A stretch of 49,151 nucleotides of DNA from a virus. Its lineage: Duplodnaviria > Caudoviricetes. The notes beneath the pieces are model-generated. The model ran no database searches and was not told the DNA's origin. It saw nothing but the letters and a program-made list of their open reading frames with translations. Position numbers and translations under genes: made by a program. Shown here in pieces: positions 1 through 49,151 of this stretch. Position 1 is the first letter of the stretch. Each line of letters opens with the position of its first letter. Where the stretch lies: positions 1 through 49,151 of the IMG/VR virus record IMGVR_UViG_3300037440_000532; one strand, 5' to 3'.

Positions 1-127
1 TCCTGCCGGGATGAAAGTTCCGATGATTTCCTCGGACCTGGCGCAAGCGCTACCGGGAAGGCCGCTTGATCGGTGCACCATCAAAGCTCACATTGGGACA
101 GAAGAGTCTTTTTTCTGCCTCTCGACT
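1..127 (+). repeat. Exact copy of 49025-49151 (assembly circularisation overlap)
   Basis: Identical 127 bp at both ends. One ORF reads across the junction. Confidence 0.95.
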
Positions 128-292
128 TCCGATCTCGACAGCACGATACGAAACAAGGCCGCAGATGCTGGTGGGAATTGCATAATAGTTACCTCCTACA
201 TATACAGAGACTGCCAAATGGGGGCAAAGGCCGTGAGAGGAATAGCAATCTCTTGCGCGGAAGACGTGCTGAAGGCCGCGGCGCTGAAGTAA
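1..292 (+). CDS. 3' part of a lipoprotein gene starting at 48948 (spans the origin)
   Basis: In frame with ATG 48948 (MFKLVIISIAACLLLTAC). Contains RNKAADAGGN, which resembles DUF4156/RcsF-like small lipoproteins. Its stop overlaps the int start (TAATG). Confidence 0.75.
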   Translation, partial: PAGMKVPMISSDLAQALPGRPLDRCTIKAHIGTEESFFCLSTSDLDSTIRNKAADAGGNCIIVTSYIYRDCQMGAKAVRGIAISCAEDVLKAAALK

Positions 293-1500
293 TGCCGTCT
301 CTTCTCTGGCGCAAAGGCATTGCGCAGGTACAATACTATGTCCACGGCAAGGCGAAATTAAAAAGCCTCCGGACCAAGGACCGGGCGATAGCGAACAAGC
401 GATTCCGGGAGTTCTCGGCGCGGCACGAGCTGGACCTGATCGGGCTGTCTGTTGAGCAGCCGATACCTACCCTGCAATATCTGTTTGACGACTACCTGCT
501 GTTTGCCCAGACCCACCGCAAAGAACGCACGTATAAATCGGCAAAACAGCACGTCACTGACAAACTGGGGCCGTATTTCGGCTCGATGACGGCCACGGAG
601 CTGTCGCCTAAACACATAGAGGCGTTTGTATCGCAGCTGCTGACCTGGAAGCCTCTCCCCTACCATCCCCGAACCATTAATGCCCATTTAGAGACGCTGA
701 GGAAGATCCTGCGGCGGGCTGTTGAAAACAGAGATATCAGCGTCATGCCCTGCAAAATCGGCATGCTGAAAACTCCGAAGAGCCTGCCCCGCTACGCCTA
801 CCCCCAGGAGATAACGCAGTGGATGGAGCAACTGGACATCCCGCACCGGATCCGGGCGATCGTGTCGCTGATGACGGGGATCTCGGACCGGGACCTGGGG
901 TTTGTGGAAAAGCACGGGATCGACCTGCACAATCTCCTGCTTCGCTACAGGCGTCCGAAAACGACTACGGACATCGTGATCCCCGTCACGCCGGCGGCAG
1001 GCAAAATGCTGGAGGTACTGGCGCGGGAGGGCAGCGGTCCTATGTTGTTTTCGGCAAAGAGCGCGAAAAAGGCGTTCCGGCTGGCATCTGACCGGGTGGC
1101 GGCAAAGGGCGGCCGGAGGATCACCCCACACATGTTGCGGCATTCGTTTGGAACGTGGCTGGCGAGTCTTAGGGTGCCTGCTGTTTACATCCAGCAGATG
1201 ATGGGGCATGCGGACATCTCTACGACGATGCGCTACGTTAAGGCCATCCCTGAGCATCTGAGGGAGGCTGTGGAGCATCTGGGGCAGACGCTGGTGAACG
1301 TGGATACGCTCCTGACGCTGCCGGAGCCGGACTGGAAATATGCAGGGCAGGAGTGGTCGACGGAAATGAGGGAGGCGCAGAGGCAGAGGATGATGGGCAA
1401 TAAGCGGGGCCAGAAGCACGGCAGGCATGCCGGGAAACCGCGCAAGCGCAAGCAAAGCGCTATCAAACCTAAGAATGAGAATCCACAGGGTACTTCCTAA
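292..1500 (+). CDS. int: Phage tyrosine integrase
   Basis: Arm-binding-like N-terminus, HMLRHSF and MGHADISTTMRY motifs, adjacent to attP. The first catalytic Arg box is atypical (TGISDRDL). Confidence 0.9.
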   Translation: MPSLLWRKGIAQVQYYVHGKAKLKSLRTKDRAIANKRFREFSARHELDLIGLSVEQPIPTLQYLFDDYLLFAQTHRKERTYKSAKQHVTDKLGPYFGSMTATELSPKHIEAFVSQLLTWKPLPYHPRTINAHLETLRKILRRAVENRDISVMPCKIGMLKTPKSLPRYAYPQEITQWMEQLDIPHRIRAIVSLMTGISDRDLGFVEKHGIDLHNLLLRYRRPKTTTDIVIPVTPAAGKMLEVLAREGSGPMLFSAKSAKKAFRLASDRVAAKGGRRITPHMLRHSFGTWLASLRVPAVYIQQMMGHADISTTMRYVKAIPEHLREAVEHLGQTLVNVDTLLTLPEPDWKYAGQEWSTEMREAQRQRMMGNKRGQKHGRHAGKPRKRKQSAIKPKNENPQGTS

Positions 1501-1524
1501 GTATGCTGATTTACGGTGTTTATT

Positions 1525-1570
1525 TGGTGCCCCTGGGAAGATTCGAACTTCCGGCACGCGGTTTAGGAAA
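1525..1570 (-). other. attP: attP core: 3' half of tRNA-Arg(CCT)
   Basis: Minus strand reads TTTCCTAAACCGCGTGCCGGAAGTTCGAATCTTCCCAGGGGCACCA: anticodon loop TTCCTAA, T-arm GTTCGAAT and CCA end. The 5' half of the tRNA is absent. Confidence 0.88.
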
Positions 1571-1828
1571 TGCGGGTTCAGCTGGAAGTTGTTGAAATAT
1601 ATAGGGGCGTGGTGCTGGTATGGGGGCTATTTTGGTACTTTCGATCTATATGGCGCAGGTAAACCGCTGGTGATGAGACCCCCTGCCTACCGGGCGGTGC
1701 TGATGGCGTACTGCAGGGCTTTTTTGAAGTTTTCGGAAAATAAATATAAACCACAACGACTACCGTTTCGACTGTATATTTCTTTGGGCCTATGCTATGC
1801 TTCTACGAGTAAGCCAAAAGGAGAACCG

Positions 1829-2263
1829 ATGAAAAGAGCTCTGATTATTGCCGTGCTCATGATTGCTGGCTGCGGACAGGAGAAGCAGGACCATGGCTTG
1901 GTGTTGGTTTCGAGCGTTAATACCTCGGGCACGACACAGACATGGTCAGGCTATCCTCACGACGAGAACAAGCCTGCAGAGATACAGTTCGACATGGCTG
2001 CGGCCTTCGATGATATGATCGATTGCCTGGTGGATCTCGGGGTGACCATACCTGCCGGCGAACCGCATGTCGTCGTAGTCAAGGGTTGGTTCTATTGCGG
2101 GCCCGAATATACCGTCGGGTGCTATGAACCCGAGACAACGACGATATTCCTGGGTAACAACGGCTACCTTCAGGTCTTCGAGCACGAGGTCGTTCATTGG
2201 GCAACCGGCTTAATGACCGACGGCCACGACTCGATCTATTTTTCAACCTGCGGCGGGCTGTAG
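1829..2263 (+). CDS. Lipoprotein with HExxH zinc-metallopeptidase-like motif (moron)
   Basis: SD AAGGAG, lipobox MIAGC, FEHEVVHW. Opposite strand to the late genes. Confidence 0.75.
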   Translation: MKRALIIAVLMIAGCGQEKQDHGLVLVSSVNTSGTTQTWSGYPHDENKPAEIQFDMAAAFDDMIDCLVDLGVTIPAGEPHVVVVKGWFYCGPEYTVGCYEPETTTIFLGNNGYLQVFEHEVVHWATGLMTDGHDSIYFSTCGGL

Positions 2264-2284
2264 CTCCTCAGCGAGCACCCCCTG

Positions 2285-5200
2285 TTAGAATTTTTGCCAG
2301 TAAACGGTATGCGTGCTGGACCCATCCGTATTTGTCAAGTACATATTGGTCCCGTCGAAATACACCGTCCCAGCCACACCCACCCCTCCTGTATGCGCTA
2401 CGCCGCCGTAGTACAATACCAGAACAACAGCCGCGTTTGTTGCTGAAATGTTATACATGCCGGCCGCCGGGGTCCAGTTGGCGCCTGCGAGGATGTTCTG
2501 GGTGCCGGAGCTTGCAAAAGCCAACTTGGTACCCACCGCGCTCCATGTAGTGCCGGGCGAAGAGCTGCTCGTGTTTATGTAGAGTACCCCCGCGGCCGAT
2601 ACCCAAAGCGACCCACTAAACGCCGCATGAGTTGGCGCAGAAGCTGAGGCGGCGGGGATGATAATAAGGGGCGCTCCCCCCACGTATAAGCCATCATCTA
2701 TAGAGAACCTCCCCGCGTACATTTTCTGTCCAGCTGCTGCGGGATAACAACGGGAATCAATTCCAAAGCTAGGACTGGTTGTAGAAGTATCTGTCGGGAT
2801 AACCGACACTCCTATCCCGGAAACGGGGTCGGGGTCCAGCCCTCCAGCCGCAGACAGGTCTGGCTCCACGGATACGACCAATGCACTTTCTCCCCTGATC
2901 GCATCGGCCGAGCCCGTTATGTTCATCCTGAGCTTTGCGCCGTTGGCGTCACCGTCAAAAGAGGCCACCGGACCAGTGGCGTACCCCGCGTTATAGATGT
3001 CCATCCGGTTGTTTCTGGAGTCTATGATGATACTGGTATCTACCGGCAAGACCACGGCCCCGTTATTATGGGCCTTTACCCCGCTGCAACCCGTGAGTGT
3101 TGTGTCCGTCTTGCCCGTCCAAGAGAAAGCGTCCTTGTCATTCGTCGAATCCAGTATCCAGCCGGATCCACTTGCGGCAAAATCCGTGGTGTCTTTGACG
3201 TTGAGCGTGGTGTCGCTCAGGCTGGCGGCGCTGGTCAGATAGCTGCCCTTGGTCATGAAGGTGCCGGCCTGGATGTTGATGCCGCGTATGCTGCCTGCAG
3301 TGATCTTGTCGGCTGATAGGTCATCGACGTCCAGGTTCGTGATGCCGTAATAGATCGCGGCTACGTTGGCGGCCGTGGCCGTGCTGGCGTTTCCGAAAAG
3401 GTCGACAGTTTTAACCTCGAAATAAATGGCTGGGGTCTTGCCGGAGGCGGCTATCTCTGCTGCGGTCAGCATCCGGGCATAGGTATTGTCCTGGATCGGG
3501 ATCCAACTTCCCCAGGATCCTCCGGCGGTGACCTTGGTGCGGACCTGGTACTCTTTAAAGTCGCTTTCCTGGTTCTTGTCCCAGGTCATCTGCGCTCCCC
3601 GGGGAAGTGCCTGGATTACGCTGTTTGCCGGGTTTGCCGGCGCGGCCTGGGTGATGGCGAGTGTGGCCTGACTGGAGGCGCTGCCGTAGACGTTTTTCCT
3701 TTTAACCTTGATCGTGACCGCGCCGTTCGCGGCGACGACGAACGAATCAAGGCCGGCGGCGATCCCGTCGCCGTAGATGTACTCCCAGCGGTTCTCTTTG
3801 ACGGGGGTGAAGGTCTGGCGCAGTACCCCCCCGGTGAAGACATCGACGTCAAAGAAATTATAGGCAGGCTCGGAGCCGGTTGCGGGCGGGTCCCAGGTGA
3901 CGGCGAACTTGAGCCCATTCCACTCGGTGCCGCCGCCCTCGAGCACCAGGTTTGCCGGGGCGTCGATCGTGACCGCCGAGGCGGCTATCGTGAGAGAGTC
4001 GGTGGGGGCGGTGGCGTCGTCGGCAAAGAGGCCGCGCACGTTTACGGCAACGACCTTGACGGTGACTATGTCGCCTTTTCGGAACCCGCCCCGGGCGCCC
4101 TCTACCAGGAAGCCTTCTCCCAGGGAGAAGTCGTTGCCGTAGAGGCCGTACCCTCCGGCGTTGACCTTGACATAGACAGCGGCGTAGGAGAAGAAGATAT
4201 CGTCCGCGGGCTGGGTGTAGGTGACGGTGATGGTGGGCAGGTACGTGCCCTCCTGGCCGACGTGCCCGCCCTCTGCCAGGGTGAGCCCGGTGCAGTGGCC
4301 GGGCGCGGCGTAGGGGCTGGGCAGCGTGGTAACGAGGACCGTGCCGGGGTCAACGGTGTTCTCTTCGTAAAAAGAGGCATCGTAGACCTCACAAAGGTAA
4401 TCCACTTCTTCGTCCTGACTTTCGCTGGCCTCGATGATCCGGAACTCCTCGGCAACCCAGCCGGGGACGTCATGGGTGACCGTGGCGATATCGCCGATGG
4501 CCAGGGCCAGGCTGTCCATCTTGCCCCGGAACCGGCAGAAGACGTTGCCGAACACGAATTTCTTGCCGTAGTACTCCGCCAGACGGTAGGCCTGGTCGTA
4601 CGTGGGCACCCCCCTGCCGTCGATGGCCTTGTCGATGACGCGCTTCTTGTTCTCCTGGTCTTCCCAGTCGTTGTAAATGGCGGTCTTTTGCGGAAAGAGC
4701 TGCGGGCCCTGGAACAGAGGGTAGCCGCTGCGGTAAGCCCGGCTCCGGGCGGAGCAGCCGGTGAGCTCCGTTGCGGTCTTGCCGGTGTAGATGACGGCAT
4801 CGGCCCCGATGTAAACCGTGCCCGTGGCGGTGAGCGTGCCGCGCAAATCCGCATAGGGGATGACGGCGTCGGCCGCAGCAAGGTCGCCGTTTATGAGCGC
4901 GACGTTCTGTCTGATCTCCTGGTCGATGTAGGTGACGATGATGCGGTTGGGCCGCTCGTTGATCTCGGCCTCGAAGGGACCCTCGAAGGAGTCGGAGACG
5001 ATGCTGTCCATGTCAAAGGCCTTGGCAGCGGAGCCGGTGCCCTCGACGTTCACGGCCATGGTGCCCGCGGAGTAGGTGATGAAGCCCCGGCAGGCGGTCA
5101 GCATCCAGTCGAGAATTTTTGTTTCCTCGGTGCCTTCCGTCAGGGACAGGTTTAGCTTGTAGCCCAGCGCGTCGCAGAGGTCGGCAGCGGCCTTGCAGCG

Positions 5201-6862
5201 GGCGAAGTCGATCTGCGAGGAGGTCAGCTTCTGCAGGGTCCTGTTCATCACGAAATCGAGCAGGCACCAGACGGGGTTGTCCGACCAGGCGGCAGCGCCG
5301 TCCAAGGTGCCGTCGGAATTGTACTTCTGGACCTTTAACCCCTTGACCGTGAAGACCACCTTGTCGAAGCGGTTGTCGAGGGCCAGCATCTGGAGGGAAA
5401 GGACGGCCATATTATTGCCGCTGCTCTCCATGTCCTGGAGCGACCAGGAAAAAGGACCGAGCCCGTACAAAAGCGAGATGCTCGCGACCGCGGTCTTGGG
5501 GTAGTATTTCGTGTCTCCATGAAATGCGAAGGACTGCCCGGCAGCTCCCAGGTAGGGCGTATATCCCATATTGAAGCCCCAGGTCGTCGTATACTGGCTG
5601 ACGCCGTCCTTATAGGCCATGATGCCGTTGACCGTGAAATTCACTATGGAAGAGATCTCGCCTTCGCAGATGCCGTAGATGCGGTCGCCGTAGAACCCGG
5701 TTGCGACGCCTCCAAAAACAGGCGTGGAGACGATCTCCTCATCCAGCAGAGTGCCCGGTACGATCGCGGTGCCGTAGATGATGGGGATGGCTAGGCCCGT
5801 TGCGCTCACGTCCTCCTTCATCCTGACGACTCCGCCCCGCAGATAGACCTGATCGTCAAACCCGCCGAAGTTGGCCAGGTTTGAAAACCCCGAGCAGGTC
5901 CGCTTGGTTTTGTCGCACTCTATGACGTACTGGGTGGACGTGTCGCAGGCAGCGGCCAGCGCGCCGGCCCAGGTGATCTCTCCGGTGACGGTGTTATGCG
6001 CGGAAAGGTAGCGGACCGCGCCCTTGTTCGTCCCGGCCAATATCTTGACCATGCCGCCGACCATGGACGAGATGCCGGCCAGAGCGTTGTCGGTAAGCGA
6101 TAGCGTGGTGCCCGCGTCGGCGGTGCTCCGGACCTTGGAGGCGCTGTTGTAGGTGCAGTAGCCGGCGGAGCAGAAGTCCCAGTTGCATTTTTCGGTATAG
6201 ACGCGCCAGGGCGACTTAGACTGCGCCCGGTCGAACATGCTGACGATCCGGACGGAGAGGGCCTGCTCGGTGACCTTGGGCGTGTCCATGAACCCGGAGA
6301 ACTGGAGAATTTTATCGTCCGTTGCCGGGTCTCCGTCCACGGGATAGGCTCCATGGAGGATGGAGTTGTCTGCCGAGCCGTTCAGCCTAGCAGAGCAGCC
6401 GGTGAGGGCTACGCCGGTATTGCCGGTGAAGGTGAACTTCTCGCCATTGATGTAGGCGATGCCTGCTGACGGGAATGTGCCGGAAAGCCCGTCATAGGGG
6501 ATGGATCCGTCGGCCTTGAGCACCGCGGCGCTGGTGAGCGCGCCTGCCCGGGCGAGGAAGATCTTGAATACGTCGGCCCGGACCCCGGAGAAAGAGTCGG
6601 CGGCGTAGTAGGCGGACATTGCCAGATCGGTGTTGTCGATGGAAATGGTGCAGTTGTCGACCTTGTTGGCAAAGAAACTCTTGATGGGCGAATGCGAAAA
6701 CTGCCGGGCGTAGAAGACCTCTCCCTGGAAGGTGAGGTCGTCGTCGTTGTCGGTGAAGCGGAGCGTGCTGCCGGAGAGGTAGAGCACGCAGCAGGAGCGC
6801 GGCTCTGCGCCTTCTTCTTTGGCTATCTCGGTGGCGACGGGTGCGGAAAGGGAACGGGACAT
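2285..6862 (-). CDS. Tail tip / host-specificity protein (gpL-like hub fused to gpJ-like region)
   Basis: 1525 aa. N-terminal hub with a Cys cluster (CNWDFC...C...CDKTKRTC...NFGGF), then IPIIYG and WSDNPVWCLLDF gpJ-like motifs and FN3-like repeats. Confidence 0.88.
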   Translation of the reverse strand: MSRSLSAPVATEIAKEEGAEPRSCCVLYLSGSTLRFTDNDDDLTFQGEVFYARQFSHSPIKSFFANKVDNCTISIDNTDLAMSAYYAADSFSGVRADVFKIFLARAGALTSAAVLKADGSIPYDGLSGTFPSAGIAYINGEKFTFTGNTGVALTGCSARLNGSADNSILHGAYPVDGDPATDDKILQFSGFMDTPKVTEQALSVRIVSMFDRAQSKSPWRVYTEKCNWDFCSAGYCTYNSASKVRSTADAGTTLSLTDNALAGISSMVGGMVKILAGTNKGAVRYLSAHNTVTGEITWAGALAAACDTSTQYVIECDKTKRTCSGFSNLANFGGFDDQVYLRGGVVRMKEDVSATGLAIPIIYGTAIVPGTLLDEEIVSTPVFGGVATGFYGDRIYGICEGEISSIVNFTVNGIMAYKDGVSQYTTTWGFNMGYTPYLGAAGQSFAFHGDTKYYPKTAVASISLLYGLGPFSWSLQDMESSGNNMAVLSLQMLALDNRFDKVVFTVKGLKVQKYNSDGTLDGAAAWSDNPVWCLLDFVMNRTLQKLTSSQIDFARCKAAADLCDALGYKLNLSLTEGTEETKILDWMLTACRGFITYSAGTMAVNVEGTGSAAKAFDMDSIVSDSFEGPFEAEINERPNRIIVTYIDQEIRQNVALINGDLAAADAVIPYADLRGTLTATGTVYIGADAVIYTGKTATELTGCSARSRAYRSGYPLFQGPQLFPQKTAIYNDWEDQENKKRVIDKAIDGRGVPTYDQAYRLAEYYGKKFVFGNVFCRFRGKMDSLALAIGDIATVTHDVPGWVAEEFRIIEASESQDEEVDYLCEVYDASFYEENTVDPGTVLVTTLPSPYAAPGHCTGLTLAEGGHVGQEGTYLPTITVTYTQPADDIFFSYAAVYVKVNAGGYGLYGNDFSLGEGFLVEGARGGFRKGDIVTVKVVAVNVRGLFADDATAPTDSLTIAASAVTIDAPANLVLEGGGTEWNGLKFAVTWDPPATGSEPAYNFFDVDVFTGGVLRQTFTPVKENRWEYIYGDGIAAGLDSFVVAANGAVTIKVKRKNVYGSASSQATLAITQAAPANPANSVIQALPRGAQMTWDKNQESDFKEYQVRTKVTAGGSWGSWIPIQDNTYARMLTAAEIAASGKTPAIYFEVKTVDLFGNASTATAANVAAIYYGITNLDVDDLSADKITAGSIRGINIQAGTFMTKGSYLTSAASLSDTTLNVKDTTDFAASGSGWILDSTNDKDAFSWTGKTDTTLTGCSGVKAHNNGAVVLPVDTSIIIDSRNNRMDIYNAGYATGPVASFDGDANGAKLRMNITGSADAIRGESALVVSVEPDLSAAGGLDPDPVSGIGVSVIPTDTSTTSPSFGIDSRCYPAAAGQKMYAGRFSIDDGLYVGGAPLIIIPAASASAPTHAAFSGSLWVSAAGVLYINTSSSSPGTTWSAVGTKLAFASSGTQNILAGANWTPAAGMYNISATNAAVVLVLYYGGVAHTGGVGVAGTVYFDGTNMYLTNTDGSSTHTVYWQKF

Positions 6863-6874
6863 GAGGGCCTCGAA

Positions 6875-7216
6875 TTAGGTGGTTTTTACTCGGAAATTGA
6901 CCTGTGTGCTGTAGCGACCGAACCGGAAATAGCCCTGCCCCATCTCGTCATCGTCGAACCGGACGGTGTAGGTGACGCTGTCGATGGGGTTTAGCCAGGT
7001 GAACCACGTGGCCTTGCCTTTTTTAGCTATGAAGAAGGCGAACATGGCGTCTGCCTGGCTGGTGGTCAGCCGGTCGAACTTCAGGCTGAAGCCATAGATG
7101 CCGTTGGTTCGCTTCGAGCGCAGGGTCTCCTTGCCGGTCTCGCCCTCGCTTGTGCGGGTTACATATTTGACGGTGCGGTTCAGGACATAGTTGGGAACCC
7201 AGGTGAAGTCTGCCAT
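6875..7216 (-). CDS. Distal/minor tail protein (gpM/DUF2460-like)
   Basis: AFFIAKKGKATWFTWLNP...VRF motif, between tape measure and tail tip. Confidence 0.75.
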   Translation of the reverse strand: MADFTWVPNYVLNRTVKYVTRTSEGETGKETLRSKRTNGIYGFSLKFDRLTTSQADAMFAFFIAKKGKATWFTWLNPIDSVTYTVRFDDDEMGQGYFRFGRYSTQVNFRVKTT

Positions 7217-8724
7217 TATGCATACCCCTTTTCAGCGTGGTCGTTTGCCTTTTTGACGCTGCCTGCGTTCTCCATCATGACGCGCTCGACGTCCTTGCTG
7301 TCCATGGCATAGATGATGGTGGTATTGCCGCCCTGTCCGCTTTCCCCGGGCCGCCAGCCGGATCCGTAGGTGGACTGCTCGTAGTTGAAGTAGCGGTAGT
7401 TGTCCTGCTGCGGCATGCCGGTGGTGGGGTTTGCCGCGAAAGTACCGGTGGCCCCGCCGCCTCCGTCAAAGGTCTGGGAGCGGATCTTTGCGACCTGGGC
7501 CATGCCGAGGGCCACGATGCTGGCGGCAAGCACGCCGCCGTAGATGCCGCCCTGGGCCATGGCCTTGGTGGCGCCCTGATAGGTGTTGATGATGGCCTCG
7601 GCCGTTGCCGCGCTCTTCTGCAGAGTAAACCATTTGCGGGCGTTCTTGCCACCCTGGCTGGCCATGAGCTGGCCTATCTGAGAGACGTTTCCGGCGGTCT
7701 GCGAGGCCATGGCAAGCTTCTGGTCATTGGTCAGCTTGTCCTGCCTGCGTTCGTGCTCGGCGACCTTGCCGGTCCGCTCCATCTCGCGGAGGGCGAGGGT
7801 GTCGTAGTAGTCCTGCTCACTGGTGGCGCTGGCCATCTTGGCGGCGGTCGCCCAGTCGAAAGCCGCGAGCTCCTGCTGCCAGATCTCGTCCTTTGAAGCG
7901 CCGGTGGCGCGGTAGAGGTCCAGGAGCTGGGCCTGGTAGGCGGACTCGCGGGCGTATTCGTTGGTTACGGTGACGTCGCCGTTCTCTTTTTTCTTCGGGT
8001 TTGCGGCGTTTTCGCCCACGGTGCCCTTGTTGCCCGCGGTGAAGAGCGACTCCTGTGCCCGAAGTATCCGCAACTGGGCCACGGTCTCGTTGATGCTCAG
8101 CTTGAGGGTCTCGGCCTTGCGCGCTGCCGCCTCGGCTACGTTCTCCCCCTTTTTGGTGATGGCAAAGAAGGGGGTATTCTCCCCGCCTGCCACGTCCACC
8201 AGTTTGTTGTATTCCTCGGTAAGCTGCTTCACCTGCTCCACCAGCACCGGGATGCCCTGCTGCGCCCGGGCGCGGTTCAGGTCGAACTCTGCCTCAGCCA
8301 GCTGGCGCTTGGCCGCGGTCAGTTCTTTGGTCTGCCCCTGCTCCTTGAGCGCGGACTCTATCCAGGTGCCGGCCGCGGTCGCCGCCTTGATGGTTTCCTC
8401 CGCGGCTTTTTTCTGCGCGTCGCTGTAGCTTTTCCAGATAGCCACGCCGGCGGTCACGGCCAGGCCCAGCGCGCCGAAAGCCACGGCGCCCTTACCGAGC
8501 TTTGCGGCCATACTCTCGGTGACGTCCTCGAGCTTTCGGGCCATCTGCGCGGGCAAGCCCAGGGACCGGGCAAGGTCTCCGGCCTGCTCGCCCACGCCCC
8601 AGAGCGCCGCTTTTGCGCCGATGGAGGACTTCTCGATCGACTTGCCGACGTTGGCCATCTGGGAAATGATCTTGCTGTCGTCGATCTCGATCGGTATTTT
8701 GAGCGGGTCAAACTTTTCGGACAT
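7216..8724 (-). CDS. Tape measure protein (short, 502 aa)
   Basis: Ala-rich helical protein with C-terminal KSAATAEAIINTYQGATKAMAQ...AQVAKIRSQ motif, in the expected position. Confidence 0.85.
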   Translation of the reverse strand: MSEKFDPLKIPIEIDDSKIISQMANVGKSIEKSSIGAKAALWGVGEQAGDLARSLGLPAQMARKLEDVTESMAAKLGKGAVAFGALGLAVTAGVAIWKSYSDAQKKAAEETIKAATAAGTWIESALKEQGQTKELTAAKRQLAEAEFDLNRARAQQGIPVLVEQVKQLTEEYNKLVDVAGGENTPFFAITKKGENVAEAAARKAETLKLSINETVAQLRILRAQESLFTAGNKGTVGENAANPKKKENGDVTVTNEYARESAYQAQLLDLYRATGASKDEIWQQELAAFDWATAAKMASATSEQDYYDTLALREMERTGKVAEHERRQDKLTNDQKLAMASQTAGNVSQIGQLMASQGGKNARKWFTLQKSAATAEAIINTYQGATKAMAQGGIYGGVLAASIVALGMAQVAKIRSQTFDGGGGATGTFAANPTTGMPQQDNYRYFNYEQSTYGSGWRPGESGQGGNTTIIYAMDSKDVERVMMENAGSVKKANDHAEKGYA

Positions 8725-8735
8725 GGATGCCCTCT

Positions 8736-9446
8736 CTACCGCGCTGTGCGGATGGCGCCCGCCCAGGCCTTTGCAAGGTTGGGGGCGAAGTTATTTACCA
8801 CGTAGCTTCTGACCACATACTGGAAGTCCAGCCGATCGGCCTCGTACCGCGGCTTGCGATACGTAAAGAGCAGGACAGGGATGCTCGATTGCGGACCGGT
8901 GCGCTTAAAGACACCCACCAAGGGGATGCCGTAGAGCGTGCCCACCCCGCGCTTCGCCGCCTTACGGCTCATCTTGTTGTAGCCCAGGGCCTGGTCCGCG
9001 TGCATCTGGGCAATCAACTTTTTCATGTAGCTGCCGGAGATGTTGCCGGAGCGCTGTTCGAGCGGAGCGCCAGGGCCCGGGACCATCCACTGGCCCTGCC
9101 CCATCAGACCGGAGCGCCGAAACACGGACTCAGACGCCTTGACCACCCGGTCCGCCCCGGTGATGTGCGGCAGCAGCACCCTGCCCACGTCGAACCCCGA
9201 ACCCTCGCCGCGGACGATATGGACCGACCCGGAAAGCGTTGCCTTGGTGGAAGCGGACCACCGGACTCCCCGCTGGACCACCGGGACGGGGCGGTCGAAT
9301 ACGTCCTTGATCTCCTTGACCGCTGCCTGGTGGGCGCCCTTGAGCGTATCGTTTAAGGCCTTCGACAAAGCGAAGCGCAGCTGTTTGTTGGCCGCGTCGG
9401 AGAGCTGCGCCTGGAGTTTGTCTATGCCTTTGATGGATATCTGCAT
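8736..9446 (-). CDS. Neck/tail-completion protein (gpZ/HK97 gp10-like)
   Basis: MQISIKGIDKL...RFALSKALNDT, basic. Start refined to ATG 9446. Confidence 0.65.
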   Translation of the reverse strand: MQISIKGIDKLQAQLSDAANKQLRFALSKALNDTLKGAHQAAVKEIKDVFDRPVPVVQRGVRWSASTKATLSGSVHIVRGEGSGFDVGRVLLPHITGADRVVKASESVFRRSGLMGQGQWMVPGPGAPLEQRSGNISGSYMKKLIAQMHADQALGYNKMSRKAAKRGVGTLYGIPLVGVFKRTGPQSSIPVLLFTYRKPRYEADRLDFQYVVRSYVVNNFAPNLAKAWAGAIRTAR

Positions 9447-9490
9447 GAAATGCTCACTCTCCCACAGCACCCCTCCTGAGGGGGGTGCAT

Positions 9491-9847
9491 TTATTCCGGC
9501 GCGCCTGCCTTCTTCGGCACCTTCTGCCACCCGTAGTCCTCGGGCTTTGGAGCGTTCAGTCGTTCCCGCTCCGCCCGAAGCGCGCCGAGCGCGATCCAGT
9601 CGAAGTCTGTCAACTCGTGGCGGTCTATGGTGCAGAGGCCGTCCTGCATGGCGATGTAATGCTGCAGCCGTTCGAGCCGCTTCTGGTCCTTGAGTTTCCT
9701 GCCCCGGGGGCATTTGGGGCAGTCCTCGGAAAGAAGCAGCTTTGCCTCTTCCCGGGGGTTGCTGTCAAAGTACGTCTTCTTACAGGGGATGCAGTGCTGG
9801 ACTTTCGTCCGCTCATAAGCGGTCCGAAAGTCCTCTATCAGTTTTTT
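9491..9847 (-). CDS. -1 frameshift extension of the tail assembly chaperone (gpGT-like)
   Basis: Slippery A-AAA-AAC at 9847-9841. The -1 frame is open (LIEDFRTAYERTKVQHCIPC...DCPKC...) to TAA at 9491-9493. Confidence 0.8.
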   Translation of the reverse strand, partial: KKLIEDFRTAYERTKVQHCIPCKKTYFDSNPREEAKLLLSEDCPKCPRGRKLKDQKRLERLQHYIAMQDGLCTIDRHELTDFDWIALGALRAERERLNAPKPEDYGWQKVPKKAGAPE

Positions 9848-10101
9848 TCGACGTCCACGACCTCAAAGACCTGGAACACCAGCCCGGCCTTGGAAACATC
9901 GGGCAGGGTCTCCTTGGTGAAGGGTCCCTCGATCTTCTCCGCCCAGGCGTCAAAGCGCTCGGCGCGGACCTTGATCAGGACCTCGTCGTCCTCGGTCCTG
10001 AGCCGCTCGGCCATGTGCGCGTTCAGGGCCTTGTTGTCGGGCACGTTGAAGGTGACGGTTATCTTTTTGGTCATTACTTTTGCGGTGACTGCGATCTGCA
10101 T
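9838..10101 (-). CDS. Tail assembly chaperone (gpG-like)
   Basis: Directly after the major tail gene. Ends VEKN at the slippery site. Confidence 0.8.
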   Translation of the reverse strand: MQIAVTAKVMTKKITVTFNVPDNKALNAHMAERLRTEDDEVLIKVRAERFDAWAEKIEGPFTKETLPDVSKAGLVFQVFEVVDVEKN

Positions 10102-10128
10102 ACATTTTCCTTTCGTTCTTTAGTGGTT

Positions 10129-11175
10129 CTACGCCAGCAGCGCCGCTGCTGCGATGTAGGTGAAGGTCTCGACCACGGGGTTCGTGGCATCGTCCAGGAT
10201 CTTAAAGTCGAGCGAGCTGCCGAGCCTGCCGGTCTCGCCGCCGTCGGGGATAGGGGCGGACTTTATCCGGCACCGGGGGATCCGGGTCCTGCAGCCGAAC
10301 TTGAAAGCGCCCTGGGGGTCGACCAGGCTGCCGCTGTCCAGGTCTACCTCTACGGCGCAGTTGTCCTGGGCGGTGTAGTAGCCGATCTCGGTGGCGTCGC
10401 TGTAGTCCATCTCGATCTTGAACGAGGCGTCCCGGCGGTCGATGTCCACGCCCAGGTTGTCGAGCTGGAACTCGGTCTTGTTGTCCACGGAGAACTCGTA
10501 GGACCGGAACCGGGTGGAGAGGGCGTCGGGGGTGGCGCTGGAGATGCTCTCCGCTCCCTGCGTGGGCGCGGCGTCCAGGGATATATTCGCCCCGGTCTCG
10601 AGCCAGCAGCGGAGGTTCCGGGCCTTGAGCCAGGCTTCGTCTACCCAGGCCGGGAAGCTGTCGGCGTTGGCCACGCGGGTGCCGTTGCCCACGAGCACCA
10701 GCTCGGTGGTGAGGTAGCCGCCCTTGGCCGCGTTTTCTTTGTAGCTCTGGGCCACGAGCCCCTTGTAGAGCAGCTGGTTGCCGCCCAGGACGACGATGCC
10801 GTTGATGCTGGGCAGGCTTGCGCTGTTGGCCATCAGTACGCCCTTGTGGCGATAGGCGGTCTCTGCGCCGTCCTGCGCCGGGGTGTTGGATCCCAGGGTC
10901 AGGGCTCGGGCGCCGGCCACGAAGGAGGAATGGGAGCGCTCCTCGGTAATGGTGATGCGGACCTGCGCCTGGAGTATCTCCTGGGAGGTGCCGAACTCTG
11001 TGCCGGTGACCATGTCAGAGTCGTCGGCCACGTCGTCGGGCCACTCGACCTTGATCTTGGCGCCCTTGAGAGTCAGAAAGTTTGTTCCATTGACCGTGAC
11101 TGCGGCCCCGTAGCTTGCCTCCTTGGTAAAAAAGGAAAACATGCCTTTTGTTGCGTATCCGAATTTTACTCCCAT
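10129..11175 (-). CDS. Major tail (tube) protein
   Basis: 348 aa, N-terminal KEASYG motif, between tail terminator and chaperone. Confidence 0.8.
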   Translation of the reverse strand: MGVKFGYATKGMFSFFTKEASYGAAVTVNGTNFLTLKGAKIKVEWPDDVADDSDMVTGTEFGTSQEILQAQVRITITEERSHSSFVAGARALTLGSNTPAQDGAETAYRHKGVLMANSASLPSINGIVVLGGNQLLYKGLVAQSYKENAAKGGYLTTELVLVGNGTRVANADSFPAWVDEAWLKARNLRCWLETGANISLDAAPTQGAESISSATPDALSTRFRSYEFSVDNKTEFQLDNLGVDIDRRDASFKIEMDYSDATEIGYYTAQDNCAVEVDLDSGSLVDPQGAFKFGCRTRIPRCRIKSAPIPDGGETGRLGSSLDFKILDDATNPVVETFTYIAAAALLA

Positions 11176-11193
11176 GGTAGGTCCCTCCTGAGA

Positions 11194-11703
11194 TTACTGG
11201 TATGCGTTCATGTTTTCGGTGGTGTATTCGATCGTGAAGCGGACGCGGGTGCCGGCATAGATATTCTCGCCGACGGCAACGGCCGCCTTCTCCGCAGTGA
11301 CGATGCCGGTTTCCTCCGCGAGGCCGTCCCAGGTCCGGTCCGTGCCGATCGCGGTGACGACATCTGCCTTTGCGTTCTCGACATTTGCCATAGTGTCGTT
11401 CCCGGACAGGGCGCAGAGGCATTCGATATCCATACGGTGTATCTCACGGCCGATCACCTGTTCAGGGGTGTCCGAATAGGTGATGTCCATGCCCTCGATC
11501 TCGTCATCGGTGAACGGGGTGTCCTTCTGGACGAATATGTTTGACCCCATGTCGGTCTTGTACCCGTTCGCGATCAGGACGGTTTGCATCCTGGCCTTGA
11601 ATTCGTCCAGTATCTGCTTGGACTTGGGGTCTGTGGCCACGGTGGGGACTATTCCGGTCCAGGGGCCGAGGATGCCCCGTGATATTCTTCCGAGTACGGT
11701 CAT
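11194..11703 (-). CDS. Tail terminator (gpU-like)
   Basis: IANGYKTDMG, ADVVTAIGTDRTWDGLA and FTIEY motifs. Acidic, expected position. Confidence 0.7.
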   Translation of the reverse strand: MTVLGRISRGILGPWTGIVPTVATDPKSKQILDEFKARMQTVLIANGYKTDMGSNIFVQKDTPFTDDEIEGMDITYSDTPEQVIGREIHRMDIECLCALSGNDTMANVENAKADVVTAIGTDRTWDGLAEETGIVTAEKAAVAVGENIYAGTRVRFTIEYTTENMNAYQ

Positions 11704-12254
11704 TGTTTGATCACCTTCATGAGCGTCGGCAGCTTGTTGACGTGCGTTGCCGTGACGTTGTACTTGGCCACGAGGCCGGTGACGCCGTCGTGCGTGGTTG
11801 CGTTGGCTGCGCTGTCGTAGCAGGTGATGACCGACGATACGGGCATGCCGTTGGTGTCGAACACGAAGGTATCCTCAACGGCGTTCTCGAGGGAGAGGCC
11901 CAAGAGGCGGTCTGCCTTTACCCCGACTGCCGCCATGCTGGCGTCCACCGGGAACTCTGCGATCTGTATGGTGGTGCCGAGCGCCTCTGCGGTGTTGGCG
12001 CTTTTGTACCTGCCGTAGATGACGGTGCGGTCTGCCTGGTCTGTCTCCGCCTGGGTGAGCTCGACGTAGTACCGGCCGTTGCCGATTGCCACGAGGACTC
12101 CTGCGGTATTTCCCCAGGCCGCGCCGGCCAGGGAGATCTGCGGCTGGCCGCCTGCCTCGCCGGTCTCGGGGGTGATGCCGTCGGTGGCATCGACGCAGTG
12201 AAATTCCATGCGCCGGAGCGCTGCGGTGGCTTCGTTCTTTTTTACCTGGATCAT
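11700..12254 (-). CDS. Putative virion structural protein
   Basis: 184 aa beta-rich (GNGRYYVELT), coupled to both neighbours. Confidence 0.6.
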   Translation of the reverse strand: MIQVKKNEATAALRRMEFHCVDATDGITPETGEAGGQPQISLAGAAWGNTAGVLVAIGNGRYYVELTQAETDQADRTVIYGRYKSANTAEALGTTIQIAEFPVDASMAAVGVKADRLLGLSLENAVEDTFVFDTNGMPVSSVITCYDSAANATTHDGVTGLVAKYNVTATHVNKLPTLMKVIKQ

Positions 12255-13942
12255 GAGTTTCTCCTCTGCGCCTGCTGGTAGTAGTAGCCCGCTGATGCTG
12301 CGAAGACGTAACCTATCAGCGCAGCCAGTGACATATCCCACCACGCGACCGAGAGCGAGGGGATGTCATATTGCTCGTTCCAGATGTCCTCGTAAAAGAT
12401 AAACGTCTTCCCGTCGAGCTCGACGATGGAGGGGTCGGCGAGCTGTGAGTTTGCGCCATACGCTTTTGTCGGGTCTGCATTCCAGTAGCCGGTGAGGTGC
12501 AGAACCCAGTCTTCCTTGATCCACGGCCCTGTGACGTCAGGCGCGGCATAGAGCGTGATCTCTGTCGGGGTGACTGCTCCGGCGGTGTTGCTGTCGTGGC
12601 CGAAAATGATACGTTCGCCGCCGATCGTGCTTGACTGCAGCTCGCCGCAGGAGGTGCCGTGGCCGTCGTAGGACGGGATGACCGGGTTGCCTGCATAAGG
12701 GGCCAGGGACGTGAGCGCTGCACCCGTGTAGAGGTTAGCGTTCCACGACGGGCCCATCTCCGCCAAAACTTTGTATTCCGATCCGTCGTGCTCGAAGGTG
12801 TTGTTGCCCACCTCCGCGGTGATAACCGGGTTTACGATGACGCCTGTCTGCACCAAAGACCAGCTCCCCGGCGCGCCTGTGGGCGAGGTGTAGTAATCGA
12901 TGCGGTTGCCCGTGCCGCCTGTGATATAGGCCGCATACCAGGTGAGCATGTGATAGGTGCCGCCGATCTTCCGGACACAGCTCCTGCCGTGCTGCGTGAC
13001 ACAGAGCCCCTGGTTTGCCCAGGGGATGGCCGAGCCCGCAGAGGCAGCGGTAAGAAAATCGGCCACCGGCACGTCCATGTAATAGACGTCGTGGCTCGCA
13101 AAGGGATAGGACTGCGTTCCGTAGAGCGCGCCGCCGATGGCCCGGTCCGGGTCGTTGTAGGAGAGCTTGGAGTACCAGTTCCGGAGCGTGCTGACCCCGC
13201 CAACATCCTCGACGATGACGTTCTGCTCCAGGCCTGTTTCCCTGGCGAAGATGCCGTTCGTGGTGGCGGATTTGTACCGCGTGGGCACGGGGAAGGGTCC
13301 GAACCGCTCGATCCTGACTATGGTGTTTGTGCCGTCCCATGACCCGGCGGAAAAGGGATCTCCCACGCAGAGCCAGTAGGGATTGCCGTTGTCGTTTAGA
13401 GATGCCCATGTCTGCCAGCCGGTGTCGGACAGGATGGTCGCTTCATTTGATGCGAGCGTGATGACCGCCTTCCATTTGGCAAGGGTCGTATACAGGATGG
13501 TTCTGTAAACGGTGTCGGTTTCAATCGCAGAAGCATAGTTTGCCGCGACTATGTTGACCCACGCACCGGATGCGTTGTAATAGGACGTTGCTAACTTGCC
13601 GGTACCCGATGCAGGATTATAGGCGGCAATAATGCGGGAGTAGGTGTCACCGTCGCCTGCCGCCGGAGTCGTGGCTTTCTGCATGAGATGGATATACCGA
13701 AACGTCTTTGACCCGTCTGCGACGTTGGGCATTGACCAGTCTATTTTGCAGATGCCGTCGGCTTTTGCGACTGCAGCGGAGAAGCCCATGATGGCGCTCT
13801 TGTTTACGTTGCCCGAGCAATTGAGCACGACGCCCGCCGCACCCTCGTCCGCGGTTGCGCCATTGGCGACTGACCGGAACAGGTGGGTGGTGTCGAAGCT
13901 TGAATCGTCGAGGGTGTCTGTGAAAACAAGAGCCTTTGACAT
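12251..13942 (-). CDS. Putative carbohydrate-binding / glycosidase-like beta-propeller protein
   Basis: 563 aa. C-terminal motifs YAGNPVI, APDVTGPW and ADPSIVELDGKTFIFYE resemble five-bladed GH32/43-like propellers. Confidence 0.55.
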   Translation of the reverse strand: MSKALVFTDTLDDSSFDTTHLFRSVANGATADEGAAGVVLNCSGNVNKSAIMGFSAAVAKADGICKIDWSMPNVADGSKTFRYIHLMQKATTPAAGDGDTYSRIIAAYNPASGTGKLATSYYNASGAWVNIVAANYASAIETDTVYRTILYTTLAKWKAVITLASNEATILSDTGWQTWASLNDNGNPYWLCVGDPFSAGSWDGTNTIVRIERFGPFPVPTRYKSATTNGIFARETGLEQNVIVEDVGGVSTLRNWYSKLSYNDPDRAIGGALYGTQSYPFASHDVYYMDVPVADFLTAASAGSAIPWANQGLCVTQHGRSCVRKIGGTYHMLTWYAAYITGGTGNRIDYYTSPTGAPGSWSLVQTGVIVNPVITAEVGNNTFEHDGSEYKVLAEMGPSWNANLYTGAALTSLAPYAGNPVIPSYDGHGTSCGELQSSTIGGERIIFGHDSNTAGAVTPTEITLYAAPDVTGPWIKEDWVLHLTGYWNADPTKAYGANSQLADPSIVELDGKTFIFYEDIWNEQYDIPSLSVAWWDMSLAALIGYVFAASAGYYYQQAQRRNS

Positions 13943-14470
13943 TTACGCTGTCCCCTTGTTTTTCTCGATCGTTCTGAACCAGGAGCTGCCGAGCAGCGTT
14001 CCGACCAGGCCGAAGATGTCGCTGATGCCGACCTCGGGCATGGGAGGCAGGACCACCCAGGGCATGGCGGCGGTCGGTATAAAGGCCTGCATTGCCTGGA
14101 TGCTCTGGATGACCCATATGGACATGCCGGTTATGATGCGGGTGGGGTAGTACAACCCCATGGCCATGACGCAGACCCAGCCGATGGCGGGGCGCCAGCC
14201 GGAATTGAACCACGAGCCGCTCTGGGCGTCCGCCAGGTTTAGGCTGCCCATGATGGTCTGGAGCTGTTCGGCGAGCTTTGATTCGCTCTCGGCCAGGATC
14301 TTTTCTACCTGCGCCTTGACAACGGGATCGACGCCGGTAATGGCTGTGCGGATGGAGGTGAACACCCCGCCCACGGAGCCGAGCGCGGTGCCGACGCCTT
14401 CGCCGGCGGCCTTGATGCCCTCGCCTGCTTCCTTTGCTCCGCTGCCTATGAGTTTGTTCCAGAATGCCAT
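13943..14470 (-). CDS. Holin (GTA 3TM holin family)
   Basis: SWFNSGWRPAIGWV signature, hydrophobic segments, C-terminal RTIEK. Confidence 0.85.
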   Translation of the reverse strand: MAFWNKLIGSGAKEAGEGIKAAGEGVGTALGSVGGVFTSIRTAITGVDPVVKAQVEKILAESESKLAEQLQTIMGSLNLADAQSGSWFNSGWRPAIGWVCVMAMGLYYPTRIITGMSIWVIQSIQAMQAFIPTAAMPWVVLPPMPEVGISDIFGLVGTLLGSSWFRTIEKNKGTA

Positions 14471-14500
14471 GGGGACCTCCGAAAACTTGCGAACCTTGTT

Positions 14501-14527
14501 CTCACACGAAGCCACGAAGACACGAAG
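14501..14527. repeat. 27-bp CACGAAG-based repeat, identical to 20041-20067
   Basis: CTCACACGAAGCCACGAAGACACGAAG. Confidence 0.85.
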
Positions 14528-14551
14528 AGAACCTAGTGCGGAAATTCAAAA

Positions 14552-14977
14552 TCAGCAGATCCTGATGTGGAGCGCGAAGGACTGCTTGTTGTCTACTGCT
14601 TTCATGAACTCGGCGAAGGCTTCCTTGCTGCGAAGGACGGCGAGCTTTTTTACCTGCCGGCCGGTGTCTTCGTCTTTTACCGTTATGTCGCCGAACTCTT
14701 TGCCGAGCAGGATGCAGCCCTCGGTGTCTTCCTCGGTGTTGCCCGAGTGGATCAGGATCGCCGTGCGGCCGGGGACGTCGAGGACCTGGTAGGTCTCGCC
14801 GTGCCTGGGCGTCGTGACCTTCTGGCAGAGATAGCTGGCGGCAGGGATGCAGGAGATGCCCCGGGCGTTGTCTTTCCATTCTTCTTCGAGGGTGAGCGCT
14901 ATGGGCCGGGTGCCGTTTATGAGCACGCCCAGCACGCCGTCGTCGGTGATGAGAAATCTTTTCAGAGTGAGTTCCAT
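14552..14977 (-). CDS. Putative endolysin (DUF5675, L,D-peptidase-like)
   Basis: TLE...SCIP..Y...VPGRTAILIHSGN...DTEGCILLG family motifs, next to the holin. Confidence 0.85.
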   Translation of the reverse strand: MELTLKRFLITDDGVLGVLINGTRPIALTLEEEWKDNARGISCIPAASYLCQKVTTPRHGETYQVLDVPGRTAILIHSGNTEEDTEGCILLGKEFGDITVKDEDTGRQVKKLAVLRSKEAFAEFMKAVDNKQSFALHIRIC

Positions 14978-15008
14978 ATCTAGGGCCTCCTTACAAGCTT
15001 CTGCACGA

Positions 15009-15257
15009 TCACTTCACCGAATTGACCACTTGGATAACGAGGCTGATAATGATACCTCCCAGGATGCCGTAAGCGAGCTTATGGATAGCATCGAGCTTGC
15101 CGTCCCGCGTTTTGTTGTCGCCTTTCATCTCTGTGACCTCTTTTTCGATGGTCTCATGGCGGAGCTTGCAGAACGTCCGGTTGACCATATCGACGAGCTC
15201 TTTGTCGAGCAGGTCCCGGCAGATGTCTTTTACTTTTTCTTCGGTGAGCTCTGCCAT
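15009..15257 (-). CDS. Small membrane protein (coiled coil plus C-terminal TM, lysis-cassette type)
   Basis: C-terminal hydrophobic helix, upstream of the endolysin. Confidence 0.6.
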   Translation of the reverse strand: MAELTEEKVKDICRDLLDKELVDMVNRTFCKLRHETIEKEVTEMKGDNKTRDGKLDAIHKLAYGILGGIIISLVIQVVNSVK

Positions 15258-15405
15258 GGATGGGCCGTCCTCGTCTTTCTGCGACCCTGCAATGTTCTGT
15301 GCACCCCTTGCCGCCCGATTTGTTTTGTGGTAGACTCGCTTTGCCCGATCGGGTGACGGACGGCATTTCCGGGAGGTCGCTCTCCTGGGGGTGCTGTCCG
15401 TTTTT

Positions 15406-15696
15406 TTATGGCTTCTTCAAGATCAGCGTGATCATGCCCGTGCCGTCTGGCTTTGCTTCCTGGACGGTGTAGGCAACGGCATTGATCGTGATGCTGCTCC
15501 CTTTTTTTGCCGCCGGAACAGACGCTGCCGCGCAGATGAATGCCGGCGCCGGGCTGCCTACATCCACGCTTTCCATGACCGTATACTCATTCAAAAAGGC
15601 ACCGTAGATGGTTGCCGCGCCGTAGGTTGCGGCATCGGAGAAACCGTCCGAACTGTTTACGAGCGCTGTCTTTTCATCTGCGGTCCAGGTGGGCAT
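15406..15696 (-). CDS. Head-tail joining protein
   Basis: ITINAVAYTVQEAKPDGTGMITLIL motif typical of lambdoid head-closure proteins. Confidence 0.75.
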   Translation of the reverse strand: MPTWTADEKTALVNSSDGFSDAATYGAATIYGAFLNEYTVMESVDVGSPAPAFICAAASVPAAKKGSSITINAVAYTVQEAKPDGTGMITLILKKP

Positions 15697-15712
15697 TGCT
15701 TACCTCTTGAAG

Positions 15713-15747
15713 CTCCCGGGGCTTTTTGCCCCGGGAGATGCTTTTTT
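15713..15747. terminator. GC-rich intergenic hairpin
   Basis: CTCCCGGGGC-TTTTT-GCCCCGGGAG followed by a T-run on the + strand. Confidence 0.45.
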
Positions 15748-15749
15748 AA

Positions 15750-16487
15750 TTACGACAGGTTCTGCCAGCACTTCACATAATCGACCTGGGCCGTCCCGAC
15801 CGTGGCCGCTGCGCCTTCCTTGCCGATCCTGGCAAAGGGCTGCAGCTGGAGCGCTGCCGTGGTCCCCATGTTGAACGTGGTGCTTGCCGCCACCTGCGCC
15901 CCGTCGATATAGAACCGGATGCCGGTATAGTCGTCGCAGGAGATACGGAGCACATGCCATTCGTTCACCGCGAAGGTGATGCCCGTGGCCACGAGGCTGG
16001 TCTCGTTGGCGCTGTTGTCGTCGGTCTCGACCGTGATGACGCCCGAGCCGTCCGCGCGGAACAGGATCGATTCGACGAGGCTGTCCACGGACACGTTGGT
16101 GTCGCTGCAGAGGCCGCAGGCGAAGATGACCGCACCCGTGGGGACTACGGTGAAGCGCACGCGGGCCTCGAAGTTGAGGCCCCGGTTCAGCGTGAAAGGC
16201 CGCTCGTCGCCCATGTAAAGGCCGGAGAGCTGGACCTCATTCTGCGCGTCCAGCATGATGCCGAGCACGCCTCCCGGCTGGTCCGCCGTGAGTACCGGGG
16301 TGGTCGAGCCCAGGGCGGAGGTATCGAGCAGCGTCCAGGTGTTCGTGACATCGACGATCTTTCCGACGAAGTGATCCTCCCAGTACACGCCCGCCACCTC
16401 GCGCACGGTTGCGTGGTTGTTCTGCGGATCCTTGAATGCCAGCCGGTTCGCCTGTCCGGCCCACTGTCCTTCAATTTTCGTTGTCAT
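15750..16487 (-). CDS. Putative head decoration/spike protein, ConA-like fold (paralog 2)
   Basis: Beta-rich, EWHVLRI...RFYIDG...QVDYVKCWQ. Clear paralog of 16502-17236. Confidence 0.65.
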   Translation of the reverse strand: MTTKIEGQWAGQANRLAFKDPQNNHATVREVAGVYWEDHFVGKIVDVTNTWTLLDTSALGSTTPVLTADQPGGVLGIMLDAQNEVQLSGLYMGDERPFTLNRGLNFEARVRFTVVPTGAVIFACGLCSDTNVSVDSLVESILFRADGSGVITVETDDNSANETSLVATGITFAVNEWHVLRISCDDYTGIRFYIDGAQVAASTTFNMGTTAALQLQPFARIGKEGAAATVGTAQVDYVKCWQNLS

Positions 16488-16501
16488 GTTTTAGGGCCTC
16501 C

Positions 16502-17236
16502 TTATGACAGGTTCTGCCAGACGGTGACGTAATCGACCTCCATGACGCCGAGGTTCGTGCCCGCTGCGGCCTTGCCCATGCGGAGGTAGGGCTGAAGCTG
16601 GAGCGTGGGGACCTGCGCCATGGTGAAGGTGGTGCTTGCCGCGGTGCTGCCGACCAGGTTTCCGTCGACGTAAAACTTGATGTCCGTGTAATCTGAGCAG
16701 TCGATCCGGAAAACATGCCACTCGTTCACGATGTGGGTGATGCCCGTGGCTACCTTGCTGGTCTCGTTCACGGTGTCGTCGGTCTCGACCGTGACCGCGC
16801 CGGAGCCGTCGTACCGGAACCAGATGGACTCCGCGACCGTATCGAGCGTGGCATGGTGGTCTCCTGCCAGGCCGATGGTGGCGATGCCCGCGTCCGCCGG
16901 CAGCGTGGTGAACCTGCAGCGCGCCTCGAACACGAGCCCGCGGTTCAGGGTAAAGCATCGCTCGTCGCCCATGCCCATGGCCGCGATCTGTACTTCCACG
17001 GCGTTCGTGAGCGCAAGCTCCACGACCCCGCCGGGCTGGTCTGCCTTGAGCGTCTCCGTTCCGCCCAGCGCGTCGATCAGGGTCCAGGTGTTCGTGACGT
17101 CGATGGCCTTGCCGATGAAATGATCATGGAAGACCACACCCGAAACAGGCAGGACCGAAGCATGTCCGTTGTACTTGTCGTAGAAGCGGAGCCGGTTGCC
17201 CTCTCCCTGATACTTGCCTTCAATCTTGGTTGTCAT
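16502..17236 (-). CDS. Putative head decoration/spike protein, ConA-like fold (paralog 1)
   Basis: Same MTTKIEG start and WQNLS end as 15750-16487. Confidence 0.65.
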   Translation of the reverse strand: MTTKIEGKYQGEGNRLRFYDKYNGHASVLPVSGVVFHDHFIGKAIDVTNTWTLIDALGGTETLKADQPGGVVELALTNAVEVQIAAMGMGDERCFTLNRGLVFEARCRFTTLPADAGIATIGLAGDHHATLDTVAESIWFRYDGSGAVTVETDDTVNETSKVATGITHIVNEWHVFRIDCSDYTDIKFYVDGNLVGSTAASTTFTMAQVPTLQLQPYLRMGKAAAGTNLGVMEVDYVTVWQNLS

Positions 17237-17312
17237 GGATATACCCTCCTGATTTTAAGGGAGCGGCCCGGCATGACCCGGACCGCCCGGGTTAATGGTT
17301 AACTGCGATGGC

Positions 17313-17801
17313 TTAAAGTGCCGTTGCCGATACGTTTCCTGTGTAGCGCGGCTGGAGCACGGCGATGATCGTGACGTTTCCGGTCTGGCCGCCGCCGCCC
17401 ACGTCGTCGGAGATCCGGAGCGTGAGCCAGTTGTGGCTGTTTGCCGTGTCCATGTCCGCGGCATCGACCTCGATAATCTGCAGGAAGTTGTCTTCCGTGG
17501 CGTTTGCGATCGTGAGCGCCGCCGAGGAGGCGTCCGCCGCGAGCACGTCGCAGCTTGCGGAACCCTGCGCCGCACCGCCCTTGGCATGGTGGAAGGTGAG
17601 CGCCGTGGTGGCGGCCCCGTCTGTTGCGCCGGAATATACCCGCAGCGTGCTGTCGGCCACGCCGATGGCGTGCCACTGGATCAGGAACGTGGCGCGGCTG
17701 AAGTTCTTCATGTTGATGCTGTCGGTGTCGAGGGTGGCACCGGCATTCAGGTCTCCGTAGCGGAGGACCGGGACTATCTTTATCCGTTCTGCAAGGTTCA
17801 T
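17313..17801 (-). CDS. Putative capsid decoration/cement protein
   Basis: Directly after the major capsid gene, with SD AAGGAGG. DSINMKNFSRATF...PRY jelly-roll-like pattern. Confidence 0.6.
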   Translation of the reverse strand: MNLAERIKIVPVLRYGDLNAGATLDTDSINMKNFSRATFLIQWHAIGVADSTLRVYSGATDGAATTALTFHHAKGGAAQGSASCDVLAADASSAALTIANATEDNFLQIIEVDAADMDTANSHNWLTLRISDDVGGGGQTGNVTIIAVLQPRYTGNVSATAL

Positions 17802-17903
17802 TGTTAAAACCTCCTTAAATAAGATTGCACGGTGCATGGGGCATAGCGCATGAGGTCTACCCCCTCTGCGCTATGCCCATGCCCTATGCGGTTTTGGTTT
17901 TCA

Positions 17904-20003
17904 CTATGCTCTGGTTGCCACTGCCACGAACGGGGAGAGCGTTGCGCTGCCCTTGGCCGGGGTGAGCGGGCTGTTCCAGATGGGCTGGCCGTTGTTCCGG
18001 ACGGTCCACTTGAAGACCTGCTCGTCGTACAGGAACCGGACCTCGACCGAGCGGGCTGCGGTGATGCCGCCCTTTTCGATGACGAGGTACTGGGAGAGGT
18101 CGACGAACATGATGTCGCCGACGGTGCCGAGCGCTGCGCACTGTTCGACTTCGATAACCGGCTTGCCGAAGATGGTGCCGTAGGGGGCTCCAGACAGACC
18201 GCCCGCAGGCATGTAGAGCGGAACCGCCGCAGTGCCCATGACGAGCTGCATGTTCATGAGCTGCGGCATGCACTCAGAGTTCATGATCCAGACCGCGTTC
18301 GCCTTGCTCCGGGCGGGCATGCGCGAATACGCCTTAATGATGTTCTGCGCGTCGATGGTGGCTGCCAACTGTCCGGTTTCCTTGGTGACGGAGACAAGCG
18401 CGCCGCTGTTCAGTATGCCGAGCATCTGGCCTGCGCCGCTGCCGTTCAGGATCTCATCGTCCTGTTTGTAGCCCAACTCTTCGACGAACGCCTGAGAGAA
18501 AACTGCCTGGAGCGCGGAAGCATCGGAGAGAAGCTCCTCCGTGGCGTAGCCGATGCCCATCAGTTTCTCGAGCTTCAGTTCCATGTTGCGGAACTTCGGC
18601 TTTTTGGCGGTGACGGTTCCCGCCTCTGCGGTGCGGTAGACCTGGACGCCGCCCCAGCGGGAGCCGGTGACGCGCGTGGTCTCGTCGACGACCGGAGCGT
18701 TCAACGTGTTGCCGCTGATCGGGATGTGCCGGCAGCGGGGATACAGGACCGAGGTCTCGTTCGCCCGGTCGAGCAGCGAGGTGGTGAAGTCCGTCTGGAT
18801 CAAGAAGCTGCCGTCGGACGGGATGGCCTCGCCGGCGCCGGTTGCGACGTCATAAACTTCTTTCAACATCTGGCGCGAATGAGCATCCCCGCTGGCCGCA
18901 GACTTGACAGCGATCAACTGCTCGCCCAGGCTGCGGAAGGGCTTGCCCTCGTGCGCCGGGGTTACCTTAATGTTCAAGGGGCCGCCGTTGGAGGCCTTCT
19001 TGACCCGGTTCAGGATCTCTGCCCGGAGCTGGGACTCGTCCCAGCTGTTCTCGATGGCGTGCTCGGCAAGGGCGTCCATCTTGAACTCCTTGCCGATTGC
19101 CCGGAGCTCCTTTGCGCGGGCAAGTTCATTTGTGCGGGTCTGGTTCAGGACCGCCGCTGTCTGTGATTCCTGGTCGCACGTCGGACAGGCGTCTCCTATC
19201 ATCGGCGTGCCGTGTTTAGTGCAATTCATAGCGTGTGTCTCCTTTCGTGGGGTATGTCCCGCTGCTGTGGGCGCTGGTCCTGCGGCGATGTTCGATGCCG
19301 CTGCGGCCTGCTTTCCGGCAGGCATGCTCCCGGCAGGTTTTTCCCCCATGCCGGAAGGTGCAGCAGTATGACTATCAGCCGCGGAGCGTGCCGCGAGCTG
19401 CTGTGGGACGTTTTTGAATTTCGAGAGATCGAAGGCCATGGCCGCCATCTTCTGAGGCTTGGTGCACTCGTCGCAGAAGCCCATGTCCAGGGCCTCGTCG
19501 GCGTTCATCCAGGTCTCCGCGGCCATCAAGGCGCCGATCTCGTCGTCCGTCTTCCCGGTCTTGTTCCGGTAGGCGCTCACGATGCCGACTTTGATCTTGT
19601 CCAGGACGTCGGCCTCCTTGCGCAGCTGCTCTGCCGTGCCGCCGGCCCCGCTCCAGGGGTCGTGGATCATCATGGTCGCGTTCTCGGGCATGACGATCCT
19701 GCCCGCCATAGCTATGACCGAGGCGATCGAGGCGGCGAGGCCGTCGATGTAGACGGTCTTTTTTGCCTTGTGCTGCACGAGCAGGTTGTAGATCGTGAGG
19801 CCCTCGAACACGGACCCGCCCGGGGAGTTGATCCGGATGTCGAGTTCGTCCAGGTCGCCCAGGGCTTTCAGGTCCGTTGCGAACTGCTTCGCGCCGATGC
19901 CCTCGTCCCAAAACCCGACGCCGATCTGCTCGTACAGCAGGATCTCGGCTTTCTTCGCGCCCTTGTTGTGGATCATGTTGTAGTATTTTTTGAAGTTGGA
20001 CAT
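17904..20003 (-). CDS. ClpP-type prohead protease fused to HK97-fold major capsid protein
   Basis: INSPGGSVFEG, DGLAASIAS, MMIHDPW and ETWM protease motifs, an Ala/Pro linker, then a capsid domain (GSFLIQTDF, ILNGSGAGQMLGIL, SPFVAV). Confidence 0.93.
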   Translation of the reverse strand: MSNFKKYYNMIHNKGAKKAEILLYEQIGVGFWDEGIGAKQFATDLKALGDLDELDIRINSPGGSVFEGLTIYNLLVQHKAKKTVYIDGLAASIASVIAMAGRIVMPENATMMIHDPWSGAGGTAEQLRKEADVLDKIKVGIVSAYRNKTGKTDDEIGALMAAETWMNADEALDMGFCDECTKPQKMAAMAFDLSKFKNVPQQLAARSAADSHTAAPSGMGEKPAGSMPAGKQAAAASNIAAGPAPTAAGHTPRKETHAMNCTKHGTPMIGDACPTCDQESQTAAVLNQTRTNELARAKELRAIGKEFKMDALAEHAIENSWDESQLRAEILNRVKKASNGGPLNIKVTPAHEGKPFRSLGEQLIAVKSAASGDAHSRQMLKEVYDVATGAGEAIPSDGSFLIQTDFTTSLLDRANETSVLYPRCRHIPISGNTLNAPVVDETTRVTGSRWGGVQVYRTAEAGTVTAKKPKFRNMELKLEKLMGIGYATEELLSDASALQAVFSQAFVEELGYKQDDEILNGSGAGQMLGILNSGALVSVTKETGQLAATIDAQNIIKAYSRMPARSKANAVWIMNSECMPQLMNMQLVMGTAAVPLYMPAGGLSGAPYGTIFGKPVIEVEQCAALGTVGDIMFVDLSQYLVIEKGGITAARSVEVRFLYDEQVFKWTVRNNGQPIWNSPLTPAKGSATLSPFVAVATRA

Positions 20004-20040
20004 TCGAACCCTCCTGAAAGATCAGAGTCAAAATCTTCGG

Positions 20041-20067
20041 CTCACACGAAGCCACGAAGACACGAAG
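20041..20067. repeat. 27-bp CACGAAG-based repeat, identical to 14501-14527
   Basis: Exact match between the two copies. Confidence 0.85.
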
Positions 20068-20075
20068 GAAAACCG

Positions 20076-20115
20076 AAAATAAAAAAGCCGTGCGGCCCTT
20101 TCGGGTTGCACGGCT
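20076..20115 (-). terminator. Rho-independent terminator between the com-like gene and the capsid gene
   Basis: Minus strand AGCCGTGCAACCCGAAAGGGCCGCACGGCT followed by TTTTTATTTT. Confidence 0.75.
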
Positions 20116-20154
20116 CTTGTTACAGCCTGGTGGATATTCAGTTGTTAATTACCG

Positions 20155-20337
20155 CTACCCGATGATCAGCTCTCCAGCAGGCAGTCGAAGATGTTCAACC
20201 TCTACAATCGGCCTGCCCAAAAGAGTTTTACCCGTACCCTCACCCTTGACCAGCCGCTTGCACTTATGGCAGCGAATCTCATATGCTCCACTGACCTTGC
20301 CCAATGCCTGGCCGCATTCACATCGAATTAAAATCAT
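20155..20337 (-). CDS. Mu Com-like zinc-ribbon regulator
   Basis: IRCECGQALGK...YEIRCHKCKR matches the Com family pattern. Confidence 0.7.
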   Translation of the reverse strand: MILIRCECGQALGKVSGAYEIRCHKCKRLVKGEGTGKTLLGRPIVEVEHLRLPAGELIIG

Positions 20338-20437
20338 CGTTTCTCCAGCGGGAGGTGCTTATTGATCCAGTTCTGCGTCATGCCTTTTTTAAGGGCTTGT
20401 CGTCTTTTCCATTCAATAACGATATTTTTAAAGAACG

Positions 20438-20764
20438 TCATACCAGCATCTCCTCGTCCTCATAGGCCGCAGCCATCATCAAAAGCACCAGCTCGTCATC
20501 GGTAAAGTCAAATACCGCAGTGAATCTCGCGGTGTCCGGCTCTTCGCTTGCGGCAAGCCGCAGCCGCAGGGGCCATTCGATCGGGCGGACGTATTCGGAC
20601 CAGCCGCCCTGCTCTTCTTCCTGCTCGCCCGATGCCGTGAATGCCGCGGTGTCCTGCGCTTCCGCGGCCAGGAGGGTGCAGTTCAGCTCCCCGACAACAC
20701 CTTCTCCCCATGCAGTACCTGCCCAGGCATCCGGGGACCATGCCCCTTGTTTCCATACGCCCAT
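20438..20764 (-). CDS. Hypothetical protein (Trp-repeat N-terminus, acidic)
   Basis: WKQGAWSPDAWAGTAWG and a repeated AAEAQDTA/AASEEPDTA motif. Coupled to the upstream gene. Confidence 0.6.
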   Translation of the reverse strand: MGVWKQGAWSPDAWAGTAWGEGVVGELNCTLLAAEAQDTAAFTASGEQEEEQGGWSEYVRPIEWPLRLRLAASEEPDTARFTAVFDFTDDELVLLMMAAAYEDEEMLV

Positions 20765-22696
20765 TTATGGTGTCCCGCCCCATTCGGTGTTCTTCGAAGA
20801 ACCTGCCATGACCGGATCGCCTATGACGCTGACAATATTCGCGTCCGTTATTTCCATTGCATACGTTACGCCGTCGTTCGGGACCACCCGGCCGTTGCAG
20901 ATGACCGTGCAGCCCGAGCCCGCCGCGTGCGTGACGAATCCCTCTCCGGCGAAATAGATGTTCCCGGAGACGCAGGACGCATCGACGGTGACCGCGCCGT
21001 AGCCGCAGTGCATGTTGAACTGGTTCGAGCCGGACTTGTCCTTGATCGTGAACATCCCGAAGGCATTGACGATGTTCCCCTCGGCCTGCCCCACGCTCAC
21101 ATTTACCATGGAGGTCGTATGCGACCGGACGCCGTTCACATGCACATGGGTCGTCGGGTCGTTCCGGTACGAGATGTTTCCGTCCCAGAGGGCGTTCTCG
21201 ATATGCCCCCAGATCTCCGAGGTGTTGATCATCAGGACATTTTCAAAGGAACACCACCCGCCCAGCACGCCGGTGATCTTGAGATTGCGGACGATGCTGT
21301 TTTCCATGATGCAGCCGGCCTCAAACGTGAGCAGGTGTTTGAAGGTCGAATGCGCCTCGATGATGAAGTGGGAGACATCGATCCCGCTGGCGATGGTTGC
21401 ATCGGAATGAAAGTGCAGCTTGTTCGCCACGAACTTCTGCGCCAGGAGAAGCATGTCCGGCAGGTTGTCCACGGGGTTGTCTGCGTCACGGAGCCCCTGC
21501 GGGTAATCGCTCCCCGCATGGCCGGCCACCGCATCAAAATAGATCGTCTCGTGGTACTGGTCGATGACGGGGATCTGCAGACCGCTGGTGTCGAGAATGT
21601 CCTGCGGCAGGCTGGAGTAGTTGTCGAATTTTGCCACCCCCCCGACCACCACCTTTGCAGCCAGCGCGATGGAGGCTTCGAGGATCAGGTGTCCGGCGTC
21701 TACGTTAAAGCTCCAGTTGCAGTCCGCATGATTGATGTTCTGGACCGTTATCTTGCCCGTCCAGTCGATGAAGTTCACGTCCGCCATGCAGCCGTTGCAG
21801 TCCACCGTCACGGCATCCGTCCCGGACGGGCCGTAGCAGCTTATGAAGTTGAACGTTCTGTCGGCAATGTCCTTGAACTGGACGGACCCCATCAGCATAC
21901 AGTCGATGATATTCGCATCCCCCCCGGAAGCGCAGAGTCCCACGATGTCTACAAGATGGCAATCGGTCATGTCCATCCTGCCGCCGCAGGTGCCGGTGAT
22001 GGTCAGGTGCTTCATCTTTGCCGCCGTGGTAGTGTTCCCGGCGGTCATGGTCAGGAGCGTCGAGGACGGATCCTCGCCAACCACCGTATAGCCCGCAACA
22101 CTGTCCGTAGCTCCGAGGGTCAAATTGCCAAGAATATAAAGCGTTTTGAAACTATGGGACTGCGCGATAATCATGGCATCCGCAAGATTATTAACGGGAA
22201 ATTCTTTATTGCCTTTTAGTCCGTCTGTTCCCGACACGCCATTTATAACATCAATCGTTACCCCTCCGTCAAAGGACATCCGGTTGACTGCCGCGATTTC
22301 CGCTTCTGCCCTGACAAGCTCTGCTGCGGGAGGCGTGATGTAGAGTTTGAGCGGCTGGGTCCTCGTGCTGGTATCGAAGGGGTCGGGGTCCACGTCGGCA
22401 TTGTCCGTGATGGCTTCGCCGGTGACTTCAATCAGTATGTTCTCGTCATAAGGGACAACCCGCGTGCCGTCGAGCAAGGTCACGAAACGCGGAGTATATT
22501 TCCCGCCGCCTTTGGGATCGTTGCCGGCCGCCCGCATGAGAGGGTCCCAGGTGCGCGCAGCTTCTACGGTGCGCCGCCAGTTGCGGTACTCCTTATAGAT
22601 ATCGTCAATCCAGTGGAATGTCGTCACTCCCTGAATTAGATATATCCGCCGGGTATCCCCGTTCCAGCTATCGACTACGGGAACTGCTACTGACAT
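20765..22696 (-). CDS. Putative virion protein with beta-helix-like repeats
   Basis: 643 aa. Duplicated motif (G..G..G...PVNNLADA / G..G...G....PVDNLPDM) followed by beta-solenoid-like sequence. Confidence 0.6.
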   Translation of the reverse strand: MSVAVPVVDSWNGDTRRIYLIQGVTTFHWIDDIYKEYRNWRRTVEAARTWDPLMRAAGNDPKGGGKYTPRFVTLLDGTRVVPYDENILIEVTGEAITDNADVDPDPFDTSTRTQPLKLYITPPAAELVRAEAEIAAVNRMSFDGGVTIDVINGVSGTDGLKGNKEFPVNNLADAMIIAQSHSFKTLYILGNLTLGATDSVAGYTVVGEDPSSTLLTMTAGNTTTAAKMKHLTITGTCGGRMDMTDCHLVDIVGLCASGGDANIIDCMLMGSVQFKDIADRTFNFISCYGPSGTDAVTVDCNGCMADVNFIDWTGKITVQNINHADCNWSFNVDAGHLILEASIALAAKVVVGGVAKFDNYSSLPQDILDTSGLQIPVIDQYHETIYFDAVAGHAGSDYPQGLRDADNPVDNLPDMLLLAQKFVANKLHFHSDATIASGIDVSHFIIEAHSTFKHLLTFEAGCIMENSIVRNLKITGVLGGWCSFENVLMINTSEIWGHIENALWDGNISYRNDPTTHVHVNGVRSHTTSMVNVSVGQAEGNIVNAFGMFTIKDKSGSNQFNMHCGYGAVTVDASCVSGNIYFAGEGFVTHAAGSGCTVICNGRVVPNDGVTYAMEITDANIVSVIGDPVMAGSSKNTEWGGTP

Positions 22697-22705
22697 TCAG
22701 TCTCC

Positions 22706-24211
22706 CTATGCGTTTGTATCCGCGCTCGGGGCGCAGGTGATCGGAACCACGGCGCTCCGGGTGATCGTGGCGTAGGTGATCGCCTGGCCCGCCCCGCCGT
22801 CGCCCTCGACGATGACCACGATGTCCTTGTCCACGCCAGCGGAAAGCCCCGCCTGGGTGTTCGTGTCGTAGGAATAGGCGAAGCTGATCTTACCGGCTAC
22901 CTGATCGGTTGCGACGTTGCCCTTCACCGGAGTGCCCGATGAATCGTTGACCGTGACGGCGCTCGCCGTGTCGAAGTCCGCGCCCGCCGCGCCGTCTGCG
23001 TAGTAAACGTGATACCAGGCGTTCGCATCGGCAATTGCCGCAGCGCCCACCGTGATCTGCACATCCGGGAAGTACGGATAGGTCAGTTCGGCAGCGGCAT
23101 CGTCGGTCATGATGATGTTCTGCTTCTCTGCCGTGGATAGCCCTTCAATGAACAGGCCGTCGCCGCCGATCGAGGAAGTCACCACTTTACCGGCTGCGTT
23201 CCTGCTGTACCAGACGCGGCCCTTTTTGCCGGTATAGGTACCGGCTCCACTGTCGATATCGGAGTTCTGGAGCGACAAGGCATCGAGGTAAGCCGCACAC
23301 TGCTGGACCGTGCCGCCGCCCGTATTATGCAAGACCCAGGTGAACTCCTTGTCATCGCCCTGGTTGAACCCGTCCTCAAGCTGCGGAGAGGCGAGCTTCT
23401 CGAGCGTCATGCCGGTCCACGGAGCGATCTTCGCCCCGCCGTAGACATCGGCAAGGTCATAAGCATTCGACGGGTTGATCGTCTCGCCCACGCCGTAGCC
23501 GGCCGAGAAGCCCGAGAACTCGGCAATACCCGTTGCCACGCTGGTCGTCTCGCCCGGGTTGTAGCCCCAGGACCGGACGCGCACGACGAGGGTCCTGGTT
23601 GTATAGTCGAAATCCCCGGCGCCTGCATCGCCGTACGCGGTGTCTCCGTACACCTGAACGGCTTCGTTGATGTCCCCCGTCCGCACGAAGTCCGCCCAGG
23701 TTGCAGCCTGCAGTGTCGCCTCGTCCGTAGCAGTGACAAGCGCCGAGAACGGAACGGTGCCGGCCTGTACGTCAACGAGGGACACGACACCATGATAGAT
23801 ACGGTCGATATCCGTTTCACCATCCTGCGTATCGGCGTACTCGATCCAGCCCGAAGACCTGATCTTGTTCCGGTCTGTACCGTCAAGCTTTACGCCATTG
23901 ACAAAGGCGAAAGCACCAGCAAACCGATACTTACCCTTTGTGCCGCGAAGAAACTGACGAAGCGTTTCATCCGTCACGCGCTCCTGGTTATCAAAGTTGT
24001 ATATCGCCCGCATAGTGATGCCATCAGTGTTATTAAGCGGATTCGTTACTGCTCCGCCGCCAAAGTCCACAGTGGCAAGCTCATCAACTCCAATCAACTG
24101 CACTTCGTTGTTTGCCTTGTCATAATAGAAGTTCCCGTTCGGCGTGGATCCGCGCGCAGTTGTAGACTGCTTGAGTGTCGTGCTGTAGTTTGTATGATCG
24201 ATGAGTGACAC
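22706..24211 (-). CDS. Putative virion structural protein
   Basis: 501 aa, Gly/Thr/Ala/Asp-rich and beta-rich, GTG start with SD. Confidence 0.6.
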   Translation of the reverse strand: MSLIDHTNYSTTLKQSTTARGSTPNGNFYYDKANNEVQLIGVDELATVDFGGGAVTNPLNNTDGITMRAIYNFDNQERVTDETLRQFLRGTKGKYRFAGAFAFVNGVKLDGTDRNKIRSSGWIEYADTQDGETDIDRIYHGVVSLVDVQAGTVPFSALVTATDEATLQAATWADFVRTGDINEAVQVYGDTAYGDAGAGDFDYTTRTLVVRVRSWGYNPGETTSVATGIAEFSGFSAGYGVGETINPSNAYDLADVYGGAKIAPWTGMTLEKLASPQLEDGFNQGDDKEFTWVLHNTGGGTVQQCAAYLDALSLQNSDIDSGAGTYTGKKGRVWYSRNAAGKVVTSSIGGDGLFIEGLSTAEKQNIIMTDDAAAELTYPYFPDVQITVGAAAIADANAWYHVYYADGAAGADFDTASAVTVNDSSGTPVKGNVATDQVAGKISFAYSYDTNTQAGLSAGVDKDIVVIVEGDGGAGQAITYATITRSAVVPITCAPSADTNA

Positions 24212-24223
24212 GGATTGTCTCCT

Positions 24224-25801
24224 TTATGCGTTTTCCTCTTTTTTAAGAAGCGCCGTAAAGCTCCCGTTTGCGGTCGGCATCGTGACCTGCTGCCCGAACT
24301 CCACATACCCGGCAAGCATGATCTGTATCCAGATAACGTTCCCGGCCGTGCCGCCGTACGCATAGGTTGCCGATCCGTGCGATTCCGTGCCCGCGAGCTC
24401 CGTCCCGAGATTCGGGAGCGTATCATCGAGGTCGTAGATCCTGACCTCGGCTCCGGACAGGCTGACCGGCGCGGAGATGGTGAGCGTCACGCTGGCGCTT
24501 ACGTGTACGGTGCAGCCTGCCGTGCGGATCGACGGGATGGTGCCGCCCGAGATGGAGATGGTCATCTCCCCGGAGGCAATGTTGACGTATATAGCCTCGT
24601 TGCCGGTCGTGCCGTCGCTTGCCGCATAACCGGAAAAATCCACGTTCGTGAGTGTCATGTTCGCGGCCGTGCCGCTGATTTCTATGGCGTAGCCGGTACC
24701 GTCGGAGATGAAGGTCGTGTTCGCAATGAGTGCCGCAGCCGCCGGAGAGGATGCCAGAGCCGCGGCAGCCGCCGTGCTCTGATCGAAGGTGCAGCCGTCG
24801 AATATCCCGCTGCCGACCGTCACCTGTCCGCACCTACGGAAGGTAGTGTCGTTCACCGTGGCGTTTCCCTGGAATACGAACGTGTCCATGTCGGTGAACG
24901 TACAGAAATCGAAGTTCACATCCGCGTTCGCAACCATCTCAAACCGGCCCTTGCTGACCGTGCCGAGCGCCTGGATCGAGATGCCCGACCAGTCCACGCG
25001 GGAGGTGGCCTGCTCGACATCGATCTTGTTGAACGCCGCCGTGACCTTGGGGGTCTTGTCCACAAGGATTGTTTTGTTTGCATCGCGGAAGTCTACCGCG
25101 CTGGTGTACCCGAGCCGGACCAGCCCCTTCCATAAAAAGCCGCCATCGATCGCCTGAATGAGCCCCCACCGGTTGGAGGTGCTGTCGTTTGTCGCCGCGA
25201 ACCCCGCGAAGGTAGCATACCCGTTCGCAAGATCGCCGCCGTTCATCCGGGCCTCGCACCGGCCCCAGCGGATCGCGTCAACAGCGTGCGGGTTGCCCTT
25301 GCCGATGCCGGTCAGCACTTTCACCGCTGCGCCGATATATTGTTCCGTCGAAGAGGGAGCGGACGTACTCTGCCCGTCATTCGCAACCGTTGTATTCACT
25401 GCGTGGTTCTGCCAGCCGCCATAGGGCATGCGTCCGAAATCTGAGCCGCCGACAATCCAGTACTTGAACGCATTCAACGCCGAGCCGACCAGTACCCGCA
25501 TCCCGCCGTTGGCGTAGGTATCCATTGCGCCCGGTGAGGTCCATATTTGCCAGACCAGAAAGGCCCCGTCCGTGGGAAGCGTGATCCCGGACCCGTTGTT
25601 GGCAAGCAGGGAACAGATGGTTGCCTTGGTCATGGCCTGCGAAATAGACCCGTTACCCTGGATGTAGGGATAATCCACGTCCAGTGTGGGCGAGCCGCCG
25701 TCGTCATAGTTCGCATCGGTGGACTCGGCCCAGTTCGTGGTGGCTTCAGCCAGGTCAACCACCCCGGAGGTCAAATCAGTTGTGTAGCTTGGGGCTGCCA
25801 T
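24224..25801 (-). CDS. Putative virion protein with beta-helix-like region
   Basis: 525 aa with pectin-lyase-like repeats (FDFCTF, NDTTF, DGCTF, NTTF, NVDFSG). Confidence 0.6.
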   Translation of the reverse strand: MAAPSYTTDLTSGVVDLAEATTNWAESTDANYDDGGSPTLDVDYPYIQGNGSISQAMTKATICSLLANNGSGITLPTDGAFLVWQIWTSPGAMDTYANGGMRVLVGSALNAFKYWIVGGSDFGRMPYGGWQNHAVNTTVANDGQSTSAPSSTEQYIGAAVKVLTGIGKGNPHAVDAIRWGRCEARMNGGDLANGYATFAGFAATNDSTSNRWGLIQAIDGGFLWKGLVRLGYTSAVDFRDANKTILVDKTPKVTAAFNKIDVEQATSRVDWSGISIQALGTVSKGRFEMVANADVNFDFCTFTDMDTFVFQGNATVNDTTFRRCGQVTVGSGIFDGCTFDQSTAAAAALASSPAAAALIANTTFISDGTGYAIEISGTAANMTLTNVDFSGYAASDGTTGNEAIYVNIASGEMTISISGGTIPSIRTAGCTVHVSASVTLTISAPVSLSGAEVRIYDLDDTLPNLGTELAGTESHGSATYAYGGTAGNVIWIQIMLAGYVEFGQQVTMPTANGSFTALLKKEENA

Positions 25802-26232
25802 GTCTTACGTCTCCATGCGTGTACTGTTCTGGCTTCTGCTTGTTCCTGGGTAACATCTCTCGGCAGCAACAAATGTTTGTCTTTGCCGTCCACGATCCAG
25901 ACGGGATATCCGTCCATCAGCATCCGGAATATCAGCTTCTGCGGTTCGCCTCTTTGCCAGGCATCCGGCTTTGTGACCGTGGCGATGATCAACCGTTCCT
26001 CGTAATAGGCCTCAATCATCACATTGCAGCGATCAGGCCTTAGATCGTCGCCCAGTATCGGGCTGTCAATCCAGAGACATCTGAACTCCCTGCAAGCCGG
26101 GGGGCGCTCTTCATACTGTTTGCATCCAGTCCCGCAACTCAAACGCTTGCATATATCTCCCGCCGGTTTGCCGAGCACGGGGATGTCCGGCAGGATGCAG
26201 CAATAATGACAGTCTCCGCACGCTCTCGGCAC
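25771..26232 (-). CDS. YkgJ-like Cys-cluster (Zn/Fe-S) protein
   Basis: CGDCHYCC...C..L...C..YEERPPACREFRCLW. Confidence 0.75.
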   Translation of the reverse strand: MPRACGDCHYCCILPDIPVLGKPAGDICKRLSCGTGCKQYEERPPACREFRCLWIDSPILGDDLRPDRCNVMIEAYYEERLIIATVTKPDAWQRGEPQKLIFRMLMDGYPVWIVDGKDKHLLLPRDVTQEQAEARTVHAWRRKTWQPQATQLI

Positions 26233-26245
26233 TTCTGTCCTCCTG

Positions 26246-26632
26246 CTACCCGTGGATCAAAAGGCCCGATGTCAGGTTCACGACCTGCCCGTTTGAGATG
26301 GAGACGCTGTCGATCTCTATGTTCGCCCCGCTGCCGACGGCGCCGACGGTGAGGCCCGAGACAATGATCTTGCCCGCCGAGTCCTTGATCCGCGCAGCTG
26401 CCGCCGTGCCCGTTGCCGCTGCCGTGCCTGAAAGCGGTACGCCCGAGAACTCAAGGGCCGCGGGATCGCCCAAGACGACGCCGCAGGGACGCACGAGGTC
26501 GATGGAGACCAGCATCCCGGCATAGGCCGCGGTGCAGAGCTCCAGGGTCCCGATTGCGCCGCCGGCGTCGATGGCATCCAGCACCGCTGTCATGCGGGTT
26601 GTCTTCACGTCGTTGTGGTAGTCGATCGACAT
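26246..26632 (-). CDS. Small virion structural protein
   Basis: AAATGTAAAARIKDS...GLTVG motif. Coupled to the portal stop. Confidence 0.6.
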   Translation of the reverse strand: MSIDYHNDVKTTRMTAVLDAIDAGGAIGTLELCTAAYAGMLVSIDLVRPCGVVLGDPAALEFSGVPLSGTAAATGTAAAARIKDSAGKIIVSGLTVGAVGSGANIEIDSVSISNGQVVNLTSGLLIHG

Positions 26633-28695
26633 CAGTCCTTCATCTCGGCGGTCCGGATGACCTTGCCGTCCTTGTCTTTTATCTCGAACGTCTTTTTGTT
26701 CTTGTTCTTCGTAGCGTGGAGATGGATATCCGGCTGGTTCACCGTGACCGAAGCGGGCGCGATGTCGACCTTGTTCTCGATCTGCGCCGGCGGGGTGTTT
26801 ACCGTGACCGGTGCGTTCACGGTGACGGGCTGCTCGGGAACATGGACGTCCATCTTGTTGTCGATCTTCACCTCGGGAGTGGTTACATTGATCACTGCCG
26901 GGGCCACGGTGACGGCGGCGGGAGCGGATGGCTCAACGGTCGTGTAGTTTTCGACCTTCATTGCCGGGGTATGCACCGTGACCGCGGCAGGCTGTATGGT
27001 GTTCTCCACCTTCGTCTCCGGGGTGTTCACCGTGACGGAGGACGGGTTTACCGTGACCGGGCTGTTGACCGTGACGTTGCCTTCGGGCATGTTGTTGTGG
27101 ATGTCTATCTTTTGTTCCTTGGGAGCAAAAGCCTTCATGGTGTCCAGGAATGCGTTCTGGAGTTTGATGAAGTCTCCGGCCAGCTCCTGTATCTTCTTTT
27201 CCGGGTCCTGCTTCTTTTTGGGGTCGTCGCCCTCGGGCTGCGGTGCGGGTTTTTCCGCAGGCTTGATCGTGAGGTCGATGCCGTACTTCTTTGCCAAAGC
27301 CTCGTCTGCGGCGATCTGGATCAAAAGCTCCTCGTAGTCCTCTCCGTCCTCTGCGGCAACCTTTGAACGGGAGGTGAGCTTCTTCTCGATCGCCGTGATC
27401 CGGGCGTTCACATCCTTCTCCGGATCGACCCAGGCCCAGACGCGCGGCTGCCACTTGGGCGAGCCGAACTTTTCGAGCTTCGAAACGGGAATGCCGGGAA
27501 TATTGCCGACCAAAAGCTGCATCCGGAGCCAGCGCTTGAAGATCTCCTGCTTGTAGTTCTGGATCATCCAGCCCTGTATCACTTTCCAGCAGTCGCGCTC
27601 CTCGAGCACGCCCGCGCGGATGCTGGAGTAGTTCACGCCTTCCAGGTCCGAGGCGAGCGAGTTGTAGGAAACGAGCAGACCCGAGGCGATCCCCCGAAGG
27701 GAGGACTTCATGAACGGCCCAAACTGCTCTGTGGGGTAGCCGGGGTCAAAGGGCTTGAAGGTATAGCCCTTGGGGCCCTTTACAAAGATGCCCGCCTCCA
27801 TGTCCATGATCGGCGTACCGTCGGTGTCTTTTGCGTCCTCCCCGGGATTGACGGCAGGGTCTGCGTCCTCGTCTCGCTCCCAGATGCCCATGGTGCTGGC
27901 GCCGAGCCGGGACTTCATGATGGCGGCTTCTTCGTAGGCGCCGATGTTGTTCAGCCGGGTCATTGCGCTGTGCATCCAGGGCACGCCGCGGGGCTGGTTG
28001 AACCGATCGATGATGAAGGGGTGGATGATCTCTTCCGCGGGGATGCGGGTATAGTGCCTGCTGTTCCAGGACCAGACGGAGTCCCCGGGGTGGTCTGCCA
28101 GGACGTAATAGGCAACGGGACGGAACCAGGGATCGAACTCCTTGCCCATGCGGATGTTGTTGCCGTTCGGCAGCCGGGGCACGTTCAGGGTCTCGTCCAG
28201 ATGGTCGGCTTCCAGGAACTGGACCGCGCAGTTGAAATCGTTGTCTATCCCCTCTATCCAGCGGATGAGATGCTCGCCGTCGCGGGCTATGGTCTGGACC
28301 GAGAGCCGGTCCGCATCTGCCCCGGAAAGCTGGCCGGTCATCTCGAAGTTGCCCTTCTTGTTGAAGGCCTCCCACTTGGCCTCTACCTGGTCGTTGCCGT
28401 ATTTGTCGAGGGTGCCGTCGGGGAACTTTGCCTTGGACTGCATGCCGATGCCGGTGGGGCCTGCCACGTTCACGCCGACCATGCTGATGAACCGGCGGGC
28501 GTAGTCGTTGTTCATGACGAGGTTGCGGGACCGGGCGCGCATGTTCGTGAGGCTGGACCGGAGCACCGTGGTCGGGCTCATGATGGCCGTGGGCCAGTCC
28601 GCGGTCAGGCGGTTGACGTCGCCTGCGGCATAGTTCCGGACATCCCTGCCGCGAAGCGCTGCCCATGCTTTTTTTATCCTGGCGGTGGCTGTCAT
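26632..28695 (-). CDS. Portal protein, lambda family, with long C-terminal repeat extension
   Basis: RARSRNLVMNN, QPRGVPW, NYSSIRAG and WVDPEKD motifs. Confidence 0.93.
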   Translation of the reverse strand: MTATARIKKAWAALRGRDVRNYAAGDVNRLTADWPTAIMSPTTVLRSSLTNMRARSRNLVMNNDYARRFISMVGVNVAGPTGIGMQSKAKFPDGTLDKYGNDQVEAKWEAFNKKGNFEMTGQLSGADADRLSVQTIARDGEHLIRWIEGIDNDFNCAVQFLEADHLDETLNVPRLPNGNNIRMGKEFDPWFRPVAYYVLADHPGDSVWSWNSRHYTRIPAEEIIHPFIIDRFNQPRGVPWMHSAMTRLNNIGAYEEAAIMKSRLGASTMGIWERDEDADPAVNPGEDAKDTDGTPIMDMEAGIFVKGPKGYTFKPFDPGYPTEQFGPFMKSSLRGIASGLLVSYNSLASDLEGVNYSSIRAGVLEERDCWKVIQGWMIQNYKQEIFKRWLRMQLLVGNIPGIPVSKLEKFGSPKWQPRVWAWVDPEKDVNARITAIEKKLTSRSKVAAEDGEDYEELLIQIAADEALAKKYGIDLTIKPAEKPAPQPEGDDPKKKQDPEKKIQELAGDFIKLQNAFLDTMKAFAPKEQKIDIHNNMPEGNVTVNSPVTVNPSSVTVNTPETKVENTIQPAAVTVHTPAMKVENYTTVEPSAPAAVTVAPAVINVTTPEVKIDNKMDVHVPEQPVTVNAPVTVNTPPAQIENKVDIAPASVTVNQPDIHLHATKNKNKKTFEIKDKDGKVIRTAEMKD

Positions 28696-29249
28696 ACCGA
28701 CTTGAACCTCACGCGGATCTTGCTGTTGGTGGACTTGCCCTGAAGCCTGTTTTCGGCATCGATCTCGGATTGATATTCGGAGCGGTACTTATCGCGCCAT
28801 TTGACGAGCTTCTCGCGGTCGCGGGAAAGGCTGACGCCGCCCAGGCTCTTGCTGACCAGGTCCAGGTCCTTTGACGTGGCGCTGCCGGAGAGGATCGACT
28901 CGATGGCATCCACCATGGTCTTGGCAAAGGACTTGCCTGCTGCGGTCTTGACGGTGAGAAAGCCGGTGCCTATGAACCACTTCTCCGCAGTCGCGCCCGC
29001 GCCTGCTTCCGCATAGGCTGTCCAGGTGTAAATGCCGTAGATCCAGGCCGCGGACGTGGCAGAGGTGACGCTTATCTTATGATCAAGGGTGTTGTAGGCT
29101 GCGGCCGTCAGGGTGATGCTGGCCGGGCCTGTGAGGTAATATTTGAGGGCGTAGCTGGTGGCCGGGTAGTCGGAGAGGCTCCTGGTCCACTCGACGGTCT
29201 GTCCGGCGTAGACGAGCTCCGGCTCGGTGGTCGGAGTGTCAACGGGCAT
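28692..29249 (-). CDS. Head completion protein (gpW-like C-terminus)
   Basis: Directly before the portal gene, ending LVKWRDKYRSE...IRVRF. Confidence 0.65.
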   Translation of the reverse strand: MPVDTPTTEPELVYAGQTVEWTRSLSDYPATSYALKYYLTGPASITLTAAAYNTLDHKISVTSATSAAWIYGIYTWTAYAEAGAGATAEKWFIGTGFLTVKTAAGKSFAKTMVDAIESILSGSATSKDLDLVSKSLGGVSLSRDREKLVKWRDKYRSEYQSEIDAENRLQGKSTNSKIRVRFKSV

Positions 29250-29441
29250 GCCGCCTCCTTGCGTGGAGGCACAAAGAATGGGGCGCGGGGGATGAGGCCG
29301 CGCCCCGAGTGCAGGGGGAGGATGGAGCGATGGAAAGAGAGATTAGCTCGTTTGTGTAGCTCACGAGCCGGAGAATATCAGAGAGGGCTACTAAATATCA
29401 GACACGTTAGAGCATATTAGGGTATGATATGCACTTTAAAT

Positions 29442-29660
29442 TTATGTTTTTATCGAAAAAGACTCGATATGGGCAATGACCGAGCTCTTGTATACCCGGA
29501 CCGGACGTTTGCCGGGGCCGTTGGGGTAGTAGCAGATGAAGTACCCCTCGGCGATCAGGTTGTATACCTCGCGGACGGACAAGGCCATCAGCTCCGAGAC
29601 CTGGCGCGGGTTCATGAGCTTGTCGTCCTTCTGCATCTTTGGCTTTTCCGGTCCTGGCAT
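29442..29660 (-). CDS. HTH DNA-binding protein (Xis/HTH_17-like), possible late regulator
   Basis: LMNPRQVSELMALSVREVYNLIAEG...VRV. Confidence 0.75.
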   Translation of the reverse strand: MPGPEKPKMQKDDKLMNPRQVSELMALSVREVYNLIAEGYFICYYPNGPGKRPVRVYKSSVIAHIESFSIKT

Positions 29661-29673
29661 ATGGGGCCTCCTG

Positions 29674-30000
29674 TTACGATTTAAACAATACTCCCAACTT
29701 TTTAGCAACAATGGAACGCATATCAGCGAGGTGCCTTTCCGTCGCCGCAAGAGACCCGGCGCTGCCAGATCCTTCTGTGGGCCTCAAGCCACATAGCCAA
29801 AGCTCATCCATTAATTGCTGCGCAACGTCATTTTCTAATTGCAGCATAGGCTCTATGCTCGCATGAGGAGCGACCTGGTGCATAGTGATCGTAGCATATG
29901 ATCTTTCATATCCGTTTTCATCAGACTGTACCATTGCTATTTCAATGTCATCACGCCATGGGACTCTTCGCGCCATTACCCGTGTCTTCAATTTATTCAC
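29674..30000 (-). CDS. Hypothetical phage protein
   Basis: AQQLMDELW..GLRP...ATERHLADMR, a motif familiar from phage hypotheticals. Confidence 0.7.
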   Translation of the reverse strand: MNKLKTRVMARRVPWRDDIEIAMVQSDENGYERSYATITMHQVAPHASIEPMLQLENDVAQQLMDELWLCGLRPTEGSGSAGSLAATERHLADMRSIVAKKLGVLFKS

Positions 30001-30137
30001 CTCCCCTTAATGAGCATCCACGCCAGCCTGATCCGCTGCCGGAGCGGCCACTTCATGAACGCCCGGAATATCTCTACCGCATCGCCCTGCGCTTGTTTTA
30101 CTGCTCTTTTGATCCGCTTCTCCTGTTTTCCGCTCAT
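29997..30137 (-). CDS. Small basic hypothetical protein
   Basis: SD AGGAGG, MSGKQEKRIKR..., coupled to neighbours. Confidence 0.6.
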   Translation of the reverse strand: MSGKQEKRIKRAVKQAQGDAVEIFRAFMKWPLRQRIRLAWMLIKGR

Positions 30138-30138
30138 G

Positions 30139-32193
30139 TTACCTCCTGTTTTTCCAGCCATGCACCCAGTTGCTGCGGGGCTTCTGTCGCTGCTTTGGGG
30201 GTGTCTCTTGTTGTTCTTCTGCCGGCTCTCGCTCCTCAGCTTTCGTTTCTTCCTTATGCCTCCGCTCCCATGCCTTTTTGAACGCCGCGACATAGGGCGC
30301 GGGATTCTCGCCGGAGCTTTCGAACGCGGCGAGGGCGCCGACGCACATGTCGAGTGCCTCGTTGCGCACGCCCGGCCGGGCCTCTACGTAGACGCGGAGC
30401 TTGCCCTTCCACTCCGGACGCTCCGACGTGAGGAGCTGCTTGAAGTACTCTTCGTCGTAGTTCTGGTTGAAGTGCATATACCCGGGCGCCGGATCGTGCA
30501 CCCCCTGCTCTATCAGCTCGGCCTCTGCTGTCATGCCTGCGACGCGGAGATCGCGGGCCTGGGTGACGTAGGCGGGCGGGTCTTTGAGCGCGTTTCCGAG
30601 GACTCGCTCTTTGCCCTCGTTCGGGCCGATGGGAAAATACTTGCACTTGTTGGCCTTGTCTTCCCTGGGCCGGAGCGTTACGAGCGGGGCGCGTGACGTT
30701 ACGTCGCTCATGCCTTTGGCTGGCCAGACCTGTGGGCGTTTGCCCCGGCAGAACTTGAGGACGACGCTCTGGAGATAACCCATGTCCACGAACAAACGGG
30801 CTATGTGGCATTTTTCGCCGCTCTCGTGCTCCCATGTTTTGAACCGGTATTTTTCCAGCTCTTCCCAGACCTGGCTGAGATTGCCGCCGTAAAGCAGTGA
30901 CGTTTCTCCCCAGAAGATCTTGTGCTCCATTCCCCAGCGCTCGCCCAGGGGACCGAAGCCCCAGACGTCTACCTCTATGCGGTCCTTCTGCACGTCGGCA
31001 AAGGCGAACAGGCGATGGTAGGCTCCGAGCGGGACCCTGGTGTAGTGCTCGCAGCGCTTGAGGTAGGGAGAAGTGACCTCTTTGGAATCGACCTCCATGT
31101 CGGGGGTCCAGGGCAGGCCCATCCACTCGTTGACGAACTCCTTCTTGGTATGCTTCTGCCGGGACTTCTGGATCCAGGCCTCGGCGTATTTCTTGAGCGT
31201 GACCCAGGGGGACAGGAACGGCAGGTAGTACCCGAAGCCTGCGTGGCCGTTGAACGGCTGAGAGGCGATCCACTTGCCGCGGGACCGCATGCTGGGCAGG
31301 TGCATCTGCCGGATCTGCTTTATGGCGCACTTTGGGTTTTCGCATTCGAGCCATACGTCGTTTACGATCTCGGAGGTGGAACTGGAGCGGGTGTACTTTA
31401 CCTGATCGTGCCGGAAGTTCTGCAGATGTCCGCAGAAGGGGCACGGCAGATAGGGCTTGCGCTGGTCGCTCTGGAGGTACTTGGTATAGATCCTGCTGGT
31501 GACGCCGGCCTCGGGATCGTGCTCCAGCGGGGTTGAGAGGTTGACGATCTTCGCTCGGGTGAGAAAGGTGGATGTGCGGTTGTCGGCGAGGCCGTCGGGG
31601 TCTCCGGACTTGAGCATTTTCCACTTGTCGAGCTCGTCCTTGAAAATGATGCGCACGGGCCGGGAGGAGAGATCCCCGGCGCTGCCGGAGTTGCCTGTGT
31701 TGAGCTGGCCGCCGGCGAATTTTTTATAATCTACTTTGTTGTTGGTGCTGGGTCCGTGCTCTACATCGAGCTTGGTGCGCAGGCATGGGGTTGCCATGAC
31801 CATGGGCATGAACCGTTCGCGGGACCAGGCCTCTTCCTTGGCCTCGTTCTCGAAAATGGCGAGCATGGGCGACGGGTCCTGATCGATGAAATAGCCCACG
31901 GGATTGTTGACGAGGCTCTCGGTGCCGCCGATCTGCGCGGGCTTCATGAACGAGGTCTCGCGCACGAAGGGCTCGGAGATGCAGTCGGCTATCTCGCGCA
32001 GGAGCGGGTTCCGGGACGTGCGCCACTGGCCGGGCTCGGCGTTGTTGTCGCCGGACAGGATGCGGTTTTCATCCGCCCACTCCGAGATGGTGAGGTCCGG
32101 AGGCGGGGTCTTGACCTGCCGGGCCTGGGCGATGATCTCTTCGGCGCTGGCCAGGAGATGAGAATTTTCTATATCGGTGCTGTAGGCGATCAT
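30139..32193 (-). CDS. terL: Terminase large subunit (GpA family)
   Basis: ISEWADENR, EPGQW, KPAQIGGTE, FKDELD, STP, SDQR, CPFCG, DVQKDR and RNEALD motifs. Confidence 0.95.
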   Translation of the reverse strand: MIAYSTDIENSHLLASAEEIIAQARQVKTPPPDLTISEWADENRILSGDNNAEPGQWRTSRNPLLREIADCISEPFVRETSFMKPAQIGGTESLVNNPVGYFIDQDPSPMLAIFENEAKEEAWSRERFMPMVMATPCLRTKLDVEHGPSTNNKVDYKKFAGGQLNTGNSGSAGDLSSRPVRIIFKDELDKWKMLKSGDPDGLADNRTSTFLTRAKIVNLSTPLEHDPEAGVTSRIYTKYLQSDQRKPYLPCPFCGHLQNFRHDQVKYTRSSSTSEIVNDVWLECENPKCAIKQIRQMHLPSMRSRGKWIASQPFNGHAGFGYYLPFLSPWVTLKKYAEAWIQKSRQKHTKKEFVNEWMGLPWTPDMEVDSKEVTSPYLKRCEHYTRVPLGAYHRLFAFADVQKDRIEVDVWGFGPLGERWGMEHKIFWGETSLLYGGNLSQVWEELEKYRFKTWEHESGEKCHIARLFVDMGYLQSVVLKFCRGKRPQVWPAKGMSDVTSRAPLVTLRPREDKANKCKYFPIGPNEGKERVLGNALKDPPAYVTQARDLRVAGMTAEAELIEQGVHDPAPGYMHFNQNYDEEYFKQLLTSERPEWKGKLRVYVEARPGVRNEALDMCVGALAAFESSGENPAPYVAAFKKAWERRHKEETKAEEREPAEEQQETPPKQRQKPRSNWVHGWKNRR

Positions 32194-32984
32194 TTCTTTT
32201 TGCGCTTGCCTTTATTCTTTTTCTCGGGGTTGCCGCTTGGCTGCGGCGCGGCGTTCCTGACCACGGCGAGGATCGCTTCCCAGCTGGAGAACTCCTTGAG
32301 ATGGCGGCGCGCCCAGTCGTTGAGCTTTACCTCGGCCTCGGTGCCGGATACCATGTCCATCTCGGGGCCGAGCTTCTTGGGCATGTTGAGCACGGCGTTT
32401 CGCTCTGCCGCCTCGATGGCCTCGTATGTCTGCCGGACTCGCTGGGCATTGACCAGGCACCCCAGGCGCTCGGCAAGCTTTGCCTCCCGGTCCTGGCGCT
32501 TGACGCGGAGCTCTTTGACCTTCTCGTCGTTGTAGGCGTCGGTCTGGCCGTTCTCTGCTTCCTTCCAGGCCTTGCGCAAGGTGGCGCAGGATGCGAGGGT
32601 GTCGTACTGGCCGCGGCCGGTACGGACGAGCACGCCCTTCTCGGCATCGAGCTGTACGGTGCGGGGATCGACGCCCAGAACCTCTGCCATGACCTCGACA
32701 GGCACGATGCTGGACTCGAGGACCTCCTGGGGGGCGGATCCGAGGGCTATGGCTCCGGGGGCGTCTTTCTCGCGCAGCAGGACCTCGGCCTGCTCCTGGG
32801 TGCAGGGTACGAAGAACAGGACGCCGTAGTTGCCGATCCGGGCCATCATGGCGTTGATGTACGGGTCCTGGTACTTCTTCGGCGTGGCAAAGGTGAAGGT
32901 GAACTCGTCGCTTGCCTTCTTGAACCCGGGGGCGTCGAAGGTGACCGGGAGCTTTACCCATTCAATATTTTTTTTATCGGTCAT
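32190..32984 (-). CDS. terS: Terminase small subunit (Nu1-like)
   Basis: wHTH (MAEVLGVDPRTVQ...GRGQYD) plus coiled coil, overlapping terL. Confidence 0.8.
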   Translation of the reverse strand: MTDKKNIEWVKLPVTFDAPGFKKASDEFTFTFATPKKYQDPYINAMMARIGNYGVLFFVPCTQEQAEVLLREKDAPGAIALGSAPQEVLESSIVPVEVMAEVLGVDPRTVQLDAEKGVLVRTGRGQYDTLASCATLRKAWKEAENGQTDAYNDEKVKELRVKRQDREAKLAERLGCLVNAQRVRQTYEAIEAAERNAVLNMPKKLGPEMDMVSGTEAEVKLNDWARRHLKEFSSWEAILAVVRNAAPQPSGNPEKKNKGKRKKK

Positions 32985-33003
32985 AGGTTCACGTTAAAGA
33001 CGG

Positions 33004-33258
33004 TTATCGTTCTATTCTCGTATCTACGTGAGTATCGTATAGTTTGATCCATCCGAATGTTGCCCTGTTTAAAAAAATGCTTACTCGGTTGAGCACACGC
33101 ATCAGACGAAATACACTCAAATCGTGGTCTGAAATTATTATTCCCTTTCGGCACTTTGGGCATGGCTGGTTGTACCAAATTTTTAAACTTTCAATTGACG
33201 GTATGTATATCGGAATGCACCAATCGCAAAAGTCACATTTTACATGTAGATCTCTCAT
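33004..33258 (-). CDS. Zn-ribbon hypothetical protein
   Basis: CDFC...CPKC, AT-rich. Confidence 0.65.
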   Translation of the reverse strand: MRDLHVKCDFCDWCIPIYIPSIESLKIWYNQPCPKCRKGIIISDHDLSVFRLMRVLNRVSIFLNRATFGWIKLYDTHVDTRIER

Positions 33259-33264
33259 CGGTAG

Positions 33265-33303
33265 GCTCCCTTGCTAGACAGTGAAAAACATCTTCCGGAT
33301 CGG
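33265..33303. repeat. 39-bp direct repeat, copy A (38/39 identical to 33850-33888)
   Basis: GCTCCCTTGCTAGACAGTGAAAAACATCTTCCG[G/T]ATCGG. Confidence 0.9.
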
Positions 33304-33305
33304 TT

Positions 33306-33818
33306 TTACTTTTTAGCCGGGCTCCCCTTTGGCGCGCAGGCCTTGCAATAGTGGGGGTAATAGAGAAAATGGTCCGGTAAGGGCTCGTATTTGATGATCT
33401 GTTCGGGATCGCTGCAGTTCCATTTCATCCAATGAAAGGTCTTATGCTCCTCCGGCGTTTCACGGATTTCGGGTTTGCCTTTGATGGCAGCATGGGTCTT
33501 TACCGCACAGCCGCAGGTTTTGCAGGTTACGAGGTCGTCGGGTGCCTGCCAGGAGCATGCCTGCCGGAAAGCAGGCCACGAAAGCGATGTCGCCCTGGGT
33601 TCCGAGCGCGCGGCTACGGGCCGCGCTTCGATGGCTTTTACGCGGCGATTAATATCGTTCAGTCTCTGGTCGTTCAGCTCGGCCGCCGCCCACATTTGGC
33701 GATTAAAATCATCGATCCATCGATCGGACCGGAAGTCGGACAAGTTCCATGCCGGTCTGTATTTTACTTCGGTTAGCTTTTGCAGCCAGCAGGCGAATCT
33801 GTTGATGAGCTTTTTCAT
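33306..33818 (-). CDS. Hypothetical protein (CxxC...CxxC)
   Basis: SD AAGGAG, lies between the 39-bp repeats. Confidence 0.7.
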   Translation of the reverse strand: MKKLINRFACWLQKLTEVKYRPAWNLSDFRSDRWIDDFNRQMWAAAELNDQRLNDINRRVKAIEARPVAARSEPRATSLSWPAFRQACSWQAPDDLVTCKTCGCAVKTHAAIKGKPEIRETPEEHKTFHWMKWNCSDPEQIIKYEPLPDHFLYYPHYCKACAPKGSPAKK

Positions 33819-33849
33819 ATGATGTCTCCTTTGATTTTATTAACTCAGC

Positions 33850-33888
33850 GCTCCCTTGCTAGACAGTGAAAAACATCTTCCGTATCGG
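33850..33888. repeat. 39-bp direct repeat, copy B
   Basis: Overlaps the 3' end of ORF 33859-34068. Confidence 0.9.
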
Positions 33889-34068
33889 CCGCCAGAGAAC
33901 GAACGCGGCGGCCCTGAGCATGTCACAGACTATACAGCCGGTGGCGTACCAGCCCGGGCAGCGTCCGATCCTGCCGGGCGCGGTGCAGACCTTATGCCTG
34001 CCTGATGGCGACTCTTGCCGGTTGAGGCAGATCCCGGTTGCAGTGGCGATGTGCGTTCGTCGGGTCAT
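33859..34068 (-). CDS. Small Cys-rich hypothetical protein
   Basis: ATGA coupling with the upstream gene. Confidence 0.55.
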   Translation of the reverse strand: MTRRTHIATATGICLNRQESPSGRHKVCTAPGRIGRCPGWYATGCIVCDMLRAAAFVLWRPIRKMFFTV

Positions 34069-34346
34069 TGTGCCGGCCCTCCTCCCAGGGGAAGTGCGTG
34101 GCTCTTTCGGATCTTGAAGCTGCCGGCCTTTTTTGGCTCTACCTCGTAGACCTGGCCGTAGGACACGCAGACAGGTACGCCGCCCTGAATGTAGTCATTG
34201 ATCCAGTTCTGGCGGGAAAGGCGGTGCTGCACTTCCATGCCCCCATCGACCATGCCCTTGACATAGGTGCCGTATGATACGAGGGCGCCTATGATGCTGA
34301 GGAGCGCAAATATTATAGCGATGAGGATCAGATTCGTTCTGGTCAT
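34065..34346 (-). CDS. Membrane-anchored hypothetical protein
   Basis: SD AGGAGG, N-terminal TM helix. Confidence 0.65.
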   Translation of the reverse strand: MTRTNLILIAIIFALLSIIGALVSYGTYVKGMVDGGMEVQHRLSRQNWINDYIQGGVPVCVSYGQVYEVEPKKAGSFKIRKSHALPLGGGPAQ

Positions 34347-34354
34347 GTGACCTC

Positions 34355-34816
34355 CTAAAAGGGGATGTCGCCTTCCGAAACGTATGACGCATCAGGGAAT
34401 GTGTCCCTGACGTTGTCGGGCACGCCGCCCGTCTGTGCTCTGTCTTCTGTCTTCTGTGCTCTGCCTTCTGCCCCCTGCCCTCTGTCTCTTTTCGGCATAA
34501 AGGTGATGGTCTTGGTGAGGACGACGACCTTGCTGCGCTTTGCTCCGGTGTCCTTGTCGTCCCAGCGCTGCTGATCGAGGATGCCGGAGACGAGGAGTGA
34601 ATCGCCCTTGAAGACGTACTTCTCGACGTTGTCTGCATCGCGGCCGAAGCTGACGATGTCGATATAGCTGGTGTAGGTCTTCCACTCGTCGCCCTGCTTG
34701 TACCGGCGATTGACCGCCAGGGAATAGTTGGCGACCTTGGTTCCGCTGGGCGTGTAGCGAATCTGCGGGTCGGCGGTGAGGTTGCCCAGGAGCGTGGTGC
34801 TGTTGAAGGAGGACAT
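34355..34816 (-). CDS. ssb: Single-stranded DNA-binding protein
   Basis: LLGNLTADPQIRYTPSG...LAVNRR, C-terminal DIPF. Confidence 0.95.
   Translation of the reverse strand: MSSFNSTTLLGNLTADPQIRYTPSGTKVANYSLAVNRRYKQGDEWKTYTSYIDIVSFGRDADNVEKYVFKGDSLLVSGILDQQRWDDKDTGAKRSKVVVLTKTITFMPKRDRGQGAEGRAQKTEDRAQTGGVPDNVRDTFPDASYVSEGDIPF
34432..34487. repeat. Heptamer tandem repeats (TCTGTGC/TCTGTCT/TCTGCCT) in the ssb linker
   Basis: About 8 degenerate 7-mers encoding RGQGAEGRAQKTEDRAQT. Confidence 0.75.
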
Positions 34817-35013
34817 CAGCTGCCCCCTTTGGCAAGGCAGGAGCAATCTATGACCGCGACGTGCGGGGAAAGGGAGAGCCTGCACGAGTCCGCAAATCTA
34901 TGCTCGAGGCCGGATACGCGCCGGCGGAGTTCGGATACCTCGCTGTAGAGGGTGATGAGCTTATCCTGGGTGTTGAGCAGCTTTTTGCTGAGTTCTGCTT
35001 CTGATGGTGTCAT
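34816..35013 (-). CDS. Small coiled-coil hypothetical protein
   Basis: SD AGGAGG, coupled to ssb. Confidence 0.6.
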   Translation of the reverse strand: MTPSEAELSKKLLNTQDKLITLYSEVSELRRRVSGLEHRFADSCRLSLSPHVAVIDCSCLAKGGS

Positions 35014-35041
35014 GGGGTGTTCCTCCTTTGGTTTAAATGCT

Positions 35042-35072
35042 GTTGGGTTGCGCTTTGCTTAACCCAACCTAC
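35042..35072 (-). repeat. GTAG-family REP-like palindrome
   Basis: Minus strand GTAG-GTTGGGTT-AAGCAAAGCGC-AACCCAAC. Confidence 0.65.
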
Positions 35073-35096
35073 GGGGCTACGAAGCTTCGCGTCGAA

Positions 35097-35990
35097 TTAT
35101 CCAATCATCGTCCAGTTGGCCGCATCGATTCCCGCCTCCCGCAATGCGTTTTCTAAATTCCCAAACCGCTCCATCACGAGTGTGAGAGATGGAGTTCCGT
35201 TAAAATATTTCGGTAGTACCCGCCCCTTTTCTCTATAGATTTTTCTTATGCCAGAAACAATAAAAACATCTTTTGCCTGCATCCCCGCAAATGATACTTT
35301 CCGCATTGCCGTTTTTTTTCGGTGCGCATCGTAATTAATTTTTGATTCGTCAAAGTCTCCCGCCAGTTTTTCCTTAGCCTCGTTCTCTTTCATATCTGCT
35401 CGATATCCCAGATACGCGGTCAGTGTGCCAAATTTAAAACGTATTCGATCATAGAGCGGTCCGTCAAAGTTCCGAAGGTCGCGCTCTGTCGGCGTCTTCC
35501 CTACCTCCTGCGCTACGATGTCAAACCTATAATTCACCTGGTCGGGGCACAAGCCCCTTTCATTCAATGCCGCCAATGTATTTTTTGATTTCAAAGATGC
35601 CGCCGCCCTAACTATTGTTTGTTTAGTTTTGTTTGCTTTGATCCGAGCAACACAGAGCTTATTGTTATTCCTGCAACGTTCAATGTTCTGTGGCGTCGTT
35701 GCGGCCTCTTTCAATTTTTTTCTTATCTGCCTAGACAGCAATACATCTTTAAGACGCAACTCAAATTTATTTTTATATTCTGCAGACTTCATCCTGTGCT
35801 GCCATTGAACGTGTCGAGCTAGATCTTCATACCAATCCCCGCAAATGTGACACTGCAATCTACCATCAGTTGCGCGCTCTAAAATGACCCCCGGATAACC
35901 GTGCCCATCTACCAACTTTTTAAACGGAGGGTGCAATTTATAAAGATTGTACGATGCCGTGCCTTTTGGTAATTCAAAATCAATACTCAT
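35097..35990 (-). CDS. Ros/MucR-type zinc-finger protein with C-terminal helical DNA-binding-like repeats
   Basis: LQCHICGDWYEDLARHV...H.M...EYK.KFEL, then GKTPT...KFGTL and RFGNLENALREAG repeats. Visibly AT-richer than its flanks. Confidence 0.72.
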   Translation of the reverse strand: MSIDFELPKGTASYNLYKLHPPFKKLVDGHGYPGVILERATDGRLQCHICGDWYEDLARHVQWQHRMKSAEYKNKFELRLKDVLLSRQIRKKLKEAATTPQNIERCRNNNKLCVARIKANKTKQTIVRAAASLKSKNTLAALNERGLCPDQVNYRFDIVAQEVGKTPTERDLRNFDGPLYDRIRFKFGTLTAYLGYRADMKENEAKEKLAGDFDESKINYDAHRKKTAMRKVSFAGMQAKDVFIVSGIRKIYREKGRVLPKYFNGTPSLTLVMERFGNLENALREAGIDAANWTMIG

Positions 35991-36049
35991 AAAACCTCCT
36001 TGATTGAGGGACTAGTTATTCAACCGCACAATGGCGGACAATTCCTGTG

Positions 36050-37426
36050 CTACCGCCTCACATCCACAAAACTGGCCGTATCTTTATTCCACCCCGCTAT
36101 GACCTGGCCGGTGCCGATCATGCGGCCCTTGTTGACGATGATCTCTGCTACGCCGCCGCGGCCGCAGCCGCAGGGGAAGTCGGGCGGGCAGGTGCACTTG
36201 TGATAGACCTCCTCCCGGAAGGGGAAGATGATCACATCGGCATCCTGCTCCAGGCTGCCGCTGTCCCTGAGATCGGCGGCGATGGGGCGCTTGTCGGGCC
36301 GCTTTTCGAGGTCGCGGTTTAACTGGCTGAGGACCATGATGGGCACGTTGTGCTGCCGGACCTTGGCCTTGATCATGCTGCTGTGCTCGCTCACCTGGAG
36401 CGTGCGGTTGTGAAACTCTCGGCTGTCGCGCATGAGCTGGAGATAGTCGAGCATGATGATCCTGCAGCCCATGACCTGGACGAGGTGGTCTATGGCGCGC
36501 TCTACCTGTTGCACGTTGAACGCGGAAAACTCGAGCAGAATGTCGCGCTGGTAGATTGCGCCGACGGCCTGGCTGACGAGATCCCAGTCGCGGCCGGTGA
36601 GCTCGCCGCGCATGAGCCTGCTCAAGGGCACGCCGCTTTCTCGGGAGATCTCGCGAAGGGCCACGGGGTAGGAGCCCATCTCAATGCTGATGACGCCGGC
36701 CTTGCGGCCTGTGCCCTCTGCCTTGAAATGATCGGCTGCCGCACACATGGTCTGGAATGCGAATGCGGTCTTGCCCATGGACGGTCTTCCCGCGACGATG
36801 ATGAAATCCGACTGCCAGCCGTCGGTGAGGCGATCCAGCTCCGCGAACCCGGTGGGTATGCCGGAGAGCTTCCCGCGGTTCTCGAAGCGCTGCTCTATGC
36901 CTACGATGCCGTTTTGGATGACGTCGGCGTAGGTCATGACGGTGCCGGACTCATAGCGCCGGATGTCGCCCATCTTGGTGATGTGCTCGGTGACGAGCTG
37001 ATCCGCTGCTGCCAGGGCATAGGCCTGGGTGATAGCGTCGGTGCACTGACGGATGATGCGCCGGAGCTTTGCGCGCTCGAGCACTATGCGCTCGTGGGCC
37101 TGGAACCCGGCGGTGGTGGGCACGAGGCTGACGAGGTGGGCGATGTACGCTGCGCCGCCTATGTCGTCGATCTGTCCGGACTTGCGCAGCTCGTCGGGCA
37201 GGGTGATCAGATCTATTTCGTCGCCGCGCTCGTGGACGCGCCGGATGGCTGACCAGATCCTGCCGTGGGCCGTCTTGTAGAAATCATCGGGCTGGAGCGT
37301 GGACTGGCCGACGGTGCTCTTTGGATCGCCGAGCATGCATGCGCCGAGGACCATCTGCTCTGCGTCGAGGTCCTGGGGTGGGAGCCGATGGAGCGCTATG
37401 TCTGCGCCGTTTGTGTCTTTTGCCAC
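36050..37426 (-). CDS. dnaB: Replicative DNA helicase (DnaB family)
   Basis: PPQDLDAEQMVLG, GRPSMGKT, DYLQLM, LSQLNR and DLRDSGSLEQDAD motifs. GTG start with SD AAAGGAG. Confidence 0.95.
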   Translation of the reverse strand: MAKDTNGADIALHRLPPQDLDAEQMVLGACMLGDPKSTVGQSTLQPDDFYKTAHGRIWSAIRRVHERGDEIDLITLPDELRKSGQIDDIGGAAYIAHLVSLVPTTAGFQAHERIVLERAKLRRIIRQCTDAITQAYALAAADQLVTEHITKMGDIRRYESGTVMTYADVIQNGIVGIEQRFENRGKLSGIPTGFAELDRLTDGWQSDFIIVAGRPSMGKTAFAFQTMCAAADHFKAEGTGRKAGVISIEMGSYPVALREISRESGVPLSRLMRGELTGRDWDLVSQAVGAIYQRDILLEFSAFNVQQVERAIDHLVQVMGCRIIMLDYLQLMRDSREFHNRTLQVSEHSSMIKAKVRQHNVPIMVLSQLNRDLEKRPDKRPIAADLRDSGSLEQDADVIIFPFREEVYHKCTCPPDFPCGCGRGGVAEIIVNKGRMIGTGQVIAGWNKDTASFVDVRR

Positions 37427-38409
37427 GGGAACTCCTTTCTGACCGGGGGCAGCTCGCCTGCTGCGCGTTTGCGGTCTTCTTCTTCGCGTTCTTTGCGCCA
37501 CTGATCGTCTTTGGTTTTCCAGGTGCGATCGGGCGGCGCGTGGGCGGCTCCTAAAGGCTGCTCTGCTTTTTGCCAGTCGATATACTTGCGTTTGCGAATG
37601 AACGTGAGAAGCGACCAGATTCCGATGCCGTCACGCGCCCGCTTGCTCTGGGAGAAGTTCTGCGCACCGCGCATGATCTGGTTTTGGACGCCGGACCCGC
37701 AGCGGCTGAACTCCTGCCGAGCCTCCTCAAGGTCAGTCTGCGTATCGGGGTAGTGCTTCAACGTCTCGGTCCAGGCATGTTCCGTGAGACAATTCATGGC
37801 GGCTGGGGTGATGATGGATTCCGGTGATGGTTCCAGCGTGCCTATACCGGGATGCTGGTCTGTGTGACAAAATTTGTCAGCGAGAGAGAGAGAGGGTTTT
37901 CCGGTTCTTTCCTGTCCTATCCTATCCTGTCCTATCCTTGCTGCACTTTCTGGCGCGGAAACTGGGGTTTCCGCGCGGTAATTGTCTTTAACCGGGGTTT
38001 CCGCGCCGGTAACCGGGGTTTCCGCGCCGGTAACTCTCGGGCGTACTGGACAGGGGGTATTGCGTTTACGGTACACCTCGGCCAGATTATCGACAAGATT
38101 TTGACACCAGACTATACGGCTCTTGTTCCATAGATCCTGATCGATCGCGTCCAGTCTGACGAGCAGGGTCATGATGTCTTCAGCCCGGTCCGAGGTCACC
38201 CGGGCGCGTGCCTGTATCAACTCCCACTCGATGGCGTCTGTCAGATCCAGCGTGTGACCTACCGTGCCTCCGAGCTTTTCGAGAAGCTTGAACCAGAACG
38301 TGTATCCATCGTTCCCGAATTTTTGCTCGAGGATGTATAGCGTCTTTCCTCCGTGGTTGCACATGTGCGGGAAGTAGTCGACGCGCTGGAGCTTTGGTGG
38401 TCTGGCCAT
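37396..38409 (-). CDS. Phage replication initiator (DUF4373/Lin1244-like N-terminus)
   Basis: MARP...VDYFPH...KFGNDGY..WFKLLE. Contains internal iterons and sits upstream of the helicase. Confidence 0.8.
   Translation of the reverse strand: MARPPKLQRVDYFPHMCNHGGKTLYILEQKFGNDGYTFWFKLLEKLGGTVGHTLDLTDAIEWELIQARARVTSDRAEDIMTLLVRLDAIDQDLWNKSRIVWCQNLVDNLAEVYRKRNTPCPVRPRVTGAETPVTGAETPVKDNYRAETPVSAPESAARIGQDRIGQERTGKPSLSLADKFCHTDQHPGIGTLEPSPESIITPAAMNCLTEHAWTETLKHYPDTQTDLEEARQEFSRCGSGVQNQIMRGAQNFSQSKRARDGIGIWSLLTFIRKRKYIDWQKAEQPLGAAHAPPDRTWKTKDDQWRKEREEEDRKRAAGELPPVRKEFPWQKTQTAQT
37882..38034. repeat. Putative replication origin: 21-bp iterons, pentamer repeats and a (GA)n tract
   Basis: AACCGGGGTTTCCGCGCCGGT twice plus a degenerate copy near 37960, CCTAT/CCTGT pentamers at 37911-37938. 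Inside the initiator gene as in lambda O. Confidence 0.75.
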
Positions 38410-38410
38410 G

Positions 38411-38632
38411 TTAAGGAAGCCTCTCTTCTTCTCGATCTATTCGCTCTGCAACAAATACGGCATGAGACGCTTTTAAAAGTTTCACGTCAACGACCGTGGA
38501 TGAAACTTTAGACAAATAACTTGATGTCTGGGCGACCAGGGCTGCGGACTGAGCCCACGCGAGCGCTTTGGCTGATGCGGCCTCTTTTTTTATCCGGCGT
38601 CTCATTCGCCCGAACTGTGTAAGCTTTGCCAT
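38411..38632 (-). CDS. Hypothetical protein
   Basis: MAKLTQFGRMRRR..., fits the operon. Confidence 0.55.
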   Translation of the reverse strand: MAKLTQFGRMRRRIKKEAASAKALAWAQSAALVAQTSSYLSKVSSTVVDVKLLKASHAVFVAERIDREEERLP

Positions 38633-38649
38633 GTCTGCCCTTTCTGGTG

Positions 38650-38904
38650 CTACCGTTTGCGAGATCTGAACCACTGGTGAAACTTCATCGCGGCCACGAT
38701 GCCGAGCGGACCGCCTGAGAGATACGCCGCTATCTCTGTGCCGCCGGCAGTGGGCGCGAGCTTGTACAGCGCCAGCGTGGATATGCCTATGAGAAAGCTG
38801 GTGAAGAACGCGGCTACGTAGTGGCCGTGGTTTACGTTGAGGCTCTGGAAGCCGAGCGCGAATACGCTGATGAACGTGGAGCAAAAGAGGATGAGCTCTG
38901 TCAT
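38650..38904 (-). CDS. Small 3-TM membrane protein
   Basis: Hydrophobic, VFALGFQSLNV...GGPLGIVAAM. Confidence 0.75.
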   Translation of the reverse strand: MTELILFCSTFISVFALGFQSLNVNHGHYVAAFFTSFLIGISTLALYKLAPTAGGTEIAAYLSGGPLGIVAAMKFHQWFRSRKR

Positions 38905-40382
38905 GATGCGTTCTCCGTTCTTTGCAGTGCGTTTACTGTTTCTATCCGCTGCCCGATCCAGTGCATGACCGGGACCGCCATGCTGTTGCCGAGAGCCTTA
39001 TAGCGGGGTCCGTCGGGGCAGTCCTCGCGCTTCTTGCCGCGCCACGGGATGAGCGTGTAGTCGTCGGGGAAGCCCTGCAGCCGTTCGCATTCTCGCGGGG
39101 TGAGGCGGCGGACGGCAGAACCGCCAACAATAGGTGCCGATCTCGTCCGGTCAGCGCTCGTTGTAATTCCACGCGACACAGTACACTCTTCAAACTTTCC
39201 GTTTTTATAGTCCGTTGCTGCAAACGCTACCGCTACCTGCCCGCCGCCGTTCGCATGCGATGCGTCAAAATTCATTGATCTAAGCGTCGGAGACAGCGCC
39301 CCGGCATCGGCTGCGCTGTCTTTGCAGGAAAACGCAACCGGTACCAGCGGCGTCCCACGGCCTGTCCCGTCTTCTGATGCGTCGAAGCCCTCGCCGCGCA
39401 AACTGTGAGCAACAAGCGGAGCGCCATCATCACAGGACCAGCCTCTATTGCCAGAACCGCCTTTCAGGGTTGCCGACAGTTCCTCGCAAGCGATTATCGG
39501 CGCTTCGTGGTTGCAGTTAAGGGTGGTACCTATGCCTATGCCTGCGCTCACCTGGCCGGTTTCCATGCAGATGATAGTTTCGCAAGTGTCAACGTCTGTC
39601 CCTGGGGGCCGGTCTCCGCCTGTTTTATTGCCCCCCGCTCGAAGGGTAGGCGCAACATCAACACATGTAAACGGTATCAAATGCCCGGCCTGTGCCTGGT
39701 TGTCGTCTGCGCCGCATGTTCCAACGCCCGTTGCAGTGAGCCCGGCAACTGCCTTCCCCGCTTCTCTGCCCGGCGGAGTATCCCCTTGCAGGCTGTGGCG
39801 CTCAAAAAGTACCGCTGCGGCAGGTCGCCAGTCTCCAAGATATCCGACAACGAAGACGCGACGGCGTCGCTGGGGAACTCCAAGGTACTGAGCGTCAAGG
39901 ATGCGCCAGGCGAGGCCGTAGGCGTTCTTGTAGCCTGACAGGATGCCGCTGTTCGACCATCCGTCTGCGGGAGGAGAGACGTGCTGCCCCGTGAGGAGTC
40001 CCAGAAAGCTTCCAAAGTCTTTTCCCTTATTGCTCGAAAGGACGCCGGGCACGTTCTCCCATACCAGCCAGCGGGGCCGATATCTGCCAGCAATGGCACC
40101 AAAGGTAAGCATGAGGTTGCCACGCGGGTCGTCCAGTCCTTTTCTGAGTCCTGCAACGCTGAAAGACTGGCAGGGGGTTCCTCCGACAAGAAGGTCAATT
40201 GCATGGTCCGGCCACTCCTTGAATTTCGTCATATCGCCGAGGTTCGGCGTTTCCGGGTAATGGTGCGCGAGAACGGCAGACGGGAAAGGCTCTATCTCGC
40301 TGTACCATGCCGCCTGCCAGCCGAGGACATGCCATGCGGCTGTTGCCGCTTCTATGCCTGAGCAAACCGACCCGTATATCAT
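38901..40382 (-). CDS. C5 cytosine DNA methyltransferase
   Basis: Motifs I (SVCSGIEA), IV (GGTPCQSFS), VI (ENVPG), VIII (PQRRRRVF), IX (RRLTPRECERLQGFP) and X (GNS). Confidence 0.95.
   Translation of the reverse strand: MIYGSVCSGIEAATAAWHVLGWQAAWYSEIEPFPSAVLAHHYPETPNLGDMTKFKEWPDHAIDLLVGGTPCQSFSVAGLRKGLDDPRGNLMLTFGAIAGRYRPRWLVWENVPGVLSSNKGKDFGSFLGLLTGQHVSPPADGWSNSGILSGYKNAYGLAWRILDAQYLGVPQRRRRVFVVGYLGDWRPAAAVLFERHSLQGDTPPGREAGKAVAGLTATGVGTCGADDNQAQAGHLIPFTCVDVAPTLRAGGNKTGGDRPPGTDVDTCETIICMETGQVSAGIGIGTTLNCNHEAPIIACEELSATLKGGSGNRGWSCDDGAPLVAHSLRGEGFDASEDGTGRGTPLVPVAFSCKDSAADAGALSPTLRSMNFDASHANGGGQVAVAFAATDYKNGKFEECTVSRGITTSADRTRSAPIVGGSAVRRLTPRECERLQGFPDDYTLIPWRGKKREDCPDGPRYKALGNSMAVPVMHWIGQRIETVNALQRTENAS
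39677..40204 (-). CDS. Overlapping alternative-frame ORF, M.EcoHK31I beta-subunit-like
   Basis: ATG with SD AAGGAG 10 nt upstream. 175 aa with TLEFPS...SLSDILET...YFLS..AC.GILRRAEKRG..LP..L..AL. Confidence 0.7.
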   Translation of the reverse strand: MQLTFLSEEPPASLSALQDSEKDWTTRVATSCLPLVPLLADIGPAGWYGRTCPASFRAIREKTLEAFWDSSRGSTSLLPQTDGRTAASCQATRTPTASPGASLTLSTLEFPSDAVASSLSDILETGDLPQRYFLSATACKGILRRAEKRGRQLPGSLQRALEHAAQTTTRHRPGI

Positions 40383-40514
40383 AGCCTTCCTTTTACGGCT
40401 GCTGCGGCTCGTTTGCCGCGTTTACAGAAGCGGCAGTGATCCACGCCCTGCGCCTTGCGATAGCGGCGGGCGCAGAATCCCTCGGCGCGATCGGCCGGGA
40501 TTTTGAGCTTGTAC

Positions 40515-41033
40515 TTAGTGCACGTAAAATGTTTGCTGGACATCTGATTCCGTGTTCTCCATTTTCATAAATTCGCCCAGCTCCGCGACAAGCTGGTCTA
40601 TGAGCCCGGGATCGACAGCGGCCCCGCCTGTGTGTTTTGCCTGGAACCGCTGGTTTGCCTCGCGCTGTTTAAGCCGCTTGCAGTCCTGGCAGTACACGGA
40701 GAATCCGACGCGCTTGTTGACGCCGCAGCAGGTGCAGGGCTGTTCCTCGTTCTGTGCGAGCCTGACTTCTTTTGACAAGGCCGGCACGTCATCTTCGCGG
40801 TCGACGGACCGGCGCTGTACGATATCGGTGATCCGCTCTGCGGGCTCGCGCTTCCCGCGGATCTGCGTGGACCAGCCGCAGAGGGGGCAATGGAGCGTGC
40901 GGCGGGAATAGGGCGCGGACTCGATGACGTTCTCCGGGGCGCCGCAGTGGGGGCAGGCACGGGCGTAGTCTGCACGGGTCTTGTAGGCATCGGTGAGCGG
41001 AGGGAAATGGTGCGAGTCGAGCACGTTGGCCAT
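40515..41033 (-). CDS. Multi-Zn-ribbon hypothetical protein
   Basis: CPHC, CPLC, CTCC and CQDC motifs. Confidence 0.65.
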   Translation of the reverse strand: MANVLDSHHFPPLTDAYKTRADYARACPHCGAPENVIESAPYSRRTLHCPLCGWSTQIRGKREPAERITDIVQRRSVDREDDVPALSKEVRLAQNEEQPCTCCGVNKRVGFSVYCQDCKRLKQREANQRFQAKHTGGAAVDPGLIDQLVAELGEFMKMENTESDVQQTFYVH

Positions 41034-41035
41034 GA

Positions 41036-41596
41036 TCAGGGGTGTCCTTTCTGTGCCGGGGTGGATCCTGCGCCGAGCTGCTCTCTCCAGGCTGCGCGGC
41101 AGTCGGGGTCGCACCAGGGGGTTTCATTGGTGAGGGGCTTGCCGCAGAGGGCGTTCTTGCAAAAGCGCGGGGCTGGGTCTTCCTGGGCGGCTGGGGTCGC
41201 AATGACGGGCTGCGGAACGGCCGGGCGGGCCTGTGGTACGGGCTGGGGATGCTGCCCCGGGGTCCATGGGGCGATGCGGTAGTCGACCATGCTGCGGCCG
41301 GTCTCTGTGTCCCACACGGGCAACAGCTGCCACGATGGGCGCCAGCCCGGGGCGCTGATGAGCCAGTAGCGGTATTTCCGGTCAGGGAAGTAGGTGCCAG
41401 GGGAGACGACATACCCCGGGTTCTCTCCGAGCTCTCCGATGGTGGTGGATGGGTTGGCGATCCAGGTGCCGCGGCGCTGGGCCTCGAGCTGTATCTCCAT
41501 GCCGGTCATGGGCCCGGAGGCGTCTTTCAGGATCGCGAGCAGGAGCTGGAGCGTTTTGCTGTTCGCGATGTTTCTCCAATGAAAGGTTTTTGGCAT
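41036..41596 (-). CDS. Hypothetical protein (wHTH-like N-terminus, Zn-finger C-terminus)
   Basis: SD GAGGAG, C....CGKPL....WC...CR. Confidence 0.65.
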   Translation of the reverse strand: MPKTFHWRNIANSKTLQLLLAILKDASGPMTGMEIQLEAQRRGTWIANPSTTIGELGENPGYVVSPGTYFPDRKYRYWLISAPGWRPSWQLLPVWDTETGRSMVDYRIAPWTPGQHPQPVPQARPAVPQPVIATPAAQEDPAPRFCKNALCGKPLTNETPWCDPDCRAAWREQLGAGSTPAQKGHP

Positions 41597-41599
41597 ATG

Positions 41600-41806
41600 C
41601 TACTCCTCGTCCAGCGGGTTCGGCGCGTTCCTGAGCCTGCACCAGCTGGGGATGGGCCCGGAGATTGGATACTGGATTTTACGGCCGTACCGTCCACAGT
41701 AGATCGTCTCTCCGGAGGAACAGTCCGTGCATCTGGTGACGACACGGGCGCGGTCGATCTTGCCATTGACGGTGCCGGCGCTGTCCTGAAAGTGGCGATC
41801 GCTCAT
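41600..41806 (-). CDS. Small Cys-rich protein
   Basis: CTDC...C...IPSWCRL. Confidence 0.6.
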   Translation of the reverse strand: MSDRHFQDSAGTVNGKIDRARVVTRCTDCSSGETIYCGRYGRKIQYPISGPIPSWCRLRNAPNPLDEE

Positions 41807-41994
41807 GGCCGCCAGAACGCCAGTAATGCGATCAGCAGGCAGGCTACGGCGACGCCCGCAGCCAGGACGAACAGCCCGGAATGGGGGCAGAAGAAGAGAC
41901 GCCTGGCGCCACAGAGGCTGTGGGTGCTGGTGCACTCGTGGTAGTCGCCCCGGATGGACGAGCGGCGAAACTGGCAAAGCTCTGCGGTTTTCAT
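41803..41994 (-). CDS. Small protein with C-terminal TM
   Basis: SD AAAGGA, ATGA coupling. Confidence 0.55.
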   Translation of the reverse strand: MKTAELCQFRRSSIRGDYHECTSTHSLCGARRLFFCPHSGLFVLAAGVAVACLLIALLAFWRP

Positions 41995-42074
41995 GCGGTG
42001 TTCCTTTCGTTTGTACGTACTTAGCTGGTAATCGACCGCCCAACTAAAGGGCGGCCACTGGGTAAAAAAAGAGG

Positions 42075-43133
42075 CTATGTTAACCTGTCTGCCGGGCTTG
42101 TCACGGCAGATCCCTGGCCGGCTACGTGGGTGTAGATCATGGTGGTGTTCAGATCCTGATGCCCCAGGAGCTCCTGTATGGTCCGAATGTTCGTGCCGGA
42201 CTCGAGCAAATGCGTTGCAAAGCAGTGCCGGAGCGTGTGCGGCGTGACGCGCTTGGTGATGCCCGCCTTGCGCACGGCTACCTTGAATACCTTCTGGACC
42301 GCGGAGTCCAGCAGGTGGTGCCGCCTCTGGATAAGAGTGCCGGCAATGCGATACCTGGTTGCGGCGGGGAACACCCACTGCCATGCCCACTCTTTGGATG
42401 CGTTCGGGCTTTTCTTGTCGAAAGCGTCGGGCATTTCCACTGCGCCGAATCCGTCGCGGAGGTCCTGATCGTGGGTCTTTTTGACCTGATCGAGATGCCG
42501 CTTTAGGCGGTCTTCGATGATGAGGGGCATGGGGACCACGCGGTCTTTTTTCCCTTTGCCTCTGTGCACGATGATCTGATGGCGGGTGAAGTCGAGGTCT
42601 TGAACGCGCAGCTTGAGGCACTCGATCTGGATGCGCAGCCCGGCGCCGTAGAGGAGGGTTGCTATGATCGAGTATTGACCGCGGAGATGGTCCATGACGG
42701 CCTTGACTTCGTCTTTCGACAGAACGGTGGGGATGTTGATGCGGCGTTTTGCGCGGACGGCGTCGAGATTGCCGAGGTCTTTCTTGATCACACGGGTATA
42801 GAGGAACAGCAGCGCGTTGAACGCCTGGTTCTGTGTGGACGCGGACACGTGCTCCTTGACGGCAAGGTGCGTGAGGAACGACTCAACCTCCGGGCCGCCC
42901 ATGTCCTTGGGATGACGCACGTTGTGAAAATAGATAAAGCGCCGCGTCCAGTGCCGGTATGCTTTCCAGGTGTCGTCGCTGTAGTGCCGGACAACGATCG
43001 CCTGGTGCAGCTGGTCGAGCAGCTTCGGGGGGGCCTGCTCCACAGAGACTGACGACGGAACGTGGACGCTTTTCGCCGAAGAGTCACGCCGCTGGTCAAT
43101 AGGATAAATATTTGCTTTTGCTGTGTTTTGCAT
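42075..43133 (-). CDS. intI: Integron integrase
   Basis: [38 protein letters not shown], the integron-specific I2 region ([28 protein letters not shown]), [16 protein letters not shown] and [13 protein letters not shown]. Confidence 0.97.
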
Positions 43134-43159
43134 CGGTTCCTCTCCCTAGCCCTGTATTG

Positions 43160-43198
43160 TGATAACACTCCGTTGTGGGCGGATAAAGATAGTTGGTC
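43160..43198 (+). other. attI: attI-like site (crossover G/TT at 43192/43193)
   Basis: TGATAAC-ACTCC-GTTGTGG followed by GGATAA-AGATA-GTTGGTC. GTTGGTCTCCCC is complementary to the end of cassette 1 (43318-43329). Confidence 0.7.
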
Positions 43199-43218
43199 TC
43201 CCCTTCGGTGGGTCGGCT

Positions 43219-43608
43219 TTAAGCATTCCGACGCTTGTGCTCTTTCCATAGCAGTTGTAGGCATTCAAATGTCGTCATTGAACAATGAGCGCCTCCCTTA
43301 TCTTTGGATGAATCCCCGGGGAGACCAACGGCCAGCTGTGAACCAGTCGTGTCAAGCTGTTGTTCGCCCGAAGGGGCGACCAACAAAACGCTCGACCCGA
43401 CATGACCCGCAGTCGTCAGGGCGAGGCCTTGAGCTTTAATGGCATCCAACACAGCGCTCGCCCGCGTGTAGCCCCACCGAAAGCGCCTTTGGAAACGTGA
43501 CGGAGTTGGGGGCATCCCTTCAGCCTCTACGTTTCGCAGGGCTCGCTCCAAGTCCCCAGGTTGCGGCTCGAAAAAATATGGCTCTTCTGTTATCGAATGA
43601 TCGCTCAA
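43219..43608 (-). CDS. FtsK gamma-domain-like wHTH protein starting inside the attC1 loop
   Basis: PSRFQRRFRWGYTRASAVLDAI resembles the FtsK-gamma LQRRLRIGYNRAARII pattern. TTG start after a purine-rich SD. Confidence 0.65.
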   Translation of the reverse strand: MSDHSITEEPYFFEPQPGDLERALRNVEAEGMPPTPSRFQRRFRWGYTRASAVLDAIKAQGLALTTAGHVGSSVLLVAPSGEQQLDTTGSQLAVGLPGDSSKDKGGAHCSMTTFECLQLLWKEHKRRNA

Positions 43609-43650
43609 TTCCTCTCCCTTCCTCCGCTGCGGGTCAGCTGGCCGTTATGC
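43378..43650 (+). other. attC: attC1 (273 bp, gene-containing loop; anti-arm at 43318-43369)
   Basis: R'' GACCAAC, L'' GCT(C)GACC, L' GGTCAGC, R' GTTATGC. Confidence 0.7.
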
Positions 43651-43875
43651 GCCTAAAATCTCGAATGCTGCCGGACTCGGCTCTATGTCGCCCGCCGTGA
43701 AGCAAACATCGAACGGAGCACCTATCGGTATTATTCCTTTGTCGCCGCAGCTCAAGCATTCTGCAAGGGTATGTTCTGGAAGATTGGTGATCTTAATAAT
43801 CCCCGATTCTGGCCTCCCGCCTTTGCAGTCAACGTGCCAAAAACAACGTGGAAATTTCTGTATTGTTATCTTCAT
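43645..43875 (-). CDS. Cassette 2 ORF, Zn-ribbon-like hypothetical
   Basis: SD AAAGGA, CFWHVDC...CLSC. The TAA stop lies within R' of attC1. Confidence 0.7.
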   Translation of the reverse strand: MKITIQKFPRCFWHVDCKGGRPESGIIKITNLPEHTLAECLSCGDKGIIPIGAPFDVCFTAGDIEPSPAAFEILGA

Positions 43876-43906
43876 TTCACTGTCCTTTCATCGAAGAGAT
43901 AAAAGC

Positions 43907-43963
43907 GCCTAACCAGGCTGCTCCAGCGCGACGGCTACGCCGCGCCTGAGCACCGTGTTCCAG
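43907..43963 (+). other. attC: attC2
   Basis: GCCTAAC...GCT(C)CAG...CTGAGC...GTTCCAG. Confidence 0.88.
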
Positions 43964-43993
43964 CGGTCACGCTTCAACTGACAAGTTTCGTCG

Positions 43994-44128
43994 CTAACGT
44001 GTTGTCAAAAAAAGGTGGAACGCATAAATTGCGCTGGTGAGCGCCCAGAGTACGGCTGTCCAGTCCCGATGCATTCCTGCGGATACAGCTCCTAATATGC
44101 CTATTGCTACTCCTGTAAGGTATAGCAT
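43994..44128 (-). CDS. Cassette 3 ORF, 44-aa two-TM membrane protein (not in the ORF track)
   Basis: SD AAAGGAG, MLYLTGVAIGILGAVSAGMHRDWTAVLWALTSAIYAFHLFLTTR. Confidence 0.7.
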   Translation of the reverse strand: MLYLTGVAIGILGAVSAGMHRDWTAVLWALTSAIYAFHLFLTTR

Positions 44129-44234
44129 GGGTTCTCCTTTCGATACTACGCTCCTCAACTTCCCATTGTGACCGCTGGAATGGCGGCGATAATTCGCTAA
44201 TTGCCTTGAAACGCGGGCTGGGAAGGCGTGCCCG

Positions 44235-44299
44235 CTGGAACCAAGGCAATCAACATCGACGCCCGCTACGCGGGCAGCGAGTTATCGCCGCCATTGATA
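44235..44299 (+). other. attC: attC3 (anti-arm at about 44168-44218)
   Basis: CTGGAAC...AAT(C)AAC...GTTATC...ATTGATA. Confidence 0.8.
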
Positions 44300-44304
44300 C
44301 GGCG

Positions 44305-44466
44305 CTACGTGGATGTAGAATCTTGCTTCAAAGGGCCTTTTTGCAAAAGGAGTTCTTTCAGAAAGGTATTCTCTCGCCGTAACGATTCCGCTTCGGCCTT
44401 CCATTCTATTGCGGCTTTCATAAGCTCCATTATGTTCCCAACCGCTTTTTTGTCACTGGGTGTCAT
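44305..44466 (-). CDS. Cassette 4 ORF, 53-aa coiled-coil protein
   Basis: SD AAGGAG, MTPSDKKAVG... Confidence 0.7.
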   Translation of the reverse strand: MTPSDKKAVGNIMELMKAAIEWKAEAESLRRENTFLKELLLQKGPLKQDSTST

Positions 44467-44575
44467 GTGGTTTTCTCCTTTGAAGCAGGATTCTTTGAGA
44501 TTGTAGCGCCGTATCAATGGGGCCGTTAAGCCGTGAACGGTAAGCGTTGGTCGATCCGTCGCAAACTACGCGCCG

Positions 44576-44642
44576 TATCAACCAATCCGTTCAAGTCAGA
44601 CCCGGCCCTGTCGGGCCGGGCGGCTTAACGGCCCCATTAGAC
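44576..44642 (+). other. attC: attC4 (anti-arm at 44503-44562)
   Basis: TATCAAC...GTT(C)AAG...CTTAAC...ATTAGAC. Confidence 0.85.
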
Positions 44643-44999
44643 ACTTTTCAATTTCGCTACTTCTTCCGGGTTCTCGTTACGCCATTGCTCCCAACTCGGA
44701 TCGGTGAGCTTCCATTTAATCCAGTCCGGGTGTTCCTTTGAAGGTGAATATGGTTTCTTGATTCGTGGATAACATCGGCGGCAAAGTTGTCCCGGTAATT
44801 TGTCTGACATTGGCATCAACAAGTGTTCTGAGCAAAAATATAGACCACAACCTCGATCTCCACCGTATGGTTCGCTACCGCAGACATAGGAAAGACCGCG
44901 ATCAATCTCTTTGCCGCACCCCGGATGGTCGCAGTACGCAGGTACTCCATGCCCTATGTCACGCTTCCACTTGTCATCGTATCCAATGGACCAACTCAT
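44637..44999 (-). CDS. Cassette 5 ORF, Cys/His-rich phage-type protein
   Basis: MSWSIGYD..W.RDIG.GVPA.CDHP.C...IDRGLSYVCG...GCGLYFC..H. The stop lies in R' of attC4. Confidence 0.8.
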   Translation of the reverse strand: MSWSIGYDDKWKRDIGHGVPAYCDHPGCGKEIDRGLSYVCGSEPYGGDRGCGLYFCSEHLLMPMSDKLPGQLCRRCYPRIKKPYSPSKEHPDWIKWKLTDPSWEQWRNENPEEVAKLKSV

Positions 45000-45013
45000 A
45001 TAACCCCCAAAGT

Positions 45014-45072
45014 GTCTAACAAGGCTGGTCGTGCGGGACGCAAACCCCGCGCCCCACACCACCGCGTTGATA
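45014..45072 (+). other. attC: attC5
   Basis: GTCTAAC...GGT(C)GTG...CACACC...GTTGATA. Confidence 0.88.
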
Positions 45073-45102
45073 CGGCGCTGCGCGCCTGTAGAATTTCAGT
45101 CG

Positions 45103-45276
45103 CTACGCCTTTGTGACAGTCAACGAATGCGGATCTGCATTCAGATCTGCATCTACCAATCGGTTCGAGTTGAGGATGTGTCCCCATATCCCGAGTTTGT
45201 AGCGCAACCACTCATCTACTTCTTGCGTACTGACCATATCTGGCACTTCCAACTCGAACCTTACCCGTATCTTCAT
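45103..45276 (-). CDS. Cassette 6 ORF, 57 aa (not in the ORF track)
   Basis: SD AAGGAG, MKIRVRFELEVPDMVSTQEVDEWLRYKLG... Confidence 0.7.
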   Translation of the reverse strand: MKIRVRFELEVPDMVSTQEVDEWLRYKLGIWGHILNSNRLVDADLNADPHSLTVTKA

Positions 45277-45374
45277 ATCCGCTCCTTCAATTCCTTTATA
45301 TGCAGCGCCGTATCAATGGGGCCGTTAAGTCGTGAATGGCAAGCGGTGGTCGATCCGTCGCAAACTACGCGCCG

Positions 45375-45442
45375 TATCAACCACGCCATTCAAGATCGAC
45401 CCCGGCCCTGGCGGGCCGGGCGACTTAACGGCCCCATTAGCT
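45375..45442 (+). other. attC: attC6 (anti-arm at 45302-45361)
   Basis: TATCAAC...ATT(C)AAG...CTTAAC...ATTAGCT. Confidence 0.85.
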
Positions 45443-46165
45443 TCCATCAAAGCAGCCGCACGGCAACTCAATGTCGTAGCTGCATAGCTCCATTTCCTGC
45501 TGATTATAAATATCTGTGAGCGAGACCGACTCCAGTATCCGGCTTCCCCTGGCACAATTAAGCTCCAAATCCAAAGCCTTTTTGAACAGTTCCGGCCTTT
45601 CGTTCTTCATGTGCTGGTACTGCTTCGGAGACATGAATGGGCATATAAAACACCCGCTTTTCGGCGGATCGGGTAATCCCGCGTTGCGGATCAGTTCCAT
45701 GCACCCGGCCCGGTCAATTCTGTTCTGGAAAAGCGGGTATTTTTTCCCGTATAGCGATGTTTTCGGTTTGCACTTTCGGCCAAAAACTGGCGTCTCTGCA
45801 TTTAATACGCGGCTTTCCTCCCCAGCGTCAAAGCCGATGTATACCGTCACAGGCATCAGCGGGTTAACAATCTCGTCAAACGGTTCAATCTTGAATCGAG
45901 ACGTACACCACCGAAACTGACGGAAGGGGATTATTTTAAGCCTTGTGCAGTATTCATAAAGCCCTTCCTCTCGGCCTATCGTTTCAATGGTCAGTCCGTA
46001 CTGTTTTAGCCATGCTCCGAACGTGTTGACATACTCCAGCGTTTCGGGAAGCTCCGCGCCGGTATCGCAGAAAATAATACGGTCAATTGGCTGTTCGTGC
46101 TGTAGAAGCCAAATCACCATTGCCGTGCTGTTTACGCCGCCGCCGTATGATACGATGTGTTTCAA
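45437..46165 (-). CDS. Cassette 7 ORF, PAPS-reductase-family (PP-loop) protein
   Basis: SYGGGVNS, DTGAE, RWCT..FKI.P and SGCFICPF motifs. TTG start after GGAGG, stop in R' of attC6. Confidence 0.85.
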   Translation of the reverse strand: MKHIVSYGGGVNSTAMVIWLLQHEQPIDRIIFCDTGAELPETLEYVNTFGAWLKQYGLTIETIGREEGLYEYCTRLKIIPFRQFRWCTSRFKIEPFDEIVNPLMPVTVYIGFDAGEESRVLNAETPVFGRKCKPKTSLYGKKYPLFQNRIDRAGCMELIRNAGLPDPPKSGCFICPFMSPKQYQHMKNERPELFKKALDLELNCARGSRILESVSLTDIYNQQEMELCSYDIELPCGCFDGS

Positions 46166-46180
46166 TAAATCCTCCAAGGA

Positions 46181-46235
46181 AGCTAACCAGGACGGTCCAG
46201 CGGGACGCTACGCGCCCCTGACCGCCGCGTTGACT
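46181..46235 (+). other. attC: attC7
   Basis: AGCTAAC...GGT(C)CAG...CTGACC...GTTGACT. Confidence 0.88.
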
Positions 46236-46365
46236 CTGGCATGGGCGGGAATATGATCTTAGGATACTCGCAAGTAGCCATGTGAATAAATTTTCGCCGT
46301 CCAGTTTTCGACATCGGCCACTTTGCGTATTTACAATATCGGCAACCATTTTTATCGTTTGGCAT
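46183..46365 (-). CDS. Cassette 8 second ORF, probably 3'-truncated, reads into attC7
   Basis: CRYCKYAKW...C. The last ~15 codons are attC7 sequence. Confidence 0.55.
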   Translation of the reverse strand: MPNDKNGCRYCKYAKWPMSKTGRRKFIHMATCEYPKIIFPPMPESTRRSGARSVPLDRPG

Positions 46366-46367
46366 AT

Positions 46368-46616
46368 TTATCCCTCATCATAAAATTCTGCCACGTCATG
46401 CACTTCGTTGTCAGCCAAAATTGTAATGGCTGGTGCTGCCTCTCTGATTTCAACAATAACCTCTCCTGCTTTGCGTTTTGGCTCAAGTGCTTTCCATACC
46501 CGTTCTATCGTATGAGCGGCAAAGTAGCTTGTTGCCCGGTGAATATCGGTTGAAGTCTTACCCGGTTCCTTTTTTGTTTCGCCTTCTGTCTCTGATACAA
46601 CGATAAATATTTTCAT
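46368..46616 (-). CDS. Cassette 8 first ORF, hypothetical
   Basis: SD AAAGGAG, 82 aa. Confidence 0.7.
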   Translation of the reverse strand: MKIFIVVSETEGETKKEPGKTSTDIHRATSYFAAHTIERVWKALEPKRKAGEVIVEIREAAPAITILADNEVHDVAEFYDEG

Positions 46617-46637
46617 TGTTCTCCTTTCGACGCGACG

Positions 46638-46695
46638 GACTAACCACCGTGTCCAGATCGTCGCGCAAGACGCGCGACTGACCCGGACGTTCTCC
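46638..46695 (+). other. attC: attC8 (last site of the array)
   Basis: GACTAAC-CACCG-TGT(C)CAG...GTCGCGC-AAGAC-GCGCGAC-TGACC-CGGAC-GTTCTCC. Confidence 0.82.
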
Positions 46696-46739
46696 CCGAA
46701 ACGAAATACCTGATTTTTCCCTATTAGCTAGATACATAT

Positions 46740-46783
46740 CGCGGTTCGAATTACCCGCGGGGGGTGGGGTCGGGGAAGGACCC
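46740..46783 (-). other. Lambda-like cos region (cosQ plus cosN-like)
   Basis: Minus strand GGGTCCT-TCCCCGACCCCACCCCCC-GCGGGTAATTCGAACCGCG. GGGTCCT is the lambda cosQ heptamer and the phage has a GpA terminase. Confidence 0.55.
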
Positions 46784-46853
46784 ATCAATTTCACAGGACA
46801 TATAGTTTTTATTTCTCCGCTGGGTCTCATCTTATTCATGGGGTCTATAACCT

Positions 46854-47168
46854 TTAGGAGGCAATCTGTCTCCCGCCGTTGCCTCGCATCTTGGTTGGGG
46901 CTGTCCTTCTTGATTGTTGCGGTGCGTATATGGACCTGACCACATAATCCAGTTGGCTGGAGATCTTCGCGGCTTCGGCCTTGTGCCTCTGGTGCCGCGC
47001 CTTCTCTCGGTCTCGCCATGCGTAATAGTATGCTTCGAAGTCGAGACGCAGCCATGTCATGGGCTTGCCTACTCCGCCTGACAACCGGCCATGTTCTTTG
47101 ATCCAGGCCTTTGAAATCTTATAGGTGGTGACCAGGTCGGACCTGTCTATGATATCTGCCGGGCTCAC
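46854..47168 (-). CDS. Putative excisionase-like DNA-binding protein
   Basis: Small and basic, HTH-like N-terminus, in the early operon. Confidence 0.45.
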   Translation of the reverse strand: MSPADIIDRSDLVTTYKISKAWIKEHGRLSGGVGKPMTWLRLDFEAYYYAWRDREKARHQRHKAEAAKISSQLDYVVRSIYAPQQSRRTAPTKMRGNGGRQIAS

Positions 47169-47386
47169 TGGTTGCCCTCTGTCCAGAAACCATATACCTC
47201 ATCCAAGCTCTCTACAGGGTAGTCATAACCCAGGCATTCCTTGATACGGAGATGCAGAGTTCTGAGCAGACTCATGGTATCGGTTGCCTCTCCGCGCTCC
47301 TTGTTGCAAAGGGTCTCCAGCTTGATGGCGTTGAATCCGTCTATCAACAGTCCGGTAATGGTTGGTCTCATCTCTGTGACCATCAT
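47165..47386 (-). CDS. Hypothetical protein
   Basis: SD GGGAGG, 73 aa. Confidence 0.6.
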   Translation of the reverse strand: MMVTEMRPTITGLLIDGFNAIKLETLCNKERGEATDTMSLLRTLHLRIKECLGYDYPVESLDEVYGFWTEGNQ

Positions 47387-47388
47387 GA

Positions 47389-47871
47389 CTACCTCCCTGC
47401 GTGCAGGGCCTTGATCCCCTGCAGATAGGCTGAGATCTGCTGGAGAGCTTCTTCGCCCTCTGCGATGATTCCAGATGCCTTCTGTTTGCTGATGCTGTTT
47501 TTTTCCATGGCCTCGGATGATGCGGAGGCCAGGTCTGAAAATTCTTTGATGCATTTAATAAGACTCTGCTGGATATCTTTAAGGTCTGCGTTGCGATCGG
47601 GGAGGCGAACGGCGATGTGGTTGTGCTCGTGGCATAGGCAGTGAAGCGGAGCGCTCCAGGACTCGTAGGGGTTGCCGATCTTCTTACTGGCATTGACGAT
47701 GCGGTTTGTGCGGTCGATGCAGTTGGGGGCTCCTGAGAATGTGCCTCCATAGGGCTCCTGGTATTGGTAGAGAGTGGGAGGCTCCAGCGTCCAGCCGCCC
47801 TCTTTGCAGGCATCGGAGATCAGCTTCGTTTTACCGCCCACTGCCTTTTTCATTGCCTCGAATGACGTCAT
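47389..47871 (-). CDS. cII: Phage regulatory protein, CII family (186/CP76-like)
   Basis: TLYQYQEP...SGAPN..DR...PLHCLC...IKEFSDL...ISKQKA..I..E pattern. First gene of the early operon, SD GGGGAGGT. Confidence 0.7.
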   Translation of the reverse strand: MTSFEAMKKAVGGKTKLISDACKEGGWTLEPPTLYQYQEPYGGTFSGAPNCIDRTNRIVNASKKIGNPYESWSAPLHCLCHEHNHIAVRLPDRNADLKDIQQSLIKCIKEFSDLASASSEAMEKNSISKQKASGIIAEGEEALQQISAYLQGIKALHAGR

Positions 47872-47951
47872 AATTACCTCCCCGGCTTCTGATTGCCCAG
47901 ATAGGGCATGTCTGATACTATCGGTCCATGAACGATCGAGCCCGCGCTCCA

Positions 47952-48057
47952 CCAAATAAAAACGCCCGTCCAGCGGTCTGCGTGATCACCGGGGAGGTAA
48001 TTCTTCGCAGGCCGCCGAACGGGCGTCCCTTTGCAGGTCATGTCTGTTTCTATTTGG
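47952..48057 (-). ncRNA. Putative structured antisense/leader RNA (P4 CI / P1 C4-like architecture)
   Basis: Two stacked stems with G-U pairs on the minus strand. The terminal loop is complementary to the cII RBS (47872-47885) and to an upstream site (48079-48091). Confidence 0.6.
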
Positions 48058-48099
48058 CTATGAGGCCTTAGTACTCCATCCCCGGTAATCATGGATACA

Positions 48100-48129
48100 A
48101 AGGTACCAGAACACTTGCCATTTTGTCAA
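48100..48129 (-). promoter_or_regulatory. Early leftward sigma70 promoter
   Basis: TTGACA-N18-TACCTT with an extended -10 TG, divergent from the repressor. Confidence 0.7.
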
Positions 48130-48210
48130 GAGTTTTTTACACAAAATATCTTTACTATGTGGAAAGAGGCCTTGCTTGTCATTATGGATGCAATAGTTTA
48201 CAGTTTTATC

Positions 48211-48627
48211 ATGACTTTTGAAGAGGTTATAGGAAACAGAATTAGACAGGTAAGACGCAGTAAACTCCCAGTGATGAGCATTGAGAAGCTGGCTGAACTG
48301 TCTGGGCTATCCCGGCAGACGATTACTTCTATTGAAAAGGGCAAATCTAAAAAGGTAGCGATCTCAACCATCACCGCTATTGCGCGCGCACTTTCCGCAT
48401 CGCTCGATGATCTGACTGGAGATGCTTGGAAAAATGCAGCCATTGCGAATGAACAGGCATCTGAATATTTACCGGACAATAAAAAAGCAGGAAATCAGGC
48501 AACACATGCACAGCGCGGGAAGACGGTGAGAAAACCCTCACCAGTGGAAGAGTATTATACGGAGGATGGACAGCGCAAACCCAAGGGACAAGAACAGCAT
48601 AAATCTAAAAGGGAAAAATCAGCGTAA
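48211..48627 (+). CDS. XRE-family HTH repressor (CI-like)
   Basis: IGNRIRQVR...MSIEKLAELSGLSRQTITSIEKG...IARAL. No S24 peptidase domain is evident. Start may be 48184. Confidence 0.85.
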   Translation: MTFEEVIGNRIRQVRRSKLPVMSIEKLAELSGLSRQTITSIEKGKSKKVAISTITAIARALSASLDDLTGDAWKNAAIANEQASEYLPDNKKAGNQATHAQRGKTVRKPSPVEEYYTEDGQRKPKGQEQHKSKREKSA

Positions 48628-48804
48628 TTCTTTTGCAAGCTTTATCAAGTTCGCGGCAAATTTCTCTATGGCGCGTTCATATATTTCACCGTTTTCCTTA
48701 TAGGTGCAATTGCGGCAGTCGGGTCGTGCTATTATGACGCCTTCATGGGTTGCCCGCCGTATCGGCACCACTTTATTATTATTGACATCAAGCAATATGC
48801 TCAA
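48619..48804 (-). CDS. Small hypothetical protein
   Basis: 61 aa with CRNC, TTG start. Confidence 0.4.
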   Translation of the reverse strand: MSILLDVNNNKVVPIRRATHEGVIIARPDCRNCTYKENGEIYERAIEKFAANLIKLAKELR

Positions 48805-48947
48805 TTGAAACCGCCTTTCTACTCCAGAAATTATAATACTACTAAAGCACTAGAATTATAGAATGTCAATAATACTTACGGGGTATTTTCAGGCGATTGA
48901 CAATCATTAAACCTACACGAACGGGTAGGCATCTAAAGGAGAAATAT

Positions 48948-49151
48948 ATGTTTAAATTGGTAATAATTTCCATAGCCGCTTGCCTGCTGTTGACCGCATG
49001 TCCGCCGCCTAATGTAGAATTGTCTCCTGCCGGGATGAAAGTTCCGATGATTTCCTCGGACCTGGCGCAAGCGCTACCGGGAAGGCCGCTTGATCGGTGC
49101 ACCATCAAAGCTCACATTGGGACAGAAGAGTCTTTTTTCTGCCTCTCGACT
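48948..49151 (+). CDS. 5' part of the lipoprotein gene (continues to 292); candidate superinfection exclusion
   Basis: SD AAAGGAG, signal peptide with lipobox LTAC. Confidence 0.75.
   Translation, partial: MFKLVIISIAACLLLTACPPPNVELSPAGMKVPMISSDLAQALPGRPLDRCTIKAHIGTEESFFCLST

Follow-up and report, generated by a model that had tools for sequence, protein, structure and literature searches.

Integrons are treated as bacterial devices, and the choice of strand serves to face genes toward the promoter Pc (PMC5027507). The canonical systems, IntI1/attI1/attC and VchIntIA/VCR (PDB 2a3v), contain an IntI with an insertion and the catalytic residues, an attI next to the start of intI, cassettes with complementary ends, and attC hairpins with an extra L'' base that face away from intI. 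The portions of text covered from a study by Qi et al. in 2023 record 3 complete integrons in 10,705 phage genomes, all host or class 1 captures (PMC9892861). The same portions report phage integrons and CALINs with attC sites, cassettes and methyltransferase cargo, as in the viral set compared here, and describe no systematic inversion. In the inverted-integrase integrons of Treponema and Acinetobacter, intI and the cassette genes share one strand, on which the attC sites also lie (PMC4889954).

The record IMGVR_UViG_3300037440_000532 (the window, the whole stretch of 49,151 nt that was analysed) is a temperate tailed phage with terminase, portal, capsid and tail genes, a repressor and an integrase of its own. 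Its ends are complete, with direct terminal repeats of 127 bases, despite which CheckV gives a completeness of only 69%. With a probability of about 70%, it holds a phage-resident integron with attC sites in the ordinary orientation and cassettes coded backwards, likely shuffled by IntI and read by the early promoter. The integrase end and the operon end of the locus are as follows:

42075..43133, minus strand: intI, integron integrase of 352 aa (TIGR02249, 408 bits), co-oriented with the early operon
43184..43199, plus strand: attI-like simple site, putative crossover G43192/T43193 (43192|43193) as read from the sequence
47389..47955, minus strand: CII-like regulator (PF06892, phrog_101), upstream of the array and in the same orientation
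48129-48100, minus strand: candidate early promoter, TTGACA-18-TACCTT plus TG motif, read from the sequence
48211..48627, plus strand: cI-like HTH repressor (HTH_3 and HTH_26), divergent

The locus shares the canonical traits listed above, with a putative attI; cassette 8, which holds two ORFs, has non-complementary ends. As in the published definition of a complete integron (PMC4889954), an IntI is present and a cluster of attC sites lies beside intI; the adjoining intI separates it from a CALIN. It differs from the canonical Pc-driven layout, with ORFs on the attC top strand, in that all nine ORFs occupy the bottom strand, in that intI and the cargo run in the same direction within a phage operon, and in its three ATT triplets and four double-fold sites. 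Like the inverted-integrase type it has intI and cassette genes on one strand; unlike that type, its attC sites (plus) oppose intI (minus) and the ORFs are inverted. It also differs from the host captures in the covered text of PMC9892861 by an IntI at most 56% identical to those of 80 GTDB loci in a partial scan, by the viral context of its IntI clade and by phage-type cargo.

The array had been placed in an early operon by an earlier note on this sequence, and the setting is indeed the early operon of a temperate phage: intI, all nine cassette ORFs (as that note had it) and the operon share the minus strand. The promoter it proposed at 48100-48129 is present as a motif; the match to consensus is weak and a consensus promoter scan did not flag it. 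No sigma-70-like, Pc-like plus-strand site was found at 41500-44001, using a consensus that may not match the host's promoter type, and the same scan gave no promoter-like minus-strand site between attI and intI. The cassette genes and intI would be transcribed from the phage early promoter and not from Pc. With intI in the direction of the operon, the cassette genes would have to be inverted to join the same transcript, because the attI upstream of intI points away. In the lysogen, the cI-like repressor would hold IntI silent. LexA likewise represses IntI in many cellular integrons.

The IntI passes NCBIfam TIGR02249 well above the cut-off of 265 bits, and its residues 43-351 align with VchIntIA (2a3v), the integron-specific insertion region being present, which bears out the claim of an IntI with the I2 insertion. 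It belongs to an 11-member clade (62-75% identity), together with the relative L003, in which R167, K193, H299, R302, H325 and Y334 are invariant in 11/11 proteins. The clade is virus-associated, its members with known context being viral in a tree whose backbone is weak and whose sampling is biased by the search patterns. The viral relatives were found with the clade alignment as query; a search of viral contigs with the single IntI protein returned nothing. An attI had been claimed at 43160-43198, and an attI-like site does lie there, refined here to a crossover at the point listed above. Its core, TAAA-N4-GTT, is common to the window and L003, and the bases after the crossover are complementary to both R'' copies of site c1. 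Integration and excision of cassettes by this IntI probably follow the common attI x attC pathway, in which the bottom strand is recombined.

Eight attC sites follow, within 0.2-3.6 kb of intI, and the array terminates in one of them:

43323..43650, plus strand: site c1, inner attC 43378-43650 with a loop of ~240 bases, upstream inverted copy (covariance model 17.4 bits; folds)
43907..43963, plus strand: short site c2 (22.7 bits)
44175..44299, plus strand: site c3, inner attC 44235-44299 (R' ATT), upstream inverted copy (11.6 bits, partial)
44512..44642, plus strand: site c4, inner attC 44576-44642 (R' ATT), upstream inverted copy (20.3 bits)
45014..45072, plus strand: short site c5 (24.3 bits)
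45311..45442, plus strand: site c6, inner attC 45375-45442 (R' ATT), upstream inverted copy (covariance model, inverted arms, covariation)
46181..46235, plus strand: short site c7 (28.1 bits)
46638..46695, plus strand: short site c8, the last, crossover 46689|46690 (24.3 bits)

The covariance model was our own, trained on 44 cellular attC sites, and not that of IntegronFinder. A window-wide search gave nine matches, the top eight being these sites, all on plus (28.1 to 11.6 bits); the sole minus-strand match is weak and spans 31 bases. A hand-written finder recovered 7/8 sites on plus and none on minus, and in 30 shuffled controls it found no site in 28 and one site in 2. The extra C of L'' is visible on plus in 8/8, as the earlier note had seen for an array pointing away from intI. 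The direction can be fixed without this rule, because the inner R'' copies match the start of the left-hand cassette at 4/4 long sites; in the phage sequence L229 the inner R'' likewise matches the left cassette start, with different bases. Minus-oriented canonical cassettes were rejected on both grounds, the orientation of the eight model matches and the tracking of left cassettes by R''. AAC/GTT triplets and an R''-L''-L'-R' hairpin with an extrahelical base are found in c2, c5, c7, c8 and the inner c1, and the R' triplet is ATT instead of GTT in c3, c4 and c6. The earlier note mentions neither these ATT triplets nor the double structures described below. For IntI1, a first-base crossover mismatch lowered recombination 10^3-10^4-fold (PMC2811028), so ATT sites are expected to be poor recombiners with GTT partners.

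The cassettes between these sites encode the following:

43219..43608, minus strand: cassette 1 ORF, FtsK-gamma-like N-terminal part, starting inside the c1 loop and reading through the site arms
43645..43875, minus strand: cassette 2 ORF, 76 aa, Cys-rich, stop in R' of c1
43994..44128, minus strand: cassette 3 ORF, 44 aa, hydrophobic
44305..44466, minus strand: cassette 4 ORF, 53 aa
44637..44999, minus strand: cassette 5 ORF, 120 aa, Cys-rich, phrog_18518, stop in R' of c4
45103..45276, minus strand: cassette 6 ORF, 57 aa
45437..46165, minus strand: cassette 7 ORF, PAPS-reductase-like, 242 aa, PF01507 and phrog_424, stop in R' of c6
46183..46365, minus strand: cassette 8 ORF a, 60 aa, reading through c7
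46368..46616, minus strand: cassette 8 ORF b, 82 aa

The three stops within the previous R' are TAA at 43645, 44637 and 45437, as had been read. A clear RBS near R'', claimed for all nine in the earlier note, accompanies most of the cassette ORFs. The name PAPS-reductase-like holds, with no close viral relative found for this cassette; the FtsK-gamma-like ORF falls below the Pfam cut-off (21 vs 30.6 bits). The last 19 codons of that ORF (43219-43278) have their own RBS and ATG, and no shorter homologue was found. No family match was obtained for the cassette 2 ORF. The cargo derives from the pool of phage genes, as the earlier note had proposed: the cassette 5 gene lacks attC sites in 28/29 viral relatives and is an inverted cassette flanked by different attC sites in 1/29, and across the loci compared, PHROG matches were found for 25/79 inverted-strand ORFs, 10 of the 25 being methyltransferases, vs 1/68 canonical-strand ORFs.

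The layout recurs in about two dozen other phage sequences. By a simple ORF score, 109 viral cassette intervals comprised 50 inverted, 24 canonical and 35 unclear, vs 8, 104 and 10 among 122 cellular intervals. By majority, 25 of 36 viral loci were inverted, 10 canonical and 1 remaining, vs 2 inverted and 26 canonical among 28 cellular loci, with none remaining. L003 has the same layout, with seven attC matches and a different cassette set, as the comparison of related phages called for in the earlier note had anticipated. Inverted arrays span several unrelated IntI clades and phage types, including Mu-like phages (L005, L006, L020, L067), and the view of a single domesticated integron gives way to that of one member of a widespread class. 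Two viral sequences, L010 and Rctr41k (L228), resemble the inverted-integrase type, with attC sites on the intI strand, canonical cassettes, and cargo and intI again on one strand.

Integrons carried by phages are known; a literature search found no published description of backward-cassette phage integrons. Uncultured phages as a group break the orientation rule, and the arrays are stocked with accessory genes of the phages themselves, methyltransferases being frequent. Tentatively, phages may run integron lineages of their own, turning resident genes into backward cassettes, shuffling them under repressor control at induction and trading them between phages with and without intI, in some cases with a two-state DNA switch, an attC set within a three-way junction and open to recombination only if the strand is peeled in one direction. 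This would give phages a programmed means of shuffling genes in the arms race and, if true, phage early regions would be a place where new cassettes arise. Where members of one gene family occur unpackaged in some phages and, packaged independently, as inverted cassettes in others, the states before and after packaging can be compared, and any model of cassette genesis has to account for the mirror polarity.

Four sites (c1, c3, c4, c6) consist of an inner attC and an upstream inverted copy, allowing a three-way fold. The arms of c3 are 44179-44198/44276-44295, those of c4 are 18 bases long and perfect, with covariation support, and c6 is a homologue of c4; in c1 the start of the cassette 1 gene sits in one arm of the fold. 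The three-way fold is predicted to beat the inner attC fold by 21-26 kcal/mol, with 94.7% of cells paired and four pairs altered on both sides among three related copies. Even in isolation, c1 forms its inner fold poorly (2.9e-5), and the inner fold of c3 is weak. In c4 and c6, predicted L-box pairing is 0.8-0.9 at 3/4 early exposure points and falls to 0 after the inverted copy is exposed. The long sites would thus be two-state: the inner attC fold would form while the minus strand becomes exposed 5' to 3', and once ~50 further bases are free the three-way fold would hide attC, likely protecting long-site cassettes from excision most of the time. The upstream copy is possibly a lock on attC, and the double-fold sites would be a directly testable means of tuning excision. 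In the low-pfold Vibrio VCR the most stable fold is also non-recombinogenic and lowers excision (PMC5371416), whereas the window uses a dedicated covarying inverted copy outside attC; the predicted inner-fold pfold is 1e-15 to 1e-19, vs 1e-5 to 1e-7 at the low end of the VCR, computed under different constraints. In a scan that recovered 3/4 of the window's own long sites, anti-arm copies lay upstream of 1/152 viral and 1/166 cellular attC sites, both resembling chance or a neighbouring site. The exact c4/c6 hairpin pattern had 0 viral matches. Five matches to the c3 arm pattern were set aside as poor folds resembling chance, and the attC model found no site in the 3 of the 5 that were searched.

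It is possible, if rather doubtful, that the three-way fold acts in mRNA around a working attC, through RNase III-type processing or as a stabilising leader of the small ORF that follows. The genes are coded on the minus strand, the RNA folds reach -77 to -87 kcal/mol with stems of 18-20 pairs ending just 5' of the RBS, and the long sites accompany the shortest ORFs, or none. However, the outer copy follows both the beginning of the cassette and the A/T switch in the crossover triplet, a pairing that exists only in the excised circle, and an Rfam search gave no family match, its single sub-threshold hit to a plant microRNA being rejected. More doubtful is a three-way fold that is itself the recombination substrate, for IntI or for a second recombinase without the integron insertion, such that the cassettes serve two systems. 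AAT pairs perfectly with ATT in the outer R box, and the cassette-end complementarity there reaches 11-15 bases, but the outer stem has neither an extrahelical base nor an unpaired spacer, and the window yielded no candidate for a second recombinase apart from the phage integrase. For cassettes 3 and 6, and in L229, an A-type cassette also follows a G-type junction, an arrangement that by the mismatch rule of PMC2811028 the inner fold would permit with one wobble and the outer fold would not.

The reading of a phage integron worked by its own IntI has to be set against one in which the array is real but mobilised chiefly in trans, by host or co-infecting integrases, the phage intI being a passenger or rarely used. 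Inverted cassettes of the window's type occur without a TIGR02249 match in G001 (L229, 93% complete) and G003 (L246, 64% complete), from which it follows that an own IntI is not required, and the contigs of run X1, possibly the source sample and covered as contigs only, contain no excision joints or cassette circles. Against this stand the full length of intI, the residues conserved across its clade, its own RBS and the attI core common with L003, and the trans reading is unlikely.

A role for the replication fork, by which inversion would keep the attC bottom strand on the leading-strand template from a presumed nearby phage origin and reduce cassette loss (the principle of PMC5371416), fits the window, L003, L045, L053 and L060, in which intI is followed by helicase genes. 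Inverted arrays are found as well after primase and before terminase (L014, L019) and in the Mu-like phages, on which grounds it was rejected as a general cause; it is quite unlikely. Very unlikely, too, is a mirror use in which IntI recombines the plus-strand hairpin and the cassettes are canonical relative to the cut strand. The stops in the box and the RBS placement are an exact mirror of ordinary cassettes, the IntI clade carries one extra residue behind the catalytic Arg together with a shortened insertion region, and the left arm has 9 bases instead of 8 in 6/8 sites. Yet the attI-like site lies at the intI end and the terminal attC at the other, each inner R'' copy goes with the cassette on its left, only on the minus strand do the stem mismatches amount to tolerated wobbles, and the inversion recurs in unrelated IntI clades. 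A host integron captured whole and now a static relic, or a chimeric assembly, is highly improbable: captures are described for Vibrio and Shewanella phages in the covered text of PMC9892861 and the L010 IntI nests among cellular IntI, but here the array carries phage-type genes in inverted orientation, viral sequences supply the closest IntI relatives of known context, the phage flank, intI and c1-c4 stand together on a 4760-base contig that matches without a single differing letter, the other run X1 pieces tile the array without differences, and the halves of c4, and of c6, are complementary in the assembled pairing alone.

The only hint of variation in run X1 is at the attI-distal end of the array, where a contig ends at 46691, beside the c8 crossover. 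Depth steps along the array (18.9, 12.5, 11.3, 7, 19.5) were set aside as evidence, a 37-base c4/c6 repeat explaining two contig breaks; lower GC could also reduce depth. Within the cassettes, the promoter scan found 22 promoter-like sites on the plus strand vs 6.5 +/- 3.4 expected, and these could drive antisense RNA.

An integron integrase gene (intI), a predicted attI-like site and eight attC sites (c1 to c8, with cassettes numbered outward from intI) make up an integron that is real and, in its anatomy, complete by operational definition, and that is not of the canonical Pc-driven type. Its anatomy is read directly from the sequence, crossover points being given as the two nucleotides between which they fall.

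42075-43133, minus strand: intI (TIGR02249, 408 bits against a cut-off of 265)
43192/3: attI-like crossover, predicted
43644/5, 43957/8, 44293/4 and 44636/7: crossover points of c1, c2, c3 and c4
45066/7, 45436/7, 46229/30 and 46689/90: crossover points of c5, c6, c7 and c8

A covariance model was trained on 44 attC from cellular and metagenome loci, selected by a custom finder that presupposes the extra base in L''. Across the whole window the model returned nine matches. The best eight are the eight attC sites, every one on the plus strand. A hand-written finder recovered seven sites in the region, against none or one in shuffled versions. All nine cassette ORFs are on the minus strand, with the RBS beside R'' and three stops falling in the preceding R'. 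The earlier note had claimed both the plus orientation of the sites and this opposed, or inverted, arrangement of the ORFs, and both are borne out. Cassettes 1-7 each have complementary ends (one mismatch in cassette 2); this property is symmetric and by itself gives no direction. In the long sites (c1, c3, c4 and c6), the inner R'' copy matches the start of the left-hand cassette in four of four cases, and in the homologous site of another phage, L229, both copies are altered together with its own left cassette. The site body therefore travels with the intI-side cassette, as the plus orientation requires. Cassette 8 (46230-46689) has non-complementary ends and contains two ORFs, the first of which reaches a stop only via c7; two cassettes may have fused here. 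The cassette 1 ORF ends, in frame, in a 19-codon ORF (43219-43278, minus strand) that has a separate RBS and may be what this cassette originally carried.

Phage integrons with inverted cassettes form a class. A clade-alignment search yielded 65 viral, at least 80 metagenome and at least 80 GTDB loci with an IntI relative, and the covariance model gave 173 matches in 66 viral sources (GenBank phage Rctr41k included) and at least 204 in at least 100 cellular or metagenome sources. After duplicate contigs, most singletons and distant matches had been left out, 152 viral and 166 cellular or metagenome matches entered the analysis. Cassette direction was called with a simple score that combined ORF length with the RBS. 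On this score, 50 of 109 viral intervals were inverted, 24 canonical and 35 unclear, against 8, 104 and 10 of 122 cellular intervals, the intervals not being independent of one another. By locus majority, the inverted, canonical and unclear counts were 25, 10 and 1 for viral loci (n=36) versus 2, 26 and 0 for cellular loci (n=28). In arrays that run opposite to intI, each strand's best ORF (minimum 45 aa) was compared with PHROG; matches were obtained for 25 of 79 inverted-strand ORFs versus 1 of 68 on the canonical strand, and this lone match overlaps a methyltransferase on the opposite strand. The matched inverted cargo includes ten methyltransferases, two PAPS-reductase-like proteins, two radical SAM proteins and one Lar-like protein.

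Both lambdoid-type and Mu-like phages are among the carriers of inverted arrays. In four Mu-like transposable phages (L005, L006, L020 and L067) the integron lies downstream of the transposase genes. The nearest relative with genomic context, L003 (63%), has an identical attI core and seven attC matches opposite to intI, with cargo that differs from that of the window. One L003 attC (5402-5455) is near-identical to c8 and carries a different ORF, and a 2.5-kb multi-gene stretch separates the attI-like site of L003 from its first attC.

Exceptions to this layout occur. In locus L010 and phage Rctr41k, attC and intI occupy the same strand and the downstream cassettes are canonical, so that intI and cargo share one strand here too, reached through another layout. 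In Rctr41k (L228, KX853513; 4680-10101) the gene named 'xerD' is IntI-like, with 42% identity to the window IntI, and is followed on the same strand by approximately six attC-like matches with canonical ORFs. Table 1 of PMC9892861 does not list this phage among its complete integrons. In the cellular or metagenome loci L139, L146, L151, L154, L174, L185, L214 and L080, the attC array shares its strand with intI, the inverted-integrase layout, or extends on both sides. No paper on phage integrons with inverted cassettes was found in a literature search that covered few subscription journals; Supplementary File S1 of PMC9892861 could show the ORF strands in phage arrays.

The cargo consists of phage genes, as had been suggested from its phage-style character, and the relatives of the cassette 5 gene illustrate this. 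In 28 of its 29 viral relatives the gene lies among ordinary phage genes with no flanking attC. The remaining relative, in record L246, takes the form of an inverted cassette; the attC sites on its two sides differ from those in the window, and the array has eight matches. No IntI match was found in the L246 record (64% complete) or in the L229 phage (93% complete), and the cassette pool therefore extends past the carriers of intI.

VchIntIA is the sole relative of the window IntI with a solved structure at E<1e-30. Ten database proteins with 62-75% identity to the window IntI form a distinct group against a background of at most 58%. The group retains all catalytic residues and shares a single inserted residue following the catalytic Arg, which P0018 has as well. 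A FastTree tree of 110 sequences places the window IntI with L003 and the database clade (0.97), its neighbours being P0018 and L006/L018, and several further virus-only clades bear inverted arrays. As the backbone of the tree is weak, one origin is not separable from several.

The window, a whole virus record of 49,151 bases, is a temperate tailed phage with direct terminal repeats of 127 bases and a CheckV completeness of 69%. Genes were recognised for a gpA-type terminase, lambda-type portal, ClpP-capsid fusion and tail proteins, and further for DnaB, SSB, a replication initiator, a methyltransferase, a CII-like protein and a divergent cI-like repressor. The phage also has its own tyrosine integrase (73-1500). 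Three large ORFs of 643, 501 and 525 aa between the portal and capsid genes (20765-25801, minus strand) have no Pfam or PHROG match, and a replication-region ORF (35097-35990, minus strand) matches ROS/MucR and an HNH-repeat.

Within the early operon, the integron is flanked by the CII-like gene on one side and the replication genes on the other, all on the minus strand. Cargo and intI would be expressed from a candidate early promoter, TTGACA-18-TACCTT at 48129-48100, which was not flagged by the promoter scan; the same scan gave no Pc-like or Pint-like site near attI. Two terminator-like matches on the minus strand lie inside cassette ORFs. The cI-like repressor may control expression of the array, for which SOS/LexA control of integrons is the comparison. 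Promoter-like sites number 22 in 41500-49151 versus 6.5 +/- 3.4 in shuffles. Three of them, on the plus strand (44294-44321, 45067-45094 and 46230-46257), face against the cassette ORFs, and in each the -35 hexamer is the TT-start of a cassette (at R' of c3, c5 and c7, respectively); judged from these motifs, antisense RNA is possible.

One sediment DNA run contains the region and may be the source of the record. Its contigs tile the array without a mismatch, and a single contig runs through the phage flank, intI and c1-c4, which speaks against a chimeric assembly. Excision junctions, which the earlier note had proposed to look for in reads, were not found among the contigs of this run. One contig stops at 46691, just past the c8 GTT, and overlaps the following contig by 30 bases. 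An end at this place would be consistent with an alternative path beyond the last crossover point, a weak hint, that path not being among the contigs listed. Variants of c1 and c3 occur in low-depth contigs, where their flanks differ. Other low-depth contigs of the run conserve the intergenic DNA that separates c8 from the following early gene (46726-46844), in which two hairpins are seen by eye.

In each of the four long sites, the inner attC is preceded by inverted copies of its right arm (12-20 pairs) and of its left arm, a double-fold arrangement that the earlier note does not describe. By computation, a minus-strand three-way junction beats the attC fold by 21-26 kcal/mol; in c1 the start of the FtsK-gamma-like ORF sits in one arm of the junction. 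Among c4, c6 and the L229 site, three related copies only, pairing is kept in 94.7% of cells and four pairs are changed on both sides, versus none in slid controls. The inner attC is preserved, with its extra C and L-box pairing, and its mismatches are of the kind that form wobbles on the minus strand, the bottom strand that the window IntI would recombine. With the minus strand freed progressively from the 5' side, the computed L-box pairing of c4 and c6 is 0.8-0.9 at most early points, that of c3 approximately 0.25 and that of c1 near zero throughout; for c3, c4 and c6 it falls to zero after a further 52-64 bases. On this modelling the three-way fold may act as a lock on attC with a directional window, at about even odds against two other readings of the same fold, as an RNA leader or as a second substrate.

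The crossover triplet is ATT in c3, c4 and c6, and A-type cassettes are placed behind G-type junctions in the window. For IntI1, the first base must match between partners (PMC2811028). The G.T wobble of the inner fold could allow such placement. Double-fold sites are rare elsewhere in the sampled arrays and are present in one other phage, as two records.
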